A stretch of 64,000 nucleotides of DNA, from the IMG/VR virus record IMGVR_UViG_3300028581_000013; one strand, 5' to 3'. Source of the stretch: a virus. The notes beneath the pieces are model-generated. The model made no database searches. It was not told the DNA's origin and was given only the letters and a program-made list of their open reading frames with translations. The translations under genes were made by a program, and so were the position numbers. Positions 1 through 64,000 of the stretch are shown piece by piece. Positions within the stretch are counted from its first letter, which is position 1; each line of letters begins with the position of its first letter.

Positions 1-1997
1 ACACAGTTTTTTTATTAAATTTAAATAATACTTTTGAAGATTGGGTATCTGTAACCAATAATCTTGCAAAAGAAAATAATGATTTGGCAGCAAACAATTA
101 TGTTAAACCTACTGGAACACTTTATTTAAATGATCCAAGTTTAGGTTTACAGGTTGCCAATGTGGCTGTGATTGCTGGCCAATTACAAGTTCAAGGAACA
201 GGTTCTTCTGCTTATATACAAAACAACCTTCGTGTAGACCAACAAGTATATTTTACAAACACAACACTAGGACTAACAAATGCTGGTCCATCAATTTTTA
301 GTGGTTTAATAACAGCAAATAGCACTGGTACTGGATTATTAGTTTCAAATAATGCAACAATCAATGGTTTTGCAAACATCAATAGTGTTATTGCCAATAC
401 AGTAACATCTTCTGTAATTAATGTTAACACTTTAAATAGTGCTTATGTAAATGCTGCATTCTTACATGCAAACACAGGATTTAGTAAAGCTAACGCAGCC
501 AACGTATTAGCACAAGCTGCTTTCAATCATGCTAACGGAAGTTACACTCACGCCAATGCAGCTTTTGATTTAGCAAATACAAAATTTGCAGCTGGTGGTG
601 GTACAGTTGATGGTACTGTATCGATTACTGGTGGTTTAACTGTTGGTGGTAACTTCACAATTAACGGTGTAACAATTACTGATTCCAACACATTTACACT
701 CAGAGCAAATACAGGAACAAATGACGGTCAATCGTCTTATTTGGTGATTAATAGACGTTCTGGTATGAGCCCAGCGTCAATGAATGCTGAAATTCGTTGG
801 AATGATGCAAATTCGTATTGGGACTTACGAGATGTCAATAGTTCTAATACAACAACATATAACCAGATTATTACAACAAAGCATGTAGATAATTCTGTTT
901 TATCAACCAACACATTTAACGTAGCAACATCGTTTGCTGCGAATACCATATTAAGATATGCTCAAGCAAATTACAATGCCACAAATGCAGCCTTTGTACA
1001 TGCAAATGCTTCTTATGATTATGCCAATACTGTTAATAACTATGCTCATGGAGCATATGCGTTTGCAAATACAACAAATGTAACTTTAACATTGTATGTA
1101 GCAAATACAGAAAGATATGCTCAAAGTGCCTATCAGCACGCAAATTCTGGCTTTAATCATGCCAATGCAGCATATCTTACTGCCAATTCAGCACAATCCA
1201 ATACCATTATTATTCAAGGTGTTGATACATGGCAAAACACTAGAATTACAGCTGTAGATACCTATGCTGCTTCTGGTTACTCACAAGCCAATGCAGCTAA
1301 TCAGTATGCACACTCAGCATACTCACAGGCTAACGCAACTAATAATATTACGTTCTCGGCATACACACATGCCAATGCAGCTTTTGTTCATGCTAATGCC
1401 TCATTTGCAGCTGCTAACAACGTATTTCCACAAGTTCAACCGGCATTTGCTCAGGCCAATGCGGCTACAATATTAGCTCAAGCTGCTTTTGAAACAGCAA
1501 ATCTTTCCGTTACGACAAATGCTACACAGAACACAAGATTGACCGTAGTTGAAACATTTTCCACATCTGGTTACGGACAAGCTAACGTTGCTACCACTCT
1601 TGCACAGGCTGCTTTTAATTCAGCTAATTCATCAGCGGCTGCTCTACAAAGTGTTCAATTACGAGCATACAAAGAATATGTAAATACTGCAACAGTTACC
1701 ACATCAACATATGCAATAAATCTAGCAGATTCCAACATTTTCAATTTAACTTTGGGTACCAATACAACACTTTCGTTCACTGGTGCACCGACTTCAGGAA
1801 ACTTGTTCTCTGTTACATTGATATTGACACAAGATGTTACGGGTGGCAGAGTTGTAACCTTGCCAACGGCTAAATACTCGGATGGTATTGCTCCGGCATT
1901 ATCTGTAGGTCCAAATGCAACAGATGTTTTGACCTATTTTACATTTAATGGTGGATCAACGTATTTTGGTGCTTTTGCTATGGCTAACGCCTACTAA
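1..1997 (+). CDS. Tail fibre-like protein (5'-partial)
   Basis: Frame stays open back to base 3 (TVFLLNLNNTFEDWVSVTN), so the start lies before the window rather than at TTG 84. Has an NTFxxW..TN N-terminal motif typical of T4-like fibres, A(F/Y)xxAN coiled-coil repeats and a C-terminal beta-sandwich. Confidence 0.75.
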   Translation, partial: TVFLLNLNNTFEDWVSVTNNLAKENNDLAANNYVKPTGTLYLNDPSLGLQVANVAVIAGQLQVQGTGSSAYIQNNLRVDQQVYFTNTTLGLTNAGPSIFSGLITANSTGTGLLVSNNATINGFANINSVIANTVTSSVINVNTLNSAYVNAAFLHANTGFSKANAANVLAQAAFNHANGSYTHANAAFDLANTKFAAGGGTVDGTVSITGGLTVGGNFTINGVTITDSNTFTLRANTGTNDGQSSYLVINRRSGMSPASMNAEIRWNDANSYWDLRDVNSSNTTTYNQIITTKHVDNSVLSTNTFNVATSFAANTILRYAQANYNATNAAFVHANASYDYANTVNNYAHGAYAFANTTNVTLTLYVANTERYAQSAYQHANSGFNHANAAYLTANSAQSNTIIIQGVDTWQNTRITAVDTYAASGYSQANAANQYAHSAYSQANATNNITFSAYTHANAAFVHANASFAAANNVFPQVQPAFAQANAATILAQAAFETANLSVTTNATQNTRLTVVETFSTSGYGQANVATTLAQAAFNSANSSAAALQSVQLRAYKEYVNTATVTTSTYAINLADSNIFNLTLGTNTTLSFTGAPTSGNLFSVTLILTQDVTGGRVVTLPTAKYSDGIAPALSVGPNATDVLTYFTFNGGSTYFGAFAMANAY

Positions 1998-2114
1998 AAT
2001 ACAAAAAGGTCTGGACGCTCGGAGCCCCAAAATTAATTTTTCGTGATTCCAAGATTCCAAAAAGCAATTTTAGTTTTAGTAGTTTTTTAATTAATTAAAA
2101 GGAGTAATAAAAAA

Positions 2115-2447
2115 ATGTCTTTTGTCAAAATTGATGATATTCATTTGTATGCTGGCTTAACAGCTGACGCAGCTGATTGTTATCGGGTTAAAAAGTGGAT
2201 GGATGACAACAACATCAACTTTGTTCATCTCTTTTATACCGATGAGAACCAATGTCAAGAAGTTATTGATACAGTAAATCTTTGGTTTGTAACTCCAGAC
2301 CAACCAGCTGCTATCACTAAGCTTCCCTTTATTGTTTATTGTGAAGTTGTTGAAGATTTGCCAATTTCACATTACCCAAGAAAAGTTTTAGTTGGATATG
2401 ATGAAATTACTAGCAAGTTAAAAGACCTTTACGCAATAGGCAGGTAA
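2115..2447 (+). CDS. Glutaredoxin/NrdH-fold protein with a single active-site Cys
   Basis: HLY..AADCYRVKKWM..NINF, KLPFIV (cis-Pro motif) and VGYDE match the Grx fold; AAGGAG RBS. Confidence 0.6.
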   Translation: MSFVKIDDIHLYAGLTADAADCYRVKKWMDDNNINFVHLFYTDENQCQEVIDTVNLWFVTPDQPAAITKLPFIVYCEVVEDLPISHYPRKVLVGYDEITSKLKDLYAIGR

Positions 2448-2448
2448 G

Positions 2449-4206
2449 ATGCCTGTTGCCTTTCGCACACTTAAACAAGGTGTAGTAAGTTCTGGTTCAA
2501 GAACTTTCAATAGTCCTGGAAATTTTCAAATCCCTTTAGGCATAACACAAGTTAACCTATCGGGATTTGGTGCGCAAGGTATTCAAGGTGCAAGAGGTAA
2601 TACAGGAACACCGGGTACTATTGGAAATCCAGGAAATGCTGGGAATCCAGGTTCAAATGGCGTTGGTGGTCCAGGTGGTGTTGGCGGTAATGCAGGTGCA
2701 TTAGGTAATCCGGGAACAGCTGGTACAGCAGGAAATCCAGGTACAGCTGGCACTGCAGGTGCTGGTGGTAACGGTGGTGCTGGAGGTCCTGGAGGTTCAA
2801 GAGGAGTTACCTCACTTACAAATCGTGGAGTTTCTTGGTCAAATACTAGTGGATTTGTTGTTCAACCTGTAAATGCTCCTAGGGGACCTAGTGGTAATGC
2901 AGCAAGTGGTAGAGGAGGCACTGGAGGACTTGGAGCAGTACACAGCAGCCTTAGTCCAAGGTCTTATGGTATGACGGCTATTGGATCAGGAAGTGGAAAT
3001 GTTGTATATCCTCAATCAGCAATTGGAACTACAAATTTGGTCAGCAACACTATTTACACCCCTATTATGGGTGGTTATGGTGGTGATGGTGGATCAACTG
3101 GAGGGTCAGGATCACCAGGAAATCCAGGAACTCCAGGAAGTACCGGCACAGCAGGTACACCAGGAAGTGCAATTGTTACCGCAGGTTCTGGCGGTGCAGC
3201 GCCATCAACATGGGTTGGTAAAGACGGTACAGCAGGAAATCCAGGTAATGCAGGTAACTTTGGTTCATCAGGAACACCAGGAAATACTGGCGCAACTGGT
3301 ACACCAGGAAATTTAACATATTTTGACACAGTAAATAATTATACATGGAATGGTGGCGCTGGAGGATTAGGTGGCGCAGGAAGTCCTGGAGGATTAGCAG
3401 GACCAGGAACAGCTGGCGGTGCTGCTGGATTAATTGGAAATCCAGGAAATCAAGGTGCAACAGGAAATTCTGGAAATCCAGGAGCTAATGGCAATGGAGG
3501 TTTAGCTGGCAACGCTGGCGTAGGAAATCCAGGAACGGCTGGAAGTCAAGGTGGTGGAGGCGGTGGTGGCGGTGGTGGTGCAGCCGCTCTATATTGGGGC
3601 GCAGAAAATTCTCAATTTTGTTCGCCTTTAGGAAATAATCCTGGATTTTTTAATCCAGCATCAAGTCAGATGAATCATGTTTCTTGGTTTAATAATGCAA
3701 GATATAATTCAGGAACAGGAAATGCTACTGCTGGTCGTGCTGGTAATTCTAACAATTCTGGTTTTGGATTAGGTGGCGCTTCAGGAACAGCAAACTTTTC
3801 TTTCACACCATATCTCACTAATGATTATACAGGCATGTCACCTGTAGGAAGTCCAGGTGCAACGGGTGGTGCCGGTTCAGTAGGAAATGCTGGTGCAAAT
3901 GGAAATGCAACATCTGGTGGTGCTGGTGGTAACGGAAATGCTGGTTCGGCCGGCAATCCAGGAACTACCGGTGTTACTGGAAATATAGGAACAGGTGCAA
4001 CTTTAGGGGGTTCTGCTTCGCCAGCACCAACAACTTGGGACGGAAAAGATCCAGGACTTGGAGTGTTAGGTTCTACAGGTGATGCAGGTGAAACTAAGTC
4101 TTATAATTCAGTATCAGTAAATCGTAGAGGAATATATCCTATTGGAATAGGCACAGGAACAAATTCAGGATCAGTTACAGTATCTTGGAACAGAACAGTT
4201 AATTAA
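2449..4206 (+). CDS. Collagen-like / Gly-X-Y repeat protein (putative fibre tip)
   Basis: Long G-X-Y runs (GNP, GTA, GTP); about 26 consecutive triplets near the N-terminus. Confidence 0.75.
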   Translation: MPVAFRTLKQGVVSSGSRTFNSPGNFQIPLGITQVNLSGFGAQGIQGARGNTGTPGTIGNPGNAGNPGSNGVGGPGGVGGNAGALGNPGTAGTAGNPGTAGTAGAGGNGGAGGPGGSRGVTSLTNRGVSWSNTSGFVVQPVNAPRGPSGNAASGRGGTGGLGAVHSSLSPRSYGMTAIGSGSGNVVYPQSAIGTTNLVSNTIYTPIMGGYGGDGGSTGGSGSPGNPGTPGSTGTAGTPGSAIVTAGSGGAAPSTWVGKDGTAGNPGNAGNFGSSGTPGNTGATGTPGNLTYFDTVNNYTWNGGAGGLGGAGSPGGLAGPGTAGGAAGLIGNPGNQGATGNSGNPGANGNGGLAGNAGVGNPGTAGSQGGGGGGGGGGAAALYWGAENSQFCSPLGNNPGFFNPASSQMNHVSWFNNARYNSGTGNATAGRAGNSNNSGFGLGGASGTANFSFTPYLTNDYTGMSPVGSPGATGGAGSVGNAGANGNATSGGAGGNGNAGSAGNPGTTGVTGNIGTGATLGGSASPAPTTWDGKDPGLGVLGSTGDAGETKSYNSVSVNRRGIYPIGIGTGTNSGSVTVSWNRTVN

Positions 4207-4228
4207 TTTTTTTTGAAAGTGGATTATT

Positions 4229-4825
4229 ATGTTATATGCGATTGCACCGTCACCAAATTTTGGCATAACAGAACAAGATTTCGTAACTTGGAATGGTGGG
4301 TTTACTGATGAAGAAATATCTAAGATAATAGAACTAGGAGATTCTTTAGAGAAAGAAGATTCTAAGATAGATGCTGGTGAGGTTTCTCCAAAAGATGTGC
4401 GAATAAGTGACATATCTTGGATACACCCCAGTGAAAAGAATGTATGGATATTTAATAAATTATCTTGGATATTAAGGCAGTTGAACGGACAATTTTATCG
4501 ATTTAATATTACTGGATTCAATGAATCTATACAATATACAACATATTATGGTAAACAAGAAGAAGGTGGTCATTATCGGTGGCACGCAGATCACGGACAA
4601 GATGCACCAAGAAAGTTATCAATGGTATTACAGTTGAGTGACCCAAGTGAATATGAGGGCGGTAATTTAGAAATATTGTCTAGTCAAGGAGAAGTATTGA
4701 CTGTAGATAAAAAGAAAGGATTTTTAGCAATGTTTCCTTCTTTTAAAACACACAGAGTAACACCAGTTACTTCAGGAATTAGAAAAAGTTTAGTAGTTTG
4801 GGCTACTGGTCCAGCGTTTGTATAA
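4229..4825 (+). CDS. 2OG-Fe(II) oxygenase, prolyl 4-hydroxylase-like
   Basis: WHAD (HxD), YEGG.L and FPS...HRVTPVTSG.RKSLV.W motifs. Confidence 0.9.
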   Translation: MLYAIAPSPNFGITEQDFVTWNGGFTDEEISKIIELGDSLEKEDSKIDAGEVSPKDVRISDISWIHPSEKNVWIFNKLSWILRQLNGQFYRFNITGFNESIQYTTYYGKQEEGGHYRWHADHGQDAPRKLSMVLQLSDPSEYEGGNLEILSSQGEVLTVDKKKGFLAMFPSFKTHRVTPVTSGIRKSLVVWATGPAFV

Positions 4826-4827
4826 CC

Positions 4828-4834
4828 TAAATAT
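4828..4834 (+). promoter_or_regulatory. Late-promoter variant CTAAATA
   Basis: Resembles the T4-like gp55 -10 element; lies upstream of structural gene 4860. Confidence 0.5.
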
Positions 4835-4859
4835 AATAGTTAACTATAAGTAAAATAAG

Positions 4860-5198
4860 ATGCCGGCAGCCTATTCAAATCTATACATCGAACAAGGTAC
4901 TTCTTTCACTACGACAATCACCGTTGATGATGTCTATGGAGATGTCTTTGATTTGACAAACTATACGGCTCAGAGCCAAATTCGTAAGTCACATTATTCC
5001 GCTAACACCACGGCTACGTTTACTACGAGTGTCAATTCTGGTCAAGGTTCAATTACTCTTAGTTTATCTTCAGCAGTAACGGCAAATATTGCCCCAGGTC
5101 GTTATGTTTATGATACCAAAATTATTGGAACAAATAATGGCCAAATTACAAGAATATTGGAAGGTTCTGTAGATGTTTCTCCATCAGTTACGAGGTAA
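4860..5198 (+). CDS. Virion structural protein (beta-sandwich, BppU-N-like)
   Basis: IEQGTSF...DLTNYTA..QIRK...GRYVYD...RILEG...P.VT pattern common in T4-like phages. Confidence 0.65.
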   Translation: MPAAYSNLYIEQGTSFTTTITVDDVYGDVFDLTNYTAQSQIRKSHYSANTTATFTTSVNSGQGSITLSLSSAVTANIAPGRYVYDTKIIGTNNGQITRILEGSVDVSPSVTR

Positions 5199-5201
5199 AA
5201 A

Positions 5202-5429
5202 ATGCCAGATCAAACCATAGGAACAGTAAGAGTACAAGTAGGTACAACAGTTAATCCAAGAGTTAGCTCGATTAATTATGGCGGTTCAGGTACAATTAAA
5301 GGTGCTACTGATGTTGATGTTAGAGGTGCTGCAGACGGAGAAGTTCTGGTATATAGAGCTGCAACCGATTCGTTTATTGTTGCACCAGTATCGGCCGCTG
5401 TGGCTGGACTAGACGCAGGAACATTCTAA
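5202..5429 (+). CDS. Small fibre-associated protein ending LDAGTF
   Basis: DVD...ADG.VLVY motif and C-terminal DAGTF. Confidence 0.6.
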   Translation: MPDQTIGTVRVQVGTTVNPRVSSINYGGSGTIKGATDVDVRGAADGEVLVYRAATDSFIVAPVSAAVAGLDAGTF

Positions 5430-5666
5430 GTGTCCAATACATCAATACAAATACTTCGGTCGTATGCAAATACGAGACCAACAACTCTCAATGATGGTGA
5501 GTTGGCTTATTCTTTTATAGCCAATACACTTTATATTGGTGATAGGACTGGTCAAATTATTAGAATTGGTGGTCTCACAACCACCGAAAATGCAGCAAAT
5601 ACAATAGTTCTAAGAGATTCAGCAGGTAATATAAATGTAGCTACCGTAGACGGTGGAAATTTCTAA
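5430..5666 (+). CDS. Small fibre protein with Mtd-N/hyaluronidase-N-like head, ending DGGNF
   Basis: IQILRS...L.DGELAY..LYIG; GTG start abuts the previous stop codon. Confidence 0.6.
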   Translation: MSNTSIQILRSYANTRPTTLNDGELAYSFIANTLYIGDRTGQIIRIGGLTTTENAANTIVLRDSAGNINVATVDGGNF

Positions 5667-5705
5667 ATAGTAATAGTGGTTAACGCCTAATAATAAGGAA
5701 AACAA

Positions 5706-7514
5706 ATGGCAAATACAAATATTTTAATCAAACGCTCGTCAAGCACAACCAGACCAAGTTCCCTGGCAGCTGGTGAGTTAGGTTATTCGTATCTATCGAA
5801 TACTCTTTTCTTAGGTACTGCCGCTGGTAACGGTGCCATCAACGTTGGTGGTGTCTATTATACTCAAGCAATCGACAATGCAACTTCGGCTGCAACTCCA
5901 GACACAATCGTTAAACGTGATGCTTCAGGTAATTCAACCTTTACAAACATCACAGTAACAGGATTCATTTCTGGTACAATTGACGGTGTTGCCAATGCTG
6001 CTGTCCGTCTACAGACACCAAGAAGTTTCTCTATTTCTGGTGGCGACATCTCTGCTACCGGCGTTAACTTTGATGGTACAGGTGCAGTTACATTAAATGC
6101 CTCACTTAATGCCATTCCAGGTCTAAGTGCTGGTTCATACGGTTCTTCTACTGCCATTCCAGTTGTTACTGTTGCCGCTAACGGACGTGTTACAGCCATT
6201 TCAACGCAGTCCATTTCCACATCATTTGGTCTTTCTGGTGATTCCGGTACAACTCAAATTGATGGTGGTGAAACACTATATGTGGTTGGTGGTGCTGGCA
6301 TCACATCGGCAATTACAGCCAACACAATTACATTAGATGTTGACACAACTGTTGTTCGTTCCAATACAGCAATCACAAGTCAAACAATTGATGGTTCTGT
6401 AACAATTGCTGGCAATTTAACAGTTCAAGGTATGCATACAACAGTTAATACAGCTACATTGAATGTTGTTGACCCATTAATTATTTTAGCTTCGAACAAT
6501 AGTTCTGATGCGGTTGACATTGGTTTTGCTGGACATTACACGGATGGTAGTAGTGTTGCAAGACATACTGGTTTCTTCCGTGATGCTGGTACAAAAGAAT
6601 ACTATGTATTTGATGGATACACTCCAGAATTAATTGGTAATAGTATCGATGTAGCCAACGCCAGCTTTAACACAGCAAACGTTAATGTTGGATATGTTAA
6701 ATCTACTGGCATTATTAACAATGGTATCAATTTAGATACTCATATTCAAGGTCTATACAACCTTGCCAATACAACATCAACAACAGCAAGTAATGCAAAT
6801 GCTAATACTATCTACACACAAGGCGTAGATGCAACACAAAATACCAACATTACTCATGCTGATACCAAGGCACAAGCTGCTTTCGATAAGGCAAATAATG
6901 CTGTAGTAGCATCAACTGACTTTACGTTTGGTCAGATGGTTGTTGCAGATGGTACAGATTCGTTAAAGAGTCTTGCCAATGCTTCTTATACATTAACTGG
7001 TTCTTTAGCTGCTGCTAAAACAATCACATCACTTTCAGTTGACAATTATGGTCGTGTAACTGCTGCTACTGGTGCTGATATTGCAATTAATGCATCACAG
7101 ATTACTGCTGGCACATTGGGTGTTGAAAGAGGCGGTACAGGCCAAGGTTCATTTACAAATGGTGCAATTCTTGTTGGTAATGGCTCAGGCGCTTTACAAA
7201 CTCTTGCTAACTCAACATACACAGCAACAGGTTCTGGTGCCGCTAACAATACAGTATCTTCGTTAAGTGTTGATGCTTATGGTCGTGTAACAGCTGCAAC
7301 GTTCTCTGCAATCTCTGGTCTAACAATTGGCCAAGGCGGTACAGGTCGTTCAACATTTACTACTAACGGTCTAGTATATGGTAACTCTACTGACGGACTA
7401 TTAGTAACTGCAGCTGCTGGTACTTCTGATCAAACATTTAGTAATCAACTTCTTACTGTTACTAATGCTGGTGTTCCGGTTTGGACAAGTGCTCTTGATG
7501 GAGGCACATTCTAA
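5706..7514 (+). CDS. Tail fibre protein
   Basis: ILIKRS..LAAGELGY head, VD.YGRVTAA repeats, GGTG repeats, ends LDGGTF; AAGGA RBS. Confidence 0.75.
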   Translation: MANTNILIKRSSSTTRPSSLAAGELGYSYLSNTLFLGTAAGNGAINVGGVYYTQAIDNATSAATPDTIVKRDASGNSTFTNITVTGFISGTIDGVANAAVRLQTPRSFSISGGDISATGVNFDGTGAVTLNASLNAIPGLSAGSYGSSTAIPVVTVAANGRVTAISTQSISTSFGLSGDSGTTQIDGGETLYVVGGAGITSAITANTITLDVDTTVVRSNTAITSQTIDGSVTIAGNLTVQGMHTTVNTATLNVVDPLIILASNNSSDAVDIGFAGHYTDGSSVARHTGFFRDAGTKEYYVFDGYTPELIGNSIDVANASFNTANVNVGYVKSTGIINNGINLDTHIQGLYNLANTTSTTASNANANTIYTQGVDATQNTNITHADTKAQAAFDKANNAVVASTDFTFGQMVVADGTDSLKSLANASYTLTGSLAAAKTITSLSVDNYGRVTAATGADIAINASQITAGTLGVERGGTGQGSFTNGAILVGNGSGALQTLANSTYTATGSGAANNTVSSLSVDAYGRVTAATFSAISGLTIGQGGTGRSTFTTNGLVYGNSTDGLLVTAAAGTSDQTFSNQLLTVTNAGVPVWTSALDGGTF

Positions 7515-7552
7515 GTAATACTATATAATTTTTTTATAATAGGGAGTTTGAA

Positions 7553-8158
7553 ATGGGTAATGAAAAGTTTGTTAATTATTATATTGAGGGATTGATTACT
7601 ACATTAAATGATTGTTTGATAAGAAACATTTCATTACAAGCAAATGACAGAATCAGCAAAGAAATAATTGAGGAACACACTAAGAAGGTTGAAGGTTTAG
7701 ATGGTACTATTAATGCTCTTAAAGTAGATTTAGAATCTGCTAAAAAACAGCAAAATGATTCTGATAATCAACGTTATCAAAATTTAGAAAATAGTATCAA
7801 AGACCATGTAAACACAATCAACACATTGAATCAGGAGATTTCTCAGTTAAAAACAATGAAAGCTGAATATGAAAATGTTAAACATCAAGTACAACATGTA
7901 GACACTTTCAGAACCGAGTTAAACAAAACACGGGAAGAATTAAATAATGTTCGTGTTGATAATGAAAAAATTATTGCTGATTTAACTAGTTCGTATGAAT
8001 TAAAAATTAAAGAACTAAATGATAAGATTGACTATTTACAATTAACTCCTGCTAAAAGAAAAAAAGTTGAGGAAGTAAAAAAAGAAGTTACTGAAACACC
8101 AACATTGGATGTTTTTAGTAATTCGGAAGATACACTCAAAGATGGCGGAAGTTTTTAA
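7553..8158 (+). CDS. Coiled-coil protein ending DGGSF
   Basis: Charged heptad-rich sequence; GGGAG RBS. Confidence 0.65.
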   Translation: MGNEKFVNYYIEGLITTLNDCLIRNISLQANDRISKEIIEEHTKKVEGLDGTINALKVDLESAKKQQNDSDNQRYQNLENSIKDHVNTINTLNQEISQLKTMKAEYENVKHQVQHVDTFRTELNKTREELNNVRVDNEKIIADLTSSYELKIKELNDKIDYLQLTPAKRKKVEEVKKEVTETPTLDVFSNSEDTLKDGGSF

Positions 8159-8163
8159 GGTAA

Positions 8164-8655
8164 ATGGCAAACACAACAGTACAGTTAAAGAAATCAGGTG
8201 TAACAGGTAACGTACCACCTTCACTATCGTATGGTGAGTTGGCGTTAAACTACGCTGATGGAAAACTGTTCTATAAAGCCTCAAATGGTTCAATCGCTAG
8301 TATTTCTACTAGCCCAGCAACCGATTCTTTTGCTACAATCAATGCTAATTCTTCTCTGATATTAGCAACTTCTCCGTATGATACACTATCAATTCTTCCT
8401 GGTAATAATATTACCATATCTACGGACACATTTAATAAAAGAATCACAATTAATTCTACAGCAAGCGGCGGTGGCGATTCAACCGATCAATTTGCCAGAG
8501 ATAAAGCCAATTCAGCCAATGTTTTGGCTCAAGCGGCTTTTGATCAAGCAAACACGGGAGCAGGAACTTATACGATAACCGGTGGTCAATATATAGACCA
8601 CGGTTGGATACCCCAAACACCGGGTCCAATATTATTCGATTACGGAACACTATAA
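8164..8655 (+). CDS. Fibre-associated protein
   Basis: VQLKKS..LSYGELALN.ADGKLFYK head; ends FDYGTL. Confidence 0.65.
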   Translation: MANTTVQLKKSGVTGNVPPSLSYGELALNYADGKLFYKASNGSIASISTSPATDSFATINANSSLILATSPYDTLSILPGNNITISTDTFNKRITINSTASGGGDSTDQFARDKANSANVLAQAAFDQANTGAGTYTITGGQYIDHGWIPQTPGPILFDYGTL

Positions 8656-8658
8656 ATA
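8651..8658 (+). promoter_or_regulatory. T4-type late promoter TATAAATA
   Basis: Exact consensus upstream of gene 8680. Confidence 0.65.
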
Positions 8659-8679
8659 TACATATAAGTTGGAAAAAAT

Positions 8680-10572
8680 ATGGCAGCTAACAATTCTACT
8701 ATAGTTCAAATCCGTAGAGGTACTACGGCACAGACAGCATCTTTTACTGGTGCTTTGGCCGAACTCACGGTTGATACAGACCAAAAAACAGTTGTTGTTC
8801 ATGATGGTGTAACTCTAGGTGGTACAACACTTGCAACTAAATCATTTGCTCAAGCGGCTTTTAATGCAGCCAATACTGCCACAGGTACAGTTGGTCAATT
8901 AGCATTTGATAAAGCCAATTCAGCCAATGTGTTAGCACAGGCATCATATAATTTTGCAAACACAATTGCTGCTGGTGCTATTTCTAATGTATCATTAACA
9001 TTTTCTAATACTGCTTCTGGTACAATACCAGCAGTTAACAGTTTAAAACCAGGTGAACCATCTATCAATCTAATTGATGGTAGAATGTTTATTCAATTAA
9101 ACAATGGTCAAATTATTGATATATCTTCTGCACCAACAGGTAACACTTGGCATGTGGCAATGAATGGTAACGATAACTTTAAAGGTGATACACCAAGTGC
9201 CGCTAAGGCAACCATTCGTGCAGCTGTAGCTCTGGCACAACCTGGTGATTCTGTTGTAGTTCATTCAGGAACATATACAGAAATTACACCAATTATTATT
9301 CCACAGAATGTTCAAGTACAAGGTTCTGGTGAAAGAACTTGTATTATTAAACCAACAACAACTTCTAATAATGTTTTCTATGTAAACAATAACAGTTATG
9401 TAACTGGTTTTAAATTTATAGAATATACTGGTGCCGCTGTTTCTTTTCCAACAACTACATTAGAAACAGGTACAGCACAAGCCGGTGGTGCAAATACAAT
9501 TACTTTAAATTCTGGCGCATCGACTTACACCGATCATTATAAGAGTATGAAAGTTACTATTACTGGTGGAACAGGATCAGGACAATCAGCCAATGTTTCT
9601 TCTTACAACGGCACAACAAAAGTTGCCACAGTAGATGCAAACTGGTCAACACAACCAAATAATACTTCTGTATATTCTTTAGGCATACCACTTAGAAATT
9701 CACCTGCAGCTGCAAGTTCTAGGTATACCACATACATTACTGGTAGTCCATACATTTATAATTGCTCGTCAATCACAACGACAGGAACAGGCATCAAAAT
9801 CGATGGAGATTTGGCGACAGGCAACAAGAGTATTATCTCTGCACAATTCACTCAGGTCAATTCTGGTGGTACGGGGATACATGTATTGAATGATGGTTAC
9901 ACACAGTTGGTTTCCATTTATGGTATTTTCTGTGATACGGCATTCTTAGCCGAATCAGGTGGTACTGCTTCAATGGGTAACTGTAACGTAAACTTTGGTA
10001 ACAAAGGTTTAGTTGCCAACGGTAAAGGTAAGTTGGCGATGACAGCTAATTTGTCAATGACTAGTGCTGAAGCAACTTTTACAATCGACCTAAATAATGT
10101 CGTAGCGAATAGTGCTTTGGGAATCACAGCAACTATTCCATACACAGGTTTGATTATGAAAATAGATGGAGATGCAGCTGAAAGTTATTATCCTGTTACT
10201 GAAGCAACAACATTAAGTGGTGGTAATACAACAGTAACATTCCAAAACTCAATTGCAAATTCATTCTCAAGTGGAACAGGTGTTAAATTTTATCAGCAAA
10301 GTCAATTGAGAGCATCCGGCCAGACTTTTGAATATGTTGGTGCTGGTACATCAATTAATGCTTTACCTAAGTTAGGTGGTATTGCTAACTCGGCTGCACA
10401 GATAATTGGAATTGATGAAGGTGCTGTGTTTGCTACTTCAACAGACCAAAGTGGTAATTTTGTTGTATCTGATTTAACGATTAATCAGTCAACATCTACG
10501 ATTTCAGGAAGAACCTTTTCGAAAAGTCTTTTTGCTGAAATGACTCCTTATATACTCGCTCTAGAAGGTTAA
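8680..10572 (+). CDS. Fibre/spike protein with Mtd N-terminal domain and beta-helix-like region
   Basis: VQIRRGT...FTGA.AELTVDT.....VHDG...GG (Mtd_N); V..NG.D...G....A.ATI.AA...GD.V.V..G.Y.E (pectin-lyase-like N-cap). Confidence 0.7.
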   Translation: MAANNSTIVQIRRGTTAQTASFTGALAELTVDTDQKTVVVHDGVTLGGTTLATKSFAQAAFNAANTATGTVGQLAFDKANSANVLAQASYNFANTIAAGAISNVSLTFSNTASGTIPAVNSLKPGEPSINLIDGRMFIQLNNGQIIDISSAPTGNTWHVAMNGNDNFKGDTPSAAKATIRAAVALAQPGDSVVVHSGTYTEITPIIIPQNVQVQGSGERTCIIKPTTTSNNVFYVNNNSYVTGFKFIEYTGAAVSFPTTTLETGTAQAGGANTITLNSGASTYTDHYKSMKVTITGGTGSGQSANVSSYNGTTKVATVDANWSTQPNNTSVYSLGIPLRNSPAAASSRYTTYITGSPYIYNCSSITTTGTGIKIDGDLATGNKSIISAQFTQVNSGGTGIHVLNDGYTQLVSIYGIFCDTAFLAESGGTASMGNCNVNFGNKGLVANGKGKLAMTANLSMTSAEATFTIDLNNVVANSALGITATIPYTGLIMKIDGDAAESYYPVTEATTLSGGNTTVTFQNSIANSFSSGTGVKFYQQSQLRASGQTFEYVGAGTSINALPKLGGIANSAAQIIGIDEGAVFATSTDQSGNFVVSDLTINQSTSTISGRTFSKSLFAEMTPYILALEG

Positions 10573-10576
10573 TAAA

Positions 10577-10918
10577 ATGGCAACACAAATTCCATTAAAT
10601 ACATTTAAAACAACAACAGCCAACGTTACAACGTCAACGACAACCGTATATACCACACCTGCTGGTGTAACAACTGTTGTTCTGTTGACACAAGTTTCAA
10701 ATATTGATCCTACTAATTCTGTAACTGTTTCGGCTAACCATGTTCGTAGTGGTAATTCAGTATCACTTATTAAAAATACAACCATACCTGTTAGTGATGC
10801 TGCAAGTCTGTTAACTGGTAAATTAATATTACAAACTGGAGATTCATTCTCAATTAGTGCTAGTGCAAACGACAGAGCACAATTGGTATTATCTTATCTC
10901 GAAACTGCTAACGCTTAA
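10577..10918 (+). CDS. Small beta-sandwich adaptor-like virion protein (paralog 1)
   Basis: TVYT.P...V.N...IP....L.L..GD...LSYLE; similar to 15176 and 32300. Confidence 0.65.
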   Translation: MATQIPLNTFKTTTANVTTSTTTVYTTPAGVTTVVLLTQVSNIDPTNSVTVSANHVRSGNSVSLIKNTTIPVSDAASLLTGKLILQTGDSFSISASANDRAQLVLSYLETANA

Positions 10919-10926
10919 TATAAAAC

Positions 10927-12006
10927 ATGTCGACCAAATCCAGATTAATTAGTGGCCGTGTACCTGTAACTAGTGCAGCTAACGTTGCAGCTAATAGATA
11001 TCAATACTTAGACCTAAGTTCTGCTGAGCCAAATCTTGGTACAGGTAATACTGGTGATGTATTAATTTATGATAGTACATTTCCAGGTGGTCGTAAGTGG
11101 ACTGCTCAAGCTGAAATTCGTGGATCAATTGGTGAAGCTGCATACTCAGAGGCAAACACTGCTTCAGCAAATACATTATATCTCTCTGGTGTTGATGTTG
11201 CACAGAACACCAGACTTACAGCCGTAGAAACTAATGCACAAGCAGCCTTTAATGCTGCCAATACAAAGTTGTCATCTTCAGGTGGTACAATCACTGGATC
11301 ATTAAATGTATCACAAGATTTAGCCGTTACAGGAAACTTGACTGTACTAGGTACAACAACAACAATCAATACAACTTCATTTACTGTTATCGATTCTTTA
11401 ATAACATTAGGAACAGGAAATTATACATCCGATTTATTAGACATTGGTATTAGTGGTCACTACAATGATGGCACCAATGCACACACAGGATTCATAAGAG
11501 ATCCTGACACAAAAGAATGGTATGTATTTAAAGGTTATACTCCTGAAATTACTGCAAATAACAATGTTAATATTAACCATGCTTCATTTGCTAAAGCTAA
11601 TGTTAATGCAGACTACTTTAAAGGTAATGTAGCATTCCCGGATGGTACCACACAAACAACAGCTGCAACAGGCATAGATTCGTATGCTAGAACAACAGCA
11701 AACACCGTTTCTGCAAACACCATTTATACTCAAGGTGTTGATGTTACACAGAATACAAATATTACCAACATAAATTCTTTAGCACAAGCTGCTTTCAACA
11801 GAGCAAACTCTGGTGCTCGAGCAACATCAAGTAACACAGCACCTACAGGTAATACTGTTGGTGATTTATGGTTAAGTTTAACAGATGAAACATTGTATAT
11901 GTATTCATATGATGGTGTAAGTAATAATTGGATTGATATTTCTGGACCAATACTGATATCGTCCAATATTCTTGTTCAATACACCATCACATCTAATGTA
12001 AGTTAA
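10927..12006 (+). CDS. Tail fibre protein
   Basis: AEPNLG motif, GNLTV.GT.TT...DIG..GHY.DG..HTGF.RD segment shared with 5706, C-terminal GDLW module. Confidence 0.7.
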   Translation: MSTKSRLISGRVPVTSAANVAANRYQYLDLSSAEPNLGTGNTGDVLIYDSTFPGGRKWTAQAEIRGSIGEAAYSEANTASANTLYLSGVDVAQNTRLTAVETNAQAAFNAANTKLSSSGGTITGSLNVSQDLAVTGNLTVLGTTTTINTTSFTVIDSLITLGTGNYTSDLLDIGISGHYNDGTNAHTGFIRDPDTKEWYVFKGYTPEITANNNVNINHASFAKANVNADYFKGNVAFPDGTTQTTAATGIDSYARTTANTVSANTIYTQGVDVTQNTNITNINSLAQAAFNRANSGARATSSNTAPTGNTVGDLWLSLTDETLYMYSYDGVSNNWIDISGPILISSNILVQYTITSNVS

Positions 12007-12015
12007 GGATTAGAA

Positions 12016-13419
12016 ATGCCATTAAATGAAACCTCGAACACTACGGTACAATTTACAGTAACTACAACCAACACAGCCGATGGTACCACATTGTATTGGA
12101 AGACCACGGGTAACACCACCAATTCGGATATTGTTGGCGGTAATACGGGTTCTATTACAGTTACAAATAATCGTGCTGTATGGAATGTAACAATTTCAGC
12201 GGATGATGCTACAGATGGAACTAAAACTTTAGGTATTCAAATTCTTACTGGCTCATTAGATGGTACACCAGTAGTAAATACCGCAAGCCCAATTGTAATT
12301 ACTGATACCTCTCAAACACCAGACTATGGTTATTTGTATACATGGGGTAATAACACATACGGAGTTTTAGGTACCGGAGGTGGGGGTGTTTTAAGTCCAG
12401 TTCAAGTTGGATCTCTAACAACTTGGATGAATATTTCTGCTGGTCACAATCATACTATATCAAAAAAATCTGATTATACTTTGTGGGCTTGGGGATTTAA
12501 CGGTAACGGACAATTGGGTAACAATAGTATAACTTCAGTAGGTAGTCCTATACAAATTGGAAGCGCTACGAATTGGAATAAAGTTTCAGCCGGATACAAT
12601 ACTTCATTTGCAATCAAAGACAACGGCACATTATGGGCTTGGGGTGATAATTCATATAGACAATCAGGTATAGGATATGGAGGACCTGGTTATTTTACCT
12701 ATGTACCAACACAAGTAGGATCATTAACAACTTGGGCAGAGGTTGTCGGTGGATATACTCACACATTAGCAGTTAAAAACGATGGTACCTTGTGGGTTTG
12801 GGGTACAAATGGAAATCCAAGTAATACTGGTGCTTTAGGATTAAATGAATCTAGCCCATATGTAATAACAGATAGTCCTGTGCAAAATGGATCATCAACA
12901 AATTGGTCAAAAGTTTCCGCTGGAACTCGAAATAGTGCAGCAATTAAAACTGATGGAACATTGTGGACTTGGGGAGCTCCAGGACTATCTCTTGGTCATA
13001 ACACTACATCTCATAGGTCCAGTCCAACACAAGTCGGAACAGGAACAAATTGGTCAAACGTTTCTATGAGTGGTGATAGAGCTCTAGCAATCAAAACCGA
13101 TGGAACACTATGGGCATGGGGAAATAATAATCGAGGCCAATTAGGTACAAATAACACAAATAATTATTCCAGTCCTGTTCAGATAGGAACCGATACAACT
13201 TGGCGTGAAGTTTTTTGTGGTAAAAATAATGAATTTACACTAGCAACTAAAACAAATGGTACATTATGGTCTTGGGGATTGGGCAATGCAGGTGGCGGCA
13301 CCAGTCCGTTAGGATTGGGTTCAACCACTAGTAGATCAAGTCCCGTTCAAGTCGGAACAGGAACAACTTGGTTGCGAGCCACATCCACTCTATATGCTGG
13401 CCTGGCTATATTAGGTTAA
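12016..13419 (+). CDS. RCC1/BLIP-II repeat beta-propeller with N-terminal Calx-beta-like domain
   Basis: About 7 repeats of AIK.DGTLW.WG.N..G.LG....SP.Q(V/I)G..T.W. Confidence 0.85.
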   Translation: MPLNETSNTTVQFTVTTTNTADGTTLYWKTTGNTTNSDIVGGNTGSITVTNNRAVWNVTISADDATDGTKTLGIQILTGSLDGTPVVNTASPIVITDTSQTPDYGYLYTWGNNTYGVLGTGGGGVLSPVQVGSLTTWMNISAGHNHTISKKSDYTLWAWGFNGNGQLGNNSITSVGSPIQIGSATNWNKVSAGYNTSFAIKDNGTLWAWGDNSYRQSGIGYGGPGYFTYVPTQVGSLTTWAEVVGGYTHTLAVKNDGTLWVWGTNGNPSNTGALGLNESSPYVITDSPVQNGSSTNWSKVSAGTRNSAAIKTDGTLWTWGAPGLSLGHNTTSHRSSPTQVGTGTNWSNVSMSGDRALAIKTDGTLWAWGNNNRGQLGTNNTNNYSSPVQIGTDTTWREVFCGKNNEFTLATKTNGTLWSWGLGNAGGGTSPLGLGSTTSRSSPVQVGTGTTWLRATSTLYAGLAILG

Positions 13420-13439
13420 ATAAAAAGGAGAAGTAAAAA

Positions 13440-13802
13440 ATGAGTCATTTTGCAAAAGTAGAAGATGGAACAGTAACGCAAGTTATTGTTATTGAGCAAG
13501 ATGTTTTAAACACCGGACATTGGGGTGACCCAGCATCTTGGGTGCAAACATCATACAACACACACGGTGGTGTTCACGCTAATGGTGGAACTCCATTAAG
13601 AAAGAACTTTGCTGGTATTGGTTACGCATACGATGCTGGTCGTGATGCATTTATTCCGCCAAAGCCATTCAATTCATGGGTATTGAATGAAGATACTTGT
13701 CTGTGGGATGCACCAACACCAATGCCTGTAGAAGAAGGTAAAATGTTTGTTTGGGATGAAGATACAACATCTTGGGTAGAATTTGTTCCACCAACAGAAT
13801 AA
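13440..13802 (+). CDS. Conserved phage protein found with fibre tip genes
   Basis: MSHFAK...V..VIV...W.QTSYN...RKNFAGIG..YD...DAF..P.P..SW pattern; AGGAG RBS. Confidence 0.7.
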   Translation: MSHFAKVEDGTVTQVIVIEQDVLNTGHWGDPASWVQTSYNTHGGVHANGGTPLRKNFAGIGYAYDAGRDAFIPPKPFNSWVLNEDTCLWDAPTPMPVEEGKMFVWDEDTTSWVEFVPPTE

Positions 13803-13827
13803 ATATAAGATAACCTAGGAATATTAC

Positions 13828-15165
13828 ATGGCATTTCCAACCTCACCGGCAAATAATCAAACCGCTCTAGTAAACGGCATTGTTTATCAATGGAATGCTG
13901 CGCTTGGTGCTTGGAAAAGAAACGGTTCAATTAACTCCGCTACTATCGGCCAATTAGTTTTATCTTCAGGACAAATCTCCACATCAAATGTATCAGGCAC
14001 GTTAATCGTTTCTGGTGGTGTAGGCATCACAGGTAATTTATATACAGGTGGCATTTATGTTACTGGTGCCAATGGTATTACATTCTCAGATGGTTCGGTA
14101 CAAACATCTGCTGGCGCTTCAGCGGCCACAGGTGCAGCTGCTTTTGATCAAGCTAATGCGGCCAATCAATATGCTAATTCAGCTTATGCTCAAGCTAATG
14201 CAGCCAACTCTTTAGCTGGTTCAGCTTACGGCCAAGCAAACGCAGCCTTTGCACAAGCTAATGCGGCCAATCAATATGCTAATTCGGCCTTTGCAAAAGC
14301 CAATACTGTAGCCAGTGATTTAGCAAACTTTAGTTCTTTGTTTGCTGGTATTGAAGTAACACAAAATACTAGAATTGGTAATGCAGAAACACAAACACAA
14401 GCCGCTTTTGATAAAGCAAACTCAGCCAATGTACTGGCACAGGCAGCTTTCAATACAGCCAATACAAAATTCTCATCATCTGGTGGTACAATTACTGGTG
14501 ATACAGTAGTAACAGGAAACTTAACAATTACTGGTGCCACCGTATATGCAAACACAGAAAACTTAACTGTCAAAGATAACATCATTACATTGAATTCAAA
14601 TGTAACTGGTGCACCTTCTTTAAGTGCTGGTATTGAAGTCAATCGTGGTTCTTCTACCAATACAAAACTATTATGGTCTGAAGCCAATACGGCTTGGGAA
14701 TTTACCAACAACGGAACAACTTACGAAAAGATTGCTGGACTAACATACGTTCAAGCAGCCTTTAATGCAGCTAACACTGCTGGTGGTGCTGATACATTTG
14801 CTAGACAAACAGCCAATGCTGCATTCACTCAAGCTAATACAGCAACAACATTAGCACAAGCAGCCTTTAATAAAGCAAACACATCTGATGCCGTATTAAC
14901 TTCTACTGTTGATACATTCACAGGTGATGGTTCAACTGTTGCATACACATTATCAACAACACCAGCAACTATTAACTATACAACGGCTGTGATTGGTGGT
15001 GTTACACAACCAAGGTCTGCTTACTCTGTTGTTGGAACAACACTTACATTTACCTCTGCACCAGCCAATACTCAGATTATAGAAGTAACAACAATTGGTA
15101 CATCCAATACCACACTATATACAGTTAATAATATTATTAGTCCATTCTTATTGATGGGCGCTTAA
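13828..15165 (+). CDS. Tail fibre/stalk protein
   Basis: N-terminal FPTSP..Q..NG..YQW module, AxxAN coiled coil, one FTGDG..Y.L domain, ends PFLLMGA. Confidence 0.7.
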   Translation: MAFPTSPANNQTALVNGIVYQWNAALGAWKRNGSINSATIGQLVLSSGQISTSNVSGTLIVSGGVGITGNLYTGGIYVTGANGITFSDGSVQTSAGASAATGAAAFDQANAANQYANSAYAQANAANSLAGSAYGQANAAFAQANAANQYANSAFAKANTVASDLANFSSLFAGIEVTQNTRIGNAETQTQAAFDKANSANVLAQAAFNTANTKFSSSGGTITGDTVVTGNLTITGATVYANTENLTVKDNIITLNSNVTGAPSLSAGIEVNRGSSTNTKLLWSEANTAWEFTNNGTTYEKIAGLTYVQAAFNAANTAGGADTFARQTANAAFTQANTATTLAQAAFNKANTSDAVLTSTVDTFTGDGSTVAYTLSTTPATINYTTAVIGGVTQPRSAYSVVGTTLTFTSAPANTQIIEVTTIGTSNTTLYTVNNIISPFLLMGA

Positions 15166-15175
15166 AGGAAATAAA

Positions 15176-15505
15176 ATGCCAATAACATATAAAGTTCTAG
15201 GACAAATTAACCCAACAGCACACACAGCAACAACTGTGTATACTGTGCCATCTCTTACAAGTACCATATTGAGTACTGTTACAGTATGTAATCAGGCAAA
15301 CACAGGTGCTACATTTAGATTGGCTGTTCGGCCATCTGGTGAAGCACTTGCAGCTAAACATTATATTAACTATGATACTCCCGTTCCAGGTAATGATACT
15401 GTTTCGTTAACACTCGGTATTACATTGGCTGCTACAGATGTTCTTACTGCCAATGCAAATACTTCTTTTGTAAGCATCAATGCATATGGTAGTGAGATTA
15501 GTTAA
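15176..15505 (+). CDS. Small beta-sandwich adaptor-like protein (paralog 2)
   Basis: YKVLGQ..P....TVYTVP...VCNQ...GITLA..DV...GSEI. Confidence 0.7.
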   Translation: MPITYKVLGQINPTAHTATTVYTVPSLTSTILSTVTVCNQANTGATFRLAVRPSGEALAAKHYINYDTPVPGNDTVSLTLGITLAATDVLTANANTSFVSINAYGSEIS

Positions 15506-17373
15506 TGGCAATTACAACAGCAAGCCAATCTCAGATAGGACAAGAAACAGCCAAGAATAGTCAGATTGTTACAACATCTGTCAGATTGGTAAATTCTGGT
15601 GCGTCTACAGGTCCTTCTATTTCATCTATTGTTGTAACTGATAGTGGTTATAATACTTTAGATGATACGGCTGCTGCAATCAGCAATTCATATATTCGTA
15701 TTCTTGGTAGTAATTTCACTTCAACAGCGAATGTGTTTCTTAATGGTACGATGATACCAACAGCCAATGTTACATTTGTAAATTCATCAGAATTGAGAGC
15801 TCAATTACCTGTTTCAAACACAGGAAACTATGCAGTATCGGTTTACAATTCAAATTCATCAGGTGCTTTATACTCTAGTTCATTTGTTATTTCAACCATG
15901 CCACAATGGTTAACATCAACAACTTTAGCTAATGTAACATCTAATATTGCATTTTCTAATACATTATCCGCAACATCAGATTCATCAGTTACATACTCGA
16001 ATACCACAATACTACCAACAGGCTTTAATTTATTGTCCAATGGATATTATTATGGTACCATAACATCAGCTAATACTTATTCATTTGGTGTTAAAGCTAC
16101 AGATGTTGAAAATCAAGATTCTACCAGAACATTTAATTTAACTGTCAGTGCTTTTTTACCTGTGCCGACATCGATTGACTATTTGTTAATAGCAGGTGGT
16201 GGTGCAGGCGGAGGTTCTGGAACTGGTGGTACAGTTGATGGTGCCGGTGGTGGCGCTGGCGGTTGGTTAGAAGGAACAATAACAGGAAGTGGATTGGCTT
16301 ATACTGTTACGATAGGTGCTGGTGGTGCTTCAGGTTCACAAAGAGGTGACAATTCGACTTTAGCTAATTCTTCTATAACACGACTCACTTATGGTGGAGG
16401 TATGGGTGGCGGTGCAGGATCATCACAACCTTATTCTTATAATGGCCAAGATGGAGGTTCAGGTGGTGGCGGAGGAATACACAGCGGCGTAACAAATGTA
16501 GGAAATTCCATACAAACAAGTAATAATGGCGGAACTGGATATGGAAATGCTGGAGGCGCAAACCAAACCGGAGCTCCATATACTGGAGGTGGTGGTGGTG
16601 GAGCTGGAGCAGTAGGTGTTTCTGGAACTAGCGGAGGTGCTGGCGGTGCTGGAAAACAATGGTTAGATGGAACTTATTATGCTGGTGGTGGAGGTACAGG
16701 ATCTAACAGCTATGGAGCCGTTAACGGTCTTGGTGGCACCGGTGGTGGTGGCACAGGAGGCACTAGTGCTGGTTCAACAAATACTGGAGGAGGCGGTGGT
16801 GGTAGAATGTTTGCCGGTGGATCTGGTGTTTGTATATTCAGGTATCCTGATTCATTTGCACTTGCAACTTCAACAACTGGATCACCAACAGTAACAACTT
16901 CTGGTGGATACAGATATTATAAATTTACTTCTTCTGGAGCAATTACGTTTTTGCAATCATATAGATATTTTAGAGTAACATTAAATTCAGTAAATGGTGG
17001 CGGCTCGCAAGCTCAATTAACAGAATTATCATTTAGAGATAGTGCTGGAAATTATATCACACAAACATTATCTTCTCCTGTAGCTCCTAGTGCTGGATCA
17101 TTAACAAATCTGAATAATCAAAATGCTACAGCGCTGGACGATACTAATATGAATCCTCTGCCATTTGTAGTTGATTACGATATGGGATCTGAAAAATATG
17201 TAGGTACTGATGTAAAATTTTTACGAATAGGTAGTTCAGATGATTCTACCCGATATGTAAGTAATATAACAGTTAGTGCAAGTAATGATAATTTGAATTT
17301 TACAGAAATAATTAGTGGTACTCCGCCTAGTTATGCTGGTATAAGAGTGCTACAAAATTGGGCAATAGCTTAA
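15505..17373 (+). CDS. IPT/Ig plus glycine-rich tip protein with C-terminal discoidin-like domain
   Basis: IPT-like ILGSNF...ELRAQLP, DYLLIAGGG..GG, YAGGGG and GGSG.CIFRYP motifs. Confidence 0.7.
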   Translation: MAITTASQSQIGQETAKNSQIVTTSVRLVNSGASTGPSISSIVVTDSGYNTLDDTAAAISNSYIRILGSNFTSTANVFLNGTMIPTANVTFVNSSELRAQLPVSNTGNYAVSVYNSNSSGALYSSSFVISTMPQWLTSTTLANVTSNIAFSNTLSATSDSSVTYSNTTILPTGFNLLSNGYYYGTITSANTYSFGVKATDVENQDSTRTFNLTVSAFLPVPTSIDYLLIAGGGAGGGSGTGGTVDGAGGGAGGWLEGTITGSGLAYTVTIGAGGASGSQRGDNSTLANSSITRLTYGGGMGGGAGSSQPYSYNGQDGGSGGGGGIHSGVTNVGNSIQTSNNGGTGYGNAGGANQTGAPYTGGGGGGAGAVGVSGTSGGAGGAGKQWLDGTYYAGGGGTGSNSYGAVNGLGGTGGGGTGGTSAGSTNTGGGGGGRMFAGGSGVCIFRYPDSFALATSTTGSPTVTTSGGYRYYKFTSSGAITFLQSYRYFRVTLNSVNGGGSQAQLTELSFRDSAGNYITQTLSSPVAPSAGSLTNLNNQNATALDDTNMNPLPFVVDYDMGSEKYVGTDVKFLRIGSSDDSTRYVSNITVSASNDNLNFTEIISGTPPSYAGIRVLQNWAIA

Positions 17374-17416
17374 TTACAAAACAAATAAATAAACAATAAG
17401 AATAAAAGGTTTGTAA

Positions 17417-18481
17417 ATGCCAATATTAAAAATACTACCAGATGCAATCAGTAACACAGCAAGTTTTGTGTTTGGTAATGTTACTACCACTTCGATTACT
17501 GCTAATGGTGTGGATCTTGGTACAGCCGTTGCAGAAGCTTTTGTGTTGGCCAATACTGCAACCAATAATATTACAATTATTCAAGGTGTAAACACAGCAC
17601 AAAATACACGTATGTCAATCATCGAGGGTGTTGATACCACACAGAATACAAATATCACCATACTACAAGGTGTAGACACAACTCAAAACACCAATATAAC
17701 TGCTGCTGATACGAAAGCACAAGCTGCATTTAATAAAGCCAACGATGCTTACACTTTAGCCAATACAGCAAATGCAGCCGCAGGTTCAGGTGGTGCAGGT
17801 GGTGGTAGTTTAACTTCATTCACTGCAACAGTAGATACATTTACAGGTAATGGTAGTCAAACACAATTTACATTGTCTGCTGTGCCTGATTCTGAAGATA
17901 ACACATTTGTATTTTTAAATGGTGTCTATCAAGAAAAAGGCACATATTCTATCGCTGCTGCAAATGTTATTCTTACAGGCGTAGCAACAGCCAATGATAC
18001 AATAGAAGTGACCACAGTTGCTGGTAGTATTATGAATGTAAGCCCTACTGCTTACTCAACACGAATTTATCAAGGTAACGGATCAACCAACACATTTACA
18101 ATTTCAGTTGGACACACCGCAAATACAGTCATGGTGTTTAACAATGGTGTGTGTCAATTCCCTGGTGATGATTATACAGTAAGTGGTACAACATTAACCT
18201 ATGTGTTAACTCCACAATCAGATGAAACCATACAGATTCGTGAGATGCCAACTAATAAGTTGGTGCCATTAACACAACCTGTAATGCGTAGATACACAGC
18301 AAATGGTGCACAAACCTTATTTACTGTAACAGCAGGTCAAACAGCCAACTCAATGTTTGTATATGAAAACGGTATCTGTCAAGTGCCTGTATCAGATTAC
18401 ACAGTAAGTGGAGTAACATTAACATTTGTAACCGCACCAGTAGCCAATGTGGTCGTTCAAATTAGAGAGATGTCAATCTAA
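17417..18481 (+). CDS. Fibre hub-like protein with three tandem F.GNG..F.L domains
   Basis: Three GVxxxQNT repeats, then three ~63-aa repeats (GNG...F...NG.(C/Y)Q...Y.(V/I)...). Confidence 0.7.
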   Translation: MPILKILPDAISNTASFVFGNVTTTSITANGVDLGTAVAEAFVLANTATNNITIIQGVNTAQNTRMSIIEGVDTTQNTNITILQGVDTTQNTNITAADTKAQAAFNKANDAYTLANTANAAAGSGGAGGGSLTSFTATVDTFTGNGSQTQFTLSAVPDSEDNTFVFLNGVYQEKGTYSIAAANVILTGVATANDTIEVTTVAGSIMNVSPTAYSTRIYQGNGSTNTFTISVGHTANTVMVFNNGVCQFPGDDYTVSGTTLTYVLTPQSDETIQIREMPTNKLVPLTQPVMRRYTANGAQTLFTVTAGQTANSMFVYENGICQVPVSDYTVSGVTLTFVTAPVANVVVQIREMSI

Positions 18482-18490
18482 GGATAAAAA

Positions 18491-20215
18491 ATGGCGTTTA
18501 CACAAATAACAACATCAAATTTAGATAATACAATTACTACAAAGTTAGCGGCAGCCGAAGCAGCCAATGCAGCCGTTGCAAACATTGTTTCTTTGGCCAT
18601 TAGTAGTGTGCAAATTGCCGATTCATCTTATAATGTTATAGATGATACAGCAGCTAATACAGGTGGTGGTTATTTGGTAATTAACGGAACGGGTTTTACG
18701 AATCAGTCTGTTGTTATTGTTGGTACGACTAATGCTACTAGTACCACATTTGCAAATACAAAACAGTTACGAGCTCAAGTTCCTGGCTTGGCTGCAGCAT
18801 CATATCCTTTATATGTGGTTGATAGTGTCACTGGTGCAACAGCAATTAAAGTAAATGGTATAACATACAGTTCATTTCCAGCATGGTCAACTGGATCATC
18901 GTTAAGTAATCAATCATCAAATGTAGCCTTCTCAGTTAGTTTAAGTGCAAACTCCGATTCATCAATAACTTATTCCAATACTACAGCATTACCAGCTGGT
19001 ACAACATTAGCTGCTAACGGATATTTTTCTGGTACAGTTTCTATTGGTGCTCAGACCACATATTCATTTGATGTGAAAGCCACCGATGCTGAAAATCAGG
19101 ATGTTTCTAGAACATTTAGCTTAACTGTCACAGTAATACCACAAACAAAATTATGGTTATGGGGTTCTGGTAGTTATGGAAAATTAGGTCAAAATAGTGA
19201 AACAAGTTATTCCAGTCCTGTTCAAGTTGGTTCAGGTACTACATGGAATAATATAGGAGCGGCCAATCATTATTTTGACAGCACACATACTTTAGCAACA
19301 AAAACGGATGGCACACTTTGGTCATGGGGTCGTAATAGTTATGGCCAATTAGGACAAAATAATACAGTTAATAGATCCAGTCCAATTCAAGTAGGAACAG
19401 GAACAAATTGGAACAGAGTAGCAGTAGGACCGCTTCATTCTTTAGCTACAAAAACTGATGGCACCTTGTGGTCTTGGGGAGTTACCAATGACGGCCGGTT
19501 AGGTGATGGCATTGGTAGTGGTAGTTATAAATCCAGTCCTGTTCAAGTTGGTTCAGGTACTACATGGAATCTAATATTAGCTTCAGAAAAAAATGGTTTG
19601 GCCACAAAAACTGATGGCACACTTTGGTCATGGGGCCATAATGGTTCTGGACAAATAGGAAACTTTAATACAACCACACAAACAACTCCACAGTTAATAG
19701 ATGGATCAGTATGGAGTTCGATAGCTCTTGGTGGTGCTCATTGTTTAGCTGTTAGATCAACAGATAATACTCTTTACGCATGGGGAAATAATGATACGGG
19801 CCAGCTAGGACGTAATAACGTGTCCAACGTTTCTAATCTAAGTCAAGTTGCAGGAACAACTTGGAGTAAAGTGGCTGCAGCTCAGAACCATAGTTTTGCA
19901 ATTAAAACTGATGGCACTTTATGGGCATGGGGAATGAATGCTTATGGTCAATTAGGAATTAACAATACAATTTATAGATCCAGTCCGGTTCAAGTAGGAA
20001 CAAATACAAATTGGAGTGAAATAAGCACCGGCCAAACACATGCTATAGCAATTAAAACTGATGGCACTCTTTGGTCATGGGGAGATGGTAGTAATGGAAA
20101 ACGAGGATTAAATTCAGGTATATCATCAAGTAGTCCAGTTCAAATAGGAACAAATACAAATTGGAGTAAAATTGTAGGTGGACATTCTCACACAATAGCT
20201 ATTACCTCAAATTAA
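18491..20215 (+). CDS. RCC1-repeat propeller with IPT and Ig-like N-terminal domains
   Basis: KTDGTLWSWG repeats; N-terminal DSSYN..DDTAANT.GGY. Confidence 0.85.
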   Translation: MAFTQITTSNLDNTITTKLAAAEAANAAVANIVSLAISSVQIADSSYNVIDDTAANTGGGYLVINGTGFTNQSVVIVGTTNATSTTFANTKQLRAQVPGLAAASYPLYVVDSVTGATAIKVNGITYSSFPAWSTGSSLSNQSSNVAFSVSLSANSDSSITYSNTTALPAGTTLAANGYFSGTVSIGAQTTYSFDVKATDAENQDVSRTFSLTVTVIPQTKLWLWGSGSYGKLGQNSETSYSSPVQVGSGTTWNNIGAANHYFDSTHTLATKTDGTLWSWGRNSYGQLGQNNTVNRSSPIQVGTGTNWNRVAVGPLHSLATKTDGTLWSWGVTNDGRLGDGIGSGSYKSSPVQVGSGTTWNLILASEKNGLATKTDGTLWSWGHNGSGQIGNFNTTTQTTPQLIDGSVWSSIALGGAHCLAVRSTDNTLYAWGNNDTGQLGRNNVSNVSNLSQVAGTTWSKVAAAQNHSFAIKTDGTLWAWGMNAYGQLGINNTIYRSSPVQVGTNTNWSEISTGQTHAIAIKTDGTLWSWGDGSNGKRGLNSGISSSSPVQIGTNTNWSKIVGGHSHTIAITSN

Positions 20216-20221
20216 TTTCAA

Positions 20222-21772
20222 ATGACTCAATATGTCCGTGCGATTAATATTGCAAACAACTCAATCAAGTCTTTTGTATTTGATTCTGGTGTAGCAAACA
20301 CATTTAATGCCGCAGGTATTGCTAATGATTTGGCAATTGCTGCCAATGTGGCCGCACAAGCAGTTAATACATTTGTTACATTACAAACTCAAGAGCTTGC
20401 CGCTTTGCCTCCAACAATTAATGTAGTATCAGTTACAGATTCATCTTATAATGTTCTAAATATTGCCGAAGCCAATACCACCGGTGCATACTTACAAATT
20501 ACAGGTTCCAATTTTCAATCCGGCGCAATTGTTGTGGTTGGATCCAGTAACACCGCATTAACAACCACATTGGTGAATTCATCCACACTTAGAGCACAGA
20601 TTCCAGCCATCTCATCAGGAACTTATCCTGTATATGTGGTGAATAGTAGTGGCGGTACTGCAATTCGACCAAGAGGTTTAATAACAAGTGATTTTCCTGG
20701 TAGTCAATTGTCTAATCTATGGGGATGGGGAGAAAATTTTTTTGGACAATTAGGCACAAATGATGCAATTGCTAGGTCCAGTCCTGTTCAAATTGGTGAA
20801 GCTTATTTGTGGTCAAACGCTACTAGTGGAGCTGCACATACATTACTTTTAAAAGGAAAATCACCAACAAAAACTTTGTGGGCGATGGGTCGAAATTTTC
20901 GTGGTAACTTAGGATTAAATGATATAATTAATAGGTCCAGTCCAACTCAAATTGGTACAGGAAATTGGTCTTCCATAAGCATTGGTTATTATTTTTCTGC
21001 AGGCATTAAAACTGATGGTACATTGTGGACATGGGGTTATGGTAATTATGGCGCTTTAGGATTAAATAGTATAACCGATAGGTCCAGTCCAACTCAAGTT
21101 GGCACAATGACAAATTGGGCTCAAATTAAAACTGCAGCATACAATCTTTATGCTATTAAAACCGATGGCACGGCATGGGCTTGGGGTCCAGGATATGCAA
21201 TTGGCAACAATTCGACAATTGATAGGTCCTCTCCGGTCCAAATTGGTGCGTTAACAAATTGGTTAAAATTCTCCGAAAGTCCTTGTGATACGGCCTATCC
21301 TGCAGCTATTAAAACAGATGGTACACTATGGGTATGGGGATCAAATTCTTTAGGCGAACTTGGATTAAATAACAAAATTAATAGGTCCAGTCCGGTACAA
21401 ATAGGTACAGGTACTTGGAATACAATTTCAACATCAAGAAATTCTGTAGGTATTAAAACTGATGGCACACTATGGACTTGGGGATGGAATAATACCGAAT
21501 ATGGATCATTAGGTTTAAATGATTCAATTCAGAGATCCAGTCCAGTTCAAGTTGGAGTAGAAACAACTTGGTTAAATGCCGTGTGTGATTATCATGGAGT
21601 AACGGCATTAAAATCTAACGGCACACTATGGTCTTGGGGAAATAACGGTAATGGTCAATTAGGACAAAACGATATAAATAACAGATCCAGTCCTGTTCAA
21701 ATTGGAACAGCAACAGATTGGAGTGAAGTATATGCTGGACACTACTCATCAATCGCAAAAAGAAATGCATAA
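20222..21772 (+). CDS. RCC1-repeat propeller with IPT domain
   Basis: RSSP.QIG and IKTDGTLW.WG repeats; lacks the second Ig-like domain of its paralogs. Confidence 0.85.
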   Translation: MTQYVRAINIANNSIKSFVFDSGVANTFNAAGIANDLAIAANVAAQAVNTFVTLQTQELAALPPTINVVSVTDSSYNVLNIAEANTTGAYLQITGSNFQSGAIVVVGSSNTALTTTLVNSSTLRAQIPAISSGTYPVYVVNSSGGTAIRPRGLITSDFPGSQLSNLWGWGENFFGQLGTNDAIARSSPVQIGEAYLWSNATSGAAHTLLLKGKSPTKTLWAMGRNFRGNLGLNDIINRSSPTQIGTGNWSSISIGYYFSAGIKTDGTLWTWGYGNYGALGLNSITDRSSPTQVGTMTNWAQIKTAAYNLYAIKTDGTAWAWGPGYAIGNNSTIDRSSPVQIGALTNWLKFSESPCDTAYPAAIKTDGTLWVWGSNSLGELGLNNKINRSSPVQIGTGTWNTISTSRNSVGIKTDGTLWTWGWNNTEYGSLGLNDSIQRSSPVQVGVETTWLNAVCDYHGVTALKSNGTLWSWGNNGNGQLGQNDINNRSSPVQIGTATDWSEVYAGHYSSIAKRNA

Positions 21773-21777
21773 ATTAC

Positions 21778-23586
21778 ATGGCAAAAATAACAGCAAACAA
21801 TATCCTCGCATCATCAATTACTTCAGATAAACTTGATTCATCTGTTGCAAGTGGTTTAGCTACTGCAACTAATGCAAACACTCTTGCAACTATTGCTACT
21901 GCTGTGGCAGCTGCTGCTTTTGCAACTGCAAATACCAATGCAGCCATACTGGCAAACTCAGCATCTCCACTAATTACTACAATTCAAATTGCAGATTCAT
22001 CTTATAATATTTTAGATGATACGGCAGCCAATACTACTGGTGGATATGTTGTTATTACTGGATCAGGATTTACCAATAGTTCAACTGTGGTATTTGGATC
22101 AACTGCGGCTCCTGCGGTATCTTTTGTAAATTCAACAACACTCAGAGCACAAGTTCCAGCACTCACAGCGGCTTCATATCCTGTATATGTCGTTAACAGT
22201 AATGGAGGTACAGGTATTCGAATTAATGGATTGACAACAAGTTCATTCCCAGCATGGAGCACCGGTGCAACATTAAGTAACCAAAATGCCAATACATCTT
22301 TTTCTGTTAATCTGAGCGCAAACTCCGATTCATCAATAACTTATGCAAACACCACATCGCTACCTGCTGGTACTACATTGGCCGCTAACGGATTATTTTC
22401 TGGTATTGTAACAATTGGTACACAAACAACTTACACATTCGATGTGAAAGCAACTGACGTTGAAAATCAAGATGCAAGTCGTACATTTAGTTTGACGGTA
22501 ACGATAGGTCCAGCGCCAGGATTATATGTGTGGGGTTTTCATTCTGGGAATGGAGAAGATGGATTAAATATTGGTTCTTCTTCTAAATCCAGTCCAACAC
22601 AAGTAGGAACAGATACAAATTGGAATCAAATAAGTACGGCAAGGTATTCTGTGTTGGCCACCAAAACTGATGGTACCCTATGGTCATGGGGAAATAATAG
22701 TAATGGTCAATTAGGACATAATGATCGAGTCAATAGATCCAGTCCTGTACAAATTGGAACAAATACCAATTGGTCATTGATAAGTATCAGCCCCTATTTC
22801 TTTGCAGCTATCAAAACCGATGGTACTTTATGGACATGGGGACAAAATGATTCTGGTCAACATGGCCGCAATGATAGAGTTAACCGATCTAGTCCAGTTC
22901 AAGTATCAGGAACTACTTGGAGTAAAATAGGTGTTGGTCGAGTGGGAGTTGTATCGGCCACCAAAACTGATGGTACTTTATGGATGTGGGGAATTAACGA
23001 AGAAGGCCAATTAGGAAGAAATGATAGAGTTACCCGATCCAGTCCAATACAAGTAGGATCAGATACAACTTGGAGTCAAGCAAAACTCGGAGATAATTAT
23101 ACTATAGCCACCAAAACTAATGGCACACTATGGAGTTGGGGATATAATAACAATGGCCAATTAGGAAGAAATGATACAGTTCGTAGGTCGAGTCCAGTAC
23201 AAATTGGAGCAAATACCAATTGGAGTTTAAATAATTTTGTTATCGGTGCACCCGGTCCTATACAAGCAGCTACTAAAACTGATGGTACTTTATGGACATG
23301 GGGAAAAAATGATTTTGGCCAATTAGGACACAATAATCGAGGTGTTTATAGATCCAGTCCAACACAAGTAGGAACAGAAACAAATTGGAGTTTAATTAGT
23401 GGAGGTGCGTATAGTTTTACGGCCACCAAAACAGATGGCACATTGTGGTCTTGGGGACAAAATAATTATGGCCAATTAGGAAGAAATGATAAAGTTACCC
23501 GATCCAGTCCAATACAAGTAGGATCAGCAACAAATTGGACTTTAGTTAGTATGGGGCCTTACGCCGGGTTTGCCAAATTATCATAG
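21778..23586 (+). CDS. RCC1-repeat propeller with IPT and Ig-like domains
   Basis: ATKTDGTLW.WG.N..GQLG.ND repeats. Confidence 0.85.
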   Translation: MAKITANNILASSITSDKLDSSVASGLATATNANTLATIATAVAAAAFATANTNAAILANSASPLITTIQIADSSYNILDDTAANTTGGYVVITGSGFTNSSTVVFGSTAAPAVSFVNSTTLRAQVPALTAASYPVYVVNSNGGTGIRINGLTTSSFPAWSTGATLSNQNANTSFSVNLSANSDSSITYANTTSLPAGTTLAANGLFSGIVTIGTQTTYTFDVKATDVENQDASRTFSLTVTIGPAPGLYVWGFHSGNGEDGLNIGSSSKSSPTQVGTDTNWNQISTARYSVLATKTDGTLWSWGNNSNGQLGHNDRVNRSSPVQIGTNTNWSLISISPYFFAAIKTDGTLWTWGQNDSGQHGRNDRVNRSSPVQVSGTTWSKIGVGRVGVVSATKTDGTLWMWGINEEGQLGRNDRVTRSSPIQVGSDTTWSQAKLGDNYTIATKTNGTLWSWGYNNNGQLGRNDTVRRSSPVQIGANTNWSLNNFVIGAPGPIQAATKTDGTLWTWGKNDFGQLGHNNRGVYRSSPTQVGTETNWSLISGGAYSFTATKTDGTLWSWGQNNYGQLGRNDKVTRSSPIQVGSATNWTLVSMGPYAGFAKLS

Positions 23587-23619
23587 TTCCACATGATATT
23601 GTAAAATACCTTAACAACA

Positions 23620-23648
23620 TTGCCATCAATCCAAGTATCATATATAAT
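23620..23648 (+). promoter_or_regulatory. Sigma70-like promoter for the glycosylation/sulfation cluster
   Basis: TTGCCA-17 bp-TATAAT upstream of GTG 23681. Confidence 0.65.
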
Positions 23649-23680
23649 AGTGTGAATTAATTATTTGAAAGGTTTTACCA

Positions 23681-25441
23681 GTGAAAAACATATATTTTCT
23701 TTCAGGACTTCCACGTTCTGGTTCAACAGTATTGGCTGCTATTCTTAGCCAAAATCCAAGCATTCATGCCACATCCACTTCTAATCTTTTAGATACCCTA
23801 GTAGGTACTCTAAGAGCATGGGCTGATAGTTTGACCACTAGAGCTCAAACGGATCAGAAAAAGGAAGAAGAAAAGATTCAGCATGTTTTAAATAACATCT
23901 GTAAAACTCAATATCATGACATTGATAAACCCATCATTCTTGATAAAGCTAGAGGTTGGGCTGATGATACGAACATGCGTACCATGTCTAAAGTTCTTGG
24001 ACATAAACCTAAAATTATTGCCACAGTTCGTAATGTAGAAGATTGTGCCGCTTCTTTTGTTCGTGTGGCTAAACCAAAAAATTTGGATCATTTTTTACTC
24101 AAAGATGACCTGATTAAACACCTCAAAGAATCATATCAAACATTTGAAAAAGGATATTCATTTGCACCTGAATGTTTTTTAATTATTGACTATGATGATC
24201 TGATGAATGATCCACAAAAAGAATTAAAACGAGTTCATGAGTTTTTAGAATTACCAGATTTTGAATATGATTTAAATGCCATTGATGGTACCAATCTACA
24301 AGAAAAAGATGAAGAAATTTGGGAAGTAAAAGGCCTTCATGATGTTAAACCAAAATTAGGTTATCAACACAAAGAAGATTCTAAAGATGTATTGAAGCAT
24401 CGTTATTATGAATTCGTACAACCAAGATTTTGGTTAGGAGAAAAAGTTGCCAATAAACCTATTCACGACCTTGATTTACAGTTGGCTGCTGGTCTAATGG
24501 GTAACTTTGAAGAAGGTTGGAAGATAGCACAGAAATTAGAGAAAGAAGAACCATGGAATAATCGTGCCGCTTTTAATCGTGGTTGGTATCTCATGCAACA
24601 TGGTAAACTTTTAGAAGGTGAAAAACTATTGTTCCGTGGTCGTGACGAAGGAGTGTTTGGTAATGAACCACCAAAATCACCAATGCCAATGTGGGACGGC
24701 AAATCAAAAGGTACCGTATTATTAAATCTAGAAGGTGGATTAGGTGACCAGATACACGGAGTTCGTTACGCAAGGGATATTGCAAAGATTGCTGGAGAAG
24801 TGATTGTGGCGTGTTCCGGTTCGTTGGCGACACTATTCCGTGATATAGAAGGAGTCGTGGCGGTCTGCCAGAGTGATGCTGTATATGGTATTGTACATGA
24901 TTATTGGGCACCATCCATGTCCACGATACCCATTCTTGGTTACGAATACAAGGACATATCAGGAAAACCATACATAAATAAACCATTAGTAGAACCACAT
25001 AAAGGTTTGAGAATCGGTCTACGGTGGCAAGGTAATCCACAGTTCGAACATGAACAACATCGGATATTCCCACCAACAAAACTATTTGATGCCTTAGAAG
25101 ATGTTGATGCAGAATTTATATCACTGCAACGAGATGAGGGTTCTCAATACAAACCATATTGGGTAAAAGAAGTACCACTAGGTCATTGGGAAGAAACACG
25201 AATAGCGGCTGCATCATGTGATTTAATTATCACATCATGTACCTCTGTTGCACATCTCTGTGGTGCCATGGGAATACCAACATGGATTGTAGTACCTAAA
25301 TTGCCTTACTATTTGTGGGCTCCACCAGGAAACACAACAGTCTGGTATGATTCGGTGAAGCTGTATCGCCAAGAAGTATTTGGAGAATGGTCTGCTCCAT
25401 TTGATCAGATCAAAGTCGATTTACAAAATTTTAAAAAGTAA
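23681..25441 (+). CDS. Sulfotransferase-TPR-glycosyltransferase (GT9-like) fusion
   Basis: GLPRSGST PAPS-binding loop, YDDLM.DP, TPR-like helices, W.G...EGGLGD.I, ISLQ, DLIITSCTSVAHLCGAMG.PTW, WYDSV.LYRQ. Confidence 0.85.
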   Translation: MKNIYFLSGLPRSGSTVLAAILSQNPSIHATSTSNLLDTLVGTLRAWADSLTTRAQTDQKKEEEKIQHVLNNICKTQYHDIDKPIILDKARGWADDTNMRTMSKVLGHKPKIIATVRNVEDCAASFVRVAKPKNLDHFLLKDDLIKHLKESYQTFEKGYSFAPECFLIIDYDDLMNDPQKELKRVHEFLELPDFEYDLNAIDGTNLQEKDEEIWEVKGLHDVKPKLGYQHKEDSKDVLKHRYYEFVQPRFWLGEKVANKPIHDLDLQLAAGLMGNFEEGWKIAQKLEKEEPWNNRAAFNRGWYLMQHGKLLEGEKLLFRGRDEGVFGNEPPKSPMPMWDGKSKGTVLLNLEGGLGDQIHGVRYARDIAKIAGEVIVACSGSLATLFRDIEGVVAVCQSDAVYGIVHDYWAPSMSTIPILGYEYKDISGKPYINKPLVEPHKGLRIGLRWQGNPQFEHEQHRIFPPTKLFDALEDVDAEFISLQRDEGSQYKPYWVKEVPLGHWEETRIAAASCDLIITSCTSVAHLCGAMGIPTWIVVPKLPYYLWAPPGNTTVWYDSVKLYRQEVFGEWSAPFDQIKVDLQNFKK

Positions 25442-25453
25442 TAGGAGATAGTA

Positions 25454-25876
25454 ATGCCAACAAGATCAGGTTATAATGTTCGAGTTCAGAATGGTAAGGT
25501 AACAGATTGCTGGGATACACCAGCACCAGAAGGTCAATCCGGTTGGAGTGCAGCCGTAGAGATTACTCCAGACCTCACACCTAACCGTGAAATTCTTACA
25601 ACACATACATTTGATATTACCAAAAATCCAATTGAGATTGTTTGGGGTAAGCGTGAGTTGTCAGTTGATGAGCGTAAAGGTTCTTTAATTGGTCAAGCCA
25701 ATTTTGAAGTAATTCGTTTAGAAAACCAATTGCAAATGAAGCGTAATATACCAGAGTTTGCTGACCAAATCTCCACACTTGAAGCTGAAATTGAAGCCGC
25801 CAAGTCAACTAGAGATGCTCGTGTTATTCAAGTTAATGCAGCCGCTACACATGAGGATGTTGACGCACTAATGTAA
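25454..25876 (+). CDS. Hypothetical protein (possible fibre assembly factor)
   Basis: AGGAG RBS; helical C-terminus; no firm family. Confidence 0.55.
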   Translation: MPTRSGYNVRVQNGKVTDCWDTPAPEGQSGWSAAVEITPDLTPNREILTTHTFDITKNPIEIVWGKRELSVDERKGSLIGQANFEVIRLENQLQMKRNIPEFADQISTLEAEIEAAKSTRDARVIQVNAAATHEDVDALM

Positions 25877-25893
25877 TTTTTTGAAAGTTTGTT

Positions 25894-26610
25894 ATGAATT
25901 CTTTGTTTTTTTCGTATAATATGGATGTAGATAAGGCTTACATCATTCGGGTTAAAGATAATAAAAAATCTGAAGATGTGGCCTTACGATGTGCCGAATC
26001 TTGTAATCAAGTAAAAATGCCTTACGAGTATTGGGATGCGTATGATGGTTATTCTCGGCGCATCAAAGAGCCGGAACATTCTAAAAATAGTTCAGTAATG
26101 AAAATGATGAAAATCACAGATCATTACTTGACGAGAGGTGAAGTGGCTTGTGCATTGTCCCATATTTCTTTGTGGGCTAAGTGTGTTGAGATAGACCAAC
26201 CAATTGTTATTTTAGAACATGATTCGATTATGGTTCAACCATATCTCAAGCATGCCGTATTTAATTCAATCGCATATCTAGGTAATAATGAACAGGTCAA
26301 CGGTGGTTGGCCAGTTCTACCAACACCTACTCATGCATCAGAAGGACCAAACTATCATTTTATTTGTAGGGCTCATGCATATGCCATTGATCCTGCTGTG
26401 GCAAAAAATATGATTTCTCATGTAATTAAATTTGGTATCTGTGCGCCATTAGATATCATTCTTCGAGCCGATATATTTCCAATTTATCAGATGGGTATCT
26501 ACGCCTATGATGTTAAAGAAAGAGAAGAAGATGGTAATCTTAAAACAACCATACTTGGCAGACCTCTAGAAGGCCGTTCAACAATTCGTAATGATAGATT
26601 AGAAACATGA
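25894..26610 (+). CDS. Glycosyltransferase family 25
   Basis: AYII, DAYDG, GEVACALSH.SLW..C and ILEHD motifs. Confidence 0.85.
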   Translation: MNSLFFSYNMDVDKAYIIRVKDNKKSEDVALRCAESCNQVKMPYEYWDAYDGYSRRIKEPEHSKNSSVMKMMKITDHYLTRGEVACALSHISLWAKCVEIDQPIVILEHDSIMVQPYLKHAVFNSIAYLGNNEQVNGGWPVLPTPTHASEGPNYHFICRAHAYAIDPAVAKNMISHVIKFGICAPLDIILRADIFPIYQMGIYAYDVKEREEDGNLKTTILGRPLEGRSTIRNDRLET

Positions 26611-27188
26611 AATTAACCGTAAGATTCCACGACCACACAATTAGAAGTTTTCAACACATTGTAAGTTCAATTGGCTTTCCAAAAGTATCAATTGAAATAG
26701 GATGTTTTGAAGGTGACAGCACATTTAACATAACTGGTATTTGTCATCAACAAAATTCAAATTATAAACATTACGCAATTGATCCATACGACAATAGTGA
26801 TGACTTGCCTGAAAAAAATATACCACAGACCAAAGAAATGTTTTTAAGTAACTTAGAAGAATTTGAACCTAAAGGTGTGGTGGAGTTTATTAATAAAAAA
26901 TCTTTTGATGGATTGATTGACTTATATAATCGTGGTGTCAAAGCCGATTTTATCTATGTTGATGGAGATCACCGAGCACCAGGTGTATTACAAGATTGTG
27001 TTTTAGGATTTGAATTGTTGAATAAAGGTGGTGTAATGTTATTTGATGACAGTATGGTGTGGAGAAAAGATAACAACCCATGCAACTCGCCTAAAATGGC
27101 AGTAGATAATTTCATGCAATGTTATTGGGATAAATTAGAAATTTTTGAGTTACCTAGTGGTTATCAATCTGCTGTTCGTAAATTATGA
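26607..27188 (+). CDS. Class I SAM methyltransferase (Methyltransf_24-like)
   Basis: IEIGCFEG.S, IDP, DFIYVDGDH and GG.MLFDD motifs. Confidence 0.85.
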   Translation: MKLTVRFHDHTIRSFQHIVSSIGFPKVSIEIGCFEGDSTFNITGICHQQNSNYKHYAIDPYDNSDDLPEKNIPQTKEMFLSNLEEFEPKGVVEFINKKSFDGLIDLYNRGVKADFIYVDGDHRAPGVLQDCVLGFELLNKGGVMLFDDSMVWRKDNNPCNSPKMAVDNFMQCYWDKLEIFELPSGYQSAVRKL

Positions 27189-28018
27189 TTCATGTTGTAT
27201 TAAGGACTTGTAATAGAACTTCTCTACAGTCCGATAGAATAGTAAATAAATCTGAATGTATTCTTCGGTGTTTAAATTCAATTATCACCAATCTCAAAAA
27301 TATACCAGAAAAATCATTACACATTATTGATGATAACTCTGTTGCTGAATTTCAGGACATACTTAAAGAACTGATTCAACCACACGATTTCGTCACAATC
27401 AATTTTTTACCACCAAGAAATCAAGAAGGATTATCACCTAAGAAAAAATCTAGGCACTCAGTTCAAGTAGCCTACGAATACATCTACAATTTACCTGATG
27501 ATGATTTGGTGTACATTGTAGAAGATGACTATCTACATTTTTCAGGTGCCATTGGTGAAATGATTGAATCGTGGACATATCTTTCATCGGTTACTGGTTT
27601 AGAAATAGGTATTTTTCCACAAGATTTCAATCAACTATATTATCATCCAAGTCATCCATATAATGAAACATATTATAGGCCATGTTTTGTTGTTCCTACA
27701 CAGCATAGATATTATAGAAGCACATGGTTTACACAAGAATCATTTATGATTCAAGCCAAGATATTTAAAAAGTATAAAGAACACTTTGATAAGTTATTAA
27801 TTATTGGTGAAAAAGAACATCATTGGGAAGGTAACACGATATCCACGGTGTGGAATAAACCAGAATTTAAAATGTTTATGCCAATGGGTTCACTAGTGGT
27901 ACATATGTCAAACAAAATGGACATACCGTTTTATATAACGAAAGATGCCGTAATTAAATTATGGGAAGAAAACAAAACATACTGGTCGTTGGAACAGGAT
28001 TCTCAGGTTCAGTTATAA
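27185..28018 (+). CDS. GT-A fold glycosyltransferase
   Basis: IIDDNS and YIVEDDYLH (DxD-like) motifs. Confidence 0.7.
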   Translation: MIHVVLRTCNRTSLQSDRIVNKSECILRCLNSIITNLKNIPEKSLHIIDDNSVAEFQDILKELIQPHDFVTINFLPPRNQEGLSPKKKSRHSVQVAYEYIYNLPDDDLVYIVEDDYLHFSGAIGEMIESWTYLSSVTGLEIGIFPQDFNQLYYHPSHPYNETYYRPCFVVPTQHRYYRSTWFTQESFMIQAKIFKKYKEHFDKLLIIGEKEHHWEGNTISTVWNKPEFKMFMPMGSLVVHMSNKMDIPFYITKDAVIKLWEENKTYWSLEQDSQVQL

Positions 28019-28962
28019 CCAGAGAACTGGCCAATCGTGGTTACAATATTACCATAATTGACCAAAGAGGCCATATTGGTGGCAACTGTTATGATGAGAT
28101 GATAGATGGTGTTCTAGTACACCGCTACGGACCGCACATCCTACACACAAATAACAATAGAGTAATTGAATGGTTGTCCCAATACACCGAATGGGTACCA
28201 TACCAACATAAAGTCAAAGCATATCACAAAGGCCAATATCTAACTTTACCACCTAATTTGGAAACACAAAAAATATTAGGTGATAAATTGTTTGAAACTC
28301 TGTATGTGCCTTATTCTAAAAAGATGTGGGGCTTGCCGACCGATAAGATTGATAGTAGTATATTAAATCGTATCAAACTAAGAAATGATTTAAACGAATT
28401 ATATTTTCCAAATGATGAATACCAATGCCTACCCAAAGGTGGTTATAATAAACTATTTGGAAATATATTAAATCATTCAAATATAAAAATAAAATTAAAC
28501 ACCAAGTTTTCTAAAGAAATGGAAACTGAATATGATTTTGTTTTTAATTCAATGGCAATAGATGAGTATTATGATTACTGTCATGGTGAATTACCATATC
28601 GGTCAATCAAGTTTCATTTTACCGATAAATCTTACTTTGATATGCCAACATCGGTAGTTAATTTTACGGATGATGGACCATATACACGCATTACAAAATG
28701 GGAATTGTTTCCTGAACATGGATTTGGTGAGAGATATACATTAGAAGAACCTTGTGATTACCGAGATAATAATTATGAACGGTATTATCCAGTAAAAGAT
28801 TCAGAAGGTTTAAATCGAGCAATATATAATAAGTATAAGGACATAAAAAACGACAAGGTCCAGTTTATTGGTAGATGTGGATTGTATGTTTATATCGATA
28901 TGGATATGGCAATCAGTTCATCATTGGCAATCGTTGATAATTTTATTAAGGAACAAATATGA
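27961..28962 (+). CDS. glf: UDP-galactopyranose mutase
   Basis: GTGFSG FAD motif, HIGGNCYD, HRYGPHI.HT, LPYRS, RYYP, GR...Y.Y.DMD. Confidence 0.93.
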   Translation: MGRKQNILVVGTGFSGSVITRELANRGYNITIIDQRGHIGGNCYDEMIDGVLVHRYGPHILHTNNNRVIEWLSQYTEWVPYQHKVKAYHKGQYLTLPPNLETQKILGDKLFETLYVPYSKKMWGLPTDKIDSSILNRIKLRNDLNELYFPNDEYQCLPKGGYNKLFGNILNHSNIKIKLNTKFSKEMETEYDFVFNSMAIDEYYDYCHGELPYRSIKFHFTDKSYFDMPTSVVNFTDDGPYTRITKWELFPEHGFGERYTLEEPCDYRDNNYERYYPVKDSEGLNRAIYNKYKDIKNDKVQFIGRCGLYVYIDMDMAISSSLAIVDNFIKEQI

Positions 28963-29789
28963 AAAAGATTTTAATTATGGGTTTACCTGGTGCCGGTAAA
29001 ACATTTTTGGCTGAAGCATTGAAAAAATACCTAGAAAAACATGGTGAACGAGCCGATTATGGTGAAATGTTACCTATCACAGGATTTAATGCTCAAGTAA
29101 CTTGGTTCAATGCTGATGATGTTCGTAAAAAATTCAATGATTGGGATTTCTCTAAAGAAGGACGTATTCGGCAATCATTAAGAATGGCACAGTTTGCATT
29201 TGAAGCTGGTGGTGATTATGTTATTTGTGATTTCGTGGCACCTATTCCAGAGATGAGAAACAATTTCAAAGCCGATTGGACAATTTGGGTTGACACAATT
29301 GAAGCTGGTCGTTATGAAGATACTAATAAAATGTTTGTACCACCAGATGTATATGACTTCCGTGTTACAGAACAAAATGCGGAGAAATGGGCTGAGTTTA
29401 TTGGTAATCACATTATTGAAAATCGTAGGCGTCCTGTGTTTGACTGGAAGAAAGAAACAGTTCAAATGTTGGGTCGCTGGCAACCATGGCATGAAGGTCA
29501 CCGAGCATTGTTTGACCGAGCCATTGCCAAAACTGGTCAGGTAGTCATTCAAATTCGAGATTGCCAAGGATGGCAAGGTTCTAATCCGTTTGCCATTGAA
29601 CAAGTTAAATCGTATATCCGTAGAGATTTGGATCCAATCTATCAAGGCCAATACGAGATTCAAGTGGTACCTAATATCGTCAATATCACCTATGGTCGTG
29701 ATGTAGGATACAAAATCGAACAAGAAACCTTTGATAAATCAATCACCGACATTTCAGCCACCAAGATTCGTAAGCAAATGGGAGTCTAA
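28959..29789 (+). CDS. cysC: Adenylylsulfate kinase-like domain fused to HxGH nucleotidyltransferase
   Basis: GLPGAGKT P-loop, NADDVR..DFS..GR; C-terminal GRWQPWHEGH and ISAT.IR. Confidence 0.8.
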   Translation: MKKILIMGLPGAGKTFLAEALKKYLEKHGERADYGEMLPITGFNAQVTWFNADDVRKKFNDWDFSKEGRIRQSLRMAQFAFEAGGDYVICDFVAPIPEMRNNFKADWTIWVDTIEAGRYEDTNKMFVPPDVYDFRVTEQNAEKWAEFIGNHIIENRRRPVFDWKKETVQMLGRWQPWHEGHRALFDRAIAKTGQVVIQIRDCQGWQGSNPFAIEQVKSYIRRDLDPIYQGQYEIQVVPNIVNITYGRDVGYKIEQETFDKSITDISATKIRKQMGV

Positions 29790-29791
29790 CC

Positions 29792-29834
29792 AAATGTGGA
29801 TGATTTATAAATATAGTATAAATCACCCATATTT
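29792..29834 (+). promoter_or_regulatory. 18-bp imperfect inverted repeat enclosing late promoter TATAAATA (29806-29813)
   Basis: aaatgtggatgatttata-7 nt-tataaatcacccatattt. Confidence 0.6.
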
Positions 29835-29848
29835 TAGGATAGATTCAA

Positions 29849-31576
29849 ATGACCACAAAGATTCTTGGAAACCAGATCACCAGTTACACAATTGACACAG
29901 TACAATTAAGTAATACAGCCACGGCAGCCTTTGCCAAAACACTAGCACCTAAAGTTCTCTATGCCAACGTGGCCAGTAATACCTTTACAGTATTAAATGA
30001 TACAGCGGTTAACGTAGGTGGTGGTTACATTGTTGTTACTGGTGCCGAATTTCAATCTGGTGCCACCATATTAATCGACACAACTCCTGCTTCAGCCGTT
30101 ACATATGTAAATTCAACAACACTACAAGTTCAAGTTCCTACAAAATCAGCGGCATCTTATAATCTTTATGTGGTTAATCCTGATGGTGGCGTTGGTATTA
30201 AAGTTGCTGGTATCACATACAGCTCTGAACCTTCTTGGATCACTGCAAGTCCATTGGCAAATCAAGAAGCCAATACAGCCTTTGGTGTTAACCTTAGTGC
30301 TACTAGTGCAACATCTTATTCTTTAGCAGCCGGCTCTACATTACCAACCGGTACAACATTAGCTGCCAACGGATATTTCTCTGGTACAGTTTCTATTGGT
30401 GCTCAAACCACATACACATTTAGTGTTGTAGCTACAGATGCTGAGTTACAAGATTCAAGCAAAACATTCCAAGTAACTGTGACACTAACACCGCTGACAA
30501 GATTATATTCTTGGGGTATGAATGGATTTGGTGTTGGAGGTTTAAATACAAGTGGGGGATACACGCTTAGTCCAACACAAGTAGGAACAGGAACAACTTG
30601 GAAGTCAGTAAGTAGCCGTGCAACCAATTCTGCAGCTATCAGAAACGATGGTACTCTATGGACTTGGGGATACAATACTAATGGCCAGTTAGGTCATAAT
30701 GATACAGTTTACGCCAGATCCAGCCCAACACAGGTAGGAACAGCAACAACATGGAACCTTGTTAGTGTTGGTAACTACAGTATTATGGCCACCAAGACTG
30801 ACGGCACCTTGTGGTCCTGGGGCGTTAACACACAAGGACAGTTAGGACTTGGTAATACAGTTGCCAGATCCAGTCCAGTACAAGTAGGAGCAGGAACAGA
30901 TTGGTACCGTATTGACACTTCTTCAGCATCTTCTATTGCTATCAAAACTGATGGCACATTGTGGGCTTGGGGCCAAGGCTACATGGGCAAATTAGGACTT
31001 GGCGATACAGTTGATAGATCCAGCCCCGTACAGGTGGGTGCAAATACCACGTGGAATAGAATAAGTATTAGCACCTCTCAGTGTTTAGCTATTAAGACTG
31101 ACGGTACCTTGTGGGCATGGGGCAGAAATGACAACTACGGTTCTTTAGGACTCAACGAAATTTCAACTTATACAAAACTCAGTCCTACACAAATTGGTAC
31201 ATCAACTAATTGGAGTCTGGTTAGTGGTGGAGAGTATGGTTCTATGGCCACCAAGACTGACGGTACTTTGTGGACCTGGGGTCGCAATAATGTTGGACAG
31301 TTAGGACTCGGTAACATCAGTAATAGGTCCAGCCCAACACAGGTGGGAACAGGAACAAATTGGAATTTAATAAGTGCATCTTCAACCGGTAGTCAGAATA
31401 GATTGGCCACCAAGACAGATGGCACAATGTGGGCCTGGGGTGACAATAGTAACGGGCAGTTAGGACAAAATAATCAAACCAACCGATCCAGTCCTGTGCA
31501 AGTGGGAGCAAGCACCACGTGGAGTTTTATAAGTGCAGGACGAGGTGTTCTTGCCATTACTTCAATTGCTCCATAA
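29849..31576 (+). CDS. RCC1-repeat propeller with IPT and Ig-like domains
   Basis: Same architecture as 18491 and 21778. Confidence 0.85.
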   Translation: MTTKILGNQITSYTIDTVQLSNTATAAFAKTLAPKVLYANVASNTFTVLNDTAVNVGGGYIVVTGAEFQSGATILIDTTPASAVTYVNSTTLQVQVPTKSAASYNLYVVNPDGGVGIKVAGITYSSEPSWITASPLANQEANTAFGVNLSATSATSYSLAAGSTLPTGTTLAANGYFSGTVSIGAQTTYTFSVVATDAELQDSSKTFQVTVTLTPLTRLYSWGMNGFGVGGLNTSGGYTLSPTQVGTGTTWKSVSSRATNSAAIRNDGTLWTWGYNTNGQLGHNDTVYARSSPTQVGTATTWNLVSVGNYSIMATKTDGTLWSWGVNTQGQLGLGNTVARSSPVQVGAGTDWYRIDTSSASSIAIKTDGTLWAWGQGYMGKLGLGDTVDRSSPVQVGANTTWNRISISTSQCLAIKTDGTLWAWGRNDNYGSLGLNEISTYTKLSPTQIGTSTNWSLVSGGEYGSMATKTDGTLWTWGRNNVGQLGLGNISNRSSPTQVGTGTNWNLISASSTGSQNRLATKTDGTMWAWGDNSNGQLGQNNQTNRSSPVQVGASTTWSFISAGRGVLAITSIAP

Positions 31577-31649
31577 AATAATATGAAAAAACTTTTAATT
31601 ACTCTACTCTTAACCTATCACTAAAAATTAATACAATTTCTTTTTTGTC

Positions 31650-32294
31650 ATGACATACTCTCAGCTTCCTTTTAATGGACAAACCAAGATTATCAATGGT
31701 GTCAGCTATGTGTATACGTCTGCAAATAATTCTTGGACTGTAGGCACAGGTATACCAAGTTCAACCGAAATTGTTTATGCTGATGTTGTATACATTACTA
31801 GCACCAATGGTATAAATTTTTCTGATGGTACAAGACAAACCACAGCGGTAGCATTAGACTCTTGGGTTCGTGGCCATGCAAATGCTTCTTATAATACAGC
31901 CAATGCTTCGTTTACAAAAGCAAATACTGGTGTAACACTAGCACAAGCTGCTTATGATTTTGCCAATAATTTAAGTGGTGGTACCGCACAAGACGGATTT
32001 GCCAGAAACGTAGCCAATACGGCTGCATCCAATACAGTTATACTTCAAGGTGTTAATGTTACTCAGAATACCAATATATCGAATTTAACTTCTTGGTTGA
32101 GTTCTAATATATCTTTAATTGATGGTATTAATTCAACACAGAATACCGATATCAATACAGCAACTAATTTAGCGCAATCTGCATACAACATAGGTGTTGC
32201 AGCAAATACAACAGCAAGTGCAGCAAATACAACAGCAAGTGCGGCCGCATCAACCGGCAAAGCAATTGCTCTTTCAATAATTTTTGGAGGTTAA
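31650..32294 (+). CDS. Fibre stalk protein ending KAIALSIIFGG
   Basis: NG..Y.Y...W N-terminal module, F.DG..QT.A, AxxAN repeats. Confidence 0.65.
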   Translation: MTYSQLPFNGQTKIINGVSYVYTSANNSWTVGTGIPSSTEIVYADVVYITSTNGINFSDGTRQTTAVALDSWVRGHANASYNTANASFTKANTGVTLAQAAYDFANNLSGGTAQDGFARNVANTAASNTVILQGVNVTQNTNISNLTSWLSSNISLIDGINSTQNTDINTATNLAQSAYNIGVAANTTASAANTTASAAASTGKAIALSIIFGG

Positions 32295-32299
32295 TTTAA

Positions 32300-32674
32300 A
32301 TGGCAGCACCAAATATATTATCAGTTACTTCAATTACAGGAAAATCGGTGAGTTCTCGGCCAGCTAACACAGCTACATACAGTATATTGTCTAATGCTGC
32401 CAGTAGTAATCGAGTATATAAAATTAATTCAATTATATGTTCAAATCAGAATGGCGCATCGACAGTTACCGCAAACGTATTTTATAATACGGCCGCCAAT
32501 GGTGCCGGTGCAAACAATGCTTTAATTCTTTTTGCAAGTGTACCTGCTCTTTCTACTTTGGTTGTATCAGACAAAACAACTTCATTTTATTTGGAAGAAA
32601 ACGCTTCGATTACTGTTTCTTCAGGAACAAGTAATGGTATCTCATTCTTAGTGAGTTATGAAGATATAGCATAA
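32300..32674 (+). CDS. Small beta-sandwich adaptor-like protein (paralog 3)
   Basis: AAPNI..V..I.GK...KINSI...N...VPA.STL...YLEE...SYEDI. Confidence 0.7.
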   Translation: MAAPNILSVTSITGKSVSSRPANTATYSILSNAASSNRVYKINSIICSNQNGASTVTANVFYNTAANGAGANNALILFASVPALSTLVVSDKTTSFYLEENASITVSSGTSNGISFLVSYEDIA

Positions 32675-32676
32675 TC

Positions 32677-33657
32677 ATGGCCAATCTAGGTAAATTTAGA
32701 GGCCGAAGCGCTACCGCCAATACGACTTTTGCTTCTGGTGTATTCACACTCTCTCGGCACTATCAACAAGTAAAACAAAGCCTCTGGCCATTTCCTATAT
32801 TTGGCCCAATAGATTATTTGGTTGTTGGTGGTGGCGGTGCAGGTGGTCCAGGACAAAATGCTGGCGGTTCATTTCTGGCAATAACTGGAGGTGGGGGCGG
32901 AGGACAAGTTCAAGAATTACTTGCTCAATACCTTACTGGAAAAGGAGAGTTTCCTGTTACTATAGGTCCAGGAGGAACAGCACCTTATGCATCACAAACT
33001 AGTAATCCAGGTGGCAACTCAAGTTTTAACAACACAACAGCTGTTGGTGGCGGCGTTGGCGCAATATCACCAAGCACTGTTCAAAGTGGTAGTGGATCAT
33101 ATAATCCTCCTGTAGGAATAAGAGGTGGAGGTTCTTTTTATCTTCGTTCTAATGCAGGATTTCCTAAAGTATTTGCTAGAAATGCGCCTAACGGAGGATC
33201 TGCAGCATATGGAACAACTGCAACAGGCGCCACAGTTGGAGCTGGAGGTGGCGCAGGCGGGGGAGGTTCTACAACAGGCGATTATATTGGTGGAGATGGC
33301 ATCACGTCAGTTATAACAGGATTGGGTTATGGTGGAGGAGGAAACACAAGCCAATTTAGCAACATGCCGGCAACCGGATATGGTGGCACCGAATTGAGAG
33401 GCACAAAAAGCTTTTTTGGAGCAGGATACTTTACAGGACCACAACCAAATTGGGACGAAATTGGACCGAGAGCTAATTCTGGAGGTGGAGGAGCAGGTTT
33501 TAGAGGATCAGGTTTTGCTGGTCAGAGTGGGGCTGCAGGTACTGTTGTAATTCGTTATCCAACAGGAGCTTTATCTGCAACTGGTGGCACAACATCAACT
33601 AGTGGAATCTATACATTACACACGTTTACAACTAGTGGAATATTTACAGTATTATGA
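32677..33657 (+). CDS. Glycine-rich fibre tip protein
   Basis: DYLVVGGGG, GGGGG and G.VVIRYP...HTFT.SG motifs. Confidence 0.7.
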   Translation: MANLGKFRGRSATANTTFASGVFTLSRHYQQVKQSLWPFPIFGPIDYLVVGGGGAGGPGQNAGGSFLAITGGGGGGQVQELLAQYLTGKGEFPVTIGPGGTAPYASQTSNPGGNSSFNNTTAVGGGVGAISPSTVQSGSGSYNPPVGIRGGGSFYLRSNAGFPKVFARNAPNGGSAAYGTTATGATVGAGGGAGGGGSTTGDYIGGDGITSVITGLGYGGGGNTSQFSNMPATGYGGTELRGTKSFFGAGYFTGPQPNWDEIGPRANSGGGGAGFRGSGFAGQSGAAGTVVIRYPTGALSATGGTTSTSGIYTLHTFTTSGIFTVL

Positions 33658-33717
33658 TAGAAAATAATTTAGGTAAAACTGCCAACGGGACTTTGACAAT
33701 CAACTAAAAACTCATGG

Positions 33718-33725
33718 TATAAATA
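33718..33725 (+). promoter_or_regulatory. Late promoter TATAAATA
   Basis: Exact consensus upstream of gp13. Confidence 0.7.
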
Positions 33726-33745
33726 CCTTAATATAGGAGATTAAT

Positions 33746-34519
33746 ATGCCGGCCGTAACAAACAGACAAACATTAAAAGAATATTGTTTGAGGAGATTAG
33801 GTTTTCCTGTTATTGAAATCAACGTAGATGAAGATCAAGTAGAAGATCGTATTGATGATGCTTTACAATATTGGCAAGATTACCATTTTGATGGCTTACA
33901 AAAAGTATACTACGTCAAATCTGTAACTCAAACAGATATTAATAACAAATACCTGGATTTTTCAAATATAAGAGATGATGCCAACAATGCACTTGAAATT
34001 GTTGGTGTGACTCGTGTATTTCCAATTACTGATTCTCAGTCAACAATTAATATGTTTGATTTAAGATATCAATTGCGTTTAAATGAATTGTATGATTTTA
34101 CTTCTGCATCATATGTTAATTACACTTTAACACAACAACATTTACGTTCTTTAGAAATTATGTTTTCTGGAGAAGTACCAATTCGTTTTCAAAGACACAT
34201 GCGAAAACTTTTTATTGACCATGCATGGGGTCGAGCAGCTGCACCAGTAGGATCAATTGTTGTTGCTGAGTGTTGGGCTAATATTAATCCTGATGTTTAC
34301 AATCGTGTGTGGAATGACCGATGGGTTAAAGAATATGCCACAGCACTTATCAAAAGAACATGGGGAAATAATTTAAAGAAGTTTTCAGGTGTTCAATTAC
34401 CAGGTGGTGTAACATTAAATGGTAAAGAAATATTTGATGAAGCTGTTAACGAAATAAAGGACCTTGAAACTGAAATGCAAGACAAGTACTCCTTACCTGT
34501 GGACTGGTACATGAACTAA
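33746..34519 (+). CDS. gp13: Neck protein gp13
   Basis: LKEYCLRRLG.PVI.INV..DQ..DRIDDA; WG.NL.KF.GVQLPGGVTLNG. Confidence 0.92.
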   Translation: MPAVTNRQTLKEYCLRRLGFPVIEINVDEDQVEDRIDDALQYWQDYHFDGLQKVYYVKSVTQTDINNKYLDFSNIRDDANNALEIVGVTRVFPITDSQSTINMFDLRYQLRLNELYDFTSASYVNYTLTQQHLRSLEIMFSGEVPIRFQRHMRKLFIDHAWGRAAAPVGSIVVAECWANINPDVYNRVWNDRWVKEYATALIKRTWGNNLKKFSGVQLPGGVTLNGKEIFDEAVNEIKDLETEMQDKYSLPVDWYMN

Positions 34520-35403
34520 TGCCAACGTCAGCTTATTTTAACAATTACAATTCTAAGCAAGAACAAAATGTAATTGAAGATTTAATTGTAGAGTCTATAA
34601 AAATTATGGGCTTTGATGCCTATTATTTGCCAAATGATAATGATGCTGCACGTGATTTACTTTATGGTGAAGATCCAGTTAAAAAGTTTAGTTCTGCTTT
34701 TCCATTAGAAATGTATCTTTCTTCTGATCCAACTGATTACATTGGACAGAAAGATATCTTTTCTAAATTTGGTTTAGAAATTAAAGACGATGTGAATGTA
34801 TTGGTATCTCGTAGGTCATTTTCACAACGAGTTCCACAGAATACATTTACACGGCCACGAGAAGGTGATTTGGTTTATGTGCCTTTTTTAAATGGTACTG
34901 GTGAATTGTTTGAAATTAAATTCACAGAACAATCAAAAGACTTTTATACACTAGGCAGAAAACAACCTTATTTCTATGAACTGTACTTAGAGAAATTTAA
35001 ATACTCACAAGAAATTATTGATACTGGTGTTGCTGATATTGATTTGGTGGTTACAAATAATGCTTACACACAATCTCTACATACTGGTGTCGGTACAGGA
35101 CGATATACAATAAAAGAAACTGTATACCAATCTATTAATAGTACACGAAATACTGCCACTGCGGTTGCTATAGTACAGAGTTGGATTCCAACTTCTAATA
35201 CATTAACAGTAACTAATATTGCTGGAGAGTTTGTTGTTGGTAGATCAATTATTGGTGCAAGCAGTAATGCTCGTTATACACTTGCAACATTTAATCCTTT
35301 AGAAGATAATACTTATAGTGAAGAATATGATAATAATTTGATTGCAACAAATGCAAATTCAATTATTGATTTTTCAGAAACTAATCCTTTTGGTAACATA
35401 TAA
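34519..35403 (+). CDS. gp14: Neck protein gp14
   Basis: EQ...EDL..E.IK..G, SKFG, RPREGDL.Y.P, DFSE.NPFG. Confidence 0.92.
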   Translation: MPTSAYFNNYNSKQEQNVIEDLIVESIKIMGFDAYYLPNDNDAARDLLYGEDPVKKFSSAFPLEMYLSSDPTDYIGQKDIFSKFGLEIKDDVNVLVSRRSFSQRVPQNTFTRPREGDLVYVPFLNGTGELFEIKFTEQSKDFYTLGRKQPYFYELYLEKFKYSQEIIDTGVADIDLVVTNNAYTQSLHTGVGTGRYTIKETVYQSINSTRNTATAVAIVQSWIPTSNTLTVTNIAGEFVVGRSIIGASSNARYTLATFNPLEDNTYSEEYDNNLIATNANSIIDFSETNPFGNI

Positions 35404-36494
35404 TGTCCGCTATTTCATACAATAGAGTAATTCGTAAACTGGTTGTTGGCTTTGGTAATCTTTTTAAAGATATTACCTTGGTTCGTTACAATCCAGATTT
35501 AACAGAGGCACAAAGATTTCTTGTACCAATAGCTTATGCAACTAAAGAATTTTATGTTCGAAGGTTAGAAGGAGATCCTAACCTTGATAAAAAGGTTCAA
35601 GTAACTTTACCTAGAATGTCTTTTGAAATGTCTGGTTTAAATTATGATGTAGCCAGAAAATTAAATACAAATACAAAAACATTTGCAAAGACACCAGCAG
35701 GAATAGTTTCTCAATATAATCCCGTACCATATGATTTTGATTTTAATCTTTATATCTATGTTCGTAACATAGAAGATGGTACACAAATTATAGAACACAT
35801 ACTTCCATTTTTTGCACCAGATTATACAATCAAATTAAATTTGATACCTGAAATGGGTATAATTAAAGAAGTGCCTGTTGTATTAAATTCAACCACACAT
35901 GAAATACAATATGAAGGCAATAAAGAAAATGAAACTCGCTTAATTATATGGACATTAAATTTTACAGTTAAAGGATTTATCTTTGGTAAAGTATCTGATA
36001 CTGGTGGAGTAATTACACATTCAATTACTTCAATCTTTACTAAATTAACTGAAAATGAGATTATAGAATTTACAATCAATCCTAATTCAGGAATTGGAAC
36101 ATATCAAGTAGGTGAAACTGTTTATCAAGGCTACTCTGCGCCAATGGCTGTAGCTACAGGCAAAGTAGTGTTCTTTAATAACAATACATTACAGTTGCAA
36201 AATATTAATGGTAATTTTACTTCTGATTTGCCAATAAAATCCACTACCTCTGGTGCAAACTATGCGTTCACATCATTTGTTCCTCAATCACAGAAGCGTG
36301 TTCAGATAGATGTGACACCAATGCCAACAGATGCCAATGTCAGCACACCTTATGTTGCAACAGTTCAAATATCCGAAACACCAAATATTATAGAAACAAA
36401 TATATTACCAGATAATTTTGCTGGTGATTTAACTACACAAGTTGGTCGTGATGACCTACATATAGAACAAGAAAAAACAACCGATTTACATTAA
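35403..36494 (+). CDS. gp15: Tail terminator / sheath stabiliser gp15 with C-terminal extension
   Basis: FG.LF..I, VPIAY, LPRMSFE, PVPY, QI.E.ILP.F.P. Confidence 0.9.
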   Translation: MSAISYNRVIRKLVVGFGNLFKDITLVRYNPDLTEAQRFLVPIAYATKEFYVRRLEGDPNLDKKVQVTLPRMSFEMSGLNYDVARKLNTNTKTFAKTPAGIVSQYNPVPYDFDFNLYIYVRNIEDGTQIIEHILPFFAPDYTIKLNLIPEMGIIKEVPVVLNSTTHEIQYEGNKENETRLIIWTLNFTVKGFIFGKVSDTGGVITHSITSIFTKLTENEIIEFTINPNSGIGTYQVGETVYQGYSAPMAVATGKVVFFNNNTLQLQNINGNFTSDLPIKSTTSGANYAFTSFVPQSQKRVQIDVTPMPTDANVSTPYVATVQISETPNIIETNILPDNFAGDLTTQVGRDDLHIEQEKTTDLH

Positions 36495-36505
36495 AGGTAA
36501 TTAAA

Positions 36506-37012
36506 ATGGCACGCACACTACAATTTAAACGATACGGTTCAGCAACATTGGCCAATACAACTGGTGCCAATGGTGAATTAATTATTAATAGTACCAATAA
36601 AACTTTAACTGTTCATGATGGTATAACTCCCGGTGGATTTACACTATTGAATGAAGCAATTGAAATAGACATTGATCAATATGCTCGTAATACTGCCAAC
36701 AGTAAATTGTCGTTAAGTGGTGGTACTGTTACTGGTAATTTAGCCGTAACAAATACAATAACATCTTCAAACATTGTTTCAAGTAACACAATCACTTCAA
36801 ACAATTTAATTGTTACTGGTGTTTTTACTGTTGATGGTGTTGTATTGCAATGGCATACACCAATACCTTTAACATCTAAAGGTGATCCAGGTGATAAAGC
36901 CGGATTTATTGCAATTGATAATGATAAATTATATCGTTGTGTGGAAAATTATACCAATGGCGCTAATAACATTTGGCGTTTTGTAAATTTTACTGGCGGC
37001 ACTTGGGGCTAA
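36506..37012 (+). CDS. Mtd-N domain fibre protein
   Basis: LQFKR...TGA.GEL....TL.VHDG.T.GG; C-terminal G..G..A.D...LY.C......W. Confidence 0.7.
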   Translation: MARTLQFKRYGSATLANTTGANGELIINSTNKTLTVHDGITPGGFTLLNEAIEIDIDQYARNTANSKLSLSGGTVTGNLAVTNTITSSNIVSSNTITSNNLIVTGVFTVDGVVLQWHTPIPLTSKGDPGDKAGFIAIDNDKLYRCVENYTNGANNIWRFVNFTGGTWG

Positions 37013-37028
37013 TTAAAAGCAAAATACT

Positions 37029-37454
37029 ATGAATGACTTGAATAAAACTTTGGCCGATGTTTTTGACATTGCACCTATACCAGAAGAAAAAAAAGAAAAA
37101 CTTCCTGTATTATCGGTCAAATATAATGAACCTGATTTAAAACAGGACCTTACAGACGCCTATCAACAATCAAAAGAAAACCTACAAGGCATTATTGACC
37201 AAGGCCAAGAAGCTATGGAAGAAATACTCAACATTGCCAAAGCAGGCCAACATCCTCGTGCATTTGAAGTTTATGGCGGTATACTAAAAAATATGGTGGA
37301 TGCTAATAAAGAACTTCTGAATATACAAAAACAAATGCGTGAAATGGATGAAGAAAAGAAAAAAAATTCTGGCACCAATATTGATAAAGCAATCTTTGTT
37401 GGTTCAACATCCGAATTAAGTAAGTTATTAAAGAATAATGCCAGCAAAAACTAA
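37029..37454 (+). CDS. gp16: Terminase small subunit gp16
   Basis: HPRAFEV and FVGSTSEL motifs; precedes gp17. Confidence 0.9.
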   Translation: MNDLNKTLADVFDIAPIPEEKKEKLPVLSVKYNEPDLKQDLTDAYQQSKENLQGIIDQGQEAMEEILNIAKAGQHPRAFEVYGGILKNMVDANKELLNIQKQMREMDEEKKKNSGTNIDKAIFVGSTSELSKLLKNNASKN

Positions 37455-39117
37455 AGAATCGTATCGTGATAATCCTTTATTAAAAAGGGTTGGTATACAA
37501 GTTAATTTTACCAAAGAACAAGTTGATGAGTATATCAAATGTTCTAGGGATCCTATCTATTTCGCCAAATACATTAAAATTATTACACTGGACGATGGTG
37601 TAACTGATTTTAAAATGTATAATTTTCAAGAGGACATGATACGAACTTTTCATAAAAATCGTTTTACGATTATGAAATGTCCTCGACAGGTTGGAAAAAC
37701 TACCACCACGGTGGCATACCTTCTTTGGACAATACTATTTCAAGATGCACAGTCTATTGCCGTTCTGGCAAACCGAGGTGAAACTGCTCGTGGAATCCTT
37801 GGTAAATTACAACTAGCGTATGAGAACCTTCCTATGTGGTTACAGCAAGGCGTGGTTGAATGGAATAAAGGTCGAGTAGAGTTAGAGAATGGTTCAGTTA
37901 TTATCGCCTCCTCCACGTCATCCTCAGCGGCTCGTTCTGGTTCGTTTAACATTGTGTTCTTAGACGAGTTTGCTTTCGTACCATCCAATATTGCCACAGA
38001 GTTCTTTACTTCCGTATATCCAGTTATTACTGCTGGTACCAAAACAAAGATTATTATTGTTTCTACACCTAATGGTATGAATCTGTTTTACAAAATATGG
38101 ACAGATGCAATCAATAAGAAAAACAATTATGTACCTTTTGAAGTTCATTGGTCTATGGTACCTGGTCGTGATGATGCTTGGAAAGAAGAAACAATTCGTA
38201 ACACTTCTGAACACCAGTTCCGCCAAGAGTTTGAAACCGAGTTTCTAGGTTCAACCAATACTCTTATTTCTGGTACTAAATTACAAACCATGGCGTACAA
38301 AGAACCTTTGGCACACCATGACAAAATGAATATCTATGAGTATCCTATTAAAGGAGATGATGAAACCACCAAAGACCATTTATATTGTATATGTGTGGAT
38401 GTTTCAGAAGGTAGAAACTTAGATTCCTCAGCATTTTCAATTTTTGACATATCATCCACTCCATATAAACAGGTGGCAACCTACAAGAGTTCTTCAATAT
38501 CTCCAATATTGTTTCCGACCATGATTGTCAATGCAGCCAAGATGTACAATGATGCCTATATCCTTGTGGAGATAAATAATAATCCACAGGTAGCGGATAT
38601 TATACACCAAGATTTTGAATATGAGAATCTTTGGAAGATATTCACAGGTAACAAAAAACCACAACAATTATCTTCAGGCTTTGGTCGTGGTGTTCAGATG
38701 GGACTTAAAATGTCGGTTGCCGTTAAAAGAATTGGTTGTTCAAATCTGAAAACTCTGGTCGAAAGCGATAAACTATTAATACCCGATTTTGACACACTAT
38801 CTGAGTTAACCACTTTTACAGCAAGCAAAACATCTTTTGCTGCTGAGGATGGAGAAAATGATGACTTGGTGATGACTTTAGTTGTTTTTGCTTGGGTGGC
38901 CACACAAAAATACTTTAAGGAAATCGTAAGTCATGATATAAGAAAACAAATCCAGTTGGAAAACTTGAACCAGCTGGATGAAGAAATTTTACCGGCACCT
39001 ATCATTGAAGATGGTAGACAACATAATTTTGAAGTGATGGACGGTGATCTTTGGGAAGTCGCAGATGGCAATGAGGTTTATTCAGGATTCATTAGGGACT
39101 CTTTAAAAAATCTATAA
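37438..39117 (+). CDS. gp17: Terminase large subunit gp17
   Basis: PRQVGKTT Walker A, FLDEFAF, STPNG, DVSEG, DDLVM. Confidence 0.96.
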   Translation: MPAKTKESYRDNPLLKRVGIQVNFTKEQVDEYIKCSRDPIYFAKYIKIITLDDGVTDFKMYNFQEDMIRTFHKNRFTIMKCPRQVGKTTTTVAYLLWTILFQDAQSIAVLANRGETARGILGKLQLAYENLPMWLQQGVVEWNKGRVELENGSVIIASSTSSSAARSGSFNIVFLDEFAFVPSNIATEFFTSVYPVITAGTKTKIIIVSTPNGMNLFYKIWTDAINKKNNYVPFEVHWSMVPGRDDAWKEETIRNTSEHQFRQEFETEFLGSTNTLISGTKLQTMAYKEPLAHHDKMNIYEYPIKGDDETTKDHLYCICVDVSEGRNLDSSAFSIFDISSTPYKQVATYKSSSISPILFPTMIVNAAKMYNDAYILVEINNNPQVADIIHQDFEYENLWKIFTGNKKPQQLSSGFGRGVQMGLKMSVAVKRIGCSNLKTLVESDKLLIPDFDTLSELTTFTASKTSFAAEDGENDDLVMTLVVFAWVATQKYFKEIVSHDIRKQIQLENLNQLDEEILPAPIIEDGRQHNFEVMDGDLWEVADGNEVYSGFIRDSLKNL

Positions 39118-39128
39118 AAGTGACTATT

Positions 39129-39136
39129 CATAAATA
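39129..39136 (+). promoter_or_regulatory. Late promoter CATAAATA
   Basis: Near-consensus element upstream of gp18. Confidence 0.6.
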
Positions 39137-39187
39137 TTAACATGGTATCTTAGTAACCAAAACAAAACAATATCAAGGAGATAACAA

Positions 39188-40900
39188 ATGGCATTTCAAA
39201 TCTCTCCAGGCGTAAATGTATCTGAAGTCGATTTAACGACAGTTGTACCTTCAGTTCTAACTACGGCCGGTGCATTTGCTGGAAAATTCGTATGGGGTCC
39301 AGGAAATAAAATAATTACTGTTGAAAATGAAGTCAATCTTGTAAAGACATTTGGTAAGCCAGATGCAAATACGTTTGCCTCGTTTTTTACAGCCGCCAGC
39401 TTTTTAGCGTATGGTAACAATCTTAAAGTAGCTCGTGCTATTGGCACTGATGCTAAAAATGCTAGTGCAAATTCTAGTGCTACTCAAACTGCGGTTGATA
39501 ATGAAGATACTTTTGAAGCTTCTTATTTAAACAATAGTAACGCCAACGCTTATGGTGCTTTTTTAGCACGTTATCCTGGTGCTTTTGGAAATTCTATTAC
39601 AGTTTCAGTTCTTGATGCTGGTGGAAATTTTAACACATGGAACGTCAACTCTGTTGGAGTTTCTTCATATTTTAATGCCGCTCCAGGTACATCAGCACAA
39701 GCTTCTGCTGCCGGTGCAGCTAACGATGAAGTTCATATTGTAGTTGTTGATTCTGGTGGTTTATTTACCGGTATTAAAAATACTATTTTAGAAGTTTATC
39801 CGTATCTTTCTAAAGGCGTAGATGCTACTGATGCTTTAGGCAATTCAAATTATTACAAAAATGTAATTTTCAATAAATCAAAATATATCTATGCTATAGA
39901 TCCAGTAAGTTATGCCACAACCAACGCCACTTGGGGTGATGCTTTGGCTAATACAAATTATGCAACAGTAGCTACATCAACCACAATTTCTTTAGGTGGT
40001 GGTGTTGAAGATACCCCCTCTGATGCAGAATTACAAACAGCGTATGCATTGTTTACTAATCCAGATGCTGTGGATGTTTCTTTAGTATTGGCAGGTGATG
40101 CTGGAAGTGCAACACAACAATATATTATTGACAATATTGCTAATGCTCGTAAAGATTGTATGGCTTTTATATCTCCTCCATCCTCTACTGTCGTTAACAA
40201 TTCTGGTTCAGAAGTTGATGATATTAAAACATGGCATACAGCGTTGGCTCGTTCGACCTCTTATGCTGTTGCTGATTGTGGTTGGAAATATATGTTTGAC
40301 AAGTATAACAACACATATCGCTATGTTCCATTAAATGGTGACATTGCTGGTACCTGTGTATATACAGACTCGGTACGTGATCCATGGTTTTCACCAGCAG
40401 GATTTAACCGTGGCAATTTAAAGAATGTTACTAAACTGTCTTGGAATCCTAATAAAACAGAAAGAGATTCTTTGTATGCCATTGGTATTAATCCAGTTGG
40501 AACTTTCCCTGGCCAAGGTACTGTGTTGTTTGGCGACAAAACACTACAAACAAAACCATCTGCATTTGACAGAATTAACGTCCGCAGATTGTTTATTGTA
40601 ATGGAGAAAGCAATATCTACAGCTGCCAAGTTCTCATTGTTTGAGTTCAATGACGAATTTACTCGCAACCAATTTGTTGCATTAGTTACACCTTTCCTCC
40701 GTGATATTCAAGGTCGCCGTGGCATCTATGACTATCGTGTTGTTTGTGATACTACAAATAATACATCACAAGTTATTGATTCCAATCAATTCGTTGGCGA
40801 TATCTATATCAAACCTGCTCGTGCAATCAACTTCATTCAGTTGAGCTTCGTAGCAGTAAGAACTGGTGTAGACTTTACTGAAATCGTTGGTAGAACTTAA
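39188..40900 (+). CDS. gp18: Tail sheath protein gp18
   Basis: SPGV...E.DLT, PWFSPAG..RG, FDRINVRRLF, FEFND. Confidence 0.96.
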   Translation: MAFQISPGVNVSEVDLTTVVPSVLTTAGAFAGKFVWGPGNKIITVENEVNLVKTFGKPDANTFASFFTAASFLAYGNNLKVARAIGTDAKNASANSSATQTAVDNEDTFEASYLNNSNANAYGAFLARYPGAFGNSITVSVLDAGGNFNTWNVNSVGVSSYFNAAPGTSAQASAAGAANDEVHIVVVDSGGLFTGIKNTILEVYPYLSKGVDATDALGNSNYYKNVIFNKSKYIYAIDPVSYATTNATWGDALANTNYATVATSTTISLGGGVEDTPSDAELQTAYALFTNPDAVDVSLVLAGDAGSATQQYIIDNIANARKDCMAFISPPSSTVVNNSGSEVDDIKTWHTALARSTSYAVADCGWKYMFDKYNNTYRYVPLNGDIAGTCVYTDSVRDPWFSPAGFNRGNLKNVTKLSWNPNKTERDSLYAIGINPVGTFPGQGTVLFGDKTLQTKPSAFDRINVRRLFIVMEKAISTAAKFSLFEFNDEFTRNQFVALVTPFLRDIQGRRGIYDYRVVCDTTNNTSQVIDSNQFVGDIYIKPARAINFIQLSFVAVRTGVDFTEIVGRT

Positions 40901-40928
40901 TAAATAATTCAACGAATAGGAGAAAAAA

Positions 40929-41471
40929 ATGGCATTTAATGTAGCAGAATTTAGATCAAATATGATTGGTGACGGGGCCCGTCCCAATCTATTCCAGGTC
41001 TCTCTGGTATTTCCAACAATCGCCGCAGGCGGTACAGCAGCAGGTCAAAAAGCCACTTTTCAGGCTAAGTCAGCACAATTACCTGGTGCAACAATTGGTA
41101 CTGTTCCTTTATACTACTTTGGTCGTGAACTAAAGTTTGCTGGTAATAGAACATTTACTGACTGGACACTTCAGATTATTAACGATGAAGATTTTACTAT
41201 CCGCAATGCAATGGAATCTTGGATGAATTCAATTAATAGTCACGCTGGAAATTTACGTAATAGTCAAGCAGCTGCGCCTTCTGGTTACTCAGTCGATGCA
41301 CTGGTTACACAATACGGTAAAACTGGCGATGAACTGAAGTATTATAAATTTGTTGGAATGTTTCCTGTTGATATTGCTCCAATCGATTTGGATTGGGGCT
41401 CGAATGATGTTATCGAAGAATATGCGGTAACATTTGCCTATCAATGGTGGGAAGCTGAGCAGACAAGTTAA
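40929..41471 (+). CDS. gp19: Tail tube protein gp19
   Basis: GARPNLF.V, GR..K.AG.RTF..W, NDEDF.IR. Confidence 0.95.
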   Translation: MAFNVAEFRSNMIGDGARPNLFQVSLVFPTIAAGGTAAGQKATFQAKSAQLPGATIGTVPLYYFGRELKFAGNRTFTDWTLQIINDEDFTIRNAMESWMNSINSHAGNLRNSQAAAPSGYSVDALVTQYGKTGDELKYYKFVGMFPVDIAPIDLDWGSNDVIEEYAVTFAYQWWEAEQTS

Positions 41472-41486
41472 TATACATTATTATAC

Positions 41487-41508
41487 GGAGAGAATTTTGG
41501 TTCTCTCC
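41487..41508 (+). terminator. Hairpin after gp19
   Basis: ggagagaa-ttttgg-ttctctcc with a T-run shortly downstream. Confidence 0.55.
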
Positions 41509-41539
41509 ATCATGTTTTTTTGAATTGGAATAAAATACT

Positions 41540-43186
41540 ATGGCAAATAAATTCTCACTTTTTGGCTTTACAATAGCACGAAATAAGGAAGAACAATTCC
41601 AAGAAGTGCAACAATCTTTCACGCCTCCAGCAAACGAGGACGGTGCTCTTACTATTACTTCTGCCGCATATTATGGTACATATGTTGATCTAGACGGCAC
41701 AGCAAAAAATGATGTTGAATTAATTTCTCGTTATCGTGAAATGTCAATGCAGCCAGAAATTGAGTCTGCACTTGATGATATCGTAGGAGAAGCCATTTGT
41801 CAAGATGATGATGGCCAAATTATTAAATTGGTTTTAGATGATTTAAAACAACCAGAAAAAATCAAATCTGCCATTAAAGCTGAATTTGAAACAATCATGC
41901 GCCTGTTAAATTATAAGAACATGGCACAAGATATCTTCCGCAGATACTATGTAGATGGTCGTCTATTTTATCATCTTATTGTTGATAAAGCCAAACCAAT
42001 GGAAGGTATTAAAGAATTACGATATATTGATCCACGAAAGTTAAGAAAAATTCGTGAGATGAAGAAAGAAAAAGATCCAAGAACCGGTGTTGAAGTGATG
42101 AAAGTAATCAACGAATATTATATATTCAATGACAAAGTTACTACAGGTGCTTCTTCAAACTTTGGACCAGTTGGTGTTCGTATTACAACCGATTCTATTG
42201 TTTCTGTTGTGTCTGGATTGATGGATTCTCGCCGGGCTGTTGTGTTATCTTATCTACACAAAGCAATTAAACCATTAAATCAGTTACGTATGATTGAAGA
42301 TGCCACAGTTATCTATCGTATCTCACGTGCACCTGAGCGTAGAATATTTTATATTGATGTAGGTAATCTGCCTAAGTTAAAAGCGGAACAATACCTCCGT
42401 GATATTATGGTCAAATATAAAAACAAACTGGTCTATGATGCCAACACAGGCGAGATTCGTGATGACCGTAAGTTCTTATCAATGATGGAAGATTTTTGGT
42501 TACCACGCCGTGAAGGTGGTAAAGGCACAGAGATTACAACATTACCTGGAGGTCAAAATCTAGGTGAATTAGAAGATGTAAAGTATTTTGAAAAGAAACT
42601 TTACAAGGCTTTAAACGTTCCAATCTCTCGATTAGAACCAAATCAAGGGTTTTCTCTTGGCCGAGTAGCCGAAGTTACTCGTGACGAACTTAAATTTTCT
42701 AAGTTTGTTGATCGGTTACGTAATAAGTTTTCTGATTTGTTTGACCAAGCAATGCGAGTACAATGTGTATTAAAAGGCATTTGTACAGCAGAGGAATGGG
42801 AATCATTTAAAGAACACATTCATTATGACTTTATTAAAGACAACAACTTTACAGAACTTAAAGATGCTGAATTAATGAAAGAGCGACTTTCATTGTTAGG
42901 ATCAGTTGATCCCTACACGGGTCGTTATTTTTCACAATCTTGGATTCAAAGAAATGTGTTGCGTTTAACAGATGATGAGATTAAAGAAATGCAGGTTGAG
43001 ATGGACGAAGAAAAAGAAGCTGGTCTTGGACTGCCTGTTGGTGTTACGAATGATGTGGCACAAGCACAGATGATGTCTAATGTACCACAACAACCAACTC
43101 ATCCTGATGATTTAGAAGCACAGGCAGATACCAAAAAACAACAAGAAGAAGTCAATATCATAACTAAATTGAAGCGAATATTATAA
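41540..43186 (+). CDS. gp20: Portal protein gp20
   Basis: SYLHKAIK..NQLRM.ED..VIYR.SRAPERRIFYIDVGNLP, EDFWLPRREGG.GTEI.TLPGG. Confidence 0.97.
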   Translation: MANKFSLFGFTIARNKEEQFQEVQQSFTPPANEDGALTITSAAYYGTYVDLDGTAKNDVELISRYREMSMQPEIESALDDIVGEAICQDDDGQIIKLVLDDLKQPEKIKSAIKAEFETIMRLLNYKNMAQDIFRRYYVDGRLFYHLIVDKAKPMEGIKELRYIDPRKLRKIREMKKEKDPRTGVEVMKVINEYYIFNDKVTTGASSNFGPVGVRITTDSIVSVVSGLMDSRRAVVLSYLHKAIKPLNQLRMIEDATVIYRISRAPERRIFYIDVGNLPKLKAEQYLRDIMVKYKNKLVYDANTGEIRDDRKFLSMMEDFWLPRREGGKGTEITTLPGGQNLGELEDVKYFEKKLYKALNVPISRLEPNQGFSLGRVAEVTRDELKFSKFVDRLRNKFSDLFDQAMRVQCVLKGICTAEEWESFKEHIHYDFIKDNNFTELKDAELMKERLSLLGSVDPYTGRYFSQSWIQRNVLRLTDDEIKEMQVEMDEEKEAGLGLPVGVTNDVAQAQMMSNVPQQPTHPDDLEAQADTKKQQEEVNIITKLKRIL

Positions 43187-43189
43187 ATA
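43182..43189 (+). promoter_or_regulatory. Late promoter TATAAATA
   Basis: Exact consensus at the end of gp20. Confidence 0.65.
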
Positions 43190-43207
43190 TTTTTGGAGAA
43201 AAAACAA

Positions 43208-43435
43208 ATGGATACGAAACAAATTATTGATTATGCTTACCAAGATAATGGTGTTGCATTTAAAGATGCCTTGTATGCATCAATACATGATAAGGTAACG
43301 GCTCATATAGAAGCCAAAAAGCAAGAAATTGCACAGAATTTAATAGCACAGAATAATGAACCATCTGAAGCAACAGCACAAGATGTTGCTATCGGTGTAC
43401 CAGAAACACAGGAAACGGCAAGTGAAAACACTTAA
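43208..43435 (+). CDS. Small prohead core protein (gp67 position)
   Basis: Synteny after gp20; GGAG RBS favours ATG 43208; acidic tail. Confidence 0.55.
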   Translation: MDTKQIIDYAYQDNGVAFKDALYASIHDKVTAHIEAKKQEIAQNLIAQNNEPSEATAQDVAIGVPETQETASENT

Positions 43436-43643
43436 AGAGTTTCGTAACCATCAAATTGACGAGGCAAAACTGCCGGCAGATCCGCCAGCGGTTATGCTTA
43501 TGAAAAGACAGTCAATTCGACAGTTTGGTGATGGACAAAGAGTGGCTCTTTATTATGTGGATAAAATTAATAAATACATTACCATACCATATAACGCATC
43601 ACAATGGTCATTAACAATACCAGAAGAATTTAAACAGGAATAA
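43422..43643 (+). CDS. Hypothetical head-region protein
   Basis: Probable GTG start (MKTLKEFR...); PP...MKR..IR.F..GQRVALY. Confidence 0.55.
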   Translation: MKTLKEFRNHQIDEAKLPADPPAVMLMKRQSIRQFGDGQRVALYYVDKINKYITIPYNASQWSLTIPEEFKQE

Positions 43644-43646
43644 AAA

Positions 43647-44177
43647 ATGCCAAATTCATTTACATATCAAGTAATAAAAGATACTACAGAAAGTGCAGTG
43701 ATTAAACTTACTGGTAATTTTGATGGTTCGGGCCAAGAAGATAATACTGCTCGAATTCAAGCAAACACTTTATATGGTGCACTTGATGCAAACAATGTTC
43801 CTTTGCGTTCGGCTTTAAGTCAAAGTAATACAGCAAAATCATTTTATGGATTATCGGTAAACCGTATGTGGTATACTGTTTCTGCAGGAGCACTAGTTCA
43901 GTTACAATGGACCGCCTCAACATCTTTACCTATTTGTAATGTTATTGGTAGTGCTGAGTATGATGGTGCATCAAACTGGCCTACTATTCCAAATAATGCC
44001 GAAGGTGCTGCAGGATGTAATGGAAACATTGGCATATCTACAAAAGGTATGGCAGCAAATGGTGCATATACAATTATATTAGATATTCGTAAACATAATG
44101 AATACTATCAGCGTGGTCAGTTTAATGATCCGGCTGCATTTAACTTTGGTAGTTATTCTTTAAGACCTGCTCCATAA
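43647..44177 (+). CDS. Hypothetical virion protein
   Basis: Beta-rich protein within the head cluster; RBS present. Confidence 0.55.
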   Translation: MPNSFTYQVIKDTTESAVIKLTGNFDGSGQEDNTARIQANTLYGALDANNVPLRSALSQSNTAKSFYGLSVNRMWYTVSAGALVQLQWTASTSLPICNVIGSAEYDGASNWPTIPNNAEGAAGCNGNIGISTKGMAANGAYTIILDIRKHNEYYQRGQFNDPAAFNFGSYSLRPAP

Positions 44178-44614
44178 TGAGTGAGTTTGTTTCAAAACTT
44201 CTTTCTAATAATGTTTTAGAAGCAAAAAACGTTTTAGATGAAAAATTAAAAAAGTTGATTGAAAACAAAATCAACCAAATAAAACTCCGCATGGCGGCAG
44301 AAATGTTTGAAGATTGTGGTGTTGAAGTAGATTTTGAAATAGAAAATATTGCTGAAGGCAATATAATGAAAATGGGTAGAACCAAAATGGTTCGGATCCG
44401 TATTCGTGCTGGTAAAGTACAAAGACGTAAAAAGTTATCTGCTGTACCTGGTTTTACGATTCGTGGTGGGAAAATGATTCGAATGTCACCCATGGAACGC
44501 AGACATCGTAAAATGGCAGCCAGAAGAGCTAAGTTTAAAAGACGGGCTAAAATGAGCCAGTCTTTAAGAAAAAGAAGGATATCACTCAGAAGAAGAGGAA
44601 CATACGGATTATGA
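44177..44614 (+). CDS. Prohead core protein (gp68-like) with very basic C-terminus
   Basis: Immediately precedes gp21; Arg/Lys-rich tail. Confidence 0.65.
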   Translation: MSEFVSKLLSNNVLEAKNVLDEKLKKLIENKINQIKLRMAAEMFEDCGVEVDFEIENIAEGNIMKMGRTKMVRIRIRAGKVQRRKKLSAVPGFTIRGGKMIRMSPMERRHRKMAARRAKFKRRAKMSQSLRKRRISLRRRGTYGL

Positions 44615-45255
44615 AATTAATCAAAGAAATAACCGAAACTGTTAGTTATCTTGTAGAAGATTCTAATGGTAAAAAGTCTTTACATATAGAAGGACCGTTC
44701 CTGGTTGCTGAGAAGAAAAATCGTAATGGTCGTCTGTATGAGTATAACACCATGAAAAAAGAAGTTTCCAGATACACGGAAGAATATATTAACAAACACC
44801 GTGCTTTTGGTGAACTAGGTCATCCAGAATCTCCATCTATTAACTTAGACCGAGTTTCACACATGATTACATCTTTAAAAGAAGATGGTAACCAATGGAT
44901 TGGTAAAGCAAAAATTTTAGATACTCCTATGGGTAATATCGCCAAAAGTCTTATTGAAGGCGGTGCTCAATTAGGTGTATCTTCACGGGGCATGGGCTCA
45001 CTAAAGAATGTCAATGGAGTTAATGTCGTTCAGCCCGATTTTTATCTAGCCACAGCGGCAGATATAGTAGCAGATCCTTCTGCGCCTGGAGCATTTGTTC
45101 AAGGCATTATGGAAGGTAAAGAATGGATGTTAGTCAACGGTGTTTGGACCGAAGTCGAATACACTCAAGCCGTCAATGAAATTAGGAAGGCAACGAGTAA
45201 GGAAATCGAAGAAGTAAGTCTACGCATTTTTGAGAACTTCATGAAAAAACTTTAA
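44611..45255 (+). CDS. gp21: Prohead protease gp21
   Basis: NRNGR.Y, GELGHP, LGVSSRG.GSL, DIVADPSAP.AFV.GIME. Confidence 0.96.
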   Translation: MKLIKEITETVSYLVEDSNGKKSLHIEGPFLVAEKKNRNGRLYEYNTMKKEVSRYTEEYINKHRAFGELGHPESPSINLDRVSHMITSLKEDGNQWIGKAKILDTPMGNIAKSLIEGGAQLGVSSRGMGSLKNVNGVNVVQPDFYLATAADIVADPSAPGAFVQGIMEGKEWMLVNGVWTEVEYTQAVNEIRKATSKEIEEVSLRIFENFMKKL

Positions 45256-45256
45256 A

Positions 45257-45264
45257 TATAAATA
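45257..45264 (+). promoter_or_regulatory. Late promoter TATAAATA
   Basis: Exact consensus upstream of gp22/gp23. Confidence 0.7.
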
Positions 45265-45292
45265 TCCAATATAAATCAAGGAGATTTTCAAA

Positions 45293-46483
45293 ATGGCAAA
45301 ATTTAATCTGTCTGAAGCCGCTAAAGAAATACTTTCTGCATCTGTAACAAGCAAAAAGTCTGGCCAAGATAAACCACAAAAATTAACTGGCGATGTTGCT
45401 TACGGCACAAAAGAAGCTGGCGACATTGGTACAGAAGTTACTAAAACAACCGATGCTGGTCCAGATGCAACTAAGGGTGCTCCAACAGCAACCGCTCCTG
45501 GTGCCACACCTCCTGTAGGTTCTGAGCCAATGAAGAAGTTGGCAAAGCAACCACAAGAGCAAGGTTCTAATGAGCAACCAGAAGGCAAAGCTGCTTCACA
45601 GAAGTTTGCTAAAAATCCTGGTGCCACATTCCAGTCTTATGGCGAAGAAACTGAAGCTGAAGAAGAAGTTATTGCTGAAGCTGAAAAAGAAGAAGGCCAT
45701 GATGATGAAAAACAAGATAAAGCCATGATCAAAAAAATGATTAACAAAGAAAAAATGAAGGAAGATATTGACGCTTTAATGTCTGGCGAAAATCTTTCTG
45801 AAGAATTCGTACAAAAAGCTGCCACAATATTTGAAGCTGCCGTTGTTGCACGTGCAGAAGAAGTTATTGCTGAAGCTGAAGCCGAGTTACTTGAGCAATT
45901 TGAAAGTGCCATTGAAGAAGTTAAAGAAGATTTGGCAACTAAAGTTGACGATTACCTAAACTATGTTGTTGAGCAATGGATGAAAGAAAATGAAATTGCA
46001 ATCGAGAAAGGCCTACGTGCTGAGATTGTTGAAGATTTCATTGGCGGTTTACGCAATCTATTCATTGAGCATTACATCGACATTCCTGCCGACAAGGTAG
46101 ACGTTGTTGAAGAACTCACAACACGAGTTGAAGAACTTGAGGCTTCTTTAAATGAGCAGATTACTCATGGTATCGAACTTAAAAAAGAATTAAACGAACA
46201 GAAAAAAATTGAGGCTATCTACACAGCGTGTGAAGGCCTGACGCAGACCCAAGTAGAAAAATTAAAATCACTCGCAGAGGGTGTGGAATTTACTACTGAG
46301 GGAGAGTTTGTCGAAAAACTATCCACTTTAAAAGAATCATATTTTAAAACGGAAGTTAAAGTAGCAGACAATTCCGCTCTAGATGATGAAGTCGATATTG
46401 AAGAAGAAAAGAAGGTTGTAAAATCTTCCGATCCTTTGATGGAAGTTTACTCAAAAGCAATTTCACAAACTGTAAACAAATAA
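45293..46483 (+). CDS. gp22: Prohead scaffolding protein gp22
   Basis: LSEEF..KA.TIFEAAV, VD.YL.YV...W..EN. Confidence 0.92.
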   Translation: MAKFNLSEAAKEILSASVTSKKSGQDKPQKLTGDVAYGTKEAGDIGTEVTKTTDAGPDATKGAPTATAPGATPPVGSEPMKKLAKQPQEQGSNEQPEGKAASQKFAKNPGATFQSYGEETEAEEEVIAEAEKEEGHDDEKQDKAMIKKMINKEKMKEDIDALMSGENLSEEFVQKAATIFEAAVVARAEEVIAEAEAELLEQFESAIEEVKEDLATKVDDYLNYVVEQWMKENEIAIEKGLRAEIVEDFIGGLRNLFIEHYIDIPADKVDVVEELTTRVEELEASLNEQITHGIELKKELNEQKKIEAIYTACEGLTQTQVEKLKSLAEGVEFTTEGEFVEKLSTLKESYFKTEVKVADNSALDDEVDIEEEKKVVKSSDPLMEVYSKAISQTVNK

Positions 46484-46514
46484 TAACAAATATACAACAA
46501 AAGGAAAACAAAAA

Positions 46515-47843
46515 ATGTATATGACTGAAGAACTACAAAAAAAATGGACACCAGTTTTGGAGCATCCAGAACTTGAAGCCATTAAAGACCCATACAAGCG
46601 TGCTGTTACAGCTCTCGTATTAGAGAACCAACAACAAGCTATGTCGCAAGACCGTATGGCCCTAAACGAAGTTACTGTAACAGGTCCAGAGAATGCTACT
46701 GGCAATGCAATTCAGAACTTTGATCCAATTTTGATCAGCTTGGTACGCCGTGCTCTGCCAAATCTAATCGCTTATGACGTTGCTGGTGTTCAACCAATGA
46801 CAGGTCCTACCGGTTTGATTTTTGCAATGCGTGCTCGTTACAGTACACAAGACGGTACTGAGGCTTTCTTCAATGAGCCAAATACACAGTTCTCTGGTTC
46901 TGTATCTGCAACAAACCCATACGGTTTCCAAGGTACAACAGCACAAGATACAGCTAACACATTCCAAAATCCAGCATCATTGACAACTACCTCTGGTATT
47001 GCAATGCCAACAGCTAACGCTGAAATTTTGGGTTCTGATAGTCCTGCTAATGCTTTCCAGCAAATGGCATTCTCTATCGAGAAAGTAACTGTAACAGCTC
47101 AAAGCCGTGCCTTGAAAGCTGAGTATTCTTTAGAACTTGCACAAGACTTAAAAGCGATTCATGGTCTTGATGCTGAAACAGAATTGTCTAACATTCTGTC
47201 TACAGAAATCCTTGCTGAGATCAACCGTGAAGTTATTCGTACCATTTACACGACTGCCGTTGCCGGTGCTCAGTATGGTACAACAACTGCTGGTTTCTTT
47301 GACCTCGATACAGATTCCAACGGCCGTTGGTCTGTTGAGCGTTTCAAGGGCCTCATTTTCCAAATTGAGCGTGATGCTAACGTAATTGCTAAGCAGACTC
47401 GCCGTGGAAAAGGTAACGTATTGATCGTTTCTTCTGACGTTGCTTCCGCTATGGCAATGGCTGGTGTATTGCAATATACTCCTGCTTTGTCTGCTGATTT
47501 GCAAGTAGATGACACAGGCAATACATTTGCTGGTCTCCTCCATGGTCGTATCAAGGTTTACATCGACCCATACTTTGGTGGATACACAAGCAACCAAGAA
47601 CTAGTAACCATCGGTTACAAAGGTTCTAGCCCATACGATGCTGGATTGTTCTATTGCCCATACGTTCCATTACAGATGGTTCGTGCTGTAGACCAGTTCA
47701 CATTCCAACCAAAGATTGGTTTCAAAACTCGTTACGGAATGGTAGCCAACCCATTCGCCAAGGGTTCTTTGGTAGGCAATGGTGCTTTGACAGAGCGTTC
47801 AAACGTTTACTATCGTTTGTTTGGCGTCAAAAACCTAATGTGA
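46515..47843 (+). CDS. gp23: Major capsid protein gp23
   Basis: LISLVRR..PNL.AYD..GVQPM.GPTGLIFAMR, SRALKAEY..ELAQDLKA.HGLDAE, FQPKIGFKTRYG. Confidence 0.98.
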   Translation: MYMTEELQKKWTPVLEHPELEAIKDPYKRAVTALVLENQQQAMSQDRMALNEVTVTGPENATGNAIQNFDPILISLVRRALPNLIAYDVAGVQPMTGPTGLIFAMRARYSTQDGTEAFFNEPNTQFSGSVSATNPYGFQGTTAQDTANTFQNPASLTTTSGIAMPTANAEILGSDSPANAFQQMAFSIEKVTVTAQSRALKAEYSLELAQDLKAIHGLDAETELSNILSTEILAEINREVIRTIYTTAVAGAQYGTTTAGFFDLDTDSNGRWSVERFKGLIFQIERDANVIAKQTRRGKGNVLIVSSDVASAMAMAGVLQYTPALSADLQVDDTGNTFAGLLHGRIKVYIDPYFGGYTSNQELVTIGYKGSSPYDAGLFYCPYVPLQMVRAVDQFTFQPKIGFKTRYGMVANPFAKGSLVGNGALTERSNVYYRLFGVKNLM

Positions 47844-47874
47844 TGCATTGAGTCCTCGTTAAGAAGGACATTTG

Positions 47875-47901
47875 GAAAGGGACTTCGGTCCCTTTCTTTT
47901 T
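47875..47901 (+). terminator. Rho-independent terminator after gp23
   Basis: gaaagggac-TTCG-gtccctttc followed by a T-run. Confidence 0.9.
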
Positions 47902-47929
47902 GCAATCAATTACATGGAATTCTTTACCA

Positions 47930-48319
47930 ATGTTTAAAACTTTAAAAACAATGCCGTTTGATATTAATGACCACAATCCTTCATTAAGAAGGTACGGAAT
48001 AGGATTTCCACATATGGAAGAAACAAAAAAAGACCTTAGTGAAATTCAAAAAGAAAGATGGAAACAAGGCAAATACGATCCAGAAAAATTACGGCTTAGT
48101 CGTATAGGGTTTAAACAACCAGACAGTCAAAAGATATCTGTGGCAGAAAAATTGTCATCTGAATGGATAGTAATTAATCCTAAAGGAGAATCACAGATTA
48201 TAAAAAATTTACAAAAATTTTGCAGAGAAAACGGATTAGACCAAGGAAACATGGTTAAAGTTTCTCAAGGCATAATTAAACAAAACAAAGGTTGGAAGTG
48301 CGTTAAAATAAACACCTAA
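47930..48319 (+). CDS. Homing-endonuclease-derived DNA-binding protein (NUMOD-like) with no visible nuclease domain
   Basis: H.EETK..LS motif and C-terminal P.GE...I.NL..FCRE.GL...GWK; start uncertain. Confidence 0.55.
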   Translation: MFKTLKTMPFDINDHNPSLRRYGIGFPHMEETKKDLSEIQKERWKQGKYDPEKLRLSRIGFKQPDSQKISVAEKLSSEWIVINPKGESQIIKNLQKFCRENGLDQGNMVKVSQGIIKQNKGWKCVKINT

Positions 48320-48351
48320 ATAGTTGTATGTTCAAAGGATTATTTCAATAA

Positions 48352-48882
48352 ATGAGTGCCATTACCAGAACTCCAGAAAATACAGGTTATCTACAACCGT
48401 CAAAGTTTCTCTTAACTTTTGACCGTATACCAAACTGCCAGTATTTCTGTCAATCAGTAAACATACCAGGAATGAGTTTAGGGCAAGCACAAATGACTTC
48501 TCCTATGTTGGATGTTTTTGCACCTGGAAACAAACTGACATATAACCAATTAAATGTTAATTTTCCTGTTGATGCTGCAGTGGTATCATGGAAAGAAATC
48601 CATGAGTGGTTCCGTTCCATCGCATCTCCAGAGGGTTTTCCTGAAAGGAATAGGTTATCAGATCAACAGACCAAGTTTGGTAGTAAAAAACCCAAATATT
48701 ATTCTGATGCCATACTAACGGTATTGTCTGCTTTAAACAATCCTATTGTACGAATTCAATTTATAAATGCATTTCCAGTATCACTATCAGACATCCAGTT
48801 TGATACCAGAATGACGGCTGAAGATATTATTACATGTGATGCCACGTTTGTATATGATTATTTTAATTTTGTAAGTCTATAA
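48352..48882 (+). CDS. gp3: Tail tube terminator gp3-like
   Basis: YL.P..F...I.....FCQ..NIPG, W.EI..W, FP.SLS...F; CTAAATA upstream at about 48316. Confidence 0.85.
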   Translation: MSAITRTPENTGYLQPSKFLLTFDRIPNCQYFCQSVNIPGMSLGQAQMTSPMLDVFAPGNKLTYNQLNVNFPVDAAVVSWKEIHEWFRSIASPEGFPERNRLSDQQTKFGSKKPKYYSDAILTVLSALNNPIVRIQFINAFPVSLSDIQFDTRMTAEDIITCDATFVYDYFNFVSL

Positions 48883-48889
48883 CAACGGC

Positions 48890-48919
48890 TTGACACAATA
48901 ACATAAGCTGTGTTAAAAT
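48890..48919 (+). promoter_or_regulatory. Sigma70-like promoter for uvsY
   Basis: TTGACA-18 bp-TAAAAT with extended -10 TG. Confidence 0.7.
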
Positions 48920-48950
48920 GTAACTTTATAGTTAACTATTTGATTTTATT

Positions 48951-49385
48951 ATGGAAAATTTAGAACAAGTATTGAAGTTTTGGGAAAAAGACGTTGAGAT
49001 GGATCAAACGGAACCCGGTAAAGAACTTTTACGAATACCAATCTTACACAACAAGTACCTCTCCATACTAACAAAACACAAGATTGCCTCTAAAAAGGCA
49101 CACTTTGATTATCTCCGTATGAGAAAAATCAAGTGGGAATACTACACAGGCAAGATGTCCCAAGAGGAACTTCAGGAATACGGTTGGGAACCATTCCAAT
49201 TCACTCTTAAATCTGACATCAGTACCTATCTCGAAGCAGATACCGACCTAATAAAGTTGTTAGAAAAGAAGGTATACCACGAAGAATGTGTATCGGTCAT
49301 CGAATCTATTATGAATGAATTGAAACAAAGAACTTGGCAATTGAGAGATTTTATCTCTTGGGAAAAATTTATAGGAGGCCAGTAA
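48951..49385 (+). CDS. uvsY: Recombination mediator UvsY
   Basis: W.KD, IP.LH.KYL, YY.GK, YL.AD, R.WQ....I.W.KF. Confidence 0.9.
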   Translation: MENLEQVLKFWEKDVEMDQTEPGKELLRIPILHNKYLSILTKHKIASKKAHFDYLRMRKIKWEYYTGKMSQEELQEYGWEPFQFTLKSDISTYLEADTDLIKLLEKKVYHEECVSVIESIMNELKQRTWQLRDFISWEKFIGGQ

Positions 49386-50023
49386 TGTCTTTTCTAGTTG
49401 CAAATATACCACCTGTTAAATGTTTTGTGCGTAAAGAGTTTCTTTACAACCACGAAAAAGGTCATGGTGAATTAGAACCTTGTGTGTGGATAACTGCCAA
49501 GGCCATTAAAGGTCAGGCCTTCCGTATTGAGTGTATGCTAACCGATTACGGTGCGTTGTTTGATAAACTACCTATCTCCGCATATGTTTGGAAACCTGTA
49601 GATGAGTATCTACCATTAGATAATCTACAGATATGGGATTGTCTATCATATGACATGGCAGTAATTGAAAAATCAAATCTACGAGGCCTCAAAGTAAAAT
49701 ACTTTGGCAAAGACCGAGCATTTCATTTTGGTAAATACCTTTTTACAATTGATTTTGCGGCACCAGATTTTAATCGTATTGACACCAGTTTCTCGGAAGG
49801 TGTACAAGAACATAAATCATACAACTTTATTCAATTAGACAACGGCCAATTTGCCTGTCAACCAAACAATCGTTGCCTGTGGTATGACGTATCACTGGTA
49901 CCACCTGTAGTTAAAACTCCTGATTTCAAAATACCAACAGAAGTGTACTCAGTAGAAAACATTTCTAAGTGGAGTGTTGGTACACCTGATTCATGGTTCT
50001 ATAAGTTTGATGAAAAAGAATGA
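49385..50023 (+). CDS. Conserved hypothetical phage protein
   Basis: ATG overlaps the uvsY stop (TAATG); FLVANIPP...VRKEFLY...LPISA...WDC...EHKS.N...NGQFA.QPNNR. Confidence 0.7.
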   Translation: MSFLVANIPPVKCFVRKEFLYNHEKGHGELEPCVWITAKAIKGQAFRIECMLTDYGALFDKLPISAYVWKPVDEYLPLDNLQIWDCLSYDMAVIEKSNLRGLKVKYFGKDRAFHFGKYLFTIDFAAPDFNRIDTSFSEGVQEHKSYNFIQLDNGQFACQPNNRCLWYDVSLVPPVVKTPDFKIPTEVYSVENISKWSVGTPDSWFYKFDEKE

Positions 50024-51507
50024 GTGATTTAATTATATCAAAAAAAGATGAGGTCTATGCCAAGATAACTTGTGAAAAACACATCACAAAAGAATTATCA
50101 GAGTTCTTTACTTTTTTTGTTCCTGGTTATCAATTTGTTCCTGCGTATCGCAATCGAGTTTGGGATGGAAAAATTCGTATGTTTAATTTACAAACGAATC
50201 AAATCTATCTTGGTTTATTACCATACATTGAGGAGTTTTGTAGAGAAAGAGAATATGAGTTTGAATATGGTGATCCAAGGCCGGACGTTGAAGATGAATA
50301 CTCGGTATATCATGCGAAGAAATTCATAGGAGAGTTGAATATTCACGCTCGAGGTGAACCAATTGAAATACGAGAACATCAATTAGATGCATACATTCAT
50401 GCCATGCAAAAACGCCGAGCGTTGTTGGTTTCTCCAACGGCATCTGGCAAATCTCTTATCATCTATCTAATCTTCCGTCAATTACATCAATATCAAAATC
50501 TCAAAGGTCTTATCATTGTTCCTACCACATCTTTGGTTGAACAATTATACTCCGACTTTGGTGATTATAACAATGGTGAAATGACCAAGGTGCATCGTAT
50601 TTACCAAGGTAAAGAAAAAGACACCGACAAGCCACTTACCATTTCTACATGGCAATCTCTGTATAAACTTCCAAAAGAATACTTTCACCAATTTGATTAT
50701 ATCGTTGGTGATGAGGCACATCTATTCAAAGCACAATCACTCACCACAATATTGACCTCCTGTGTTAATGCTAAATATAGGATAGGTCTTACAGGTACAT
50801 TAGATGGTACCAAAACACATAAACTGGTGTTAGAAGGTTTGTTTGGTTCAGTCAAAAAAGTAATTACCACAAGAGAGTTAATTGATAAACAGCAAGTTTC
50901 AGATTTTGAAATTAAGTGTTTAGTTTTAAAACACGATGATGAGATATGTTTACAATTAAAAGATAAAACATACCAAGAAGAAATACAGTATCTAATTGCA
51001 AACGAAAATAGAAATAAATTTATTAAGAATCTTGCAGTTAGCTTAGGTAATAATACATTGATATTGTATCAAATGGTTGACAAACATGGTCAAATACTAT
51101 ATGATATGATTAAGAACACCGAAAAGATTGGTGATCGAAAAGTTTTCTTTGTTCATGGTGGCACCGATACAACAGATAGAGAAGAAATAAGAAGAATAAT
51201 GGAGATAGAAAATGATGCGATTGTTGTGGCATCTTTTGGTACTTTTAGCACTGGTATCAACATTCGCAATCTACACAATATCATCTTTGCAAGTCCTTCT
51301 AAGTCAAGGATTCGTAATCTGCAATCTATCGGTAGAGGATTACGACAAGCTGAAGGAAAAGAAAGAGCAACACTCTATGATATTGCCGATGATTTACGAT
51401 ACAAGAAACACATAAATTTTACATTAAAACATTTTGTTGAACGAATTAAAATTTACACGGAAGAAAAGTTCCCATTCAAAATATATAAAATAGGACTAAA
51501 AAAATGA
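50020..51507 (+). CDS. uvsW: DNA helicase UvsW
   Basis: SPTASGKS, DEAH, GLTGT, STGINI, QSIGR.LR. Confidence 0.96.
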   Translation: MSDLIISKKDEVYAKITCEKHITKELSEFFTFFVPGYQFVPAYRNRVWDGKIRMFNLQTNQIYLGLLPYIEEFCREREYEFEYGDPRPDVEDEYSVYHAKKFIGELNIHARGEPIEIREHQLDAYIHAMQKRRALLVSPTASGKSLIIYLIFRQLHQYQNLKGLIIVPTTSLVEQLYSDFGDYNNGEMTKVHRIYQGKEKDTDKPLTISTWQSLYKLPKEYFHQFDYIVGDEAHLFKAQSLTTILTSCVNAKYRIGLTGTLDGTKTHKLVLEGLFGSVKKVITTRELIDKQQVSDFEIKCLVLKHDDEICLQLKDKTYQEEIQYLIANENRNKFIKNLAVSLGNNTLILYQMVDKHGQILYDMIKNTEKIGDRKVFFVHGGTDTTDREEIRRIMEIENDAIVVASFGTFSTGINIRNLHNIIFASPSKSRIRNLQSIGRGLRQAEGKERATLYDIADDLRYKKHINFTLKHFVERIKIYTEEKFPFKIYKIGLKK

Positions 51508-51884
51508 ACACAATAAAAATAGTTCGATTAAAGAGTGGTGAAGATATTATTGGTAATGTAACCGCCAATGGTATTCAATATTATGACATTGACGAACCAA
51601 TGGCATTTGAGGTTGATTACCGTGGTAATCATTCTGGTTTAGTTATGAGGCATTGGCTGCCAGTTCAACTGCTTAAGAAAAATCAAATTCAATTAAACGC
51701 TCATGATGTTCTTTGTGTTTTAGAACCAGACGATGAATTCTCCGAATATTACCTTAGTACTGTGGAAAAAGTTAATCGATTGTTAGAGGCAAAAGCTTCA
51801 GTAAAGGATATGACCGATGATGAAATACAAGAAATTGTTGATGAATTTAATACGATGAACCAAGGTAATGATACATTACATTAA
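51504..51884 (+). CDS. Conserved hypothetical protein (Sm-like fold) between uvsW and gp55
   Basis: IVRLKSGEDII...P...W motif; usual T4-like synteny. Confidence 0.65.
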   Translation: MNTIKIVRLKSGEDIIGNVTANGIQYYDIDEPMAFEVDYRGNHSGLVMRHWLPVQLLKKNQIQLNAHDVLCVLEPDDEFSEYYLSTVEKVNRLLEAKASVKDMTDDEIQEIVDEFNTMNQGNDTLH

Positions 51885-51954
51885 TACTTTAAACCAGGAC
51901 ATACTCGACTTTACACTCTTGTCAAGCAAATGTCAATAACTTTATGTGGTAAAC

Positions 51955-52491
51955 ATGGCAACTAAACAAAAACATTATATAAACAATGCTGATTTTTTAC
52001 AGGCTTTAATTGACTATAAATTGGCACAGAAGGAAGCTAAGAAGAACAAATTGCCTCCTCCACCCATTCCTAATTACATTGGTGAGTGCTTTATGAAGAT
52101 AGCAGAAGGTTTATCACACAAACCCAACTTCATTAATTACACTTACCGTGATGAAATGATGTCAGATGGTATTGAAAATTGTTTAATGTACTTTGATAAT
52201 TTTGATCCAAACAAATCTAAAAATCCATTTGCCTACTTTACACAGATTATCTATTATGCTTTTTTACGTAGAATTGGTAAAGAAAAGAAACAACTATATG
52301 TTAAATATAAAGCCACAGAACAAATGGGTATTTTGGATGAATTTGAAATGATGGAATTTGAAGATGGCACTTCAAGGCAGTTTGAACTGTATGATAATAT
52401 TGCCGAGTTTATAGAAACTTATGAATCAGCCAAGGCAAATAAAAAAACGGTGAATAAGCCAAAAGGTATTGAAAAGTTTATAGGAGAGTGA
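51955..52491 (+). CDS. gp55: Late-transcription sigma factor gp55
   Basis: HYINN..F, YIG.CF.KIA..LS..PNF.NY.YR.EM..DGIENC, NPFAYFTQI. Confidence 0.96.
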   Translation: MATKQKHYINNADFLQALIDYKLAQKEAKKNKLPPPPIPNYIGECFMKIAEGLSHKPNFINYTYRDEMMSDGIENCLMYFDNFDPNKSKNPFAYFTQIIYYAFLRRIGKEKKQLYVKYKATEQMGILDEFEMMEFEDGTSRQFELYDNIAEFIETYESAKANKKTVNKPKGIEKFIGE

Positions 52492-52495
52492 TATA

Positions 52496-52663
52496 ATGTA
52501 CAAAGTTTGTTATTACCCAACACAATCAGAAACAGTTGTGTTTTTTAAATGGTTTAAAACATTACAAGATGCTGCCTTTTTTGCTGGCAACAAACCTAAT
52601 GAATCCGTACTTGAGATAAAATATTATGATGACAATGAACATAGAAAACCAAACCGAAACTAA
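52496..52663 (+). CDS. 55-aa hypothetical protein (absent from ORF track)
   Basis: ATG 52496 after AGGAG; MYKVCYYPTQ...RN*. Confidence 0.5.
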   Translation: MYKVCYYPTQSETVVFFKWFKTLQDAAFFAGNKPNESVLEIKYYDDNEHRKPNRN

Positions 52664-53414
52664 AAAGATTATTGTTGTATCTGGTGGATTTGATCCACTA
52701 CATTCTGGCCATATTGCTTATTTGAATGAAGCCAAAAGCCTTGGCGACATTCTTGTTGTTGGTATTAATAGTGATGAGTGGTTGATTCGTAAAAAAGGCA
52801 AAGCCTTTATGAATTGGCACGACCGGTCTAAAATAATAAAAGCACTTAAATCTGTTGACTATGTTGTTAATTTTGATGACACAGATGATAGTGCAATTAG
52901 ACTATTAGATACAGTAAAGAAAACATGGCGTGATAACAATACTATATTCATATTTGCAAATGGTGGTGACAGAACTAAAGACAACATACCAGAAATGTCT
53001 GTTGATGGTGTTGAATTTGTTTTTGGTGTTGGTGGTCAAATCAAGTTAAATTCTTCTTCAAATTTATTGAACGAATGGAAATCTCCTAAAACAAAAAGAC
53101 CTTGGGGATTCTATCGTGTATTATATGAAACACCAAATACCAAAGTTAAGGAATTGGTTGTGGATCCTGGCCAATCTCTAACAATGCAAAGGCACCAATA
53201 TAGAAATGAACATTGGCATGTTGTTGAAGGAGAAGCAACAGTCATTGAAGAAAGAGCAAGTTCAAATTCAAAAAACATCTATTACAAACATAATACTGTA
53301 CACGTACCAATTAATGTCTGGCATCAATTACAAAACAATTCAAGTGAGCCTTTAAAAATTATAGAGATTCAGTATGGTGAAAAATGTGAAGAAGAAGATA
53401 TTGAGAGAAAATGA
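52626..53414 (+). CDS. Cytidylyltransferase-like (RfaE-type) domain fused to cupin (PMI type II C-terminal-like)
   Basis: SGGFDPLHSGH, FANGGDR; RPWG.Y, PGQSL..Q.H..R.EHW.VV.G, IEIQYG...EEDI.R. Confidence 0.85.
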   Translation: MMTMNIENQTETKKIIVVSGGFDPLHSGHIAYLNEAKSLGDILVVGINSDEWLIRKKGKAFMNWHDRSKIIKALKSVDYVVNFDDTDDSAIRLLDTVKKTWRDNNTIFIFANGGDRTKDNIPEMSVDGVEFVFGVGGQIKLNSSSNLLNEWKSPKTKRPWGFYRVLYETPNTKVKELVVDPGQSLTMQRHQYRNEHWHVVEGEATVIEERASSNSKNIYYKHNTVHVPINVWHQLQNNSSEPLKIIEIQYGEKCEEEDIERK

Positions 53415-54481
53415 AAATAGCTATTATAACTGACCAACATTTTGGTGCTCGTAATGATTCAATACATTTTTTAGATTATTATGAAAAATTTTATCGGGAC
53501 ACTTTTTTTACCACAATTGATGAGAACGGTATTGATACTGTTCTTATTTTAGGTGATACATTTGATCGCAGAAAGTATATAAACTTTTTTACACTCAAGC
53601 GTTCAAGAGAAATGTTCTTTGATAAGTTGTATGCAAAAGGCATACAGGTACATATGTTGGCTGGCAACCACGATACCTATTTTAAAAATACCAATGATGT
53701 GAACTCGGTTGATTTGCTGTTGCAAGAATACAGCAACATTAATGTAATTTCAAAACCAACCATTATTAATGTGAAGAATACAAATATCTGTATGGTACCT
53801 TGGGTTTGTCCTGAGAATTATAATGACTGTATGTCAGTTATATCTGATACCAATGCTGATATCTGTATGGGACACTTTGAAATTCAAGGCTTCGCTATGC
53901 ATCGTGGTATGCCAAGTCAAGAAGGATTAAGTCGTGAGTTATTCAGAAAGTTTGATTTTACTTTTAGCGGTCACTATCATCATCGGAGTTCATCTGACGG
54001 TATACATTATCTTGGAAACCCCTATGAACTTACTTGGCAAGATTATAATGACACTAGAGGTTTTCATCTTTTTGACCTTAGCACTCGGAGTCTTGATTTT
54101 ATAAAAAACCCAAATGTAATGTTTCATAGAATTGTTTATGATGATAAAGTGGAATCAATTACCGAAATCAATAATAAAGACTTGAGCAAGTATACCAATA
54201 CCTATGTTAAAGTTGTGGTAATTAATAAAACAAACCCCTATTTGTTTGACAAGTTCATGAACAATCTGTATAATGTAAATCCTGTTGATATTACCATTGC
54301 AGAAGATTTTACAGACTTGACAGAAGGTGTAGAAGATGATATGGTGGATCAAGCGGAAGATACTATTACAATTATTAATAAGTTTGTAGATGGTATTCAA
54401 GAAGAACACATTGATAATGAAAAGCTAAAAACAGTAATGCGTGAATTATATGTTGAGGCATTGAACCAAGAACAGGCATGA
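53411..54481 (+). CDS. gp47: Recombination endonuclease gp47 (Mre11-like)
   Basis: TDQHFG, GD.FD.RK, GNHD, SGHYH. Confidence 0.95.
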   Translation: MKIAIITDQHFGARNDSIHFLDYYEKFYRDTFFTTIDENGIDTVLILGDTFDRRKYINFFTLKRSREMFFDKLYAKGIQVHMLAGNHDTYFKNTNDVNSVDLLLQEYSNINVISKPTIINVKNTNICMVPWVCPENYNDCMSVISDTNADICMGHFEIQGFAMHRGMPSQEGLSRELFRKFDFTFSGHYHHRSSSDGIHYLGNPYELTWQDYNDTRGFHLFDLSTRSLDFIKNPNVMFHRIVYDDKVESITEINNKDLSKYTNTYVKVVVINKTNPYLFDKFMNNLYNVNPVDITIAEDFTDLTEGVEDDMVDQAEDTITIINKFVDGIQEEHIDNEKLKTVMRELYVEALNQEQA

Positions 54482-56193
54482 TTAAATTTGAAAAAGTCCG
54501 TTGGAAGAATTTTCTTTCAACAGGATTAAACTTTACTGAAATCAATCTAACCAAATCACCAAATACACTTATCATTGGTAATAATGGTGCAGGTAAATCT
54601 ACGATACTGGATGCCTTGTGTTTTGGTCTCTTTGGTAAACCATTTCGTAAAATCAATAAACCACAATTACCAAATTCTATCAACCAAGCGGACTGCATTG
54701 TTGAGATTGAGTTTTCTATTGGTAAAAAACAATACAAAGTAATTCGAGGTATCAAACCAAATACATTTGAAGTGTATTGTAATGGCATAATGGTTGACCA
54801 AGATGCCAAAGCTAAAGACTATCAAGAACACTTAGAGAAGTTTATTCTCAAATTAAACTATAAATCATTTACTCAAGTGGTAATTCTTGGTTCAGCTTCG
54901 TTTGTTCCGTTCATGCAATTATCACCAGCAGACCGTAGAGCCATTATTGAGGACTTACTAGACATTCAAATCTTTTCGTCTATGAATGGTGTGGTTAAAG
55001 AGAAAATGGCCACCATAAAAGATACCTCCACCAAAAACAAATATGAAATGGATTTGACATCTGAGAAGATTAATTTTCAAAAACAAAGTATTGAAGAACA
55101 CCGAAAACATAATGATGCCGAGATTGAAAAAAAACAAAAAGATATTACAGATTCAGAAAAACAGGTCAAGAAGTTGAACAAAGATATTGGATTGATTCAG
55201 AAACACATTGATGTGTTGAATAGTAAGATATCGGATCAAATGGCCATGCAAAAAAAGAGTGGCAAACTGGTTCAATTAGAATCTAAACTAGAATCTCGTT
55301 TAAAGAAGATTGAAAAAGAAGTTGGATTCTACCATGATAATAGTGATTGTCCCACTTGCAAACAAGGCATAGAACAAGAATTTAGGGAACAACAAATTAC
55401 CACACTAAACAACACCAAGGTTGAAGTTAATGATGCACTAACAGGTATAGCAAAACAGATTGCTGAAACAAGTGATAGAATTGATGCCATACAGAAAATA
55501 ATTCAACACATACAGGCACATAATAATGAAATAGTCAAACACAATTCTACTATTACAGCAGTAAATAGTTTTATTGGTAAATTACAAAATGAAATTAATG
55601 ATTTATCTAATCGTAAAGATAACCTAGAAGAAGAAAATGCCAAACTAAGAGAACTCAGAACACATTTGGCTGAATTGATTACCAAACGAGAAGAACTATC
55701 TACAGAAAAACAATATTATGAATTTGCTGGCAACTTGTTAAAAGATACTGGTATTAAAACAAAGATTATTCGCCAATACTTACCTATTATGAATAAACTA
55801 ATTAATAAGTATTTGACAGCCATGGACTTCTTTGTGAACTTCAATATCAATGAATCGTTTGAAGAAACAATTAAATCAAGGCACCGTGATGAATTTAGTT
55901 ATGCCAACTTTTCAGAAGGTGAAAAAATGCGAATCGATTTGGCACTATTGTTTACATGGCGACAGATTGCCAAATTAAAGAATAGCACAAACACCAATCT
56001 ATTGATTCTCGATGAGGTATTCGATTCTTCTTTAGATGGTGTTGGCACAGAAGAATTTTTAAAACTAATTCATGAGATGGGCAACGATACAAACATATTT
56101 GTTATATCACATAAAGGTGACCAACTATTTGATAAGTTTAGGTCAATCATTAAATTTGAAAAGAAAAACAATTTCAGTCAGGTGGCAAAATGA
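54478..56193 (+). CDS. gp46: Recombination ATPase gp46 (Rad50-like)
   Basis: GNNGAGKST, CPTC hook, FSEGEK, LDEVFDSSLD. Confidence 0.96.
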   Translation: MIKFEKVRWKNFLSTGLNFTEINLTKSPNTLIIGNNGAGKSTILDALCFGLFGKPFRKINKPQLPNSINQADCIVEIEFSIGKKQYKVIRGIKPNTFEVYCNGIMVDQDAKAKDYQEHLEKFILKLNYKSFTQVVILGSASFVPFMQLSPADRRAIIEDLLDIQIFSSMNGVVKEKMATIKDTSTKNKYEMDLTSEKINFQKQSIEEHRKHNDAEIEKKQKDITDSEKQVKKLNKDIGLIQKHIDVLNSKISDQMAMQKKSGKLVQLESKLESRLKKIEKEVGFYHDNSDCPTCKQGIEQEFREQQITTLNNTKVEVNDALTGIAKQIAETSDRIDAIQKIIQHIQAHNNEIVKHNSTITAVNSFIGKLQNEINDLSNRKDNLEEENAKLRELRTHLAELITKREELSTEKQYYEFAGNLLKDTGIKTKIIRQYLPIMNKLINKYLTAMDFFVNFNINESFEETIKSRHRDEFSYANFSEGEKMRIDLALLFTWRQIAKLKNSTNTNLLILDEVFDSSLDGVGTEEFLKLIHEMGNDTNIFVISHKGDQLFDKFRSIIKFEKKNNFSQVAK

Positions 56194-56735
56194 GTATATT
56201 AAGAGATTATACAAACGCTAAACATAGAGAAGCAGAAGCAAAACCATTTGTTCAGTACCTATTACATGGTAATATTACACCAGAACATTATGCTTTGTAT
56301 TTAAAACAGATGTCGGTTATATATGGTGCAATAGAATATTTTGCAGAAATGTCTTTATTATTACTTGATTTAAAGGACATAAAAAGAAAAGATTATATTT
56401 ACGAAGATTTGTATGAACTTGGCCATACAACATTCGAACCTACGTTATCAGCAACAGAAAAATATAGACAAAGGATAATTGATTTATATTATTTGGATAA
56501 GAAAAAAGATATCTTTGCTCATGTGTATGTTCGTCATATGGGTGATTTATATGGGGGTAAAGCAATTGCTAAACGAGTTCCTGGTTCTGGTAAAGCATAT
56601 CAATTTGAAGATCGACCAGGATTAATCAAAGCAATTGATTCAAAATTGAGCTTAGATTTGGTCGATGAGGCTTTAATAGGTTTTGACCTTTCTATGGGTG
56701 TATTTGATGAATTGCAGGAGAAAATAAATGAGTGA
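56190..56735 (+). CDS. Heme oxygenase
   Basis: LR..T...H..AE (proximal His) and H.YVR.MGDL.GG distal-helix motif. Confidence 0.88.
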   Translation: MSILRDYTNAKHREAEAKPFVQYLLHGNITPEHYALYLKQMSVIYGAIEYFAEMSLLLLDLKDIKRKDYIYEDLYELGHTTFEPTLSATEKYRQRIIDLYYLDKKKDIFAHVYVRHMGDLYGGKAIAKRVPGSGKAYQFEDRPGLIKAIDSKLSLDLVDEALIGFDLSMGVFDELQEKINE

Positions 56736-57300
56736 AATTTTTAAGTATGATACAGAAGTAGCTTCCAAAGTTGAAGTAAAAAAACAACAATCGAAATATT
56801 TTAAATTGGTAAATGAAAACGATCCAATTTTAAAACAGGTATTACCACAATTTGATTTTAAAAATCCTCCCGTTAATCCAGAAGAATTTGTGGAGTCTTT
56901 AGCCGAAACCTGTAAACTTCATCGTGGTATTGGACTGTCAGCAAATCAATGTGGATTTTCATATCGTGTATTTGTAATGGGTGCCGGAGATGAATATGTG
57001 GCATATTTTAATCCTAAGATAACGGCAAAAACCGAAGAAGAAGTTCACATGATAGAAGGTTGTTTATCTTTTCCTTTTTTAGGTTTAAGGATTACCAGAC
57101 CAAAAGAAATTATGGTTGAATACCAGAATTATCATGGAGAAATAAAACAGGCAAAATTTGATGGCATATCTGCTCGTTGTTTTCAACATGAGCTTGACCA
57201 CATGAATGGTATCGTGTATACTAGTCATACAAAGCCAATGGCTTTACAGTCAGGTATGAATAAAAGAAATAAAATCATGAGAAAGTTGAAACTCAAATAA
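56728..57300 (+). CDS. def: Peptide deformylase
   Basis: GIGLSANQ.G, EGCLS and QHE.DH motifs. Confidence 0.95.
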   Translation: MSEIFKYDTEVASKVEVKKQQSKYFKLVNENDPILKQVLPQFDFKNPPVNPEEFVESLAETCKLHRGIGLSANQCGFSYRVFVMGAGDEYVAYFNPKITAKTEEEVHMIEGCLSFPFLGLRITRPKEIMVEYQNYHGEIKQAKFDGISARCFQHELDHMNGIVYTSHTKPMALQSGMNKRNKIMRKLKLK

Positions 57301-58565
57301 TGGCAAGAGTAGAACCCGTAGAAACACAATGGAAAAGGTGGACAGAAAAAAATCCATCGGACCAGATTCGGCATATTGATAAAGAACAGTTAACAAAAAC
57401 TGTTACTCAAGATTTAGAATATGCCTCTCAAATGGATGTTCGTGAATATACTTTATATCAAAAATGGTGTGAAGTAAAAGAAAGATATCCAGGCAAAGCT
57501 AGTGTGAATATGTTTGGTGATCCAGATATTTCTTGGGAAGATGATGCACAAGCAGCTATTATAAACAAAGTAAAAAACAATATTTGGGTTCCTAAAGATG
57601 TGGATGATTTTCAAAACCTAGAACCTCAAATGTATCTGGCTAATACTAATCGTGTTGATGAATGGAATGCTATAAGAACATTTTCTTCTACAATGAAAAA
57701 CAATTCTAATATTGGAAGAAATTTATATTACATTGTTAAAGATAAAAAAACGAATAAGTATCTTGGTGTTATCTGTATCTCATCAGACTTTTTAGATTTA
57801 ACTCCTAGAGATAAAGCAATTGGCTGGTCCAGAGATGTGAAAACATCACAGAGTATGATTAACCACACAGCAATAGGTTCAACAATTGTACCACTACAAC
57901 CTCTTGGATATAATTACATGGGTGGTAAATTACTCGCATTATTATGTTTATCTGACAAAGTTCAAAATGATTGGAAAGAAAGATATGGTGATGTTTTGGT
58001 AGGAGTTACAACCACTTCATTATATGGAAAAACTAAAGCGGGTGGTCTTTCTCAATATGACGGCCTCGAGCATTGGAATTCTATGGGATTCTCCTCTGGC
58101 TCTGTTGCCTTTGAACCAACAAAACAAACCAAACAGTTGATTTTTGATTGGATAAAAGAAAACCATACTCGCAAATATTTTGAATGGTGGGAAGCAAAGA
58201 ATCCACAAGGATTGCCACTCAAACGAGATCACAAAAATCGTTCATTACATTTTGCTTATCCAAAACTTGGTATATCAAAAGACAAAACTAGAACAGAACA
58301 CCAACGTGGTATATATTTTAGTTATCTCTATAATAACACTTGTGAATTTTTACGAAAAGAAATTACAGAAGATAAACTGGTAAAGTCGTTTGATACCAGT
58401 GAAGAAGCGTTAACAAACATCTGGAAAACAAAGTATGCCAAAGGTCGTATTCGGCAACTACAAAAGAAAAACAATGTTTCATATGAAACACTTTTCTATG
58501 ATGATTTGATTTATTTAACTTGGGAAGAAACCAAGGCAAAGTATTTGCCACAAGTTGGCAGATAA
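57300..58565 (+). CDS. DUF4338 / Druantia DruA-like protein
   Basis: IGR.L...V.D......LG.I, RD..IGW, P.QP.GYN..GGKLLA, TTSLYG motifs. Confidence 0.65.
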   Translation: MARVEPVETQWKRWTEKNPSDQIRHIDKEQLTKTVTQDLEYASQMDVREYTLYQKWCEVKERYPGKASVNMFGDPDISWEDDAQAAIINKVKNNIWVPKDVDDFQNLEPQMYLANTNRVDEWNAIRTFSSTMKNNSNIGRNLYYIVKDKKTNKYLGVICISSDFLDLTPRDKAIGWSRDVKTSQSMINHTAIGSTIVPLQPLGYNYMGGKLLALLCLSDKVQNDWKERYGDVLVGVTTTSLYGKTKAGGLSQYDGLEHWNSMGFSSGSVAFEPTKQTKQLIFDWIKENHTRKYFEWWEAKNPQGLPLKRDHKNRSLHFAYPKLGISKDKTRTEHQRGIYFSYLYNNTCEFLRKEITEDKLVKSFDTSEEALTNIWKTKYAKGRIRQLQKKNNVSYETLFYDDLIYLTWEETKAKYLPQVGR

Positions 58566-58586
58566 TCAAGTATGCCACAAATATAC

Positions 58587-58616
58587 TTGACACACACACA
58601 TATATAATGTTATGAT
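58587..58616 (+). promoter_or_regulatory. Sigma70-like promoter
   Basis: TTGACA-18 bp-TATGAT with extended -10 TG. Confidence 0.75.
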
Positions 58617-58671
58617 GTGAGAACTTGCAATACGCAAGGATTTATTTTTAACTATGATTGGAGTTTATATA

Positions 58672-58941
58672 ATGGCTAAGTTATCAGCTAAAGAGCGCAT
58701 GCTCAACACACTAAAGAAGCAAGACGGTTATAACACTTTTACAACTGCTCAAGCACAACGCCGTTTCGGCATCAGCAATGTTTCTGCTCGTATCGATGAG
58801 CTGCGTCAAGAAGGTCATTGCATCTATACTAACACCCGCACAACCGGTGATGGTCGTAAAGTTAGTTTCTATCGTTTAGGTACACCAACTAAAGCGATGG
58901 TTCAAGCTGCCTTACGTGCTGGGTATTCTTTCGCAGCCTAA
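58672..58941 (+). CDS. Small winged-helix DNA-binding protein
   Basis: FT..QA..RFGI.NV.ARI.ELR..GH.IYTN......YRLG.P; GGAG RBS favours ATG 58672. Confidence 0.75.
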   Translation: MAKLSAKERMLNTLKKQDGYNTFTTAQAQRRFGISNVSARIDELRQEGHCIYTNTRTTGDGRKVSFYRLGTPTKAMVQAALRAGYSFAA

Positions 58942-58952
58942 TTTAAGGTTAT

Positions 58953-58985
58953 AGGGGAAGTCGTTCATCGGCATCCCCTTTTTTT
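58953..58985 (+). terminator. Rho-independent terminator
   Basis: agggga...tcccct stem followed by a T-run. Confidence 0.75.
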
Positions 58986-59000
58986 ATTCTCGGAGAACAA

Positions 59001-59819
59001 ATGGAAATTTCAATAAAAAAAGAGGACTTACAAAAGAAAAGTCTATTCGTAGCCACACCAATGTATGGTGGCATGAATCATGGACTATACATGAAAGCTT
59101 GTTTAGACTTACAAGGAATGTGTGTTCAATACGGAATTAATATTAAATTTTCATTTCTTTTCAACGAATCATTAATCACTCGTGCCAGAAACTATTTGGT
59201 GGACGAATTCATTCATCGTTCTGATTGCACACATATGTTGTTTATTGATTCCGATATTCATTTTAATCCACAAGATGTGATTGCTTTATTGGCCATGGAC
59301 AATGAAGTTTCTGGTGGTCCTTATCCCAAGAAAGCAATTAAGTGGAAATCTGTAAAGACTGCTATTGTAAAAAATCCTGAAATTGATCCTGCTATTTTAG
59401 AAAAAGTTACTGGTGATTATGTTTTCAATCCAGTCAAAGGTACAGCACAATTTAATGTTACTGAACCATTAGAAGTATTGGAGATTGGTACAGGATTTAT
59501 GATGATTAAACGTGATGTTTTTAAAAAGATGGAAGAAGCATATCCAATGATTCGTTATAAACCAGACCATGTTGGTCAACAACACTTTGATGGCACTCGC
59601 TACATTCATGCTTTCTTTGATACGGTTATTGACACAAAAGATAGTATTGTTGGCGGTGGTTCTGAGCGATATCTAAGTGAAGATTATATGTTTTGCCAAA
59701 TGTGGCGTAAGATTGGTGGTAAAATTCATTTGTGTCCTTGGATGAGAACATCTCATATTGGTACGTATCATTTCCAAGGAGATATGCCAGCTGTGGCCAA
59801 TTTTGTTGGAGAAATGTAA
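59001..59819 (+). CDS. GT-A fold glycosyltransferase-like protein
   Basis: VATPMYGG, SLI.RARN, FIDSD, GTGFM.I.R, SEDY.FC motifs. Confidence 0.75.
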   Translation: MEISIKKEDLQKKSLFVATPMYGGMNHGLYMKACLDLQGMCVQYGINIKFSFLFNESLITRARNYLVDEFIHRSDCTHMLFIDSDIHFNPQDVIALLAMDNEVSGGPYPKKAIKWKSVKTAIVKNPEIDPAILEKVTGDYVFNPVKGTAQFNVTEPLEVLEIGTGFMMIKRDVFKKMEEAYPMIRYKPDHVGQQHFDGTRYIHAFFDTVIDTKDSIVGGGSERYLSEDYMFCQMWRKIGGKIHLCPWMRTSHIGTYHFQGDMPAVANFVGEM

Positions 59820-60178
59820 TGAGTGATGTGAATGGTCCTTTTGGTTATAAAATTGCAGATGAGGTTAAGGCTTCACAAAATGCAACCACCGGGGGCCGTA
59901 AATTTGATGGTGGTAAATTACAATACGGGTTATTACCGCCAGCAGCTTTAAAAGCAACAGTTGAAATCCTTACGTTTGGTGCAGAAAAGTATGAACCAGA
60001 CAATTGGAAGTATGTACCAGATTCTAAACGTAGGTATTTTGATGCCATGCAACGGCACCTGTGGGCTTGGAAAGAAGGAGAGATTAGTGATCCTGAATCT
60101 GGTAAACATCACTTGGCACACGCAATGTGCTGCTTGATGTTTCTGTATGAACATGATACAATATATTCGAAGCAGTAA
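59819..60178 (+). CDS. dATP/dGTP diphosphohydrolase-like (DUF5664)
   Basis: G.K.D.GK..Y.LLP, L.FGA.KY..DNW, A..RH...W..GE..DPESG..HLAHA.C..FL; ATG overlaps the upstream stop. Confidence 0.85.
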   Translation: MSDVNGPFGYKIADEVKASQNATTGGRKFDGGKLQYGLLPPAALKATVEILTFGAEKYEPDNWKYVPDSKRRYFDAMQRHLWAWKEGEISDPESGKHHLAHAMCCLMFLYEHDTIYSKQ

Positions 60179-60198
60179 TTTTTATAATGGAGAAAACA

Positions 60199-60870
60199 AT
60201 GAAGTTATCAAATGAAACATTGGCAGTATTAAAGAATTTTTCGGCAATCAATCAAGGCATTCAGTTTAAGAAAGGCACAAAACTTACCACAGTATCCGCT
60301 GGTAAAACTGTTTTGGCACAAGCCACTCTTAAAGATGAATTTCCACAAGACTTTTGTGTATATGATTTGAATCAATTTTTGTCGGTACATTCTTTACATA
60401 AAGATTCTGAATTGAGTTTTGACGATTCAAATGTTATTTTTAAATCTGGTCGTTCTAGTACAAAGTATCGTAAAACGGCAAAAGAAATGATTGTAACTCC
60501 TCCAGAGAAAGAAATCTCTTTGCCTTCTGTTGATGTGTCTTTCACTTTAACAGAAGAAGATTATGCAAACATCATGAAGGTAGCTAGTGTGTTGGGTTCG
60601 CCACACATTGCTGTTGAATCTGATGGAGAGTTCGTTCAATTGGCAGCTTTTGATTCTCTAGACGATTCGGCTCACACCAACTCGATTCAAGTTGGCCAAG
60701 GTGATGGTAAAAAGTATAAGATTGTTTTCAAGACTGAAAATATCAAATTAATTCCTGGAAGTTATTCTGTTGAAATTTCTTTCAAAGGTATTGGCCACTT
60801 TAAAAATACTAAAGATGCCATTGAGTATTGGATTGCTTTTGAAGCAAAAGAAACAAAGATTGGAGATTAA
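60199..60870 (+). CDS. gp45: Sliding clamp gp45
   Basis: MKLS..T...LKNF..IN, F..YDL..FL, YWIA.E. Confidence 0.93.
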   Translation: MKLSNETLAVLKNFSAINQGIQFKKGTKLTTVSAGKTVLAQATLKDEFPQDFCVYDLNQFLSVHSLHKDSELSFDDSNVIFKSGRSSTKYRKTAKEMIVTPPEKEISLPSVDVSFTLTEEDYANIMKVASVLGSPHIAVESDGEFVQLAAFDSLDDSAHTNSIQVGQGDGKKYKIVFKTENIKLIPGSYSVEISFKGIGHFKNTKDAIEYWIAFEAKETKIGD

Positions 60871-60871
60871 T

Positions 60872-61063
60872 ATGTTGGTTAATTTTACTGATTCCACAAC
60901 AAATGAATCTATTGCTATCAACTTAGCCAATCTAGTTTGTGTCTTTACAGTTAAAGAAGAAGGCGTTGAGAAAACAGTTATCAATATGATTAATGGTAAC
61001 GTTGCTGTAAAAGAAAACTATTTGGAAACTGTTGGTAGAATCAATGCAGAAATGCCTAGGTAA
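60872..61063 (+). CDS. Small hypothetical protein
   Basis: GGAG RBS, ATG 60872; 63 aa. Confidence 0.55.
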   Translation: MLVNFTDSTTNESIAINLANLVCVFTVKEEGVEKTVINMINGNVAVKENYLETVGRINAEMPR

Positions 61064-61119
61064 TTATTTTGAAAGTAGTAAAGAAGTGTTGAGAAGTTAT
61101 TATATTATGGGAGTGTTAA

Positions 61120-62055
61120 ATGGAACATTTACTTTGGGTCGAGAAGTACCGTCCAAAAACAATTGAAGATTGTATTTTACCAGATGCGATCAAGGAAACT
61201 TTTCAGGAGTACGTTAAAAGAAAAGAAATACCAAATCTTCTTTTATCTGGTACGGCAGGTGTCGGAAAAACAACTGTTGCTAAAGCTTTATGCAATGAGG
61301 TTGGTTGTGATTTTATTGTCATCAATGGCTCTGACGAGTCTGGCATTGATGTGCTTCGCAACAAAATTAAGAATTATGCTTCATCAGTTTCTCTCACTGG
61401 CGGCCGAAAAGTCATCATCATTGATGAGGCTGATTATCTTAACCCTAATTCGACTCAACCTGCTTTACGGGGAGCCATTGAAGAATTCTCATCGAATTGC
61501 TCGTTCATCTTCACATGCAATTTCAAAAACCGTATTATCGATCCAATACACTCTCGGTGTTCTGTTATTGATTTTAAAATCAACGGTTCTAAACCAAAAC
61601 TGGCTGCACAATTCTTTAAAAGAGTTGAAGGTATCTTACAACAAGAGAATATCAAATATTCAAAAGATGTTGTCGCATCCATCATCACGAAACACTTTCC
61701 TGACAATCGAAGAATTCTTAACGAACTTCAGCGTTATTCTGTGTCAGGTTCGATTGATAGTGGGATTCTGTCTAATATTGCTGATATACAACTTGATAAT
61801 CTTATTAAGTCGTTAAAAGAAAAAGACTTTGCCTCTGCTCGTAAGTGGGTCACCAACAATCTAGATAATGATCCTGTTAAAGTTTATCGCAAACTTTATG
61901 ATGGTCTATATGATGCTCTTGATGCCAGTTCAGTTCCACAACTTGTTCTTATTCTTGCTAAGTATCAATATCAATCCGCTTTTGTGGCTGACCACGAAAT
62001 CAATATGACTGCTTGTTTAACCGAAATTATGGTAGATTGTGAGTTTAAAAAATGA
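61120..62055 (+). CDS. gp44: Clamp loader large subunit gp44
   Basis: WVEKYRP, G.AG.GKTT, IDEAD, SRC. Confidence 0.96.
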   Translation: MEHLLWVEKYRPKTIEDCILPDAIKETFQEYVKRKEIPNLLLSGTAGVGKTTVAKALCNEVGCDFIVINGSDESGIDVLRNKIKNYASSVSLTGGRKVIIIDEADYLNPNSTQPALRGAIEEFSSNCSFIFTCNFKNRIIDPIHSRCSVIDFKINGSKPKLAAQFFKRVEGILQQENIKYSKDVVASIITKHFPDNRRILNELQRYSVSGSIDSGILSNIADIQLDNLIKSLKEKDFASARKWVTNNLDNDPVKVYRKLYDGLYDALDASSVPQLVLILAKYQYQSAFVADHEINMTACLTEIMVDCEFKK

Positions 62056-62660
62056 CTTATTATGAAAAACATTTAACTTTAAATTGGGTTCATGTTAATC
62101 AAATTTATAGATATTCGAATAACATTACAGCAGCAGTGTATGCTTGGGCTTGGTTGAATAAAGAACCTAACAAAAAAACTTGGCCTTGTGATATAAAAGA
62201 TACATTTTATATTGGTATGAGTGGTGGATTGGAAGATGATTTTATAGCCGATAGAAAGGAAAAACACAGAGTTCCAGCACTAACAACTAGGTTTCACCTT
62301 AGAATGAAACAACATATAGGTTTTTTTCGTAATCCAAATGCAAAATTTGGAAAACAAGCTTTAAAATATAATTTATATCATGAATTGTTTAATGAAGAAA
62401 CGACACAAAATAAAGAATTGTATTGTGCAATTATGATTCCTAAAGATAATGTTTCTAGAGTTGGTTTGAGAAATAGATTGGAATTAATTGAATCGGAATT
62501 GAAAGAAGTATATTGTGAGAATTTTCATGAGATTCCTGTTTTATGTTTAGCAGAAAAAGATAATGTTACTGATTCGATGAAAAATTATAATTCAATTTCT
62601 CAACAAAAAATTAGAGAACATGAACAATCTAGTTTAATAAGGTTTTTTAAAAATGACTAA
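62052..62660 (+). CDS. Putative GIY-YIG-like endonuclease
   Basis: AVY...FYIGMS...R...RM.QH...E.IESE pattern. Confidence 0.5.
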   Translation: MTYYEKHLTLNWVHVNQIYRYSNNITAAVYAWAWLNKEPNKKTWPCDIKDTFYIGMSGGLEDDFIADRKEKHRVPALTTRFHLRMKQHIGFFRNPNAKFGKQALKYNLYHELFNEETTQNKELYCAIMIPKDNVSRVGLRNRLELIESELKEVYCENFHEIPVLCLAEKDNVTDSMKNYNSISQQKIREHEQSSLIRFFKND

Positions 62661-63105
62661 AGACGAAATGATGAATGAGTTGGGTCTAGCCGGTGAAAAA
62701 ATCATCATTAATTTGTTGAGTGAAGAAGGTCGTAAGATTCAAAGTTCAATTAACAAATATGATTCAGAAAAAGATTTATTGGCTGATAATAAAAAAGTAG
62801 AAGTTAAAACACAAGTACCTTTTATTATGCAAAATGCTTTTACTTTTAAACCAAATCAACTCCGTAAATGTCGTTCTGTGGATGAATTGTATTTTGTTTC
62901 TGTACCAGCTAGCCATCATACCGATAAGTGGGCTGGCTGGATTTTTAAAGCAGACCCTAAAAGTTTTAAAACTAGAAACTATAAAACAAAAGATGGCCGT
63001 GATATGTTATTGGTTGACCGTGAACAAGATTCGTTGACACCAATCAAAAAAATGTCCATGGAAGAAATAAAGGAGTTGCAAAAATATACGGTATCGGGGT
63101 ACTAA
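62653..63105 (+). CDS. Putative PD-(D/E)xK nuclease
   Basis: LG.AGE..........KDLL......VEVKT......NQ. Confidence 0.6.
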   Translation: MTKDEMMNELGLAGEKIIINLLSEEGRKIQSSINKYDSEKDLLADNKKVEVKTQVPFIMQNAFTFKPNQLRKCRSVDELYFVSVPASHHTDKWAGWIFKADPKSFKTRNYKTKDGRDMLLVDREQDSLTPIKKMSMEEIKELQKYTVSGY

Positions 63106-63106
63106 G

Positions 63107-63499
63107 ATGCCAGATTTATTTAAAGAAATTCTTCCGTCTATACTAGAGAAGAAAAAGAGTGTGTTTTTGGATGAATATGATTATAAAGACTATAATCCTT
63201 ATATCATCAATCGAGCCTTGTCGTACCACATGGATTGCATACTCTATGTCAATGAACTAAACAAGAATCCTAACCTTGAAAAGGACTTACAATATTCATA
63301 TCTTCTAAATACCATAAGACCAATGAAACGGAAATTTCAACCGTGGCAGAAATCAGAGGTCGATAAAGATATGGAATGTGTCAAACAGTATTTTGGTTAC
63401 TCCAACGAGAAAGCCAAAGAAGCTTTGCGTATTCTTAATGATGAACAAATCGCTGAAATAAAAGCTAAAACAAATAAAGGCGGAGTGAACAAGTCATGA
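63107..63499 (+). CDS. gp62: Clamp loader small subunit gp62
   Basis: Y.PY.INR.LS...D, Y.YLLN..R..KR, VK.YFGYS.EKA..AL..L. Confidence 0.93.
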   Translation: MPDLFKEILPSILEKKKSVFLDEYDYKDYNPYIINRALSYHMDCILYVNELNKNPNLEKDLQYSYLLNTIRPMKRKFQPWQKSEVDKDMECVKQYFGYSNEKAKEALRILNDEQIAEIKAKTNKGGVNKS

Positions 63500-63903
63500 T
63501 TGCAATCATAGATTTAGTTGAAGTTACATTAGGTGAGAAAGATGATTTCCTCAAGGTCCGTGAAACGTTAACACGAATCGGTGTAGCTTCCAAAAAAGAC
63601 AAAATTCTTTACCAATCTTGTCATATTCTACATAAACAAAGCAGGTATTACATAGTACATTTCAAAGAACTATTTGCTTTGGATGGTAAACCAACTGACA
63701 TTACCGAAAACGATCTATCTCGTAGAAACGCAATTGCCAAACTACTAGAAGATTGGGGTCTGGTAAAAATATTGGATAAAAGTAAAGTGGAAAACCCACC
63801 TCCAATATTCTTATCTCAAATTAAGATCATATCACATAAAGAAAAAGACGATTGGGATTTGGTACCCAAGTATAATATTGGTAAAAAACCAGGAGCCTAT
63901 TGA
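63496..63903 (+). CDS. regA: Translational repressor RegA
   Basis: DDFLKVRETLTRIGVAS, LYQSCHILHK...Y.IVHFKELFALDG. Confidence 0.97.
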   Translation: MIAIIDLVEVTLGEKDDFLKVRETLTRIGVASKKDKILYQSCHILHKQSRYYIVHFKELFALDGKPTDITENDLSRRNAIAKLLEDWGLVKILDKSKVENPPPIFLSQIKIISHKEKDDWDLVPKYNIGKKPGAY

Positions 63904-63930
63904 CAAAATAGGCTTTTTGTGTTATAAATA
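63894..63930 (+). promoter_or_regulatory. Nested terminator hairpin, sigma70 promoter and late promoter
   Basis: agcctatt-gacaa-aataggct plus T-run; TTGACA(63900)-17 bp-TATAAA, which extends to TATAAATA (63923-63930). Confidence 0.7.
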
Positions 63931-63935
63931 TGGAT

Positions 63936-63998
63936 GTAGGTGCCTCAGGGGCCTATAATTTTGATTAACTCGCTTAAACTAAGGAGCACATAAACATG
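63936..63998 (+). promoter_or_regulatory. Structured 5'UTR with ROSE-like SD-sequestering hairpin
   Basis: CUC-G-CUU pairs with AAG-GAG (63969-63986); ATG at 63996. Confidence 0.55.
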
Positions 63999-64000
63999 AC

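Follow-up and report, generated by a model that had tools for sequence, protein, structure and literature searches.

In bacteriophage T4, assembly genetics and electron microscopy have established that gp36, a trimer, attaches to the N-terminal part of gp37 (PMC3004832). In BPP-1, Mtd trimers are located at the tail fibre ends (PMC2408619), and the beta-prism of Mtd is presumed to be the part that attaches to the fibre (PMC10743442). In the T5-like phage DT57C, the collar that holds the lateral fibre on the tail is a dodecamer of LtfC, and the hold depends on beta-strand augmentation (PMC10713586). The window analysed here, a 64,000-nucleotide stretch (IMG/VR record IMGVR_UViG_3300028581_000013), comes from a T4-like aquatic phage with a 136-kb genome. 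We consider it probable that a single segmented fibre, either a lateral or a long tail fibre, is the product of its genes 4860 to 10572 and would be assembled in gene order through joints between a C-terminal tag and an N-terminal head.

Layout of the fibre gene module

The module starts with an LtfC-like gene at 4860, which the initial annotation did not include; nor did it mention the sixth tagged protein or the fifth head, at 36506. The genes of the module, and the other tagged or head-bearing genes of this genome, are as follows.

4860–5198, + strand: LtfC-like beta-sandwich protein, 112 aa (PHROG 3304, phrog_1084)
5202–5429, + strand: tag-only adaptor without head, 75 aa; tag LDAGTF at 5409–5426
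5430–5666, + strand: minimal link, 78 aa; head IQILRSY..GEL, short hairpin and tag VDGGNF at 5646–5663
5706–7514, + strand: main shaft segment, 602 aa; head ILIKRS..GEL, repeat-rich shaft and tag LDGGTF at 7494–7511
7553–8158, + strand: coiled-coil protein without head, 201 aa; tag KDGGSF at 8138–8155
8164–8655, + strand: adaptor segment, 163 aa; head VQLKKSG..GEL and DYGTL-type tag FDYGTL at 8635–8652
8680–10572, + strand: terminal fibre, 630 aa; canonical Mtd_N head, internal head-like domain and tip domain, no tag; ends ..ILALEG
10577–10918, + strand: small conserved gene after the terminal fibre gene, 113 aa (phrog_1276, 1.3e-11)
36506–37012, + strand: orphan head protein, 168 aa, Mtd_N (27.0 bits; head HMM 2.7e-15), no tag upstream
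Outside the window: sixth tagged protein, a membrane protein ending KLDGGDF

The 4860 product is likely a collar or anchor on the virion side, where the fibre starts. It matches PHROG 3304 'L-shaped tail fiber protein assembly' (1.2e-22) and phrog_1084 (1.7e-25), and is 49% identical to the product of a syntenic gene of Prochlorococcus phage MED4-213. Pfam LtfC (PF23926) aligns over the whole domain at 23.4 bits (E = 9e-5), which misses the gathering cut-off of 27, so we call the protein LtfC-like and do not claim proven membership. The 5202 adaptor would be the first link of the chain. Its homologues, 73–84 aa long, are always encoded after the LtfC-like gene; their C-termini read DAGxF, NGGSF, DGGTF, DSGRY or DNGFF. 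The GTG start of 5430 abuts the TAA stop of the adaptor gene with the frame unchanged; the partners of a joint lie 0, 39 and 24 nt apart, and at joint 3, between the 602-aa and 163-aa segments, the coiled-coil gene intervenes. The shortest homologues of the 78-aa link, at 65 aa, hold a head and 17 further residues, that is, nothing except head and tag. In the AF2 monomer model of this link, the head strands reach a pLDDT of ~80 and tag residues 74–78 stay below 50; this model suggests a tag that is unstructured by itself and says nothing further about it.

The match of the main shaft segment to phrog_15769 extends through the final residue, and its last 110 aa are 43% identical to the homologues of MED4-213 and P-HM1, which end IDGGTF. 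Residues 1–132 of the 8164 product share 48% identity with the N-terminal part of a 627-aa tip fibre in contig L021; that fibre has no tag, and no head gene lies downstream of it. The terminal fibre matches phrog_17885 tail fiber (3.8e-71) and carries its second, internal head-like domain at aa 111–153. A 112–113-aa gene also follows the tip gene in contigs L086, L088, L089, L091 and L138; the 10577 product is possibly a chaperone or accessory protein, and its membership of the module is uncertain. The fibre would be made of five or six separate proteins.

The five consecutive C-termini given in the initial annotation (LDAGTF, VDGGNF, LDGGTF, KDGGSF and FDYGTL) were confirmed exactly. The N-termini of 5430, 5706, 8164 and 8680 are also as quoted there, and a custom head HMM built from the fibre loci detects them at 2e-15 to 4e-26 (5430, 4e-26; 5706, 3e-22; 8164, 2.5e-23; 8680, 2e-15). 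The gathering cut-off of Pfam Mtd_N (PF18454), 26.3 bits, is passed only by 8680 (53.3 bits, E = 2.6e-14) and by 36506 (27.0 bits), and the 8680 head aligns with residues 2–63 of crystallised Mtd (PDB) at E = 2.6e-12. The heads of 5430, 5706 and 8164 have no Pfam match at E ≤ 0.1 and are tied to Mtd_N through the custom profile only, which recovers Mtd at 2.9e-9. Among the best 150 head-family representatives, 31 also carry a C-terminal tag. In addition, an internal head in three single-chain proteins is preceded by ..IDG, in the same register as ..IDGGxF-stop-MANT.

Distribution of the tag and its coupling to heads

The strict motif DGGxF occurs four times in the whole genome (~167 genes, 44,152 residues), and all four occurrences are the final five residues of a protein; chance alone would give ~0.56 occurrences overall and 0.002 at C-termini (Poisson P ~8e-13). 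A looser tag pattern gives six C-terminal matches against 0.10 in shuffles, and in MED4-213 the motif is likewise C-terminal in 2/2 cases. The C-terminal position of the tag is non-random. Moreover, across 93 unique tags synonymous codons are used for Asp, Gly and Phe, and the stop codon varies as well; therefore the tag is no ribosome-binding artefact. It is under selection at the protein level.

Our main comparison set consisted of 80 LtfC-anchored viral contigs from related phages, in which the LtfC-like gene lies directly upstream of the tag-only adaptor gene. All sufficiently long loci follow one grammar: LtfC-like anchor, tag-only adaptor of 73–84 aa, 0 to 3 segments with head and tag, and a tip with a head only. 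No first protein carries a head, and no last protein carries a tag. The genome-wide check of tag/head adjacency that the initial annotation had proposed revealed coupling: a head gene comes next after a tagged gene in 63/91 unique pairs and after an untagged gene in 1/689 (Fisher 2e-69), and a second, unrelated contig set, recruited by a different head subfamily, gives 39/46 against 8/228 (4e-32), both sets of counts being inflated because the contigs within each set are related phages. In the LtfC-anchored contigs, the present genome and MED4-213, the orphan 36506 is the sole head without an upstream tag; the gene before it encodes a gp15-like sheath stabiliser (phrog_227 'tail sheath stabilizer'). 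Several Mtd_N heads in other phages also have no tag upstream, and the coupling is therefore common, not universal.

Tags appear and disappear together with the next head. In the KKSG-head family, seven of the nine tagged members precede a head gene, the other two are followed by no called head gene and only by a 35–39-aa ORF, and all five untagged members precede a non-head gene. Subtypes are paired as well. DAGxF tags precede LRSY heads, DGGxF and NGGSF tags precede KRS heads, D-[YFL]-G-x-[LIV] tags precede RRG heads, and tags without Asp are found only before K-[WFYH]-S heads, a covariation that may rest on few evolutionary events.

Proposed assembly and its alternatives

According to our model, the LtfC-like collar protein would hold the 75-aa adaptor, to which the 78-aa, 602-aa and 163-aa segments would be added in turn, with the 630-aa tip at the end. 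All junctions would be of one kind, in which the C-terminal peptide of the proximal protein meets the N-terminal head of the distal one. The peptide would have the form hydrophobic-x-hydrophobic-Asp-Gly/aromatic-Gly-x-Phe/Leu-COOH, and the head would be a beta domain of ~48 residues of the T4 gp37-N or Bordetella Mtd_N type (I-x-I/L-K/R-R/K-S/G ... G-E-L). The three tags of a proximal trimer, disordered alone, might adopt an ordered form at the apex of the distal head trimer; there the Asp and the free carboxylate could plausibly lie opposite the head's conserved basic pair, with the aromatic end residue in a pocket. The five-residue tag itself may insert into the head. Only the x position (N, T or S) distinguishes the tags of joints 2 and 3 from one another, and the tag by itself is therefore unable to encode the order of assembly; joint-specific pairing of tag and head subtypes may set it instead.

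A tag could alternatively serve as a cap for C-terminal folding or trimerisation, or as a signal recognised by chaperones; the next head would then be contacted by the folded terminus of the segment. In phage fibres that are trimers, folding commonly starts at the C-terminus and is helped by chaperones (T4 gp57A, gp38; PMC3004832), terminal fibres have another C-terminal motif (..ILALEG, ..AFSIALG), and near-identical tags occur at different joints. Against this, coiled-coil and membrane proteins with no fibre body to fold bear the tag, the 65-aa proteins are head and tag alone, tagged members of the KKSG-head family precede a head gene in 7/9 cases and untagged ones in 0/5, and the tag subtype tracks the head subtype; we regard the cap as unlikely. 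Still less probable is the parallel binding of all tagged proteins to one hub, such as the LtfC-like collar or a baseplate protein, which would give a set of short fibres or a branched bundle. The branched hubs known from CBA120 and G7C provide a precedent; the tags are closely alike, and the coiled-coil tag is surplus at joint 3. Parallel binding would leave the headless first protein, the tagless last one and the 0 to 3 intervening links unexplained and the heads without a partner, and the precedents in T4 and BPP-1 are serial.

We give very little weight to a covalent cross-link, a spontaneous Lys-Asp/Asn isopeptide bond as in HK97 capsids or SpyTag, with the Asp or Asn of the tag, a head Lys and the Glu of GEL as the reactive triad. 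Tags do have Asp or Asn followed by Gly, a pair prone to succinimide formation, and most KRS-type heads have the Lys and nearly all heads the Glu. The triad is not invariant, however, as LRS and RRG heads have no Lys there and one tag clade has neither Asp nor Asn, and T4 gp36 and gp37 reportedly ran as separate bands on the SDS gels of King and Laemmli. The least probable reading is that the tag is a Shine-Dalgarno-like GGAGG/GGTGG or translational-coupling signal that reads by chance as Asp-Gly-Gly. Gly-Gly codons can spell GGNGG, and two downstream starts lie 0–5 nt past the stop. This nucleotide-level reading is refuted by codon variation, since the 93 unique tags use all four Gly, both Asp, both Phe and all three stop codons; in addition, the 24–39 nt spacers have their own AAGGAA or AGGGAG, and the terminal Phe would be left unexplained.

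Serial chaining of separate gene products through putative tag/head junctions, as the initial annotation had suggested, is thus the preferred reading, and it is strongly supported by the gene grammar, adjacency, correlated gain and loss, subtype pairing and the T4 and BPP-1 parallels. The alternation of tags and heads that was part of that suggestion is not strict, because the coiled-coil protein adds an extra tag between two fibre segments. In the genome as a whole, six tags face five heads. The 7553 protein has a tag and no head, as first described, and has weak coiled-coil Pfam matches only. In its family alignment (A6), the N-terminal helix is conserved and is followed by a coil whose length varies, an LTPAKRKK linker and the tag. 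In at least four clades its gene likewise comes after that of the ~600-aa segment and before the next head gene. We found no functional PHROG match and no T4 relative for it. It would be an accessory of joint 3 and may act as a cap, branch or chaperone. The sixth tagged protein passes through the inner membrane four times, and its gene lies between those of DNA polymerase and UvsX; the predicted cytoplasmic tail of this protein bears the tag in about half of the homologues. Our tentative suggestion is that the GGxF-COOH tag might be a portable address label, also grafted onto non-fibre proteins and recruiting them to free fibre heads. If so, tag mimics would tether, time or cap fibre assembly, for example if they retained head-bearing segments at the membrane or kept a joint blocked until the right partner arrives.

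Comparison with described fibre systems

The closest parallel is T4, where gp36 ends DFGYY-COOH and LDAGTF, VDGGNF, LDGGTF and FDYGTL at the joints of the window likewise read Asp-x-Gly-x-aromatic/hydrophobic. Across Tevenvirinae, the DFGYY tail does not vary even where gp36 identity falls to 40%. T4 gp37 begins with the same type of head (IQFKRS..GELAINL; 5e-14 by the head HMM from these loci), and the two genes are adjacent in the proximal-then-distal order of the window. Unlike the module described here, T4 uses the joint once, with gp34, gp35 and gp36 joined otherwise, and starts its fibre from gp9/gp34 instead of an LtfC-like protein. The tags here are mostly Gly-Gly-x-Phe, whereas that of T4 is Phe-Gly-Tyr-Tyr.

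In BPP-1, bbp9 lies upstream of Mtd (PDB 1YU0), and Bbp9 ends ..ADLGGIA. The 8680 head is 66% identical to BPP-1 Mtd (tblastn). BPP-1 has only one joint; its virion is podovirus-like, and its C-type-lectin tip is diversified by a retroelement. The present phage, by contrast, is a T4-like myovirus with several joints and a module without a retroelement. Tail motifs also precede Mtd_N heads in CRP-3 (DFGSI), HTVC008M (DLGSVA), the T7-like S-TIP37 (DFGTL) and AH02 (NLGGLA). We found no solved structure that contains a tag/head joint.

LtfC and LtfA of DT57C are a precedent for short terminal strands as fibre connectors, and the present module likewise opens with an LtfC-like gene. In DT57C, however, the fibre N-terminus enters LtfC and no tag/head joint has been described, whereas here the partner of the LtfC-like protein would be the 75-aa adaptor. 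CBA120, G7C and phiKp24 likewise join separate receptor-binding proteins to one another through small N-terminal docking modules, in a modular and exchangeable design, but these systems branch sideways through T4 gp10-like XD domains, and the grammar here is linear. Pfam and PHROG searches detected no gp10-like XD domain in the fibre module.

The same pair of elements is found at T4 gp36/gp37 and at BPP-1 Bbp9/Mtd, and the module can therefore be read as a four-fold iteration of a known joint. The gp36–gp37 joint itself is already known; what distinguishes the present module from T4 is its repetition, predicted from sequence, four times in series, with a link as short as 78 aa among the joined parts.

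The tagged gene series and its heads

The stretch belongs to a single-contig genome of 136,428 bp from a T4-like aquatic myovirus, whose gene set includes gp13/14/15-, gp17-, gp18-, gp20- and gp23-like proteins, DNA polymerase and UvsX, among others. ORF translation returned exactly the five reading frames and C-terminal tags listed in the initial annotation, just behind an LtfC-like gene.

Tagged genes and the gene preceding them
4860-5198: LtfC-like gene, PHROG 3304 at 1.2e-22 (Pfam LtfC 23.4 bits, under the cut-off)
5202-5429: 75 aa, C-terminus ..LDAGTF
5430-5666: 78 aa, C-terminus ..VDGGNF
5706-7514: 602 aa, C-terminus ..LDGGTF
7553-8158: 201 aa, coiled-coil protein, C-terminus ..KDGGSF
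8164-8655: 163 aa, C-terminus ..FDYGTL

The N-termini of 5430, 5706, 8164 and 8680, the last being the terminal tip fibre, likewise begin as annotated, with I/V-x-I/L-(K/L/R)-(R/K)-(S/G) and G/A-E-L about 12 residues on. Their assignment as Mtd_N-like heads stood in Pfam for 8680, a canonical Mtd_N domain (53.3 bits) whose residues 6-67 align with residues 2-63 of crystallised Mtd, the BPP-1 receptor-binding protein (2.6e-12). The heads of 5430, 5706 and 8164 fall under the Pfam threshold for Mtd_N and were assigned through a profile from the collected viral loci, which unites the four heads at E = 2e-15 to 4e-26. A related head profile recovers Mtd from the PDB at 2.9e-9. The module region had no blastn match among cultured phages, and the 602-aa protein had none in the PDB by sequence search.

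The tag pattern is more than chance. Strict DGGxF occurs four times in the whole genome (~167 genes, 44,152 residues), each time as the last five residues, where ~0.56 occurrences are expected anywhere and 0.002 at the C-terminus (P ~ 8e-13). A looser pattern gives six C-terminal matches genome-wide versus 0.10 in shuffles. Prochlorococcus phage MED4-213, with a genome of 181 kb, has [DN]GGxF twice, both times C-terminal and in the syntenic genes.

Genes 5202-5429 and 5430-5666 share a reading frame, with one TAA between them and a GTG start right after it (window 5427-5432), and gene boundaries in relatives L006-L008 suggest the same arrangement. Read-through of this stop codon was rejected as a general rule because in L010 and L012 the homologous genes have a one-base overlap and lie in different frames. 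The 8680 protein carries a second, internal head-like domain at residues 111-153 (window 9010-9138; ..SLKPGEPSINLIDGRMFIQLNNGQ..), which comes after a short helical AQAAFxxAN repeat region and is kept in relatives L008, L086, L088 and L091.

The genome holds six tags and five heads, so counted with the two genes listed below. The sixth tag is on a protein with four hydrophobic, predicted transmembrane segments, encoded between DNA polymerase and UvsX, and its tagged tail is predicted to be cytoplasmic by the positive-inside rule. The protein matched no Pfam or PHROG family. Among its viral-contig homologues, 36 of 77 end in [LV]DGG[DK]F or LDSGNF after variable linkers and the remainder stop just past a conserved PKYDYxxEFAFKEK motif, so the tag is an optional add-on kept in a subset. 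The fifth head has no tag on the gene upstream; its protein might form a fibre of the neck or whisker type, or pair with a surplus tag. The extra tags may fill this orphan head or may compete at a joint.

Sixth tag and fifth head
G000:C1:22532-23593 (L139:133-1194:-; window-relative 75142-76203, outside the window), minus strand: membrane protein ending ..KLDGGDF
36506-37012, plus strand: orphan Mtd_N head, 168 aa, directly after the gp15-like tail sheath stabiliser

The coiled-coil protein 7553 has a tag and no head. In at least four clades a protein of this type is encoded after the ~600-aa segment and ahead of the head gene that follows, and its stop and start codons often overlap or almost touch those of its neighbours. 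The cyanophage version is 68-71 aa long and ends ..PDDF. Searches for 7553 gave neither a relative in T4 nor an informative PHROG match; the protein could serve as a chaperone, a branch or a structural knee. Tags on membrane and coiled-coil proteins hint at a control of assembly not known from T4.

Coupling of tag and head across phages

Eighty viral contigs were collected with the LtfC-like gene as anchor, their genes being crude longest-ORF calls. Where contigs are long enough, the LtfC-like gene is followed by a 73-84-aa protein that carries a tag but lacks a head, then by n proteins with both head and tag, and finally by one that has a head but lacks a tag. The number n is 0 in L009, L011, L018, L019 and L025, 1 in cyanophages including MED4-213, 2 in L016, L017 and L023, and 3 in the phage of the window and in L006-L008. 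Among unique adjacent pairs, a head gene comes next in 63 of 91 cases after a tag and in 1 of 689 without one (Fisher 2e-69), counts that are inflated by descent since the contigs are relatives. In 24 of the 28 exceptions, a ~550-660-aa head+tag segment precedes a small coiled-coil gene, which in longer loci itself precedes a head gene. Three others have only a short ORF (45-55 aa), probably spurious, after the tagged gene, and the last is the membrane protein. In a second contig set, recruited with the unrelated head subfamily P0006, a head follows 39 of 46 tags versus 8 of 228 genes without a tag (4e-32). The docking of tags into heads proposed in the initial annotation implied a statistical coupling across genomes, and both sets show such a coupling.

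Gain and loss of the tag can also be followed within one orthologous head family (x-x-L-K-K-S-G-x-T-G-N-V-P). Seven of its nine tagged members precede a head gene, the other two (L087, L098) having only a 35-39-aa ORF and no called head gene downstream; all five untagged members precede a small non-head gene. In addition, residues 1-132 of the window's 163-aa protein are homologous to the first part of the 627-aa tip fibre of L021, so a tip becomes an adaptor when the tag module is added.

Upstream gene ends were examined in eight diverse cultured phages with Mtd_N heads, and five have a related motif at the end of the upstream fibre gene.

Upstream fibre gene ends in cultured phages
BPP-1: Bbp9, ..ADLGGIA
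Roseophage CRP-3: ..DFDFGSI
Pelagiphage HTVC008M: ..VDLGSVA
T7-like cyanophage S-TIP37: ..IDFGTL
Pseudomonas phage AH02: ..VNLGGLA

The motif is marginal in Vibrio K437b. Tag-head coupling is common and not universal, since S-SSM7 and Psa21 have no upstream tail motif and small Mtd_N proteins (69-152 aa) in other contigs have no tag upstream. A single-head query of genome contigs returned one locus.

Tag and head also vary together by subtype.

Tag subtypes and the heads that follow
DAGxF (and DSGRY, DNGFF): ..QILRSY..
DGGxF or NGGSF: ..I-x-I-K-R-S..
DGGSF of the coiled-coil protein: ..L-K/R-K-S-G..
D-[YFL]-G-x-[LIV] plus 0-2 extra residues: canonical Mtd_N, ..Q-x-R-R-G-T-T-A-Q..

In one clade the Asp is lost from the fibre tags (Q/S/K/V/T-GG-S/T-F), and at both joints concerned the second basic residue of the head is replaced by an aromatic residue or His (K-W/F/Y/H-S). 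This pairing, perhaps only one or two events, would fit a contact of the Asp or carboxylate with the basic pair. Numbering the tag/head joints 1-4 along the series, the tags of joints 2 and 3 differ solely at x; assembly order must therefore also depend on residues neighbouring the tag.

Terminal fibre proteins share another motif at the C-terminus, a hydrophobic stretch closed by Gly or Ala, which marks fibres without a tag; relatives end ..AFSIALG or ..AFAIALG. Small genes of ~110-125 aa lie directly behind several terminal fibre genes. One of them (phrog_1276) recurs behind the tip gene in relatives, and its product is marginally similar to that of 15176-15505 (E = 0.06). These genes may encode fibre chaperones or accessory proteins.

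Hydrophobic C-termini and small genes behind terminal fibres
10554-10572: ..YILALEG (8680)
13401-13419: ..AGLAILG (12016)
15147-15165: ..PFLLMGA (13828)
32276-32294: ..LSIIFGG (31650)
10577-10918: small gene, phrog_1276
15176-15505: small gene
32300-32674: small gene

A candidate tag-in-head joint and its alternatives

We propose that each fibre segment would be a parallel trimer, and that the proximal trimer's three C-terminal tails, flexible alone, would take up an ordered form at the apex of the head trimer that follows. D-x-G would make the turn after the last strand, and the terminal aromatic side chain with the free carboxylate would form the plug. When the 78-aa link was modelled as a monomer with AF2, pLDDT was ~80 in the head strands and below 50 at residues 74-78; a Foldseek search of this model against the PDB gave nothing at E <= 0.001.

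Some link proteins of 65 aa consist of the head and 17 further residues with the tag at the end, and nothing else. Head+tag links also make up 31 of the top 150 head-family representatives. Three single-chain proteins (P0002, P0008, P0064) contain an internal head with ..IDG placed 4-5 residues before its first strand, which matches the register of ..IDGGxF*MANT at split joints; a fourth case is weaker. These three observations support the idea that tag and head are the functional ends. No natural tag+head fusion was found within the collected loci, where internal motif matches are unrelated. Internal head-like domains were limited to the 8680-type second domain in the first two contig sets, and one weak case came from a third set. 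At 50% identity, 21,525 clusters match the head profile (E <= 1e-3), with the head nearly always at residue 1. Four long proteins (P0001, P0003, P0015, P0082; 859-1699 aa) have 4-11 internal head-like repeats, tandem heads in one chain; among the matches inspected, those of P0001, P0015 and P0082 have no tag-like motif before the heads.

Four other readings of the tag were considered. A folding cap or chaperone signal is rather unlikely, as the tag sits on non-fibre proteins too, 65-aa links exist, and the tag is gained and lost together with the following head. Parallel binding of all tagged proteins to one hub is less probable still and would leave the headless first protein and the tagless last protein unexplained. 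We rejected a covalent isopeptide joint, to which we give very little credence, for want of an invariant Lys. The chance that the tag is a nucleotide-level artefact is slighter yet. The motif is selected as protein: the 93 unique tags from related contigs use all four Gly, two Asp and two Phe codons and all three stops, and this codon variation refutes such an artefact. Together with the downstream genes 24-39 nt away, which carry their own ribosome-binding sites, it also led us to reject a Shine-Dalgarno origin.

In this module and its relatives, the joint comes down to two small sequence elements, a 5- to 6-residue C-terminal tail and a ~48-residue N-terminal cap, and it is reused serially and very widespread. 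This would offer a simple annotation rule for which 'hypothetical' phage genes form one fibre and in which order. With only 65-78 aa, the minimal link proteins would lend themselves to structural studies of the joint, which is also a candidate connector for building modular fibres in laboratory phages.

Comparison with known fibre junctions

That several proteins make up the long tail fibre of T4 is well established, and to our knowledge there is no atomic description of its gp36-gp37 joint. The PDB copy searched contained no chain with such a head except isolated Mtd. We found no literature describing the C-terminal motif, but as coverage was incomplete a published description may exist.

In DT57C, a T5-like phage, LtfC is a dodecameric collar that grips the lateral fibre by beta-strand augmentation (PMC10713586). 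By analogy, the 4860 product is likely to anchor the fibre on the virion side, with the 75-aa protein as its adaptor.

In the T4 record, gp36 ends ..VQDFGYY, and gp37, encoded by the next gene, begins MATLKQIQFKRS..GELAINL and matches the head profile from the collected loci at 5e-14. Where gp36 of Tevenvirinae contigs shares only 40% identity with T4 gp36, the tail (DFGYY(S) or DFGTY) and the gp37 head are kept. Across L221-L244 (Tevenvirinae), the last five residues of gp36 are invariantly DFGYY, sometimes with an added Ser and once as DFGTY, and in most of these loci the gp37 start codon lies 8 nt past the gp36 stop. In T4, gp36 forms the proximal portion of the distal half-fibre and, as a trimer, binds gp37 at its N-terminal region (PMC3004832). 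In BPP-1, Mtd trimers are located at the tail fibre ends (PMC2408619), and the N-terminal beta-prism of Mtd is its presumed attachment domain (PMC10743442). A tail motif followed by a head therefore marks two experimentally known junctions. The gp36-gp37 pair of T4 has the same succession of tail motif and head as the window module, whereas the window module uses the joint four times in series. The module is best read as a repeated form of the gp36-gp37 joint, pared down to a minimal link.

Follow-up and report, generated by a model that had tools for sequence, protein, structure and literature searches.

The genes between 13828 and 31576 most likely encode a version of the branched tail-fibre design known from T4, CBA120 and KP32. 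The central protein, 17417, is an adaptor fibre that leads from an N-terminal plug through a repeat-containing and helical shaft to three tandem jellyroll domains. We put at roughly 0.55 the probability that this protein is a hub whose trimeric docking tiers hold several heads.

Genomic setting

The window is a stretch of 64,000 nucleotides from the IMG/VR virus record IMGVR_UViG_3300028581_000013, a genome record of 136,428 bp that is 82% complete. The cluster (Table 1) comprises the host-recognition genes of an uncultured aquatic T4-like myophage and takes the position of T4 gp9-gp12, upstream of gp13/gp14. A megablast search of the region against cultured phages gave no match. Aquatic T4-like phages, such as those of SAR11, OM43 and cyanobacteria, are known to carry large hypervariable host-recognition clusters in which the fibre proteins are mostly unannotated (PMC7029224).

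Table 1. Proteins and domains of the host-recognition cluster, in coordinates of the window
Feature	Position	Strand	Description
Stalk protein (13828)	13828..15165	+	445 aa; one C-terminal DUF4183 domain, nt 14902-15111
Jellyroll protein (15176)	15176..15505	+	109 aa; eight-stranded; MPITYKVLGQ...
Gly_rich_2 head protein (15505)	15505..17373	+	622 aa; MAITTASQ...; TIG-like, He_PIG-like, Gly_rich_2
Putative hub protein (17417)	17417..18481	+	354 aa; N-peptide, repeats, helical shaft, three C-terminal docking domains
Docking domain D1	17825..18034	+	aa 137-206 of 17417; profile E 5e-33
Docking domain D2	18053..18265	+	aa 213-283 of 17417; profile E 7e-36
Docking domain D3	18281..18475	+	aa 289-353 of 17417; profile E 1e-32
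Head, class F (18491)	18491..20215	+	MAFTQITTSNL; Ala-rich helix, TIG-like, He_PIG, RCC1 propeller
Head, class Y (20222)	20222..21772	+	MTQYVRAINI; long Ala-rich helix, TIG, RCC1 propeller; without He_PIG
Head, class K (21778)	21778..23586	+	MAKITANNI; Ala-rich helix, TIG, He_PIG, RCC1 propeller
Head, class T (29849)	29849..31576	+	MTTKILGNQI; peptide, Ala-rich helix, TIG, He_PIG, RCC1 propeller

Docking domains and their fold

A repeat of about 70 aa occurs three times in 17417 and once in the stalk protein 13828, where it covers aa 359-428 and begins at nt 14902 (14908 in the original prediction). The predicted count of three and one therefore stands, and these are the only copies among the open reading frames (ORFs) listed for the genome. 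Pairwise identity among the four is 23-37%, and the G, T, G, Q and Y columns are invariant. When a profile built from them was run against the ORFs listed for the 136,428-bp genome on the strand of the window, it returned only these four domains, with E values from 1e-30 to 1e-36, the next best value being 0.13. Over aa 135-190, 17417 matches the Pfam family PF13799 (DUF4183/F-ENA) with an E value of 8.1e-6 and 26.0 bits, a narrow margin above the cut-off of 25.1, and precomputed matches place the same family on several hub homologues. The hubs of relatives carry between one and four such domains, compared with three in tandem here, which are joined by linkers of 6-14 aa. D1, D2 and D3 occupy orthologous positions across phages, and the D2 clade has a support of 100/97. 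In the PDB, the sole phmmer match is 9k4a, a Klebsiella K1 capsule depolymerase with two such domains (aa 82-228, E 2e-9); in this structure a docking-type domain is seen near the N-terminus of a depolymerase.

Three of the matched folds (gp10/TSP4 XD, T7 gp17-N and, more weakly matched, F-ENA) are those of trimeric protein-docking modules. D1 superposes on XD2 of CBA120 TSP4 (7rfv) with Z 9.8 and an rmsd of 1.4 Å over 64 aa, and pairs of hub domains match 7rfo and 7rej with Z 8.4 and T4 gp10 (5iv5_AC) with Z 6.8. Further matches are to the tail-fibre N-domains of LME-1 and T7 (Z 8.4-9.9) and, for D3, to Gp48/49 of Shigella phage B2 (Z 9.0) and the P74-26 neck (Z 7.0). Agreement with F-ENA is middling (9i65_E, Z 6.4, rmsd 2.5 Å over 70 aa; 9n0b_A, Z 5.9, 3.5 Å over 76 aa), and the bacterial adhesin domains UafA and Sgo0707 reach Z 5.4-5.6. 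The N-domain of T7 gp17 (PF03906), a family annotated on some hub homologues, has the same fold (Z 8.4-8.8), but in T7 it is the end by which the fibre sits on the tail, as opposed to a distal socket. Thus, the fold alone does not tell on which side of a joint a domain lies. In many distant relatives, the docking domain comes right after an N-terminus of the form M-A/P-Y-I-G-x-x-P.

The hub protein and the stalk

The plug-type peptide at the N-terminus of 17417 (MPILKILPDAI) extends over about 20 aa. The helical shaft is formed by aa 34-51 and 88-123, three 14-aa QGVDTTQNTNIT-type repeats span aa 56-97, and after D3 the chain ends in ...QIREMSI. The domains have block-mean pLDDT values of about 81-96 in an AF2 monomer model, whose pTM of 0.36 gives no usable inter-domain geometry, trimerisation or tier arrangement. 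The start M-P-I-L-K-I-L-P fits the F-ENA hook at positions 1-5, but position 6 is not P; only three of the 300 ORFs of the genome begin with MP and then two residues that are hydrophobic or Thr. Among the hubs of different phages, the first ~20 aa are exchanged between anchor types and plug types.

The stalk protein 13828 starts with an N-terminus of the anchor type (MAFPTSPANNQ...), continues as a fibre shaft rich in Ala and Asn and closes, after its DUF4183 domain, with a hydrophobic tail that ends in NNIISPFLLMGA. Its C-terminal module recurs in orthologues at loci L002, L084, L086 and L090. The idea that 13828 holds 17417 gains from the distribution of the MPILK plug cassette, which is present in all five loci with a 13828-type stalk and in none of the four without. 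Where hubs usually have an anchor, 17417 has a plug, and its attachment point is therefore probably the socket cassette of 13828.

Heads and their N-terminal peptides

The three genes that directly follow 17417 had been taken for RCC1 genes, and PF00415 bears this out. This family identifies the products of 18491, 20222, 21778 and 29849 as RCC1 propellers, with E values of 1e-49 to 1e-57; with gene 12016 included, the matches range from 1e-45 to 1e-57, and PF25390 gives 196-260 bits at a cut-off of 150. A cluster of sulfo-/glycosyltransferase genes lies between the head 21778-23586 and the head 29849, which is 6 kb downstream.

The heads have a common N-module of 130-215 aa, made of the peptide, an Ala-rich helix, TIG and He_PIG, with 40-65% identity, and the Gly_rich_2 protein 15505-17373 carries it as well. 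They have no anchor domain of their own, just the short conserved peptide. The original prediction had proposed a common N-terminal peptide; its sequences are as quoted and their ranks lie above chance, but what the heads share is the whole module, of which 17417 has only the first ~20 aa. When the N-termini of 300 ORFs of the genome are ranked with a plug profile built only from distant phages, the five N-peptides come 1, 2, 5, 6 and 11; their mutual similarity is weak yet more than chance. A profile from close homologues of the heads was rejected as circular, since it contained orthologues and two anchor-type sequences, and the distant-phage profile was used instead.

Each of the peptide classes F, Y, K and T is kept across phages on RCC1, Gly_rich_2 and Laminin_G_3 heads. 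In effect, heads are exchanged on a constant N-module, with RCC1 here and Gly-rich or laminin-G heads elsewhere among the relatives. The head starts MAFTQ, MTQYV, MAKIT and MTTKI do not fit the F-ENA hook motif. In cultured phages, tblastn found no match for the N-module, the propeller part alone being matched.

Gene order and co-variation among relatives

The architectures of hub and heads, and the gene-order rules that follow here, are observed. At 12 of the 13 loci the head block lies directly after the hub; L088 alone, with a single-domain hub, has no head (1→0). Whenever D1 is present, the first head is of class F, and class F is found exactly at those loci whose hub has a D1-type domain; this holds at all 13 loci, including four hubs without D1, although it rests on few and phylogenetically linked loci with about four independent losses.

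The number of domains does not predict the number of head genes. Three domains go with three heads in the window, as they do in the relatives closest to it (L001/L085, L084 and L090), while the other relatives have 3→2 (twice), 3→4, 3→5, 2→3, 4→1, 1→0 and 1→2 (twice). The expected correlation between domain count and peptide-gene count across phages was thus checked and found to be absent, with values from 3→2 up to 3→5 as well as 4→1 and 1→0.

A protein that ends in the domain and is followed by a gene that starts with a plug was found in 78 further cases (41 from viral contigs and 37 from metagenome contigs), where the next gene begins with MG.ITR..ANN, MTTKIT..N, MA.NAKN.AELL or M.FTQIT. 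In the metagenome set, a plug-profile score of more than 5 bits is reached by 32 of the 37 next genes and by 57 of the 413 other ORFs (p 2e-16 in a Mann-Whitney test, for cases that are phylogenetically non-independent). The same pairing of domain and plug is seen in Melnitz, a cultured phage of Methylophilales. Adjacent fibre genes are, however, syntenic in most phages, regardless of contact between their products.

Co-folding of the hub with a head N-terminus

The co-folding check that had been proposed was run for one pair, three copies of the C-terminal part of the hub (aa 130-354) with three copies of aa 1-40 of 18491. It gave a score of 0.59, which is weak, and returned no interface, whereas the best of three controls gave 0.00. 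Of 80 solved complexes, 58 reach the mark used, as do 2 of 110 mismatched pairs; just seven of those 80 complexes score at or below 0.60, yet both of the passing mismatches do. Runs agree in at least 91% of contacts, with a pLDDT of at least 75 for the 18491 partner, and when the hub is replaced the score falls to 0.00 and the partner pLDDT to 36. These models lend weak support to docking of the 18491 N-terminus by the hub domains.

Comparison with known systems

The original prediction regarded the cluster as the best candidate for an undescribed kind of system. Nevertheless, the principle of a branching domain that receives a conserved N-terminal peptide is already established experimentally in KP32, CBA120 and T4 (PMC13352976, PMC8825819). 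One close likeness is to CBA120 TSP4/TSP2, and also to G7C gp66 (PMC8825819), in which tandem β-jellyroll modules of ~65 aa are found in one fibre protein. CBA120 TSP4 is trimeric, and its XD2 and XD3 tiers each bind a different trimeric receptor-binding protein, which results in a branched tailspike complex (PMC8825819). In contrast to CBA120, the modules are C-terminal here, on a protein without a receptor-binding body of its own, and belong to Pfam DUF4183; there are three tiers rather than two, and the putative partners are TIG/He_PIG/RCC1 proteins with short plugs rather than tailspikes with D1-D2 heads.

T4 gp10 (PDB 5IV5) is a dedicated scaffold in which XD2 and XD3 trimers hold the gp11 and gp12 trimers, and the present cluster lies in the same genome position. 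The hub differs from gp10 in being a fibre with a repeat-containing and helical shaft that carries a plug, and not a baseplate anchor. A search of the genome record (82% complete) with PF07880 (T4_gp9_10_N) gave no hit with E ≤ 1; as this family models the N-terminal domain, its absence counts against a gp10 orthologue but not against XD-like domains.

In the Klebsiella phages KP32, K11 and KP34, the branching domain of RBP1 takes a conserved 29-aa peptide of RBP2, as was validated by deletion of either part, and this peptide can be transferred to foreign heads (PMC13352976). The logic of a socket and an N-terminal peptide is the same, and the transferable peptide parallels the exchange of heads seen here, whereas KP32, a podovirus, has a single branching domain for a single partner. 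The portion of the KP32 RBP2 peptide that was compared, a few residues, shows no sequence similarity to the plugs.

Finally, F-Anchor of Bacillus and Clostridia is a stalk that ends in DUF4183 and receives the N-terminal hook of the next trimer (motif M-P-Ψ-Ψ-$-P-Ψ), and F-Anchor-3 has a triad of DUF4183 domains in one chain (PMC12357932; PDB 9HZE, 9I65, 9N0B). The likeness to F-ENA lies in the common Pfam family PF13799, and 17417 begins with MPILKILP, a partial fit to the hook. By contrast, the structural match is moderate, most plugs are without the M-P hook motif and there is no sign of homopolymeric fibres. Phages do not feature in the F-ENA paper (PMC12357932), and the literature search returned no paper linking F-ENA with the phage domain.

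Proposed assembly and alternatives

On the reading that we prefer, 17417 would trimerise, so that its domain tiers form trimeric platforms. The heads would dock there through their conserved first ~20-40 residues, in the way that gp11/gp12 dock on gp10 and TSP1/TSP2 on TSP4, the uptake of the RBP2 peptide by KP32 RBP1 being a further model. The outcome would be a single appendage, presumably branched, bearing several different heads. By analogy with these systems we infer the binding, the trimeric state and the branched geometry of hub and heads. Sockets seem to accept classes of plug, D1 accepting class F and D2/D3 accepting classes K, Y and T. Of the predicted role of the domains as sockets for heads, what stands is backed by the docking fold class, the gene order, the D1-class F rule (13/13) and the weak co-fold, while its one-to-one rule fails.

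That rule, in which each domain would capture one peptide by β-strand complementation and the number of domains would set the number of heads, is very improbable. It fits the window and the three closest relatives, all with three domains and three heads, but the remaining counts contradict it, and in the window there are also a fourth head (29849) and, in 15505, a fifth protein bearing the N-module. Moreover, solved systems suggest that three domains would act together as a trimer and bind a trimeric partner. The surplus of heads over domains indicates that several plug classes can share one socket. This surplus, with two different heads after single-domain hubs and up to five after three-domain hubs, is also what would be expected if the three tiers stacked coaxially and exposed only the terminal socket, for which heads would compete as alternative tips, so that unbranched fibres of mixed kinds result. 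F-ENA DUF4183 trimers do stack axially and dock through N-terminal hooks (PMC12357932), and the short inter-domain linkers are compatible with such a stack. We nevertheless think it unlikely, since D1, D2 and D3 are kept as distinct orthologous positions, the specific co-occurrence of D1 with class F is hard to explain for a buried D1, and in the best matches, the XD domains of gp10 and TSP4, every tier forms a separate three-fold axis and binds a separate partner.

Still less likely is that 17417 is no hub at all and that its DUF4183 array is the distal tip or spacer of a separate fibre, perhaps binding a glycan of the host surface, with the RCC1 proteins attached elsewhere, to the baseplate itself or to other stalks; the genes would then be neighbours only because fibre genes usually cluster. 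At the C-terminus of fibres, small β-sandwich domains often bind receptors, some of the fold matches are the adhesin domains of UafA and Sgo0707, the whole region is hypervariable with shuffled genes (PMC7029224), and domain and head counts are uncorrelated. Against this, the heads offer only a short conserved peptide in place of an anchor domain, the socket domain with a plug on the next gene recurs in distant phages (78 cases), the co-fold score is lost when the hub is replaced, and the strongest fold matches are docking modules.

The reading of 17417 as a hub with trimeric tiers may be extended, tentatively and with considerable doubt, to a combinatorial plug-and-socket code. In this extension, D1 would take class F and D2/D3 classes K, Y and T, one trimeric hub would hold up to three different trimeric propeller heads, and the one socket of 13828 would hold the hub by its MPILK plug, so that a tree of two levels results. 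Docking by DUF4183 also builds F-ENA fibres; on this view, phage fibre joints and the endospore appendages of Firmicutes would share an origin, and the joint would be a general one for adaptor fibres across many marine phage lineages. If true, it would provide a rule of assembly in which a DUF4183/gp10-like domain end is a socket and the first ~20 residues encoded by the next gene are its plug, and the host-recognition appendages of uncultured phages could be reconstructed from metagenomes. It would also explain the exchange of heads between phages and link the phage branching domain with the recently solved F-ENA spore fibres.

The jellyroll protein behind the stalk

The small protein 15176 was considered as an F-ENA-like hook with a jellyroll and rejected. 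Its MPITYK segment is the first β-strand and not a hook, the family starts M-A/P-x-T-Y-K-V-L-G-Q whichever the second residue, and its fold matches just generic viral jellyrolls (STMV coat, TM ~0.5; Ena3A, TM 0.41). The family has 2132 representatives, and the AF2 model reaches a pLDDT of 95. A 15176-type protein always comes after a 13828-type stalk, and it may be an adaptor.

The repeated domain and its structural relatives

The original prediction counted three copies of a repeated domain in the proposed hub 17417 (genes are named by their start coordinates; its copies are D1, D2 and D3, in order) and one in the stalk protein 13828, and this count is correct. The four copies are 23-37% identical, with five invariant columns. 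A profile of them recovers exactly these four among the open reading frames (ORFs) listed for the genome on the window strand (E 1e-30 to 1e-36); no fifth copy was found there, the next-best match having an E of 0.13. Pfam assigns the repeat to DUF4183 (PF13799), with the threshold passed narrowly. In the AF2 model of 17417 (49-sequence alignment, mean pLDDT 76.7), the repeats form three β-sandwich domains, with 10-residue block means mostly at pLDDT 86-96; helices at aa 34-51 and 88-123 lie ahead of them.

Single domains superpose on the N-domains of the LME-1 fibre (9efk_AE, Z 9.9), T7 gp17 (Z 8.4-8.8) and the cyanophage P-SCSP1u fibre (Z 8.0), on XD2 of CBA120 TSP4 (7rfv, Z 9.8, rmsd 1.4 Å, 64 aa), and on the spore-fibre subunits F-ENA-2 and F-ENA-3 (Z 6.4 and 5.9); the match to T4 gp10 (5iv5_AC, Z 6.8) spans two domains. 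In addition, a PDB sequence search located a pair of such domains in a Klebsiella K1 depolymerase (9k4a, aa 82-228, E 2e-9). The common function of the matched structures is the joining of trimeric fibre proteins. For instance, XD2 and XD3 hold gp11 and gp12 in gp10, and TSP2 and TSP1 in TSP4 (PMC8825819). In F-ENA, a DUF4183 trimer takes up the N-terminal hook, seven residues long, of the trimer that comes next, and the fibre is started by F-Anchor, a stalk that ends in a DUF4183 domain (PMC12357932). The domain of 17417 and 13828 is plausibly a member of this socket class. Because the matched structures all join trimeric fibre proteins, a socket that receives an N-terminal peptide (a plug) is a known design principle, seen in gp10, TSP4 and F-ENA, and the proposed "undescribed system" is therefore not a new kind of system.

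Features of the fibre region and its surroundings
Feature	Coordinates	Strand	Description
Mtd_N protein	8680-10572		630 aa; major tropism determinant N-terminal domain, E 3e-14
10577	10577-10918		Jellyroll relative, weak (E 9e-5)
10927 and 12016	10927-13419		Stalk-head pair
13440	13440-13802		120 aa, MSHFAKVEDGTVTQVIVIE...
Stalk 13828	13828-15165	+	One ~70-aa repeat at C-terminal end
Stalk end	15112-15165		Last 18 aa, after DUF4183, ...NNIISPFLLMGA
15176	15176-15505		~110-aa eight-stranded jellyroll (AF2 pLDDT 95)
Hub 17417	17417-18481	+	354 aa; three ~70-aa repeats at C-terminal end
Modification-enzyme cluster	23681-29789		Embedded among RCC1 head genes
End of 31650	32250-32294		Hydrophobic tail
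32300	32300-32674		Jellyroll relative, marginal (E 0.13)

Genomic setting

The window covers 64 kb of one contig of 136,428 bp, estimated to be 82% complete, and its large genes are all on the + strand. Homologues of T4 gp13, gp14 and gp15 lie 3′ of the region, together with terminase, sheath, tube, portal and major capsid genes. The major capsid protein shares ~65% identity with its counterparts in Methylophilales phage Melnitz and Pelagibacter phage Mosig and 62-64% with those in Synechococcus myophages; cultured phages gave zero nucleotide matches to the region. T4-like pelagi- and cyanomyophages have a hypervariable "host recognition cluster" ahead of the neck genes (PMC7029224). Given the T4-type genes downstream and the capsid kinship to these phages, the hub and its heads sit in this cluster.

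The host recognition cluster described for pelagimyophages is rich in glycosyltransferases (PMC7029224), and the modification-enzyme cluster here fits that description. In relatives, products of the latter match Sulfotransfer_1, Glyco_transf_25, Methyltransf_24, a GT2-like family, UDP-galactopyranose mutase (GLF) and an APS-kinase-like family; it is kept in several relatives and missing in others (L002, L086, L090). The Mtd_N protein is encoded just 5′ of the fibre cluster and is also kept in relatives.

Head genes and putative plug classes

The three genes directly 3′ of the hub, and 29849, encode RCC1 propellers (Pfam). The N-terminal peptides quoted for them in the original prediction are correct to the letter, but the head genes have far more in common, namely an N-terminal module of 130-215 aa that comprises the peptide, an Ala-rich helix of variable length, TIG and then He_PIG (absent from 20222). 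It is 40-65% identical between head genes. The module is also found in 15505, with a Gly_rich_2 head, and metagenome copies bear RCC1, Gly_rich_2 or Laminin_G_3 heads; such exchange of heads while the stalk stays constant is a classic case of head swapping. The initial 6-20 residues sort into classes that are each kept across phages: F (M-[APS]-F-T-[QK]-I; 18491), Y (M-T-Q-Y-[VI]-[RK]; 20222), K (M-A-[KR]-I-[TS]-x-N-N; 21778) and T (M-T-T-[QK]-I; 29849).

Putative sockets and plugs among relatives

Homologues of the hub are widespread in aquatic metagenomes, assembled from shuffled modules. Their N-termini comprise two anchor types, MSFPLSPSNNQ... (the 13828 type) and MSTKSRLISGRV... (the 10927 type), besides a plug type (MPILKILP...), and their C-termini are a domain array ending QIRE-M/L-S-I, a single domain followed by NNIISPFLLMGA, or other ends. 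Most hubs have an anchor, instead of which the hub of the window has a ~20-aa MPILK plug.

Domains in the hub and head genes directly downstream in 13 related loci (L001/L085 as one)
Domains	Heads	Loci
3	3	Window, L001/L085, L084, L090
3	2	L002, L087
3	4	L089
3	5	L003
2	3	L086
4	1	L004
1	0	L088
1	2	L091, L092

A head block lies directly 3′ of the hub in 12 of the 13 loci, the exception being the single-domain hub of L088. Nevertheless, the expected correlation between domain and head counts fails, and this disagreement effectively refutes a strict one-to-one code of domains and peptides. In a tree of the domains, D1, D2 and D3 are orthologous positions held apart across phages (D2 clade support 100/97); the two-domain hub has lost D1, and one-domain hubs are D2-like. 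The class F plug and a D1-type domain are present or absent together in all 13 loci, four of which lack D1. Classes K and Y are found even beside a lone D2-like domain, and several plug classes clearly use one socket.

Upstream, stalks of the 13828 type (one domain plus IISPFLLMGA) belong to a cassette with a 109-aa protein (15176 here), a MAITTASQ head and a MPILK-plug protein, which is present in 5/5 loci with that stalk and 0/4 without it. This co-occurrence agrees, only at the level of the cassette, with the proposal that 13828 holds 17417. The C-terminal end of 13828 is letter-for-letter identical in many relatives, and its core, I-I-S-P-F, agrees with the Ψ-Ψ-$-P-F core of the F-ENA hook, which reads IIQPF (PMC12357932). 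A similar hydrophobic tail, G-K-A-I-A-L/M-S-I-I-F-G-G, ends 31650 and follows DUF4183 domains in L047, L054 and L066. The 13828-type end could be a self-capping or a partner-directed C-terminal plug.

Distant phage contigs contain proteins ending in the domain (with ends such as IRYLRLT, IMVRYQL and IQIRELP) and followed, within 150 bp downstream, by genes starting MG-x-I-T-R-x-x-A-N-N, M-T-T-K-I-T-x-x-N, M-A-x-N-A-K-N-x-A-E-L-L or M-x-F-T-Q-I-T (41 cases in viral and 37 in metagenome contigs). A plug profile from the viral set, which includes nothing from this phage group, exceeds 5 bits in 32/37 next genes of the metagenome set versus 57/413 other ORFs (Mann-Whitney p 2e-16, the cases not being phylogenetically independent and a few contigs repeated). 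Among the N-termini of 300 ORFs of the genome, it ranks 21778 first, 29849 second, 17417 fifth, 18491 sixth and 20222 eleventh. The pairing also occurs in cultured phage Melnitz, where gene 170 ends EIMVRYQL and gene 171 starts MASKSK.

Many proteins of 150-270 aa in L006-L083 and L094-L173 start M-A/P-Y/F-I/L-G-x-x-P, resembling the F-ENA hook, and continue directly into 2-3 DUF4183-like domains; plug-bearing fibre genes come next. They resemble tail-fibre adaptors that have split off, and may be the nearest phage counterparts of F-ENA subunits.

Co-folding of hub and head

Three copies of hub aa 130-354 (the three domains) were co-folded with three of residues 1-40 of 18491, both with alignments. 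The score was 0.59 (runs 0.62, 0.59, 0.53), whereas none of three controls scored above 0.00; the runs agreed on 91% or more of the contacts, with partner pLDDT of at least 75, and the output included no interface. With an unrelated protein in place of the hub, the score was 0.00 and partner pLDDT fell to 36. The mark used is passed by 58/80 solved complexes and 2/110 mismatched pairs, and scores of 0.60 or less include only 7 of those 80 complexes and both mismatches that passed. Taken alone, this multimer prediction is only suggestive of docking of the 18491 N-terminus, and it weakly supports the proposed capture of plugs by the domains.

Arrangement of the fibre

Overall, in the most likely reading (probability about 0.55), 17417 is an adaptor fibre, and the tiers of its C-terminal domains are docking sites for the N-termini of the heads encoded downstream. 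The link between D1 and class F, and the closest fold matches, give a branched geometry, as in gp10 and TSP4, better support than a linear one. A linear stack like that of F-ENA, with the heads as alternative tips, is unlikely, and it is slightly less probable still that the 17417 array is not a hub at all.

The new elements of the adaptor reading are a dedicated array of three DUF4183-family domains at the C-terminus, plug classes that co-vary with the socket positions, a hub that itself bears a plug, implying a second branching level, and the breadth of the socket-then-plug gene order among aquatic phages. Also new is the sequence-level bridge from a phage fibre domain to F-ENA spore fibres; no paper linking DUF4183 or F-ENA to phage fibres was found in the literature.

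Neighbouring fibre genes

A second stalk-head rule is also observed. After a stalk that ends ...VQYTIT-S/A-NV-S or ...PTYLISANV-S/A there is always a head starting M-P/A-L/V-N-E...T-V/I-QYTV-x-TT, as in 10927 and 12016 and in at least 8 more pairs in relatives (L002, L084-L086, L088-L090). Because the end of the stalk and the start of the head resemble each other, their sequences suggest a strand-type joint, unlike the DUF4183 socket.

The jellyroll gene 15176 lies 3′ of stalk gene 13828, and its weaker relatives come after the Mtd_N gene and after 31650. Its family is very large (2132 representative clusters, with a member in phage Melnitz), and it is at times tandem-duplicated or fused to the N-terminus of proteins of 400-680 aa. 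Finally, the 13440 protein is encoded between stalk-head pairs, a position that it keeps in relatives. Phage Melnitz has two copies of it (MSHYAKVKDG... and MAHYAKIINGQ...), and the protein may be a fibre assembly factor.

Follow-up and report, generated by a model that had tools for sequence, protein, structure and literature searches.

Gene content and layout of the cassette

The window (the whole 64,000-nt stretch of DNA analysed, IMG/VR record IMGVR_UViG_3300028581_000013) belongs to an uncultured aquatic T4-like phage, and between positions 23620 and 29834 it carries seven closely packed genes on the same strand, o1 to o7, with a candidate promoter on the 5' side, a hairpin on the 3' side and RCC1 genes bracketing the set (18491-23586 and 29849-31576; Table 1). 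The start and stop codons mostly overlap, as the first-pass annotation had stated; this is the case at four of the six junctions (o3/o4, o4/o5, o5/o6 and o6/o7), the remaining two being gaps of 12 and 17 nt. That annotation also had the genes inserted among adhesin genes, of which we retain the location, amid propeller-headed fibre genes, and not insertion as an event. The three upstream RCC1 genes also have IPT/TIG and He_PIG Ig-like domains by Pfam, and their products are composed of 21–26% S+T, 9–10% N and 4.5–5.0% D+E; a Ser/Thr/Asn-rich composition is common to all structural proteins adjoining the cassette. The seven cassette proteins themselves look soluble, and no 19-residue segment in any of them has a Kyte-Doolittle hydrophobicity above 1.51. 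No lipid-carrier, flippase, polymerase or ligase family matched any of the seven, and the cassette includes neither a membrane-associated or export component nor peptide-synthesis or polyketide genes.

Table 1. Features of the cassette and of its surroundings in the window.
Feature	Position	Strand	Description
2OG-Fe(II) oxygenase gene	4229-4825		among the window's fibre genes
RCC1-propeller fibre-head genes, three in tandem	18491-20215, 20222-21772, 21778-23586	+	Pfam RCC1, 1e-49 to 1e-57; proposed substrates
sigma70-like promoter candidate	23620-23648	+	TTGCCA-17-TATAAT, 11 of 12 match
o1	23681-25441	+	586 aa; sulfotransferase (1-260), TPR (262-327), GT9-like GT-B by model (344-586)
o2	25454-25876	+	140 aa; constant partner of o1, no family
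o3	25894-26610	+	238 aa; GT25-family glycosyltransferase, Pfam Glyco_transf_25, 3.8e-16
o4	26607-27188	+	193 aa; class I SAM methyltransferase, Pfam Methyltransf_24, 1.2e-15
o5	27185-28018	+	277 aa; probable GT-A glycosyltransferase (weak), Pfam GT2, 5.1e-5, borderline
o6	27961-28962	+	333 aa; UDP-galactopyranose-mutase-family flavoenzyme, shortened, Pfam GLF, 2.6e-44
o7	28959-29789	+	276 aa; APS-kinase-like (1-157), minimal HxGH nucleotidyltransferase (164-276)
Hairpin and TATTTT past the o7 stop	29797-29835	+	13-pair stem, stem reported on - strand
TATAAATA	29806-29813		inside the hairpin
RCC1-propeller fibre-head gene, fourth	29849-31576	+	Pfam RCC1, 5.5e-56; proposed substrate

Domain structure of o1 and assignment of o2 to o6

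The N-terminal part of o1 matched Pfam Sulfotransfer_3 (3.4e-19), and its TPR and GT9-like fold are visible only in the AF2 model (pLDDT 87.2). In structure comparisons (VIA) the sulfotransferase domain matched TPST1 (Z 18.3, rmsd 3.6, 236 aligned), the nearest solved sulfotransferases being the protein tyrosine sulfotransferases (Z 18.3 vs 16.1 for the next kind), the TPR region matched that of AspH (Z 11.5, rmsd 1.6, 66 aligned) and the GT-B domain matched WaaC (Z 15.8, rmsd 3.2, 228 aligned), WaaF (Z 14.9) and TibC (Z 14.5); the structural matches of o1 include the protein glycosyltransferases TibC and SPY. The C-terminal part identified no Pfam family at E ≤ 10 (PF01075 also gave nothing at E ≤ 1) and no PDB chain by sequence, and its family profile retrieved no GT9 chain from PDB. 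Among its nearest named Atlas clusters, those with PF01075 have it on 13–55% of members, and TPR families occur there as well. Judging from the model, this domain is GT9 by fold only and not by family membership, and with that restriction the first-pass enzyme assignments largely stand.

Among the 55 related viral loci with an o1 homologue (44–96% identity), o1-o2-GT25 forms the core. The phage-only o2 protein had no family in Pfam, PHROG or NCBIfam, and its Atlas matches were viral hypothetical clusters only, the nearest named one ("tail assembly chaperone", 0.88) being a lead; o2 has a conserved C-terminal TTHEDVDAL-type motif and lies ≤43 nt behind o1 in 41 of 44 loci. The Pfam match of o3 (60 bits vs a cut-off of 24) covers profile positions 19–100 of 199; its PDB matches are weak (a GT25 protein, 0.0022; mimivirus R655, 0.0084), an EHD stands at the position of EDD in the aligned GT25 chain, and a GT25 gene was found at 38 of the 55 loci. 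Neither o4 nor o5 had a sequence match in PDB; o4 weakly matched the rhamnosyl O-methyltransferase/CmcI family (0.0041; NCBIfam, 0.031), and o5 barely exceeded the Glycos_transf_2 cut-off (23.7 vs 23.3 bits, residues 21–79 only) and contains IIDDNS and VEDDY, which we take to be GT-A and DxD motifs. Against TIGR00031, o6 scored 270.1 bits, under the cut-off of 303.75, and it aligned with PDB 3hdq (2.8e-65) in two pieces, skipping ~36 residues of the solved enzyme. Of the Galf-containing glycan proposed in the first pass, the Glf-family gene is present, but Glf and GT-A genes occur at only eight of the 55 loci, so that Galf belongs to the accessory equipment of the closest relatives and does not characterise the system.

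A putative sulfate-donor enzyme

The kinase part of o7 matched Pfam APS_kinase (1.1e-7; 32.4 bits vs 21.1), and a profile of 47 homologues searched against PDB identified APS kinases first (1.8e-15) and, for the C-terminal part, NMNAT (4.4e-11). In the AF2 model (pLDDT 92.6) the kinase domain resembles CysC (VIA; Z 17.2, rmsd 1.8, 128 aligned), and the second domain, ~110 aa long, resembles PPAT (Z 10.4) and NadM (Z 10.3; both VIA); the motifs of o7 are GRWQPWHEGH, YGRDVGY and ISATKIR. As in the bifunctional PAPS synthases (human PAPSS1, PDB 1x6v; Aquifex Sat-CysC, 2gks), o7 combines an APS kinase with a domain of the adenylyl-transferring type, and the kinase domain is a close structural match to theirs (Z 16.0–16.1); however, their ATP sulfurylase is far larger than the second domain of o7, which is NMNAT/PPAT-like, has no match to PF01747 and is of putative activity.

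The competing view, to which we give somewhat less than an even chance, is that o7 is not a PAPS synthase: the kinase would act on host-made APS or another substrate, and the HxGH domain would serve NMNAT-like NAD synthesis or adenylylate a sugar phosphate to give an ADP-sugar donor for the GT9-like domain. The best sequence match of the HxGH domain is to archaeal/NadM NMN adenylyltransferases (4.4e-11; NCBIfam, 3.3e-6) and its best fold match to PPAT and NMNAT (Z 10.1–10.4), the ATP sulfurylase family PF01747 has no match anywhere in the phage record, and GT9 enzymes use ADP-heptose. In addition, two cultured phages, Sano and DLP_6, encode o7 homologues (36–40% identity) among early-type genes and lack any Sulfotransfer_3 in their records; of 80 independently sampled loci, selected via o7, 57 showed no o1-type sulfotransferase in the retrieved flank, and four of 23 o7 matches adjoining o1 are kinase-only. 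Against this, an o7-type HxGH domain (45% identity) occurs fused to full-length canonical CysC (PF01583, 5.7e-63 and 2.8e-65), and P0206 joins the HxGH domain to an o7-type kinase in reverse order. In the bacterial order that carries the HxGH-CysC fusion, an APS kinase is present in three of 25 genomes, each time inside the fusion, Sat and CysD are present in none of the 25, and the two genomes that have both the fusion and Sulfotransfer_3 genes carry them on one contig, 7.5–15.5 kb apart. A stand-alone sulfotransferase gene also lies immediately 5' of o7 at seven of the 80 viral loci. The first-pass label "self-contained" holds only if o7 is its own source of APS; the APS-kinase fusion gene is there, and APS synthesis by o7 is the hypothetical part.

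Candidate promoter and timing

The candidate promoter of the first pass is present ahead of the cassette, with TTGCCA at 23620-23625 and TATAAT at 23643-23648, inside the 94-nt gap between the end of an RCC1 gene (23586) and the GTG start of o1 (23681). With 9 of 12 matches as a loose threshold, the region between 17 and 35 kb shows no enrichment of promoter-like sites (57 vs 67.7 ± 8.5 in shuffles). Requiring at least 11 of 12 leaves 10 sites in the whole window (vs 4.42 ± 1.99 in 100 Markov simulations), eight of them on the coding strand, and five of these eight, this site included, lie in or abut gaps of >60 nt; such gaps account for 5% of the window. Based on this enrichment and location, the candidate promoter is above chance. 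Among nine aligned relatives, the -10 hexamer is exact in five and agrees at 5 of 6 positions in two more, and the -35 hexamer is preserved in three.

The site resembles those that precede non-structural genes of this phage, and o1 has no TATAAATA ahead of it, although neighbouring structural genes do. From the sequence we infer that the hairpin past o7 is a terminator and that the TATAAATA within it, 36 nt upstream of the ATG of the next RCC1 gene, is a late promoter. Expression before the late genes, as first proposed, is plausible in this phage and does not extend to the system, since a promoter-sized gap (>60 nt) precedes o1 in only four of 45 relatives, the closest ones, and since in 31 of 45 o1 overlaps or follows within 20 nt an upstream gene that in 35 of 45 is RCC1. 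Read-through into the cassette from upstream RCC1 genes is possible.

Linkage to RCC1 genes and the probable target of the proposed modification

RCC1 genes were counted in the retrieved flank, and were found there at 53 of the 55 related loci; at 23 of 38 an RCC1 gene sits between o2 and GT25. At one locus (L011) the order is RCC1-RCC1-o1-o2-RCC1-GT25-o7, with RCC1/enzyme junctions overlapping by 4 nt and 1 nt. In the o7-chosen sample, RCC1 occurred at 12 of 14 loci with the GT9-like domain vs 1 of 66 without (Fisher p = 1.9e-11, a value that ignores shared descent). Cultured cyanophages show the pairing again: in BUCT-ZZ01 the gene directly after an RCC1 gene encodes the o1 C-terminal domain, and in S-SRM01 a tail-fibre gene has RCC1 genes as neighbours, together with genes for a sulfotransferase, a glycosyltransferase, a TPR protein and a 2OG oxygenase.

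The first-pass annotation left the choice between fibres and host surface, and the context leans to fibres, because in relatives the enzyme genes are interspersed with RCC1 genes, to which they are translationally coupled, and because o1 contains a TPR region and the seven enzymes all look soluble. We consider it rather unlikely that the GT9-like, GT25, GT-A, methyltransferase and sulfotransferase enzymes instead modify lipid A-core or another envelope glycan at the cytoplasmic face, which if true would give an altered cell surface that blocks superinfection or keeps progeny from sticking to debris. The nearest fold neighbours WaaC and WaaF and the Pfam GT25 family ("LPS biosynthesis protein") are LPS-core families, the sigma70-like site would give pre-late expression, and sulfotransferase and o7 pair at ten of the 80 loci with neither a GT9-like domain nor RCC1, all of which would fit an envelope target. 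However, such a target leaves unexplained both the TPR region and the RCC1 interleaving and coupling, the >60 nt gap is confined to few relatives, and the cassette has no membrane-associated or export gene. Those ten loci also count against a fibre target, as do the scores of the LPS enzymes WaaC and WaaF, slightly higher than that of TibC though nearly tied with it (a difference of ~1), the LPS enzymes that typify GT25, and the sigma70-like site without TATAAATA, which would uncouple the cassette from the fibres in time. Tyrosine-sulfation sites fit poorly with fibres this low in acidic residues (D+E 4–5%), and the position of what we take to be the catalytic Glu of TPST is T/S in o1, which again speaks against fibres.

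TibC glycosylates repeat-rich adhesins. The TibC/AAH autotransporter heptosyltransferases (PDB 4rap, 4rb4) and the LPS heptosyltransferases WaaC/WaaF (2gt1, 1psw), of CAZy GT9, share the GT-B fold of o1 residues 344–586; the o1 domain is ~80 residues shorter, is fused to TPR and sulfotransferase, and has no sequence-level match to them. Mycobacteriophages reportedly encode soluble glycosyltransferases that decorate their own structural proteins (Freeman et al. 2023), the targets said to be capsid and tail-tube proteins of actinophages, with no sulfation, PAPS supply or receptor-binding fibres. The flagellin O-glycosyltransferase FlmG of Caulobacter crescentus is described (PMC7591256) as a soluble cytoplasmic protein in which TPR repeats stand ahead of a GT-B-type domain, the TPR domain binding flagellin so that a surface filament protein is modified before export; FlmG has no sulfotransferase domain in that account and its TPR is long (residues 1–313 vs ~66 residues in o1), and the likeness is one of domain layout. 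Iyer, Abhiman, de Souza and Aravind 2010 predicted bacterial operons, with beta-hydroxylase, whose sulfotransferases and PAPS synthetases would modify tail-collar/collagen-like proteins encoded alongside them (PMC2938197); in these too sulfotransferase and PAPS supply stand beside fibre-type proteins as proposed substrates, and our window also has a 2OG-Fe(II) oxygenase gene amid its fibre genes. As far as the accessible sections go, those operons differ in being bacterial, in being read as sulfation of hydroxylated residues, in their canonical PAPS synthetases, and in having no TPR-GT9-like fusion and no RCC1 proteins. Pelagimyophages, likewise T4-like, aquatic and of streamlined hosts, keep many LPS-type glycosyltransferases in a hypervariable fibre region (of 162 LPS-related proteins, 63 fall in the host-recognition cluster), read there as host O-chain modification (Zaragoza-Solas et al. 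2020, PMC7029224), which supports the envelope alternative; the words "sulfotransferase", "RCC1" and "sulfate" are absent from the main text of that article. Linkage in our loci could therefore also stem from shared descent and from a region where such genes commonly accumulate, not from function.

That the target is another virion protein, e.g., an adjoining glycine-rich or tail-fibre protein, or a soluble small molecule, we regard as improbable: the neighbouring structural proteins all offer Ser/Thr/Asn acceptors, such enzymes are also tied to secondary-metabolite clusters by Iyer et al. 2010 (PMC2938197), and o7 homologues in other phages adjoin carbamoyltransferase or radical-SAM genes, but the co-occurrence is specific to RCC1 genes and the cassette lacks genes for peptide or polyketide synthesis.

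Our preferred reading, to which we give an even chance, is that soluble cytoplasmic enzymes attach a short sulfated glycan to the RCC1-propeller heads of the phage's own fibres, either before the virion is assembled or while this happens; its basis is the enzyme folds and families, the tight packing and the conserved RCC1 interleaving. The TPR region of o1 would dock on the fibre protein, as the FlmG TPR domain does on flagellin, its GT9-like domain would add the first sugar and o3 would extend the chain, joined in this sub-lineage by o5, with o6 supplying UDP-Galf; o4 would O-methylate the glycan and the o1 sulfotransferase domain would sulfate it with PAPS as donor. This PAPS would come from o7, the HxGH domain converting ATP and sulfate to APS and the APS-kinase-like domain phosphorylating it, in which case this HxGH domain may represent a minimal ATP sulfurylase and o7 a candidate for a new, very small activated-sulfate-donor enzyme.

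A cassette among the fibre genes of a T4-type phage

The window corresponds to positions 34735-98734, read on the minus strand, of a virus record 136,428 bases long whose completeness CheckV estimates at 82%. PHROG matches reveal a T4-type core in T4 order, beginning with gp13-, gp14- and gp15-like proteins and continuing with the large terminase, sheath, portal, scaffold and major head protein, 3' of which lie a helicase, a gp46/47-like nuclease and a clamp loader. The phage's major head protein shares 65% identity with its counterparts in Methylophilales phage Melnitz and Pelagibacter phage Mosig. We call the phage aquatic because contigs 90-99% alike to the 3' end of o1 and to o2, o3 and o7 occur in four RNA libraries labelled freshwater or lake; these contigs are silent on start, strand and timing, the libraries possibly contain DNA, and the parts they leave uncovered carry no meaning. 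Fibre genes fill the first 33 kb of the window, and five of their products have an N-terminal stalk bearing IPT/TIG or He_PIG Ig-like domains, followed by a seven-bladed RCC1 propeller. Amid these fibre genes there is also a 2OG-Fe(II) oxygenase, which matches positions 444-630 of PHROG 61 (689 positions), while the GT25 protein o3 matches positions 15-158 of the same profile; the two are therefore parts of one family or of a fusion found elsewhere, an arrangement that recalls hydroxylase-glycosyltransferase pairs acting on structural proteins.

The first-pass annotation had correctly observed, at 23620-29834, a promoter followed by seven packed genes on one strand, here o1 to o7 (the cassette). 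Adjacent genes overlap at four of the six junctions and are separated by 12 and 17 nt at the remaining two. The overlap between o5 and o6 is 58 nt, and since the Rossmann GxGxxG of o6 begins at residue 11, its upstream start seems to be needed. The G+C of the cassette is lower (0.338-0.355, against 0.38-0.42); we do not read this dip as a recent foreign import, because the neighbouring genes code for proteins rich in Gly, Ser and Thr, and the o1-o2-GT25 core has long resided in RCC1 clusters.

Coordinates of the cassette, of other features of the window, and of features in related loci
Feature	Position	Strand	Description
Candidate cassette promoter	23620-23648		TTGCCA-17-TATAAT
o1	23681-25441	+	predicted sulfotransferase-TPR-GT9-like fusion
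o2	25454-25876	+
o3	25894-26610	+	GT25
o4	26607-27188	+
o5	27185-28018	+	borderline GT2
o5/o6 overlap	27961-28018
o6	27961-28962	+	candidate mutase
o7	28959-29789	+	APS-kinase-like and HxGH domains
RCC1 fibre gene	12016-13419
RCC1 fibre gene	18491-20215
RCC1 fibre gene	20222-21772
RCC1 fibre gene	21778-23586
RCC1 fibre gene	29849-31576
2OG-Fe(II) oxygenase	4229-4825	+
gp13-, gp14-, gp15-like genes	33746-36494
Major head protein	46515-47843
Adenylyltransferase-isomerase fusion	52626-53414	+	262 aa
Other sigma70-like sites in or abutting gaps	48890, 52469, 58587, 63900	+	11/12
TATAAATA copies	8651, 21673, 29806, 33718, 43182, 45257, 63923	coding
GT32-like gene, L011	14899-15606
Carbamoyltransferase, L190	8514-9998		NodU/CmcH type, directly upstream of o7 homologue
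Carbamoyltransferase, L206	7969-9450		NodU/CmcH type, directly upstream of o7 homologue
Carbamoyltransferase, L209	7951-9426		NodU/CmcH type, directly upstream of o7 homologue
Carbamoyltransferase, L212	8523-9998		NodU/CmcH type, directly upstream of o7 homologue
Bacterial HxGH-CysC region, L059	1-16927

o1 is predicted to be a fusion of three parts

A Pfam search identified only one family in o1, Sulfotransfer_3 (PF13469; 70.4 bits against a cut-off of 27, residues 6-194, 3.4e-19), and this is the sole such match in the 136-kb record. The protein carries PRSGST and R117...S125, which we take to be the PAPS-binding loops (the 5'-phosphosulfate loop and the 3'-phosphate Arg...Ser); they align with PRSGTT and R...S of human TPST1, and the loop positions are at least 90% conserved among 25 homologues. 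A structural model built on these homologues (pLDDT 87.2) had three parts. Nearest to the first (residues 1-260) were the human tyrosylprotein sulfotransferases (TPST1, Z 18.3, rmsd 3.6, 236 aligned), followed by other kinds of sulfotransferase at Z 13-16, such as CurM (16.1) and heparan-sulfate sulfotransferases (about 14). Profile, loops and modelled fold thus agree in predicting a PAPS-dependent sulfotransferase. The TPST-like fold of the model hints at transfer of sulfate onto protein rather than sugar. Enzymes of the TPST/RaxST type have a catalytic glutamate and an acidic peptide-binding groove; the catalytic stretch is not conserved in o1, with "atsts" aligned to "cgeet" of TPST1, and the fibre proteins are low in acidic residues.

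The second part of the model (residues 262-327) matched the TPR domain of AspH (Z 11.5, rmsd 1.6, 66 aligned), with no Pfam TPR family at E<=10, and the third (residues 344-586) is a compact GT-B domain whose nearest structures are heptosyltransferases: WaaC (Z 15.8, rmsd 3.2, 228 aligned), WaaF (14.9), Veillonella GT9 (14.7) and TibC (14.5). The earlier assignment of this part to GT9 holds by fold but not by sequence, as residues 251-586 matched no Pfam family at E<=10, PF01075 (Glyco_transf_9) was not matched anywhere in the record at E<=1, and the profile of 25 homologues retrieved no GT9 chain from the PDB. The named Atlas clusters nearest to o1 mostly carry PF01075, on 13-55% of their members, and its language-model neighbours are TPR plus Glyco_transf_9 clusters of Pseudomonadota and phages. 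As in FlmG-like protein O-glycosyltransferases, the TPR of o1 is N-terminal to a GT-B domain. In three related loci (L049, L050 and L051) 321-residue ORFs adjoining RCC1 genes consist of the TPR and GT9-like part without a sulfotransferase domain; therefore the two halves of o1 can work apart. Against a collection of 50,697 phage records, megablast with the cassette gave no match, and tblastn with o1 found 12 records, none with coverage of 80% or more, so the fused o1 is absent from that collection.

The genes between o1 and o7

Between the two fusion genes, o2 belongs to no family and is resembled only by viral hypothetical clusters in the Atlas. The GT25 match of o3 (PF01755) scores 60 bits against a cut-off of 24 and spans only profile positions 19-100 of 199, with EHD at the position of EDD in an aligned, solved GT25 protein. 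By Pfam, o4 is a Methyltransf_24 enzyme; o5 has a borderline GT2 match and contains IIDDNS and VEDDY, and sequence searches of the PDB with o5 and o4 yielded no match at E<=1 and one chance-level row. The o6 protein matched Pfam GLF (151.8 bits against a cut-off of 26.3), fell under the cut-off of the equivalog TIGR00031 (270.1 against 303.75), and matched solved UDP-galactopyranose mutases at 2.8e-65 with ~36 residues missing; based on these sequence matches it is a Glf-family member and a candidate mutase. Elsewhere in the window, a gene with a sigma70-like site upstream encodes an RfaE-domain-II-like adenylyltransferase (TIGR02199, 1.6e-24) fused to a mannose-6-phosphate-isomerase-type C-terminal part (TIGR01479, 4.1e-25), and this protein may serve nucleotide-sugar supply, the product perhaps being an ADP-sugar used by the GT9-like domain.

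o7 as a possible source of the sulfate donor

Residues 1-157 of o7 matched Pfam APS_kinase (PF01583; 32.4 bits against 21.1), scored below the cut-off of TIGR00455 (22.7 against 138.7), and, as part of a profile of 47 homologues, retrieved APS kinases first from the PDB (1.8e-15). In the o7 model (pLDDT 92.6) this region appears APS-kinase-like and nearer in fold to APS kinases (Z 17.2, 16.9 and 16.1, rmsd 1.8-2.4) than to other P-loop kinases, such as gluconate kinase (13.9). Residues 164-276 form a minimal HxGH nucleotidyltransferase with both the HxGH and the ISxTxxR motifs. Its nearest folds are PPAT and NMNAT (Z 10.1-10.4), and by profile it matches the M. jannaschii NMNAT (4.4e-11). The domain aligns to residues 1-135 of that enzyme and ends right after ISATKIR; its scores against the curated NMNAT models of NCBIfam stay far below the cut-offs (24-27 bits, cut-offs 127-397).

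We found no match at E<=1 to the ATP sulfurylase families PF01747 and PF01507 in the record, and no Sat or CysD-type gene; if the host gives no APS, another source must. The HxGH domain of o7 may work like an ATP sulfurylase while being, by sequence, no member of a known family of these enzymes. A 311-residue protein has an o7-type HxGH domain (45% identical) fused to a full-length canonical CysC (PF01583, 5.7e-63), and the same fusion is found in a bacterial chromosome beside housekeeping genes (PF01583, 2.8e-65); in another protein (P0206) the HxGH domain and an o7-type kinase occur in reverse order. Among 25 incomplete genomes (0.9-1.6 Mb) of the order to which this bacterium belongs, the HxGH domain was present in four and an APS kinase in three, always within the fusion, and neither Sat nor CysD was found in any of these incomplete genomes (0/25 each). 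Co-occurrence of the fusion with Sulfotransfer_3 is weak (2/4 against 3/21), and we use only co-location as evidence: in both genomes having both, the genes lie 7.5-15.5 kb apart on one contig. The bacterial region (L059, and contig 4 of genome G001) also encodes a 659-residue protein of no family, a 1660-residue RTX-repeat protein and a TPR plus 2OG-oxygenase protein near the fusion and, 15.5 kb off, two Sulfotransfer_3 proteins of 612 and 815 residues; it may be an island for protein hydroxylation and sulfation.

We consider the case for o7 as a self-sufficient PAPS synthase to be evenly poised. In its favour, as with the CysC fusions above, a stand-alone sulfotransferase gene lay directly upstream of o7 in seven of 80 viral loci with o7 homologues, and some o1-type sulfotransferase was in the flank in 23 of the 80. 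Against it, the HxGH domain is NMNAT/PPAT-like by both sequence and fold, not sulfurylase-like, and the genomes compared are incomplete. Moreover, no o1-type sulfotransferase was seen in the fetched flank of the other 57 loci, and phages Sano and DLP_6 have o7 homologues and no Sulfotransfer_3. Pfam scans of the neighbours in 13 o7 loci without an o1-type sulfotransferase identified a carbamoyltransferase directly upstream in four and radical-SAM genes in one. A further o7-type protein (P0160, 395 residues) has an N-terminal DUF4118 membrane domain (7.5e-17) and would be a membrane-anchored form of the kinase-HxGH fusion.

Promoter and timing

The TTGCCA-17-TATAAT sequence lies in the 94-nt intergenic gap ahead of o1, the first gene, so that its two hexamers, 17-nt spacing and position fit a sigma70-type promoter. 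With a loose threshold, promoter-like sites are in no excess over chance (57, against 67.7 +/- 8.5 in shuffles); sites of at least 11/12 number 10 in the window, against 4.42 +/- 1.99 in simulations, and eight of these are on the coding strand, five of the eight in or abutting gaps >60 nt, although such gaps account for just 5% of the window's length. The four other gap-associated sites each precede non-structural genes and are probably early or middle promoters of the phage. In nine aligned upstream regions of relatives, the -10 was exact in five and the -35 kept in three.

The motif TATAAATA, which we take to be the T4 late-promoter consensus, occurs seven times, no more than chance predicts (7 against 7.18), and always on the coding strand. 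Of these, four are 20-45 nt upstream of structural gene starts (8680, 29849, 33746 and 45293), and none immediately precedes the start of o1; strand and placement suggest T4-type late promoters. Beyond the o7 stop there is an A+T-rich 13-pair hairpin followed by TATTTT, with TATAAATA within the hairpin, 36 nt upstream of the start codon (ATG) of the RCC1 gene that follows. The cassette of this phage thus resembles a sigma70-type unit of its own set within the late region, with read-through from the upstream RCC1 genes possible because no terminator-like site lies between them and o1. The proposal that the cassette is expressed before the late genes is plausible for this phage but does not generalize: only the nearest relatives have a promoter-sized gap before o1, and early expression is not a property of the system, since in the other relatives o1 follows closely on an RCC1 gene, with which it is presumably co-expressed. 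Early expression would fit a fibre target and an envelope target alike.

Linkage to RCC1 genes and the likely target

A scan of viral contigs identified 55 loci with o1 homologues (44-96% identity), and RCC1 was in the fetched flank of 53. All seven genes occur in the same order in eight loci (in one of which o1 is cut at the contig start, and in another o4 matched over 0.67 of its length), and only these eight have Glf and the GT-A gene at high identity. As o2 is present in 44 of the 55, GT25 in 38 and o7 in 23 (four of them kinase-only), the constant part is o1-o2-GT25. It is interleaved with RCC1 genes: in 41 of 44 loci o2 starts no more than 43 nt after o1, in 23 of 38 an RCC1 gene of 1.1-2.3 kb stands between o2 and GT25, and in 35 of 45 an RCC1 gene is directly upstream of o1. 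Across these 45 loci, o1 overlaps the upstream gene or lies <=20 nt from it in 31 and is more than 60 nt away in only four. In locus L011, for example, the order is RCC1, RCC1, o1, o2, RCC1, GT25, o7 and a GT32-like gene, with RCC1/enzyme junctions overlapping by 4 nt and 1 nt; the GT32-like gene of this locus (Gly_transf_sug, 1.4e-10; o1 identity 62%) has no equivalent in the window; the accessory enzymes are swapped between lineages. In the second sample, the 80 loci picked via o7, RCC1 accompanied 12 of 14 loci with a GT9-like domain and one of 66 without (Fisher p = 1.9e-11, loci being counted irrespective of shared descent). Among cultured cyanophages, BUCT-ZZ01 has a tail fibre, RCC1 and then a gene with the o1 C-terminal domain, and S-SRM01 has a fibre, RCC1 genes, a TPR protein, a 2OG oxygenase, RCC1, a sulfotransferase, a glycosyltransferase and an epimerase.

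We give about an even chance to the cassette decorating the phage's own RCC1 fibre heads. This fits better than envelope remodelling because the enzymes look soluble (no membrane-like segment in any of the seven proteins), o1 has a TPR region, the cassette has no lipid-carrier, flippase, polymerase or ligase gene, and in related loci the enzyme genes are interspersed among RCC1 genes and translationally coupled to them. The closest characterized parallel for o1 is FlmG, a TPR plus GT-B enzyme whose TPR domain binds flagellins, which are glycosylated in the cytoplasm (PMC7591256). Bacterial operons predicted by Iyer and colleagues pair sulfotransferases and PAPS synthetases with tail-collar or collagen-like proteins, encoded alongside, as the substrates (PMC2938197). 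Counting against a fibre target, LPS enzymes are the typical members of the GT9-fold and GT25 families, fibre-region glycosyltransferases of pelagimyophages have been interpreted in print as modifying the host O-chain (PMC7029224), and ten o7 loci have a sulfotransferase without RCC1. Remodelling of the host envelope is in our view rather improbable. To other targets we assign only a slim chance.

Glycosyltransferases encoded in phage fibre regions and glycosylated virions are both established kinds of finding, and the role of phage sulfotransferases is stated to be unclear in PMC10580990. Our literature searches, which covered few subscription journals, found no paper with a sulfotransferase-TPR-GT9-like fusion, with the constant pairing of the fused o1 with o2, GT25 and RCC1 heads, or with an APS-kinase plus HxGH fusion. 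We tentatively propose, at somewhat less than even confidence, that the HxGH domain of o7 (~110 residues) would be a minimal, third type of ATP sulfurylase that arose from NMNAT/PPAT-like adenylyltransferases; that o7 would be a 276-residue PAPS synthase present across thousands of lineages of aquatic phages and also, joined to a canonical CysC, in streamlined marine bacteria without Sat or CysDN; and that the phage would use it to add sulfate to a glycan of its own receptor-binding fibres. The o7 family comprises at least 8000 clusters at 90% identity, with 2079 representatives at 50%. If its second domain makes APS, a very common family would hold an unrecognised route to activated sulfate, and the same HxGH family occurs in bacteria showing no known ATP sulfurylase. 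A sulfated virion surface, if true, would be of a kind not described before. If the fibres are the target, the receptor-binding proteins of abundant aquatic phages would bear a sulfated, phage-made glycan, and such a glycan would bear on host recognition, particle stickiness and virion stability.
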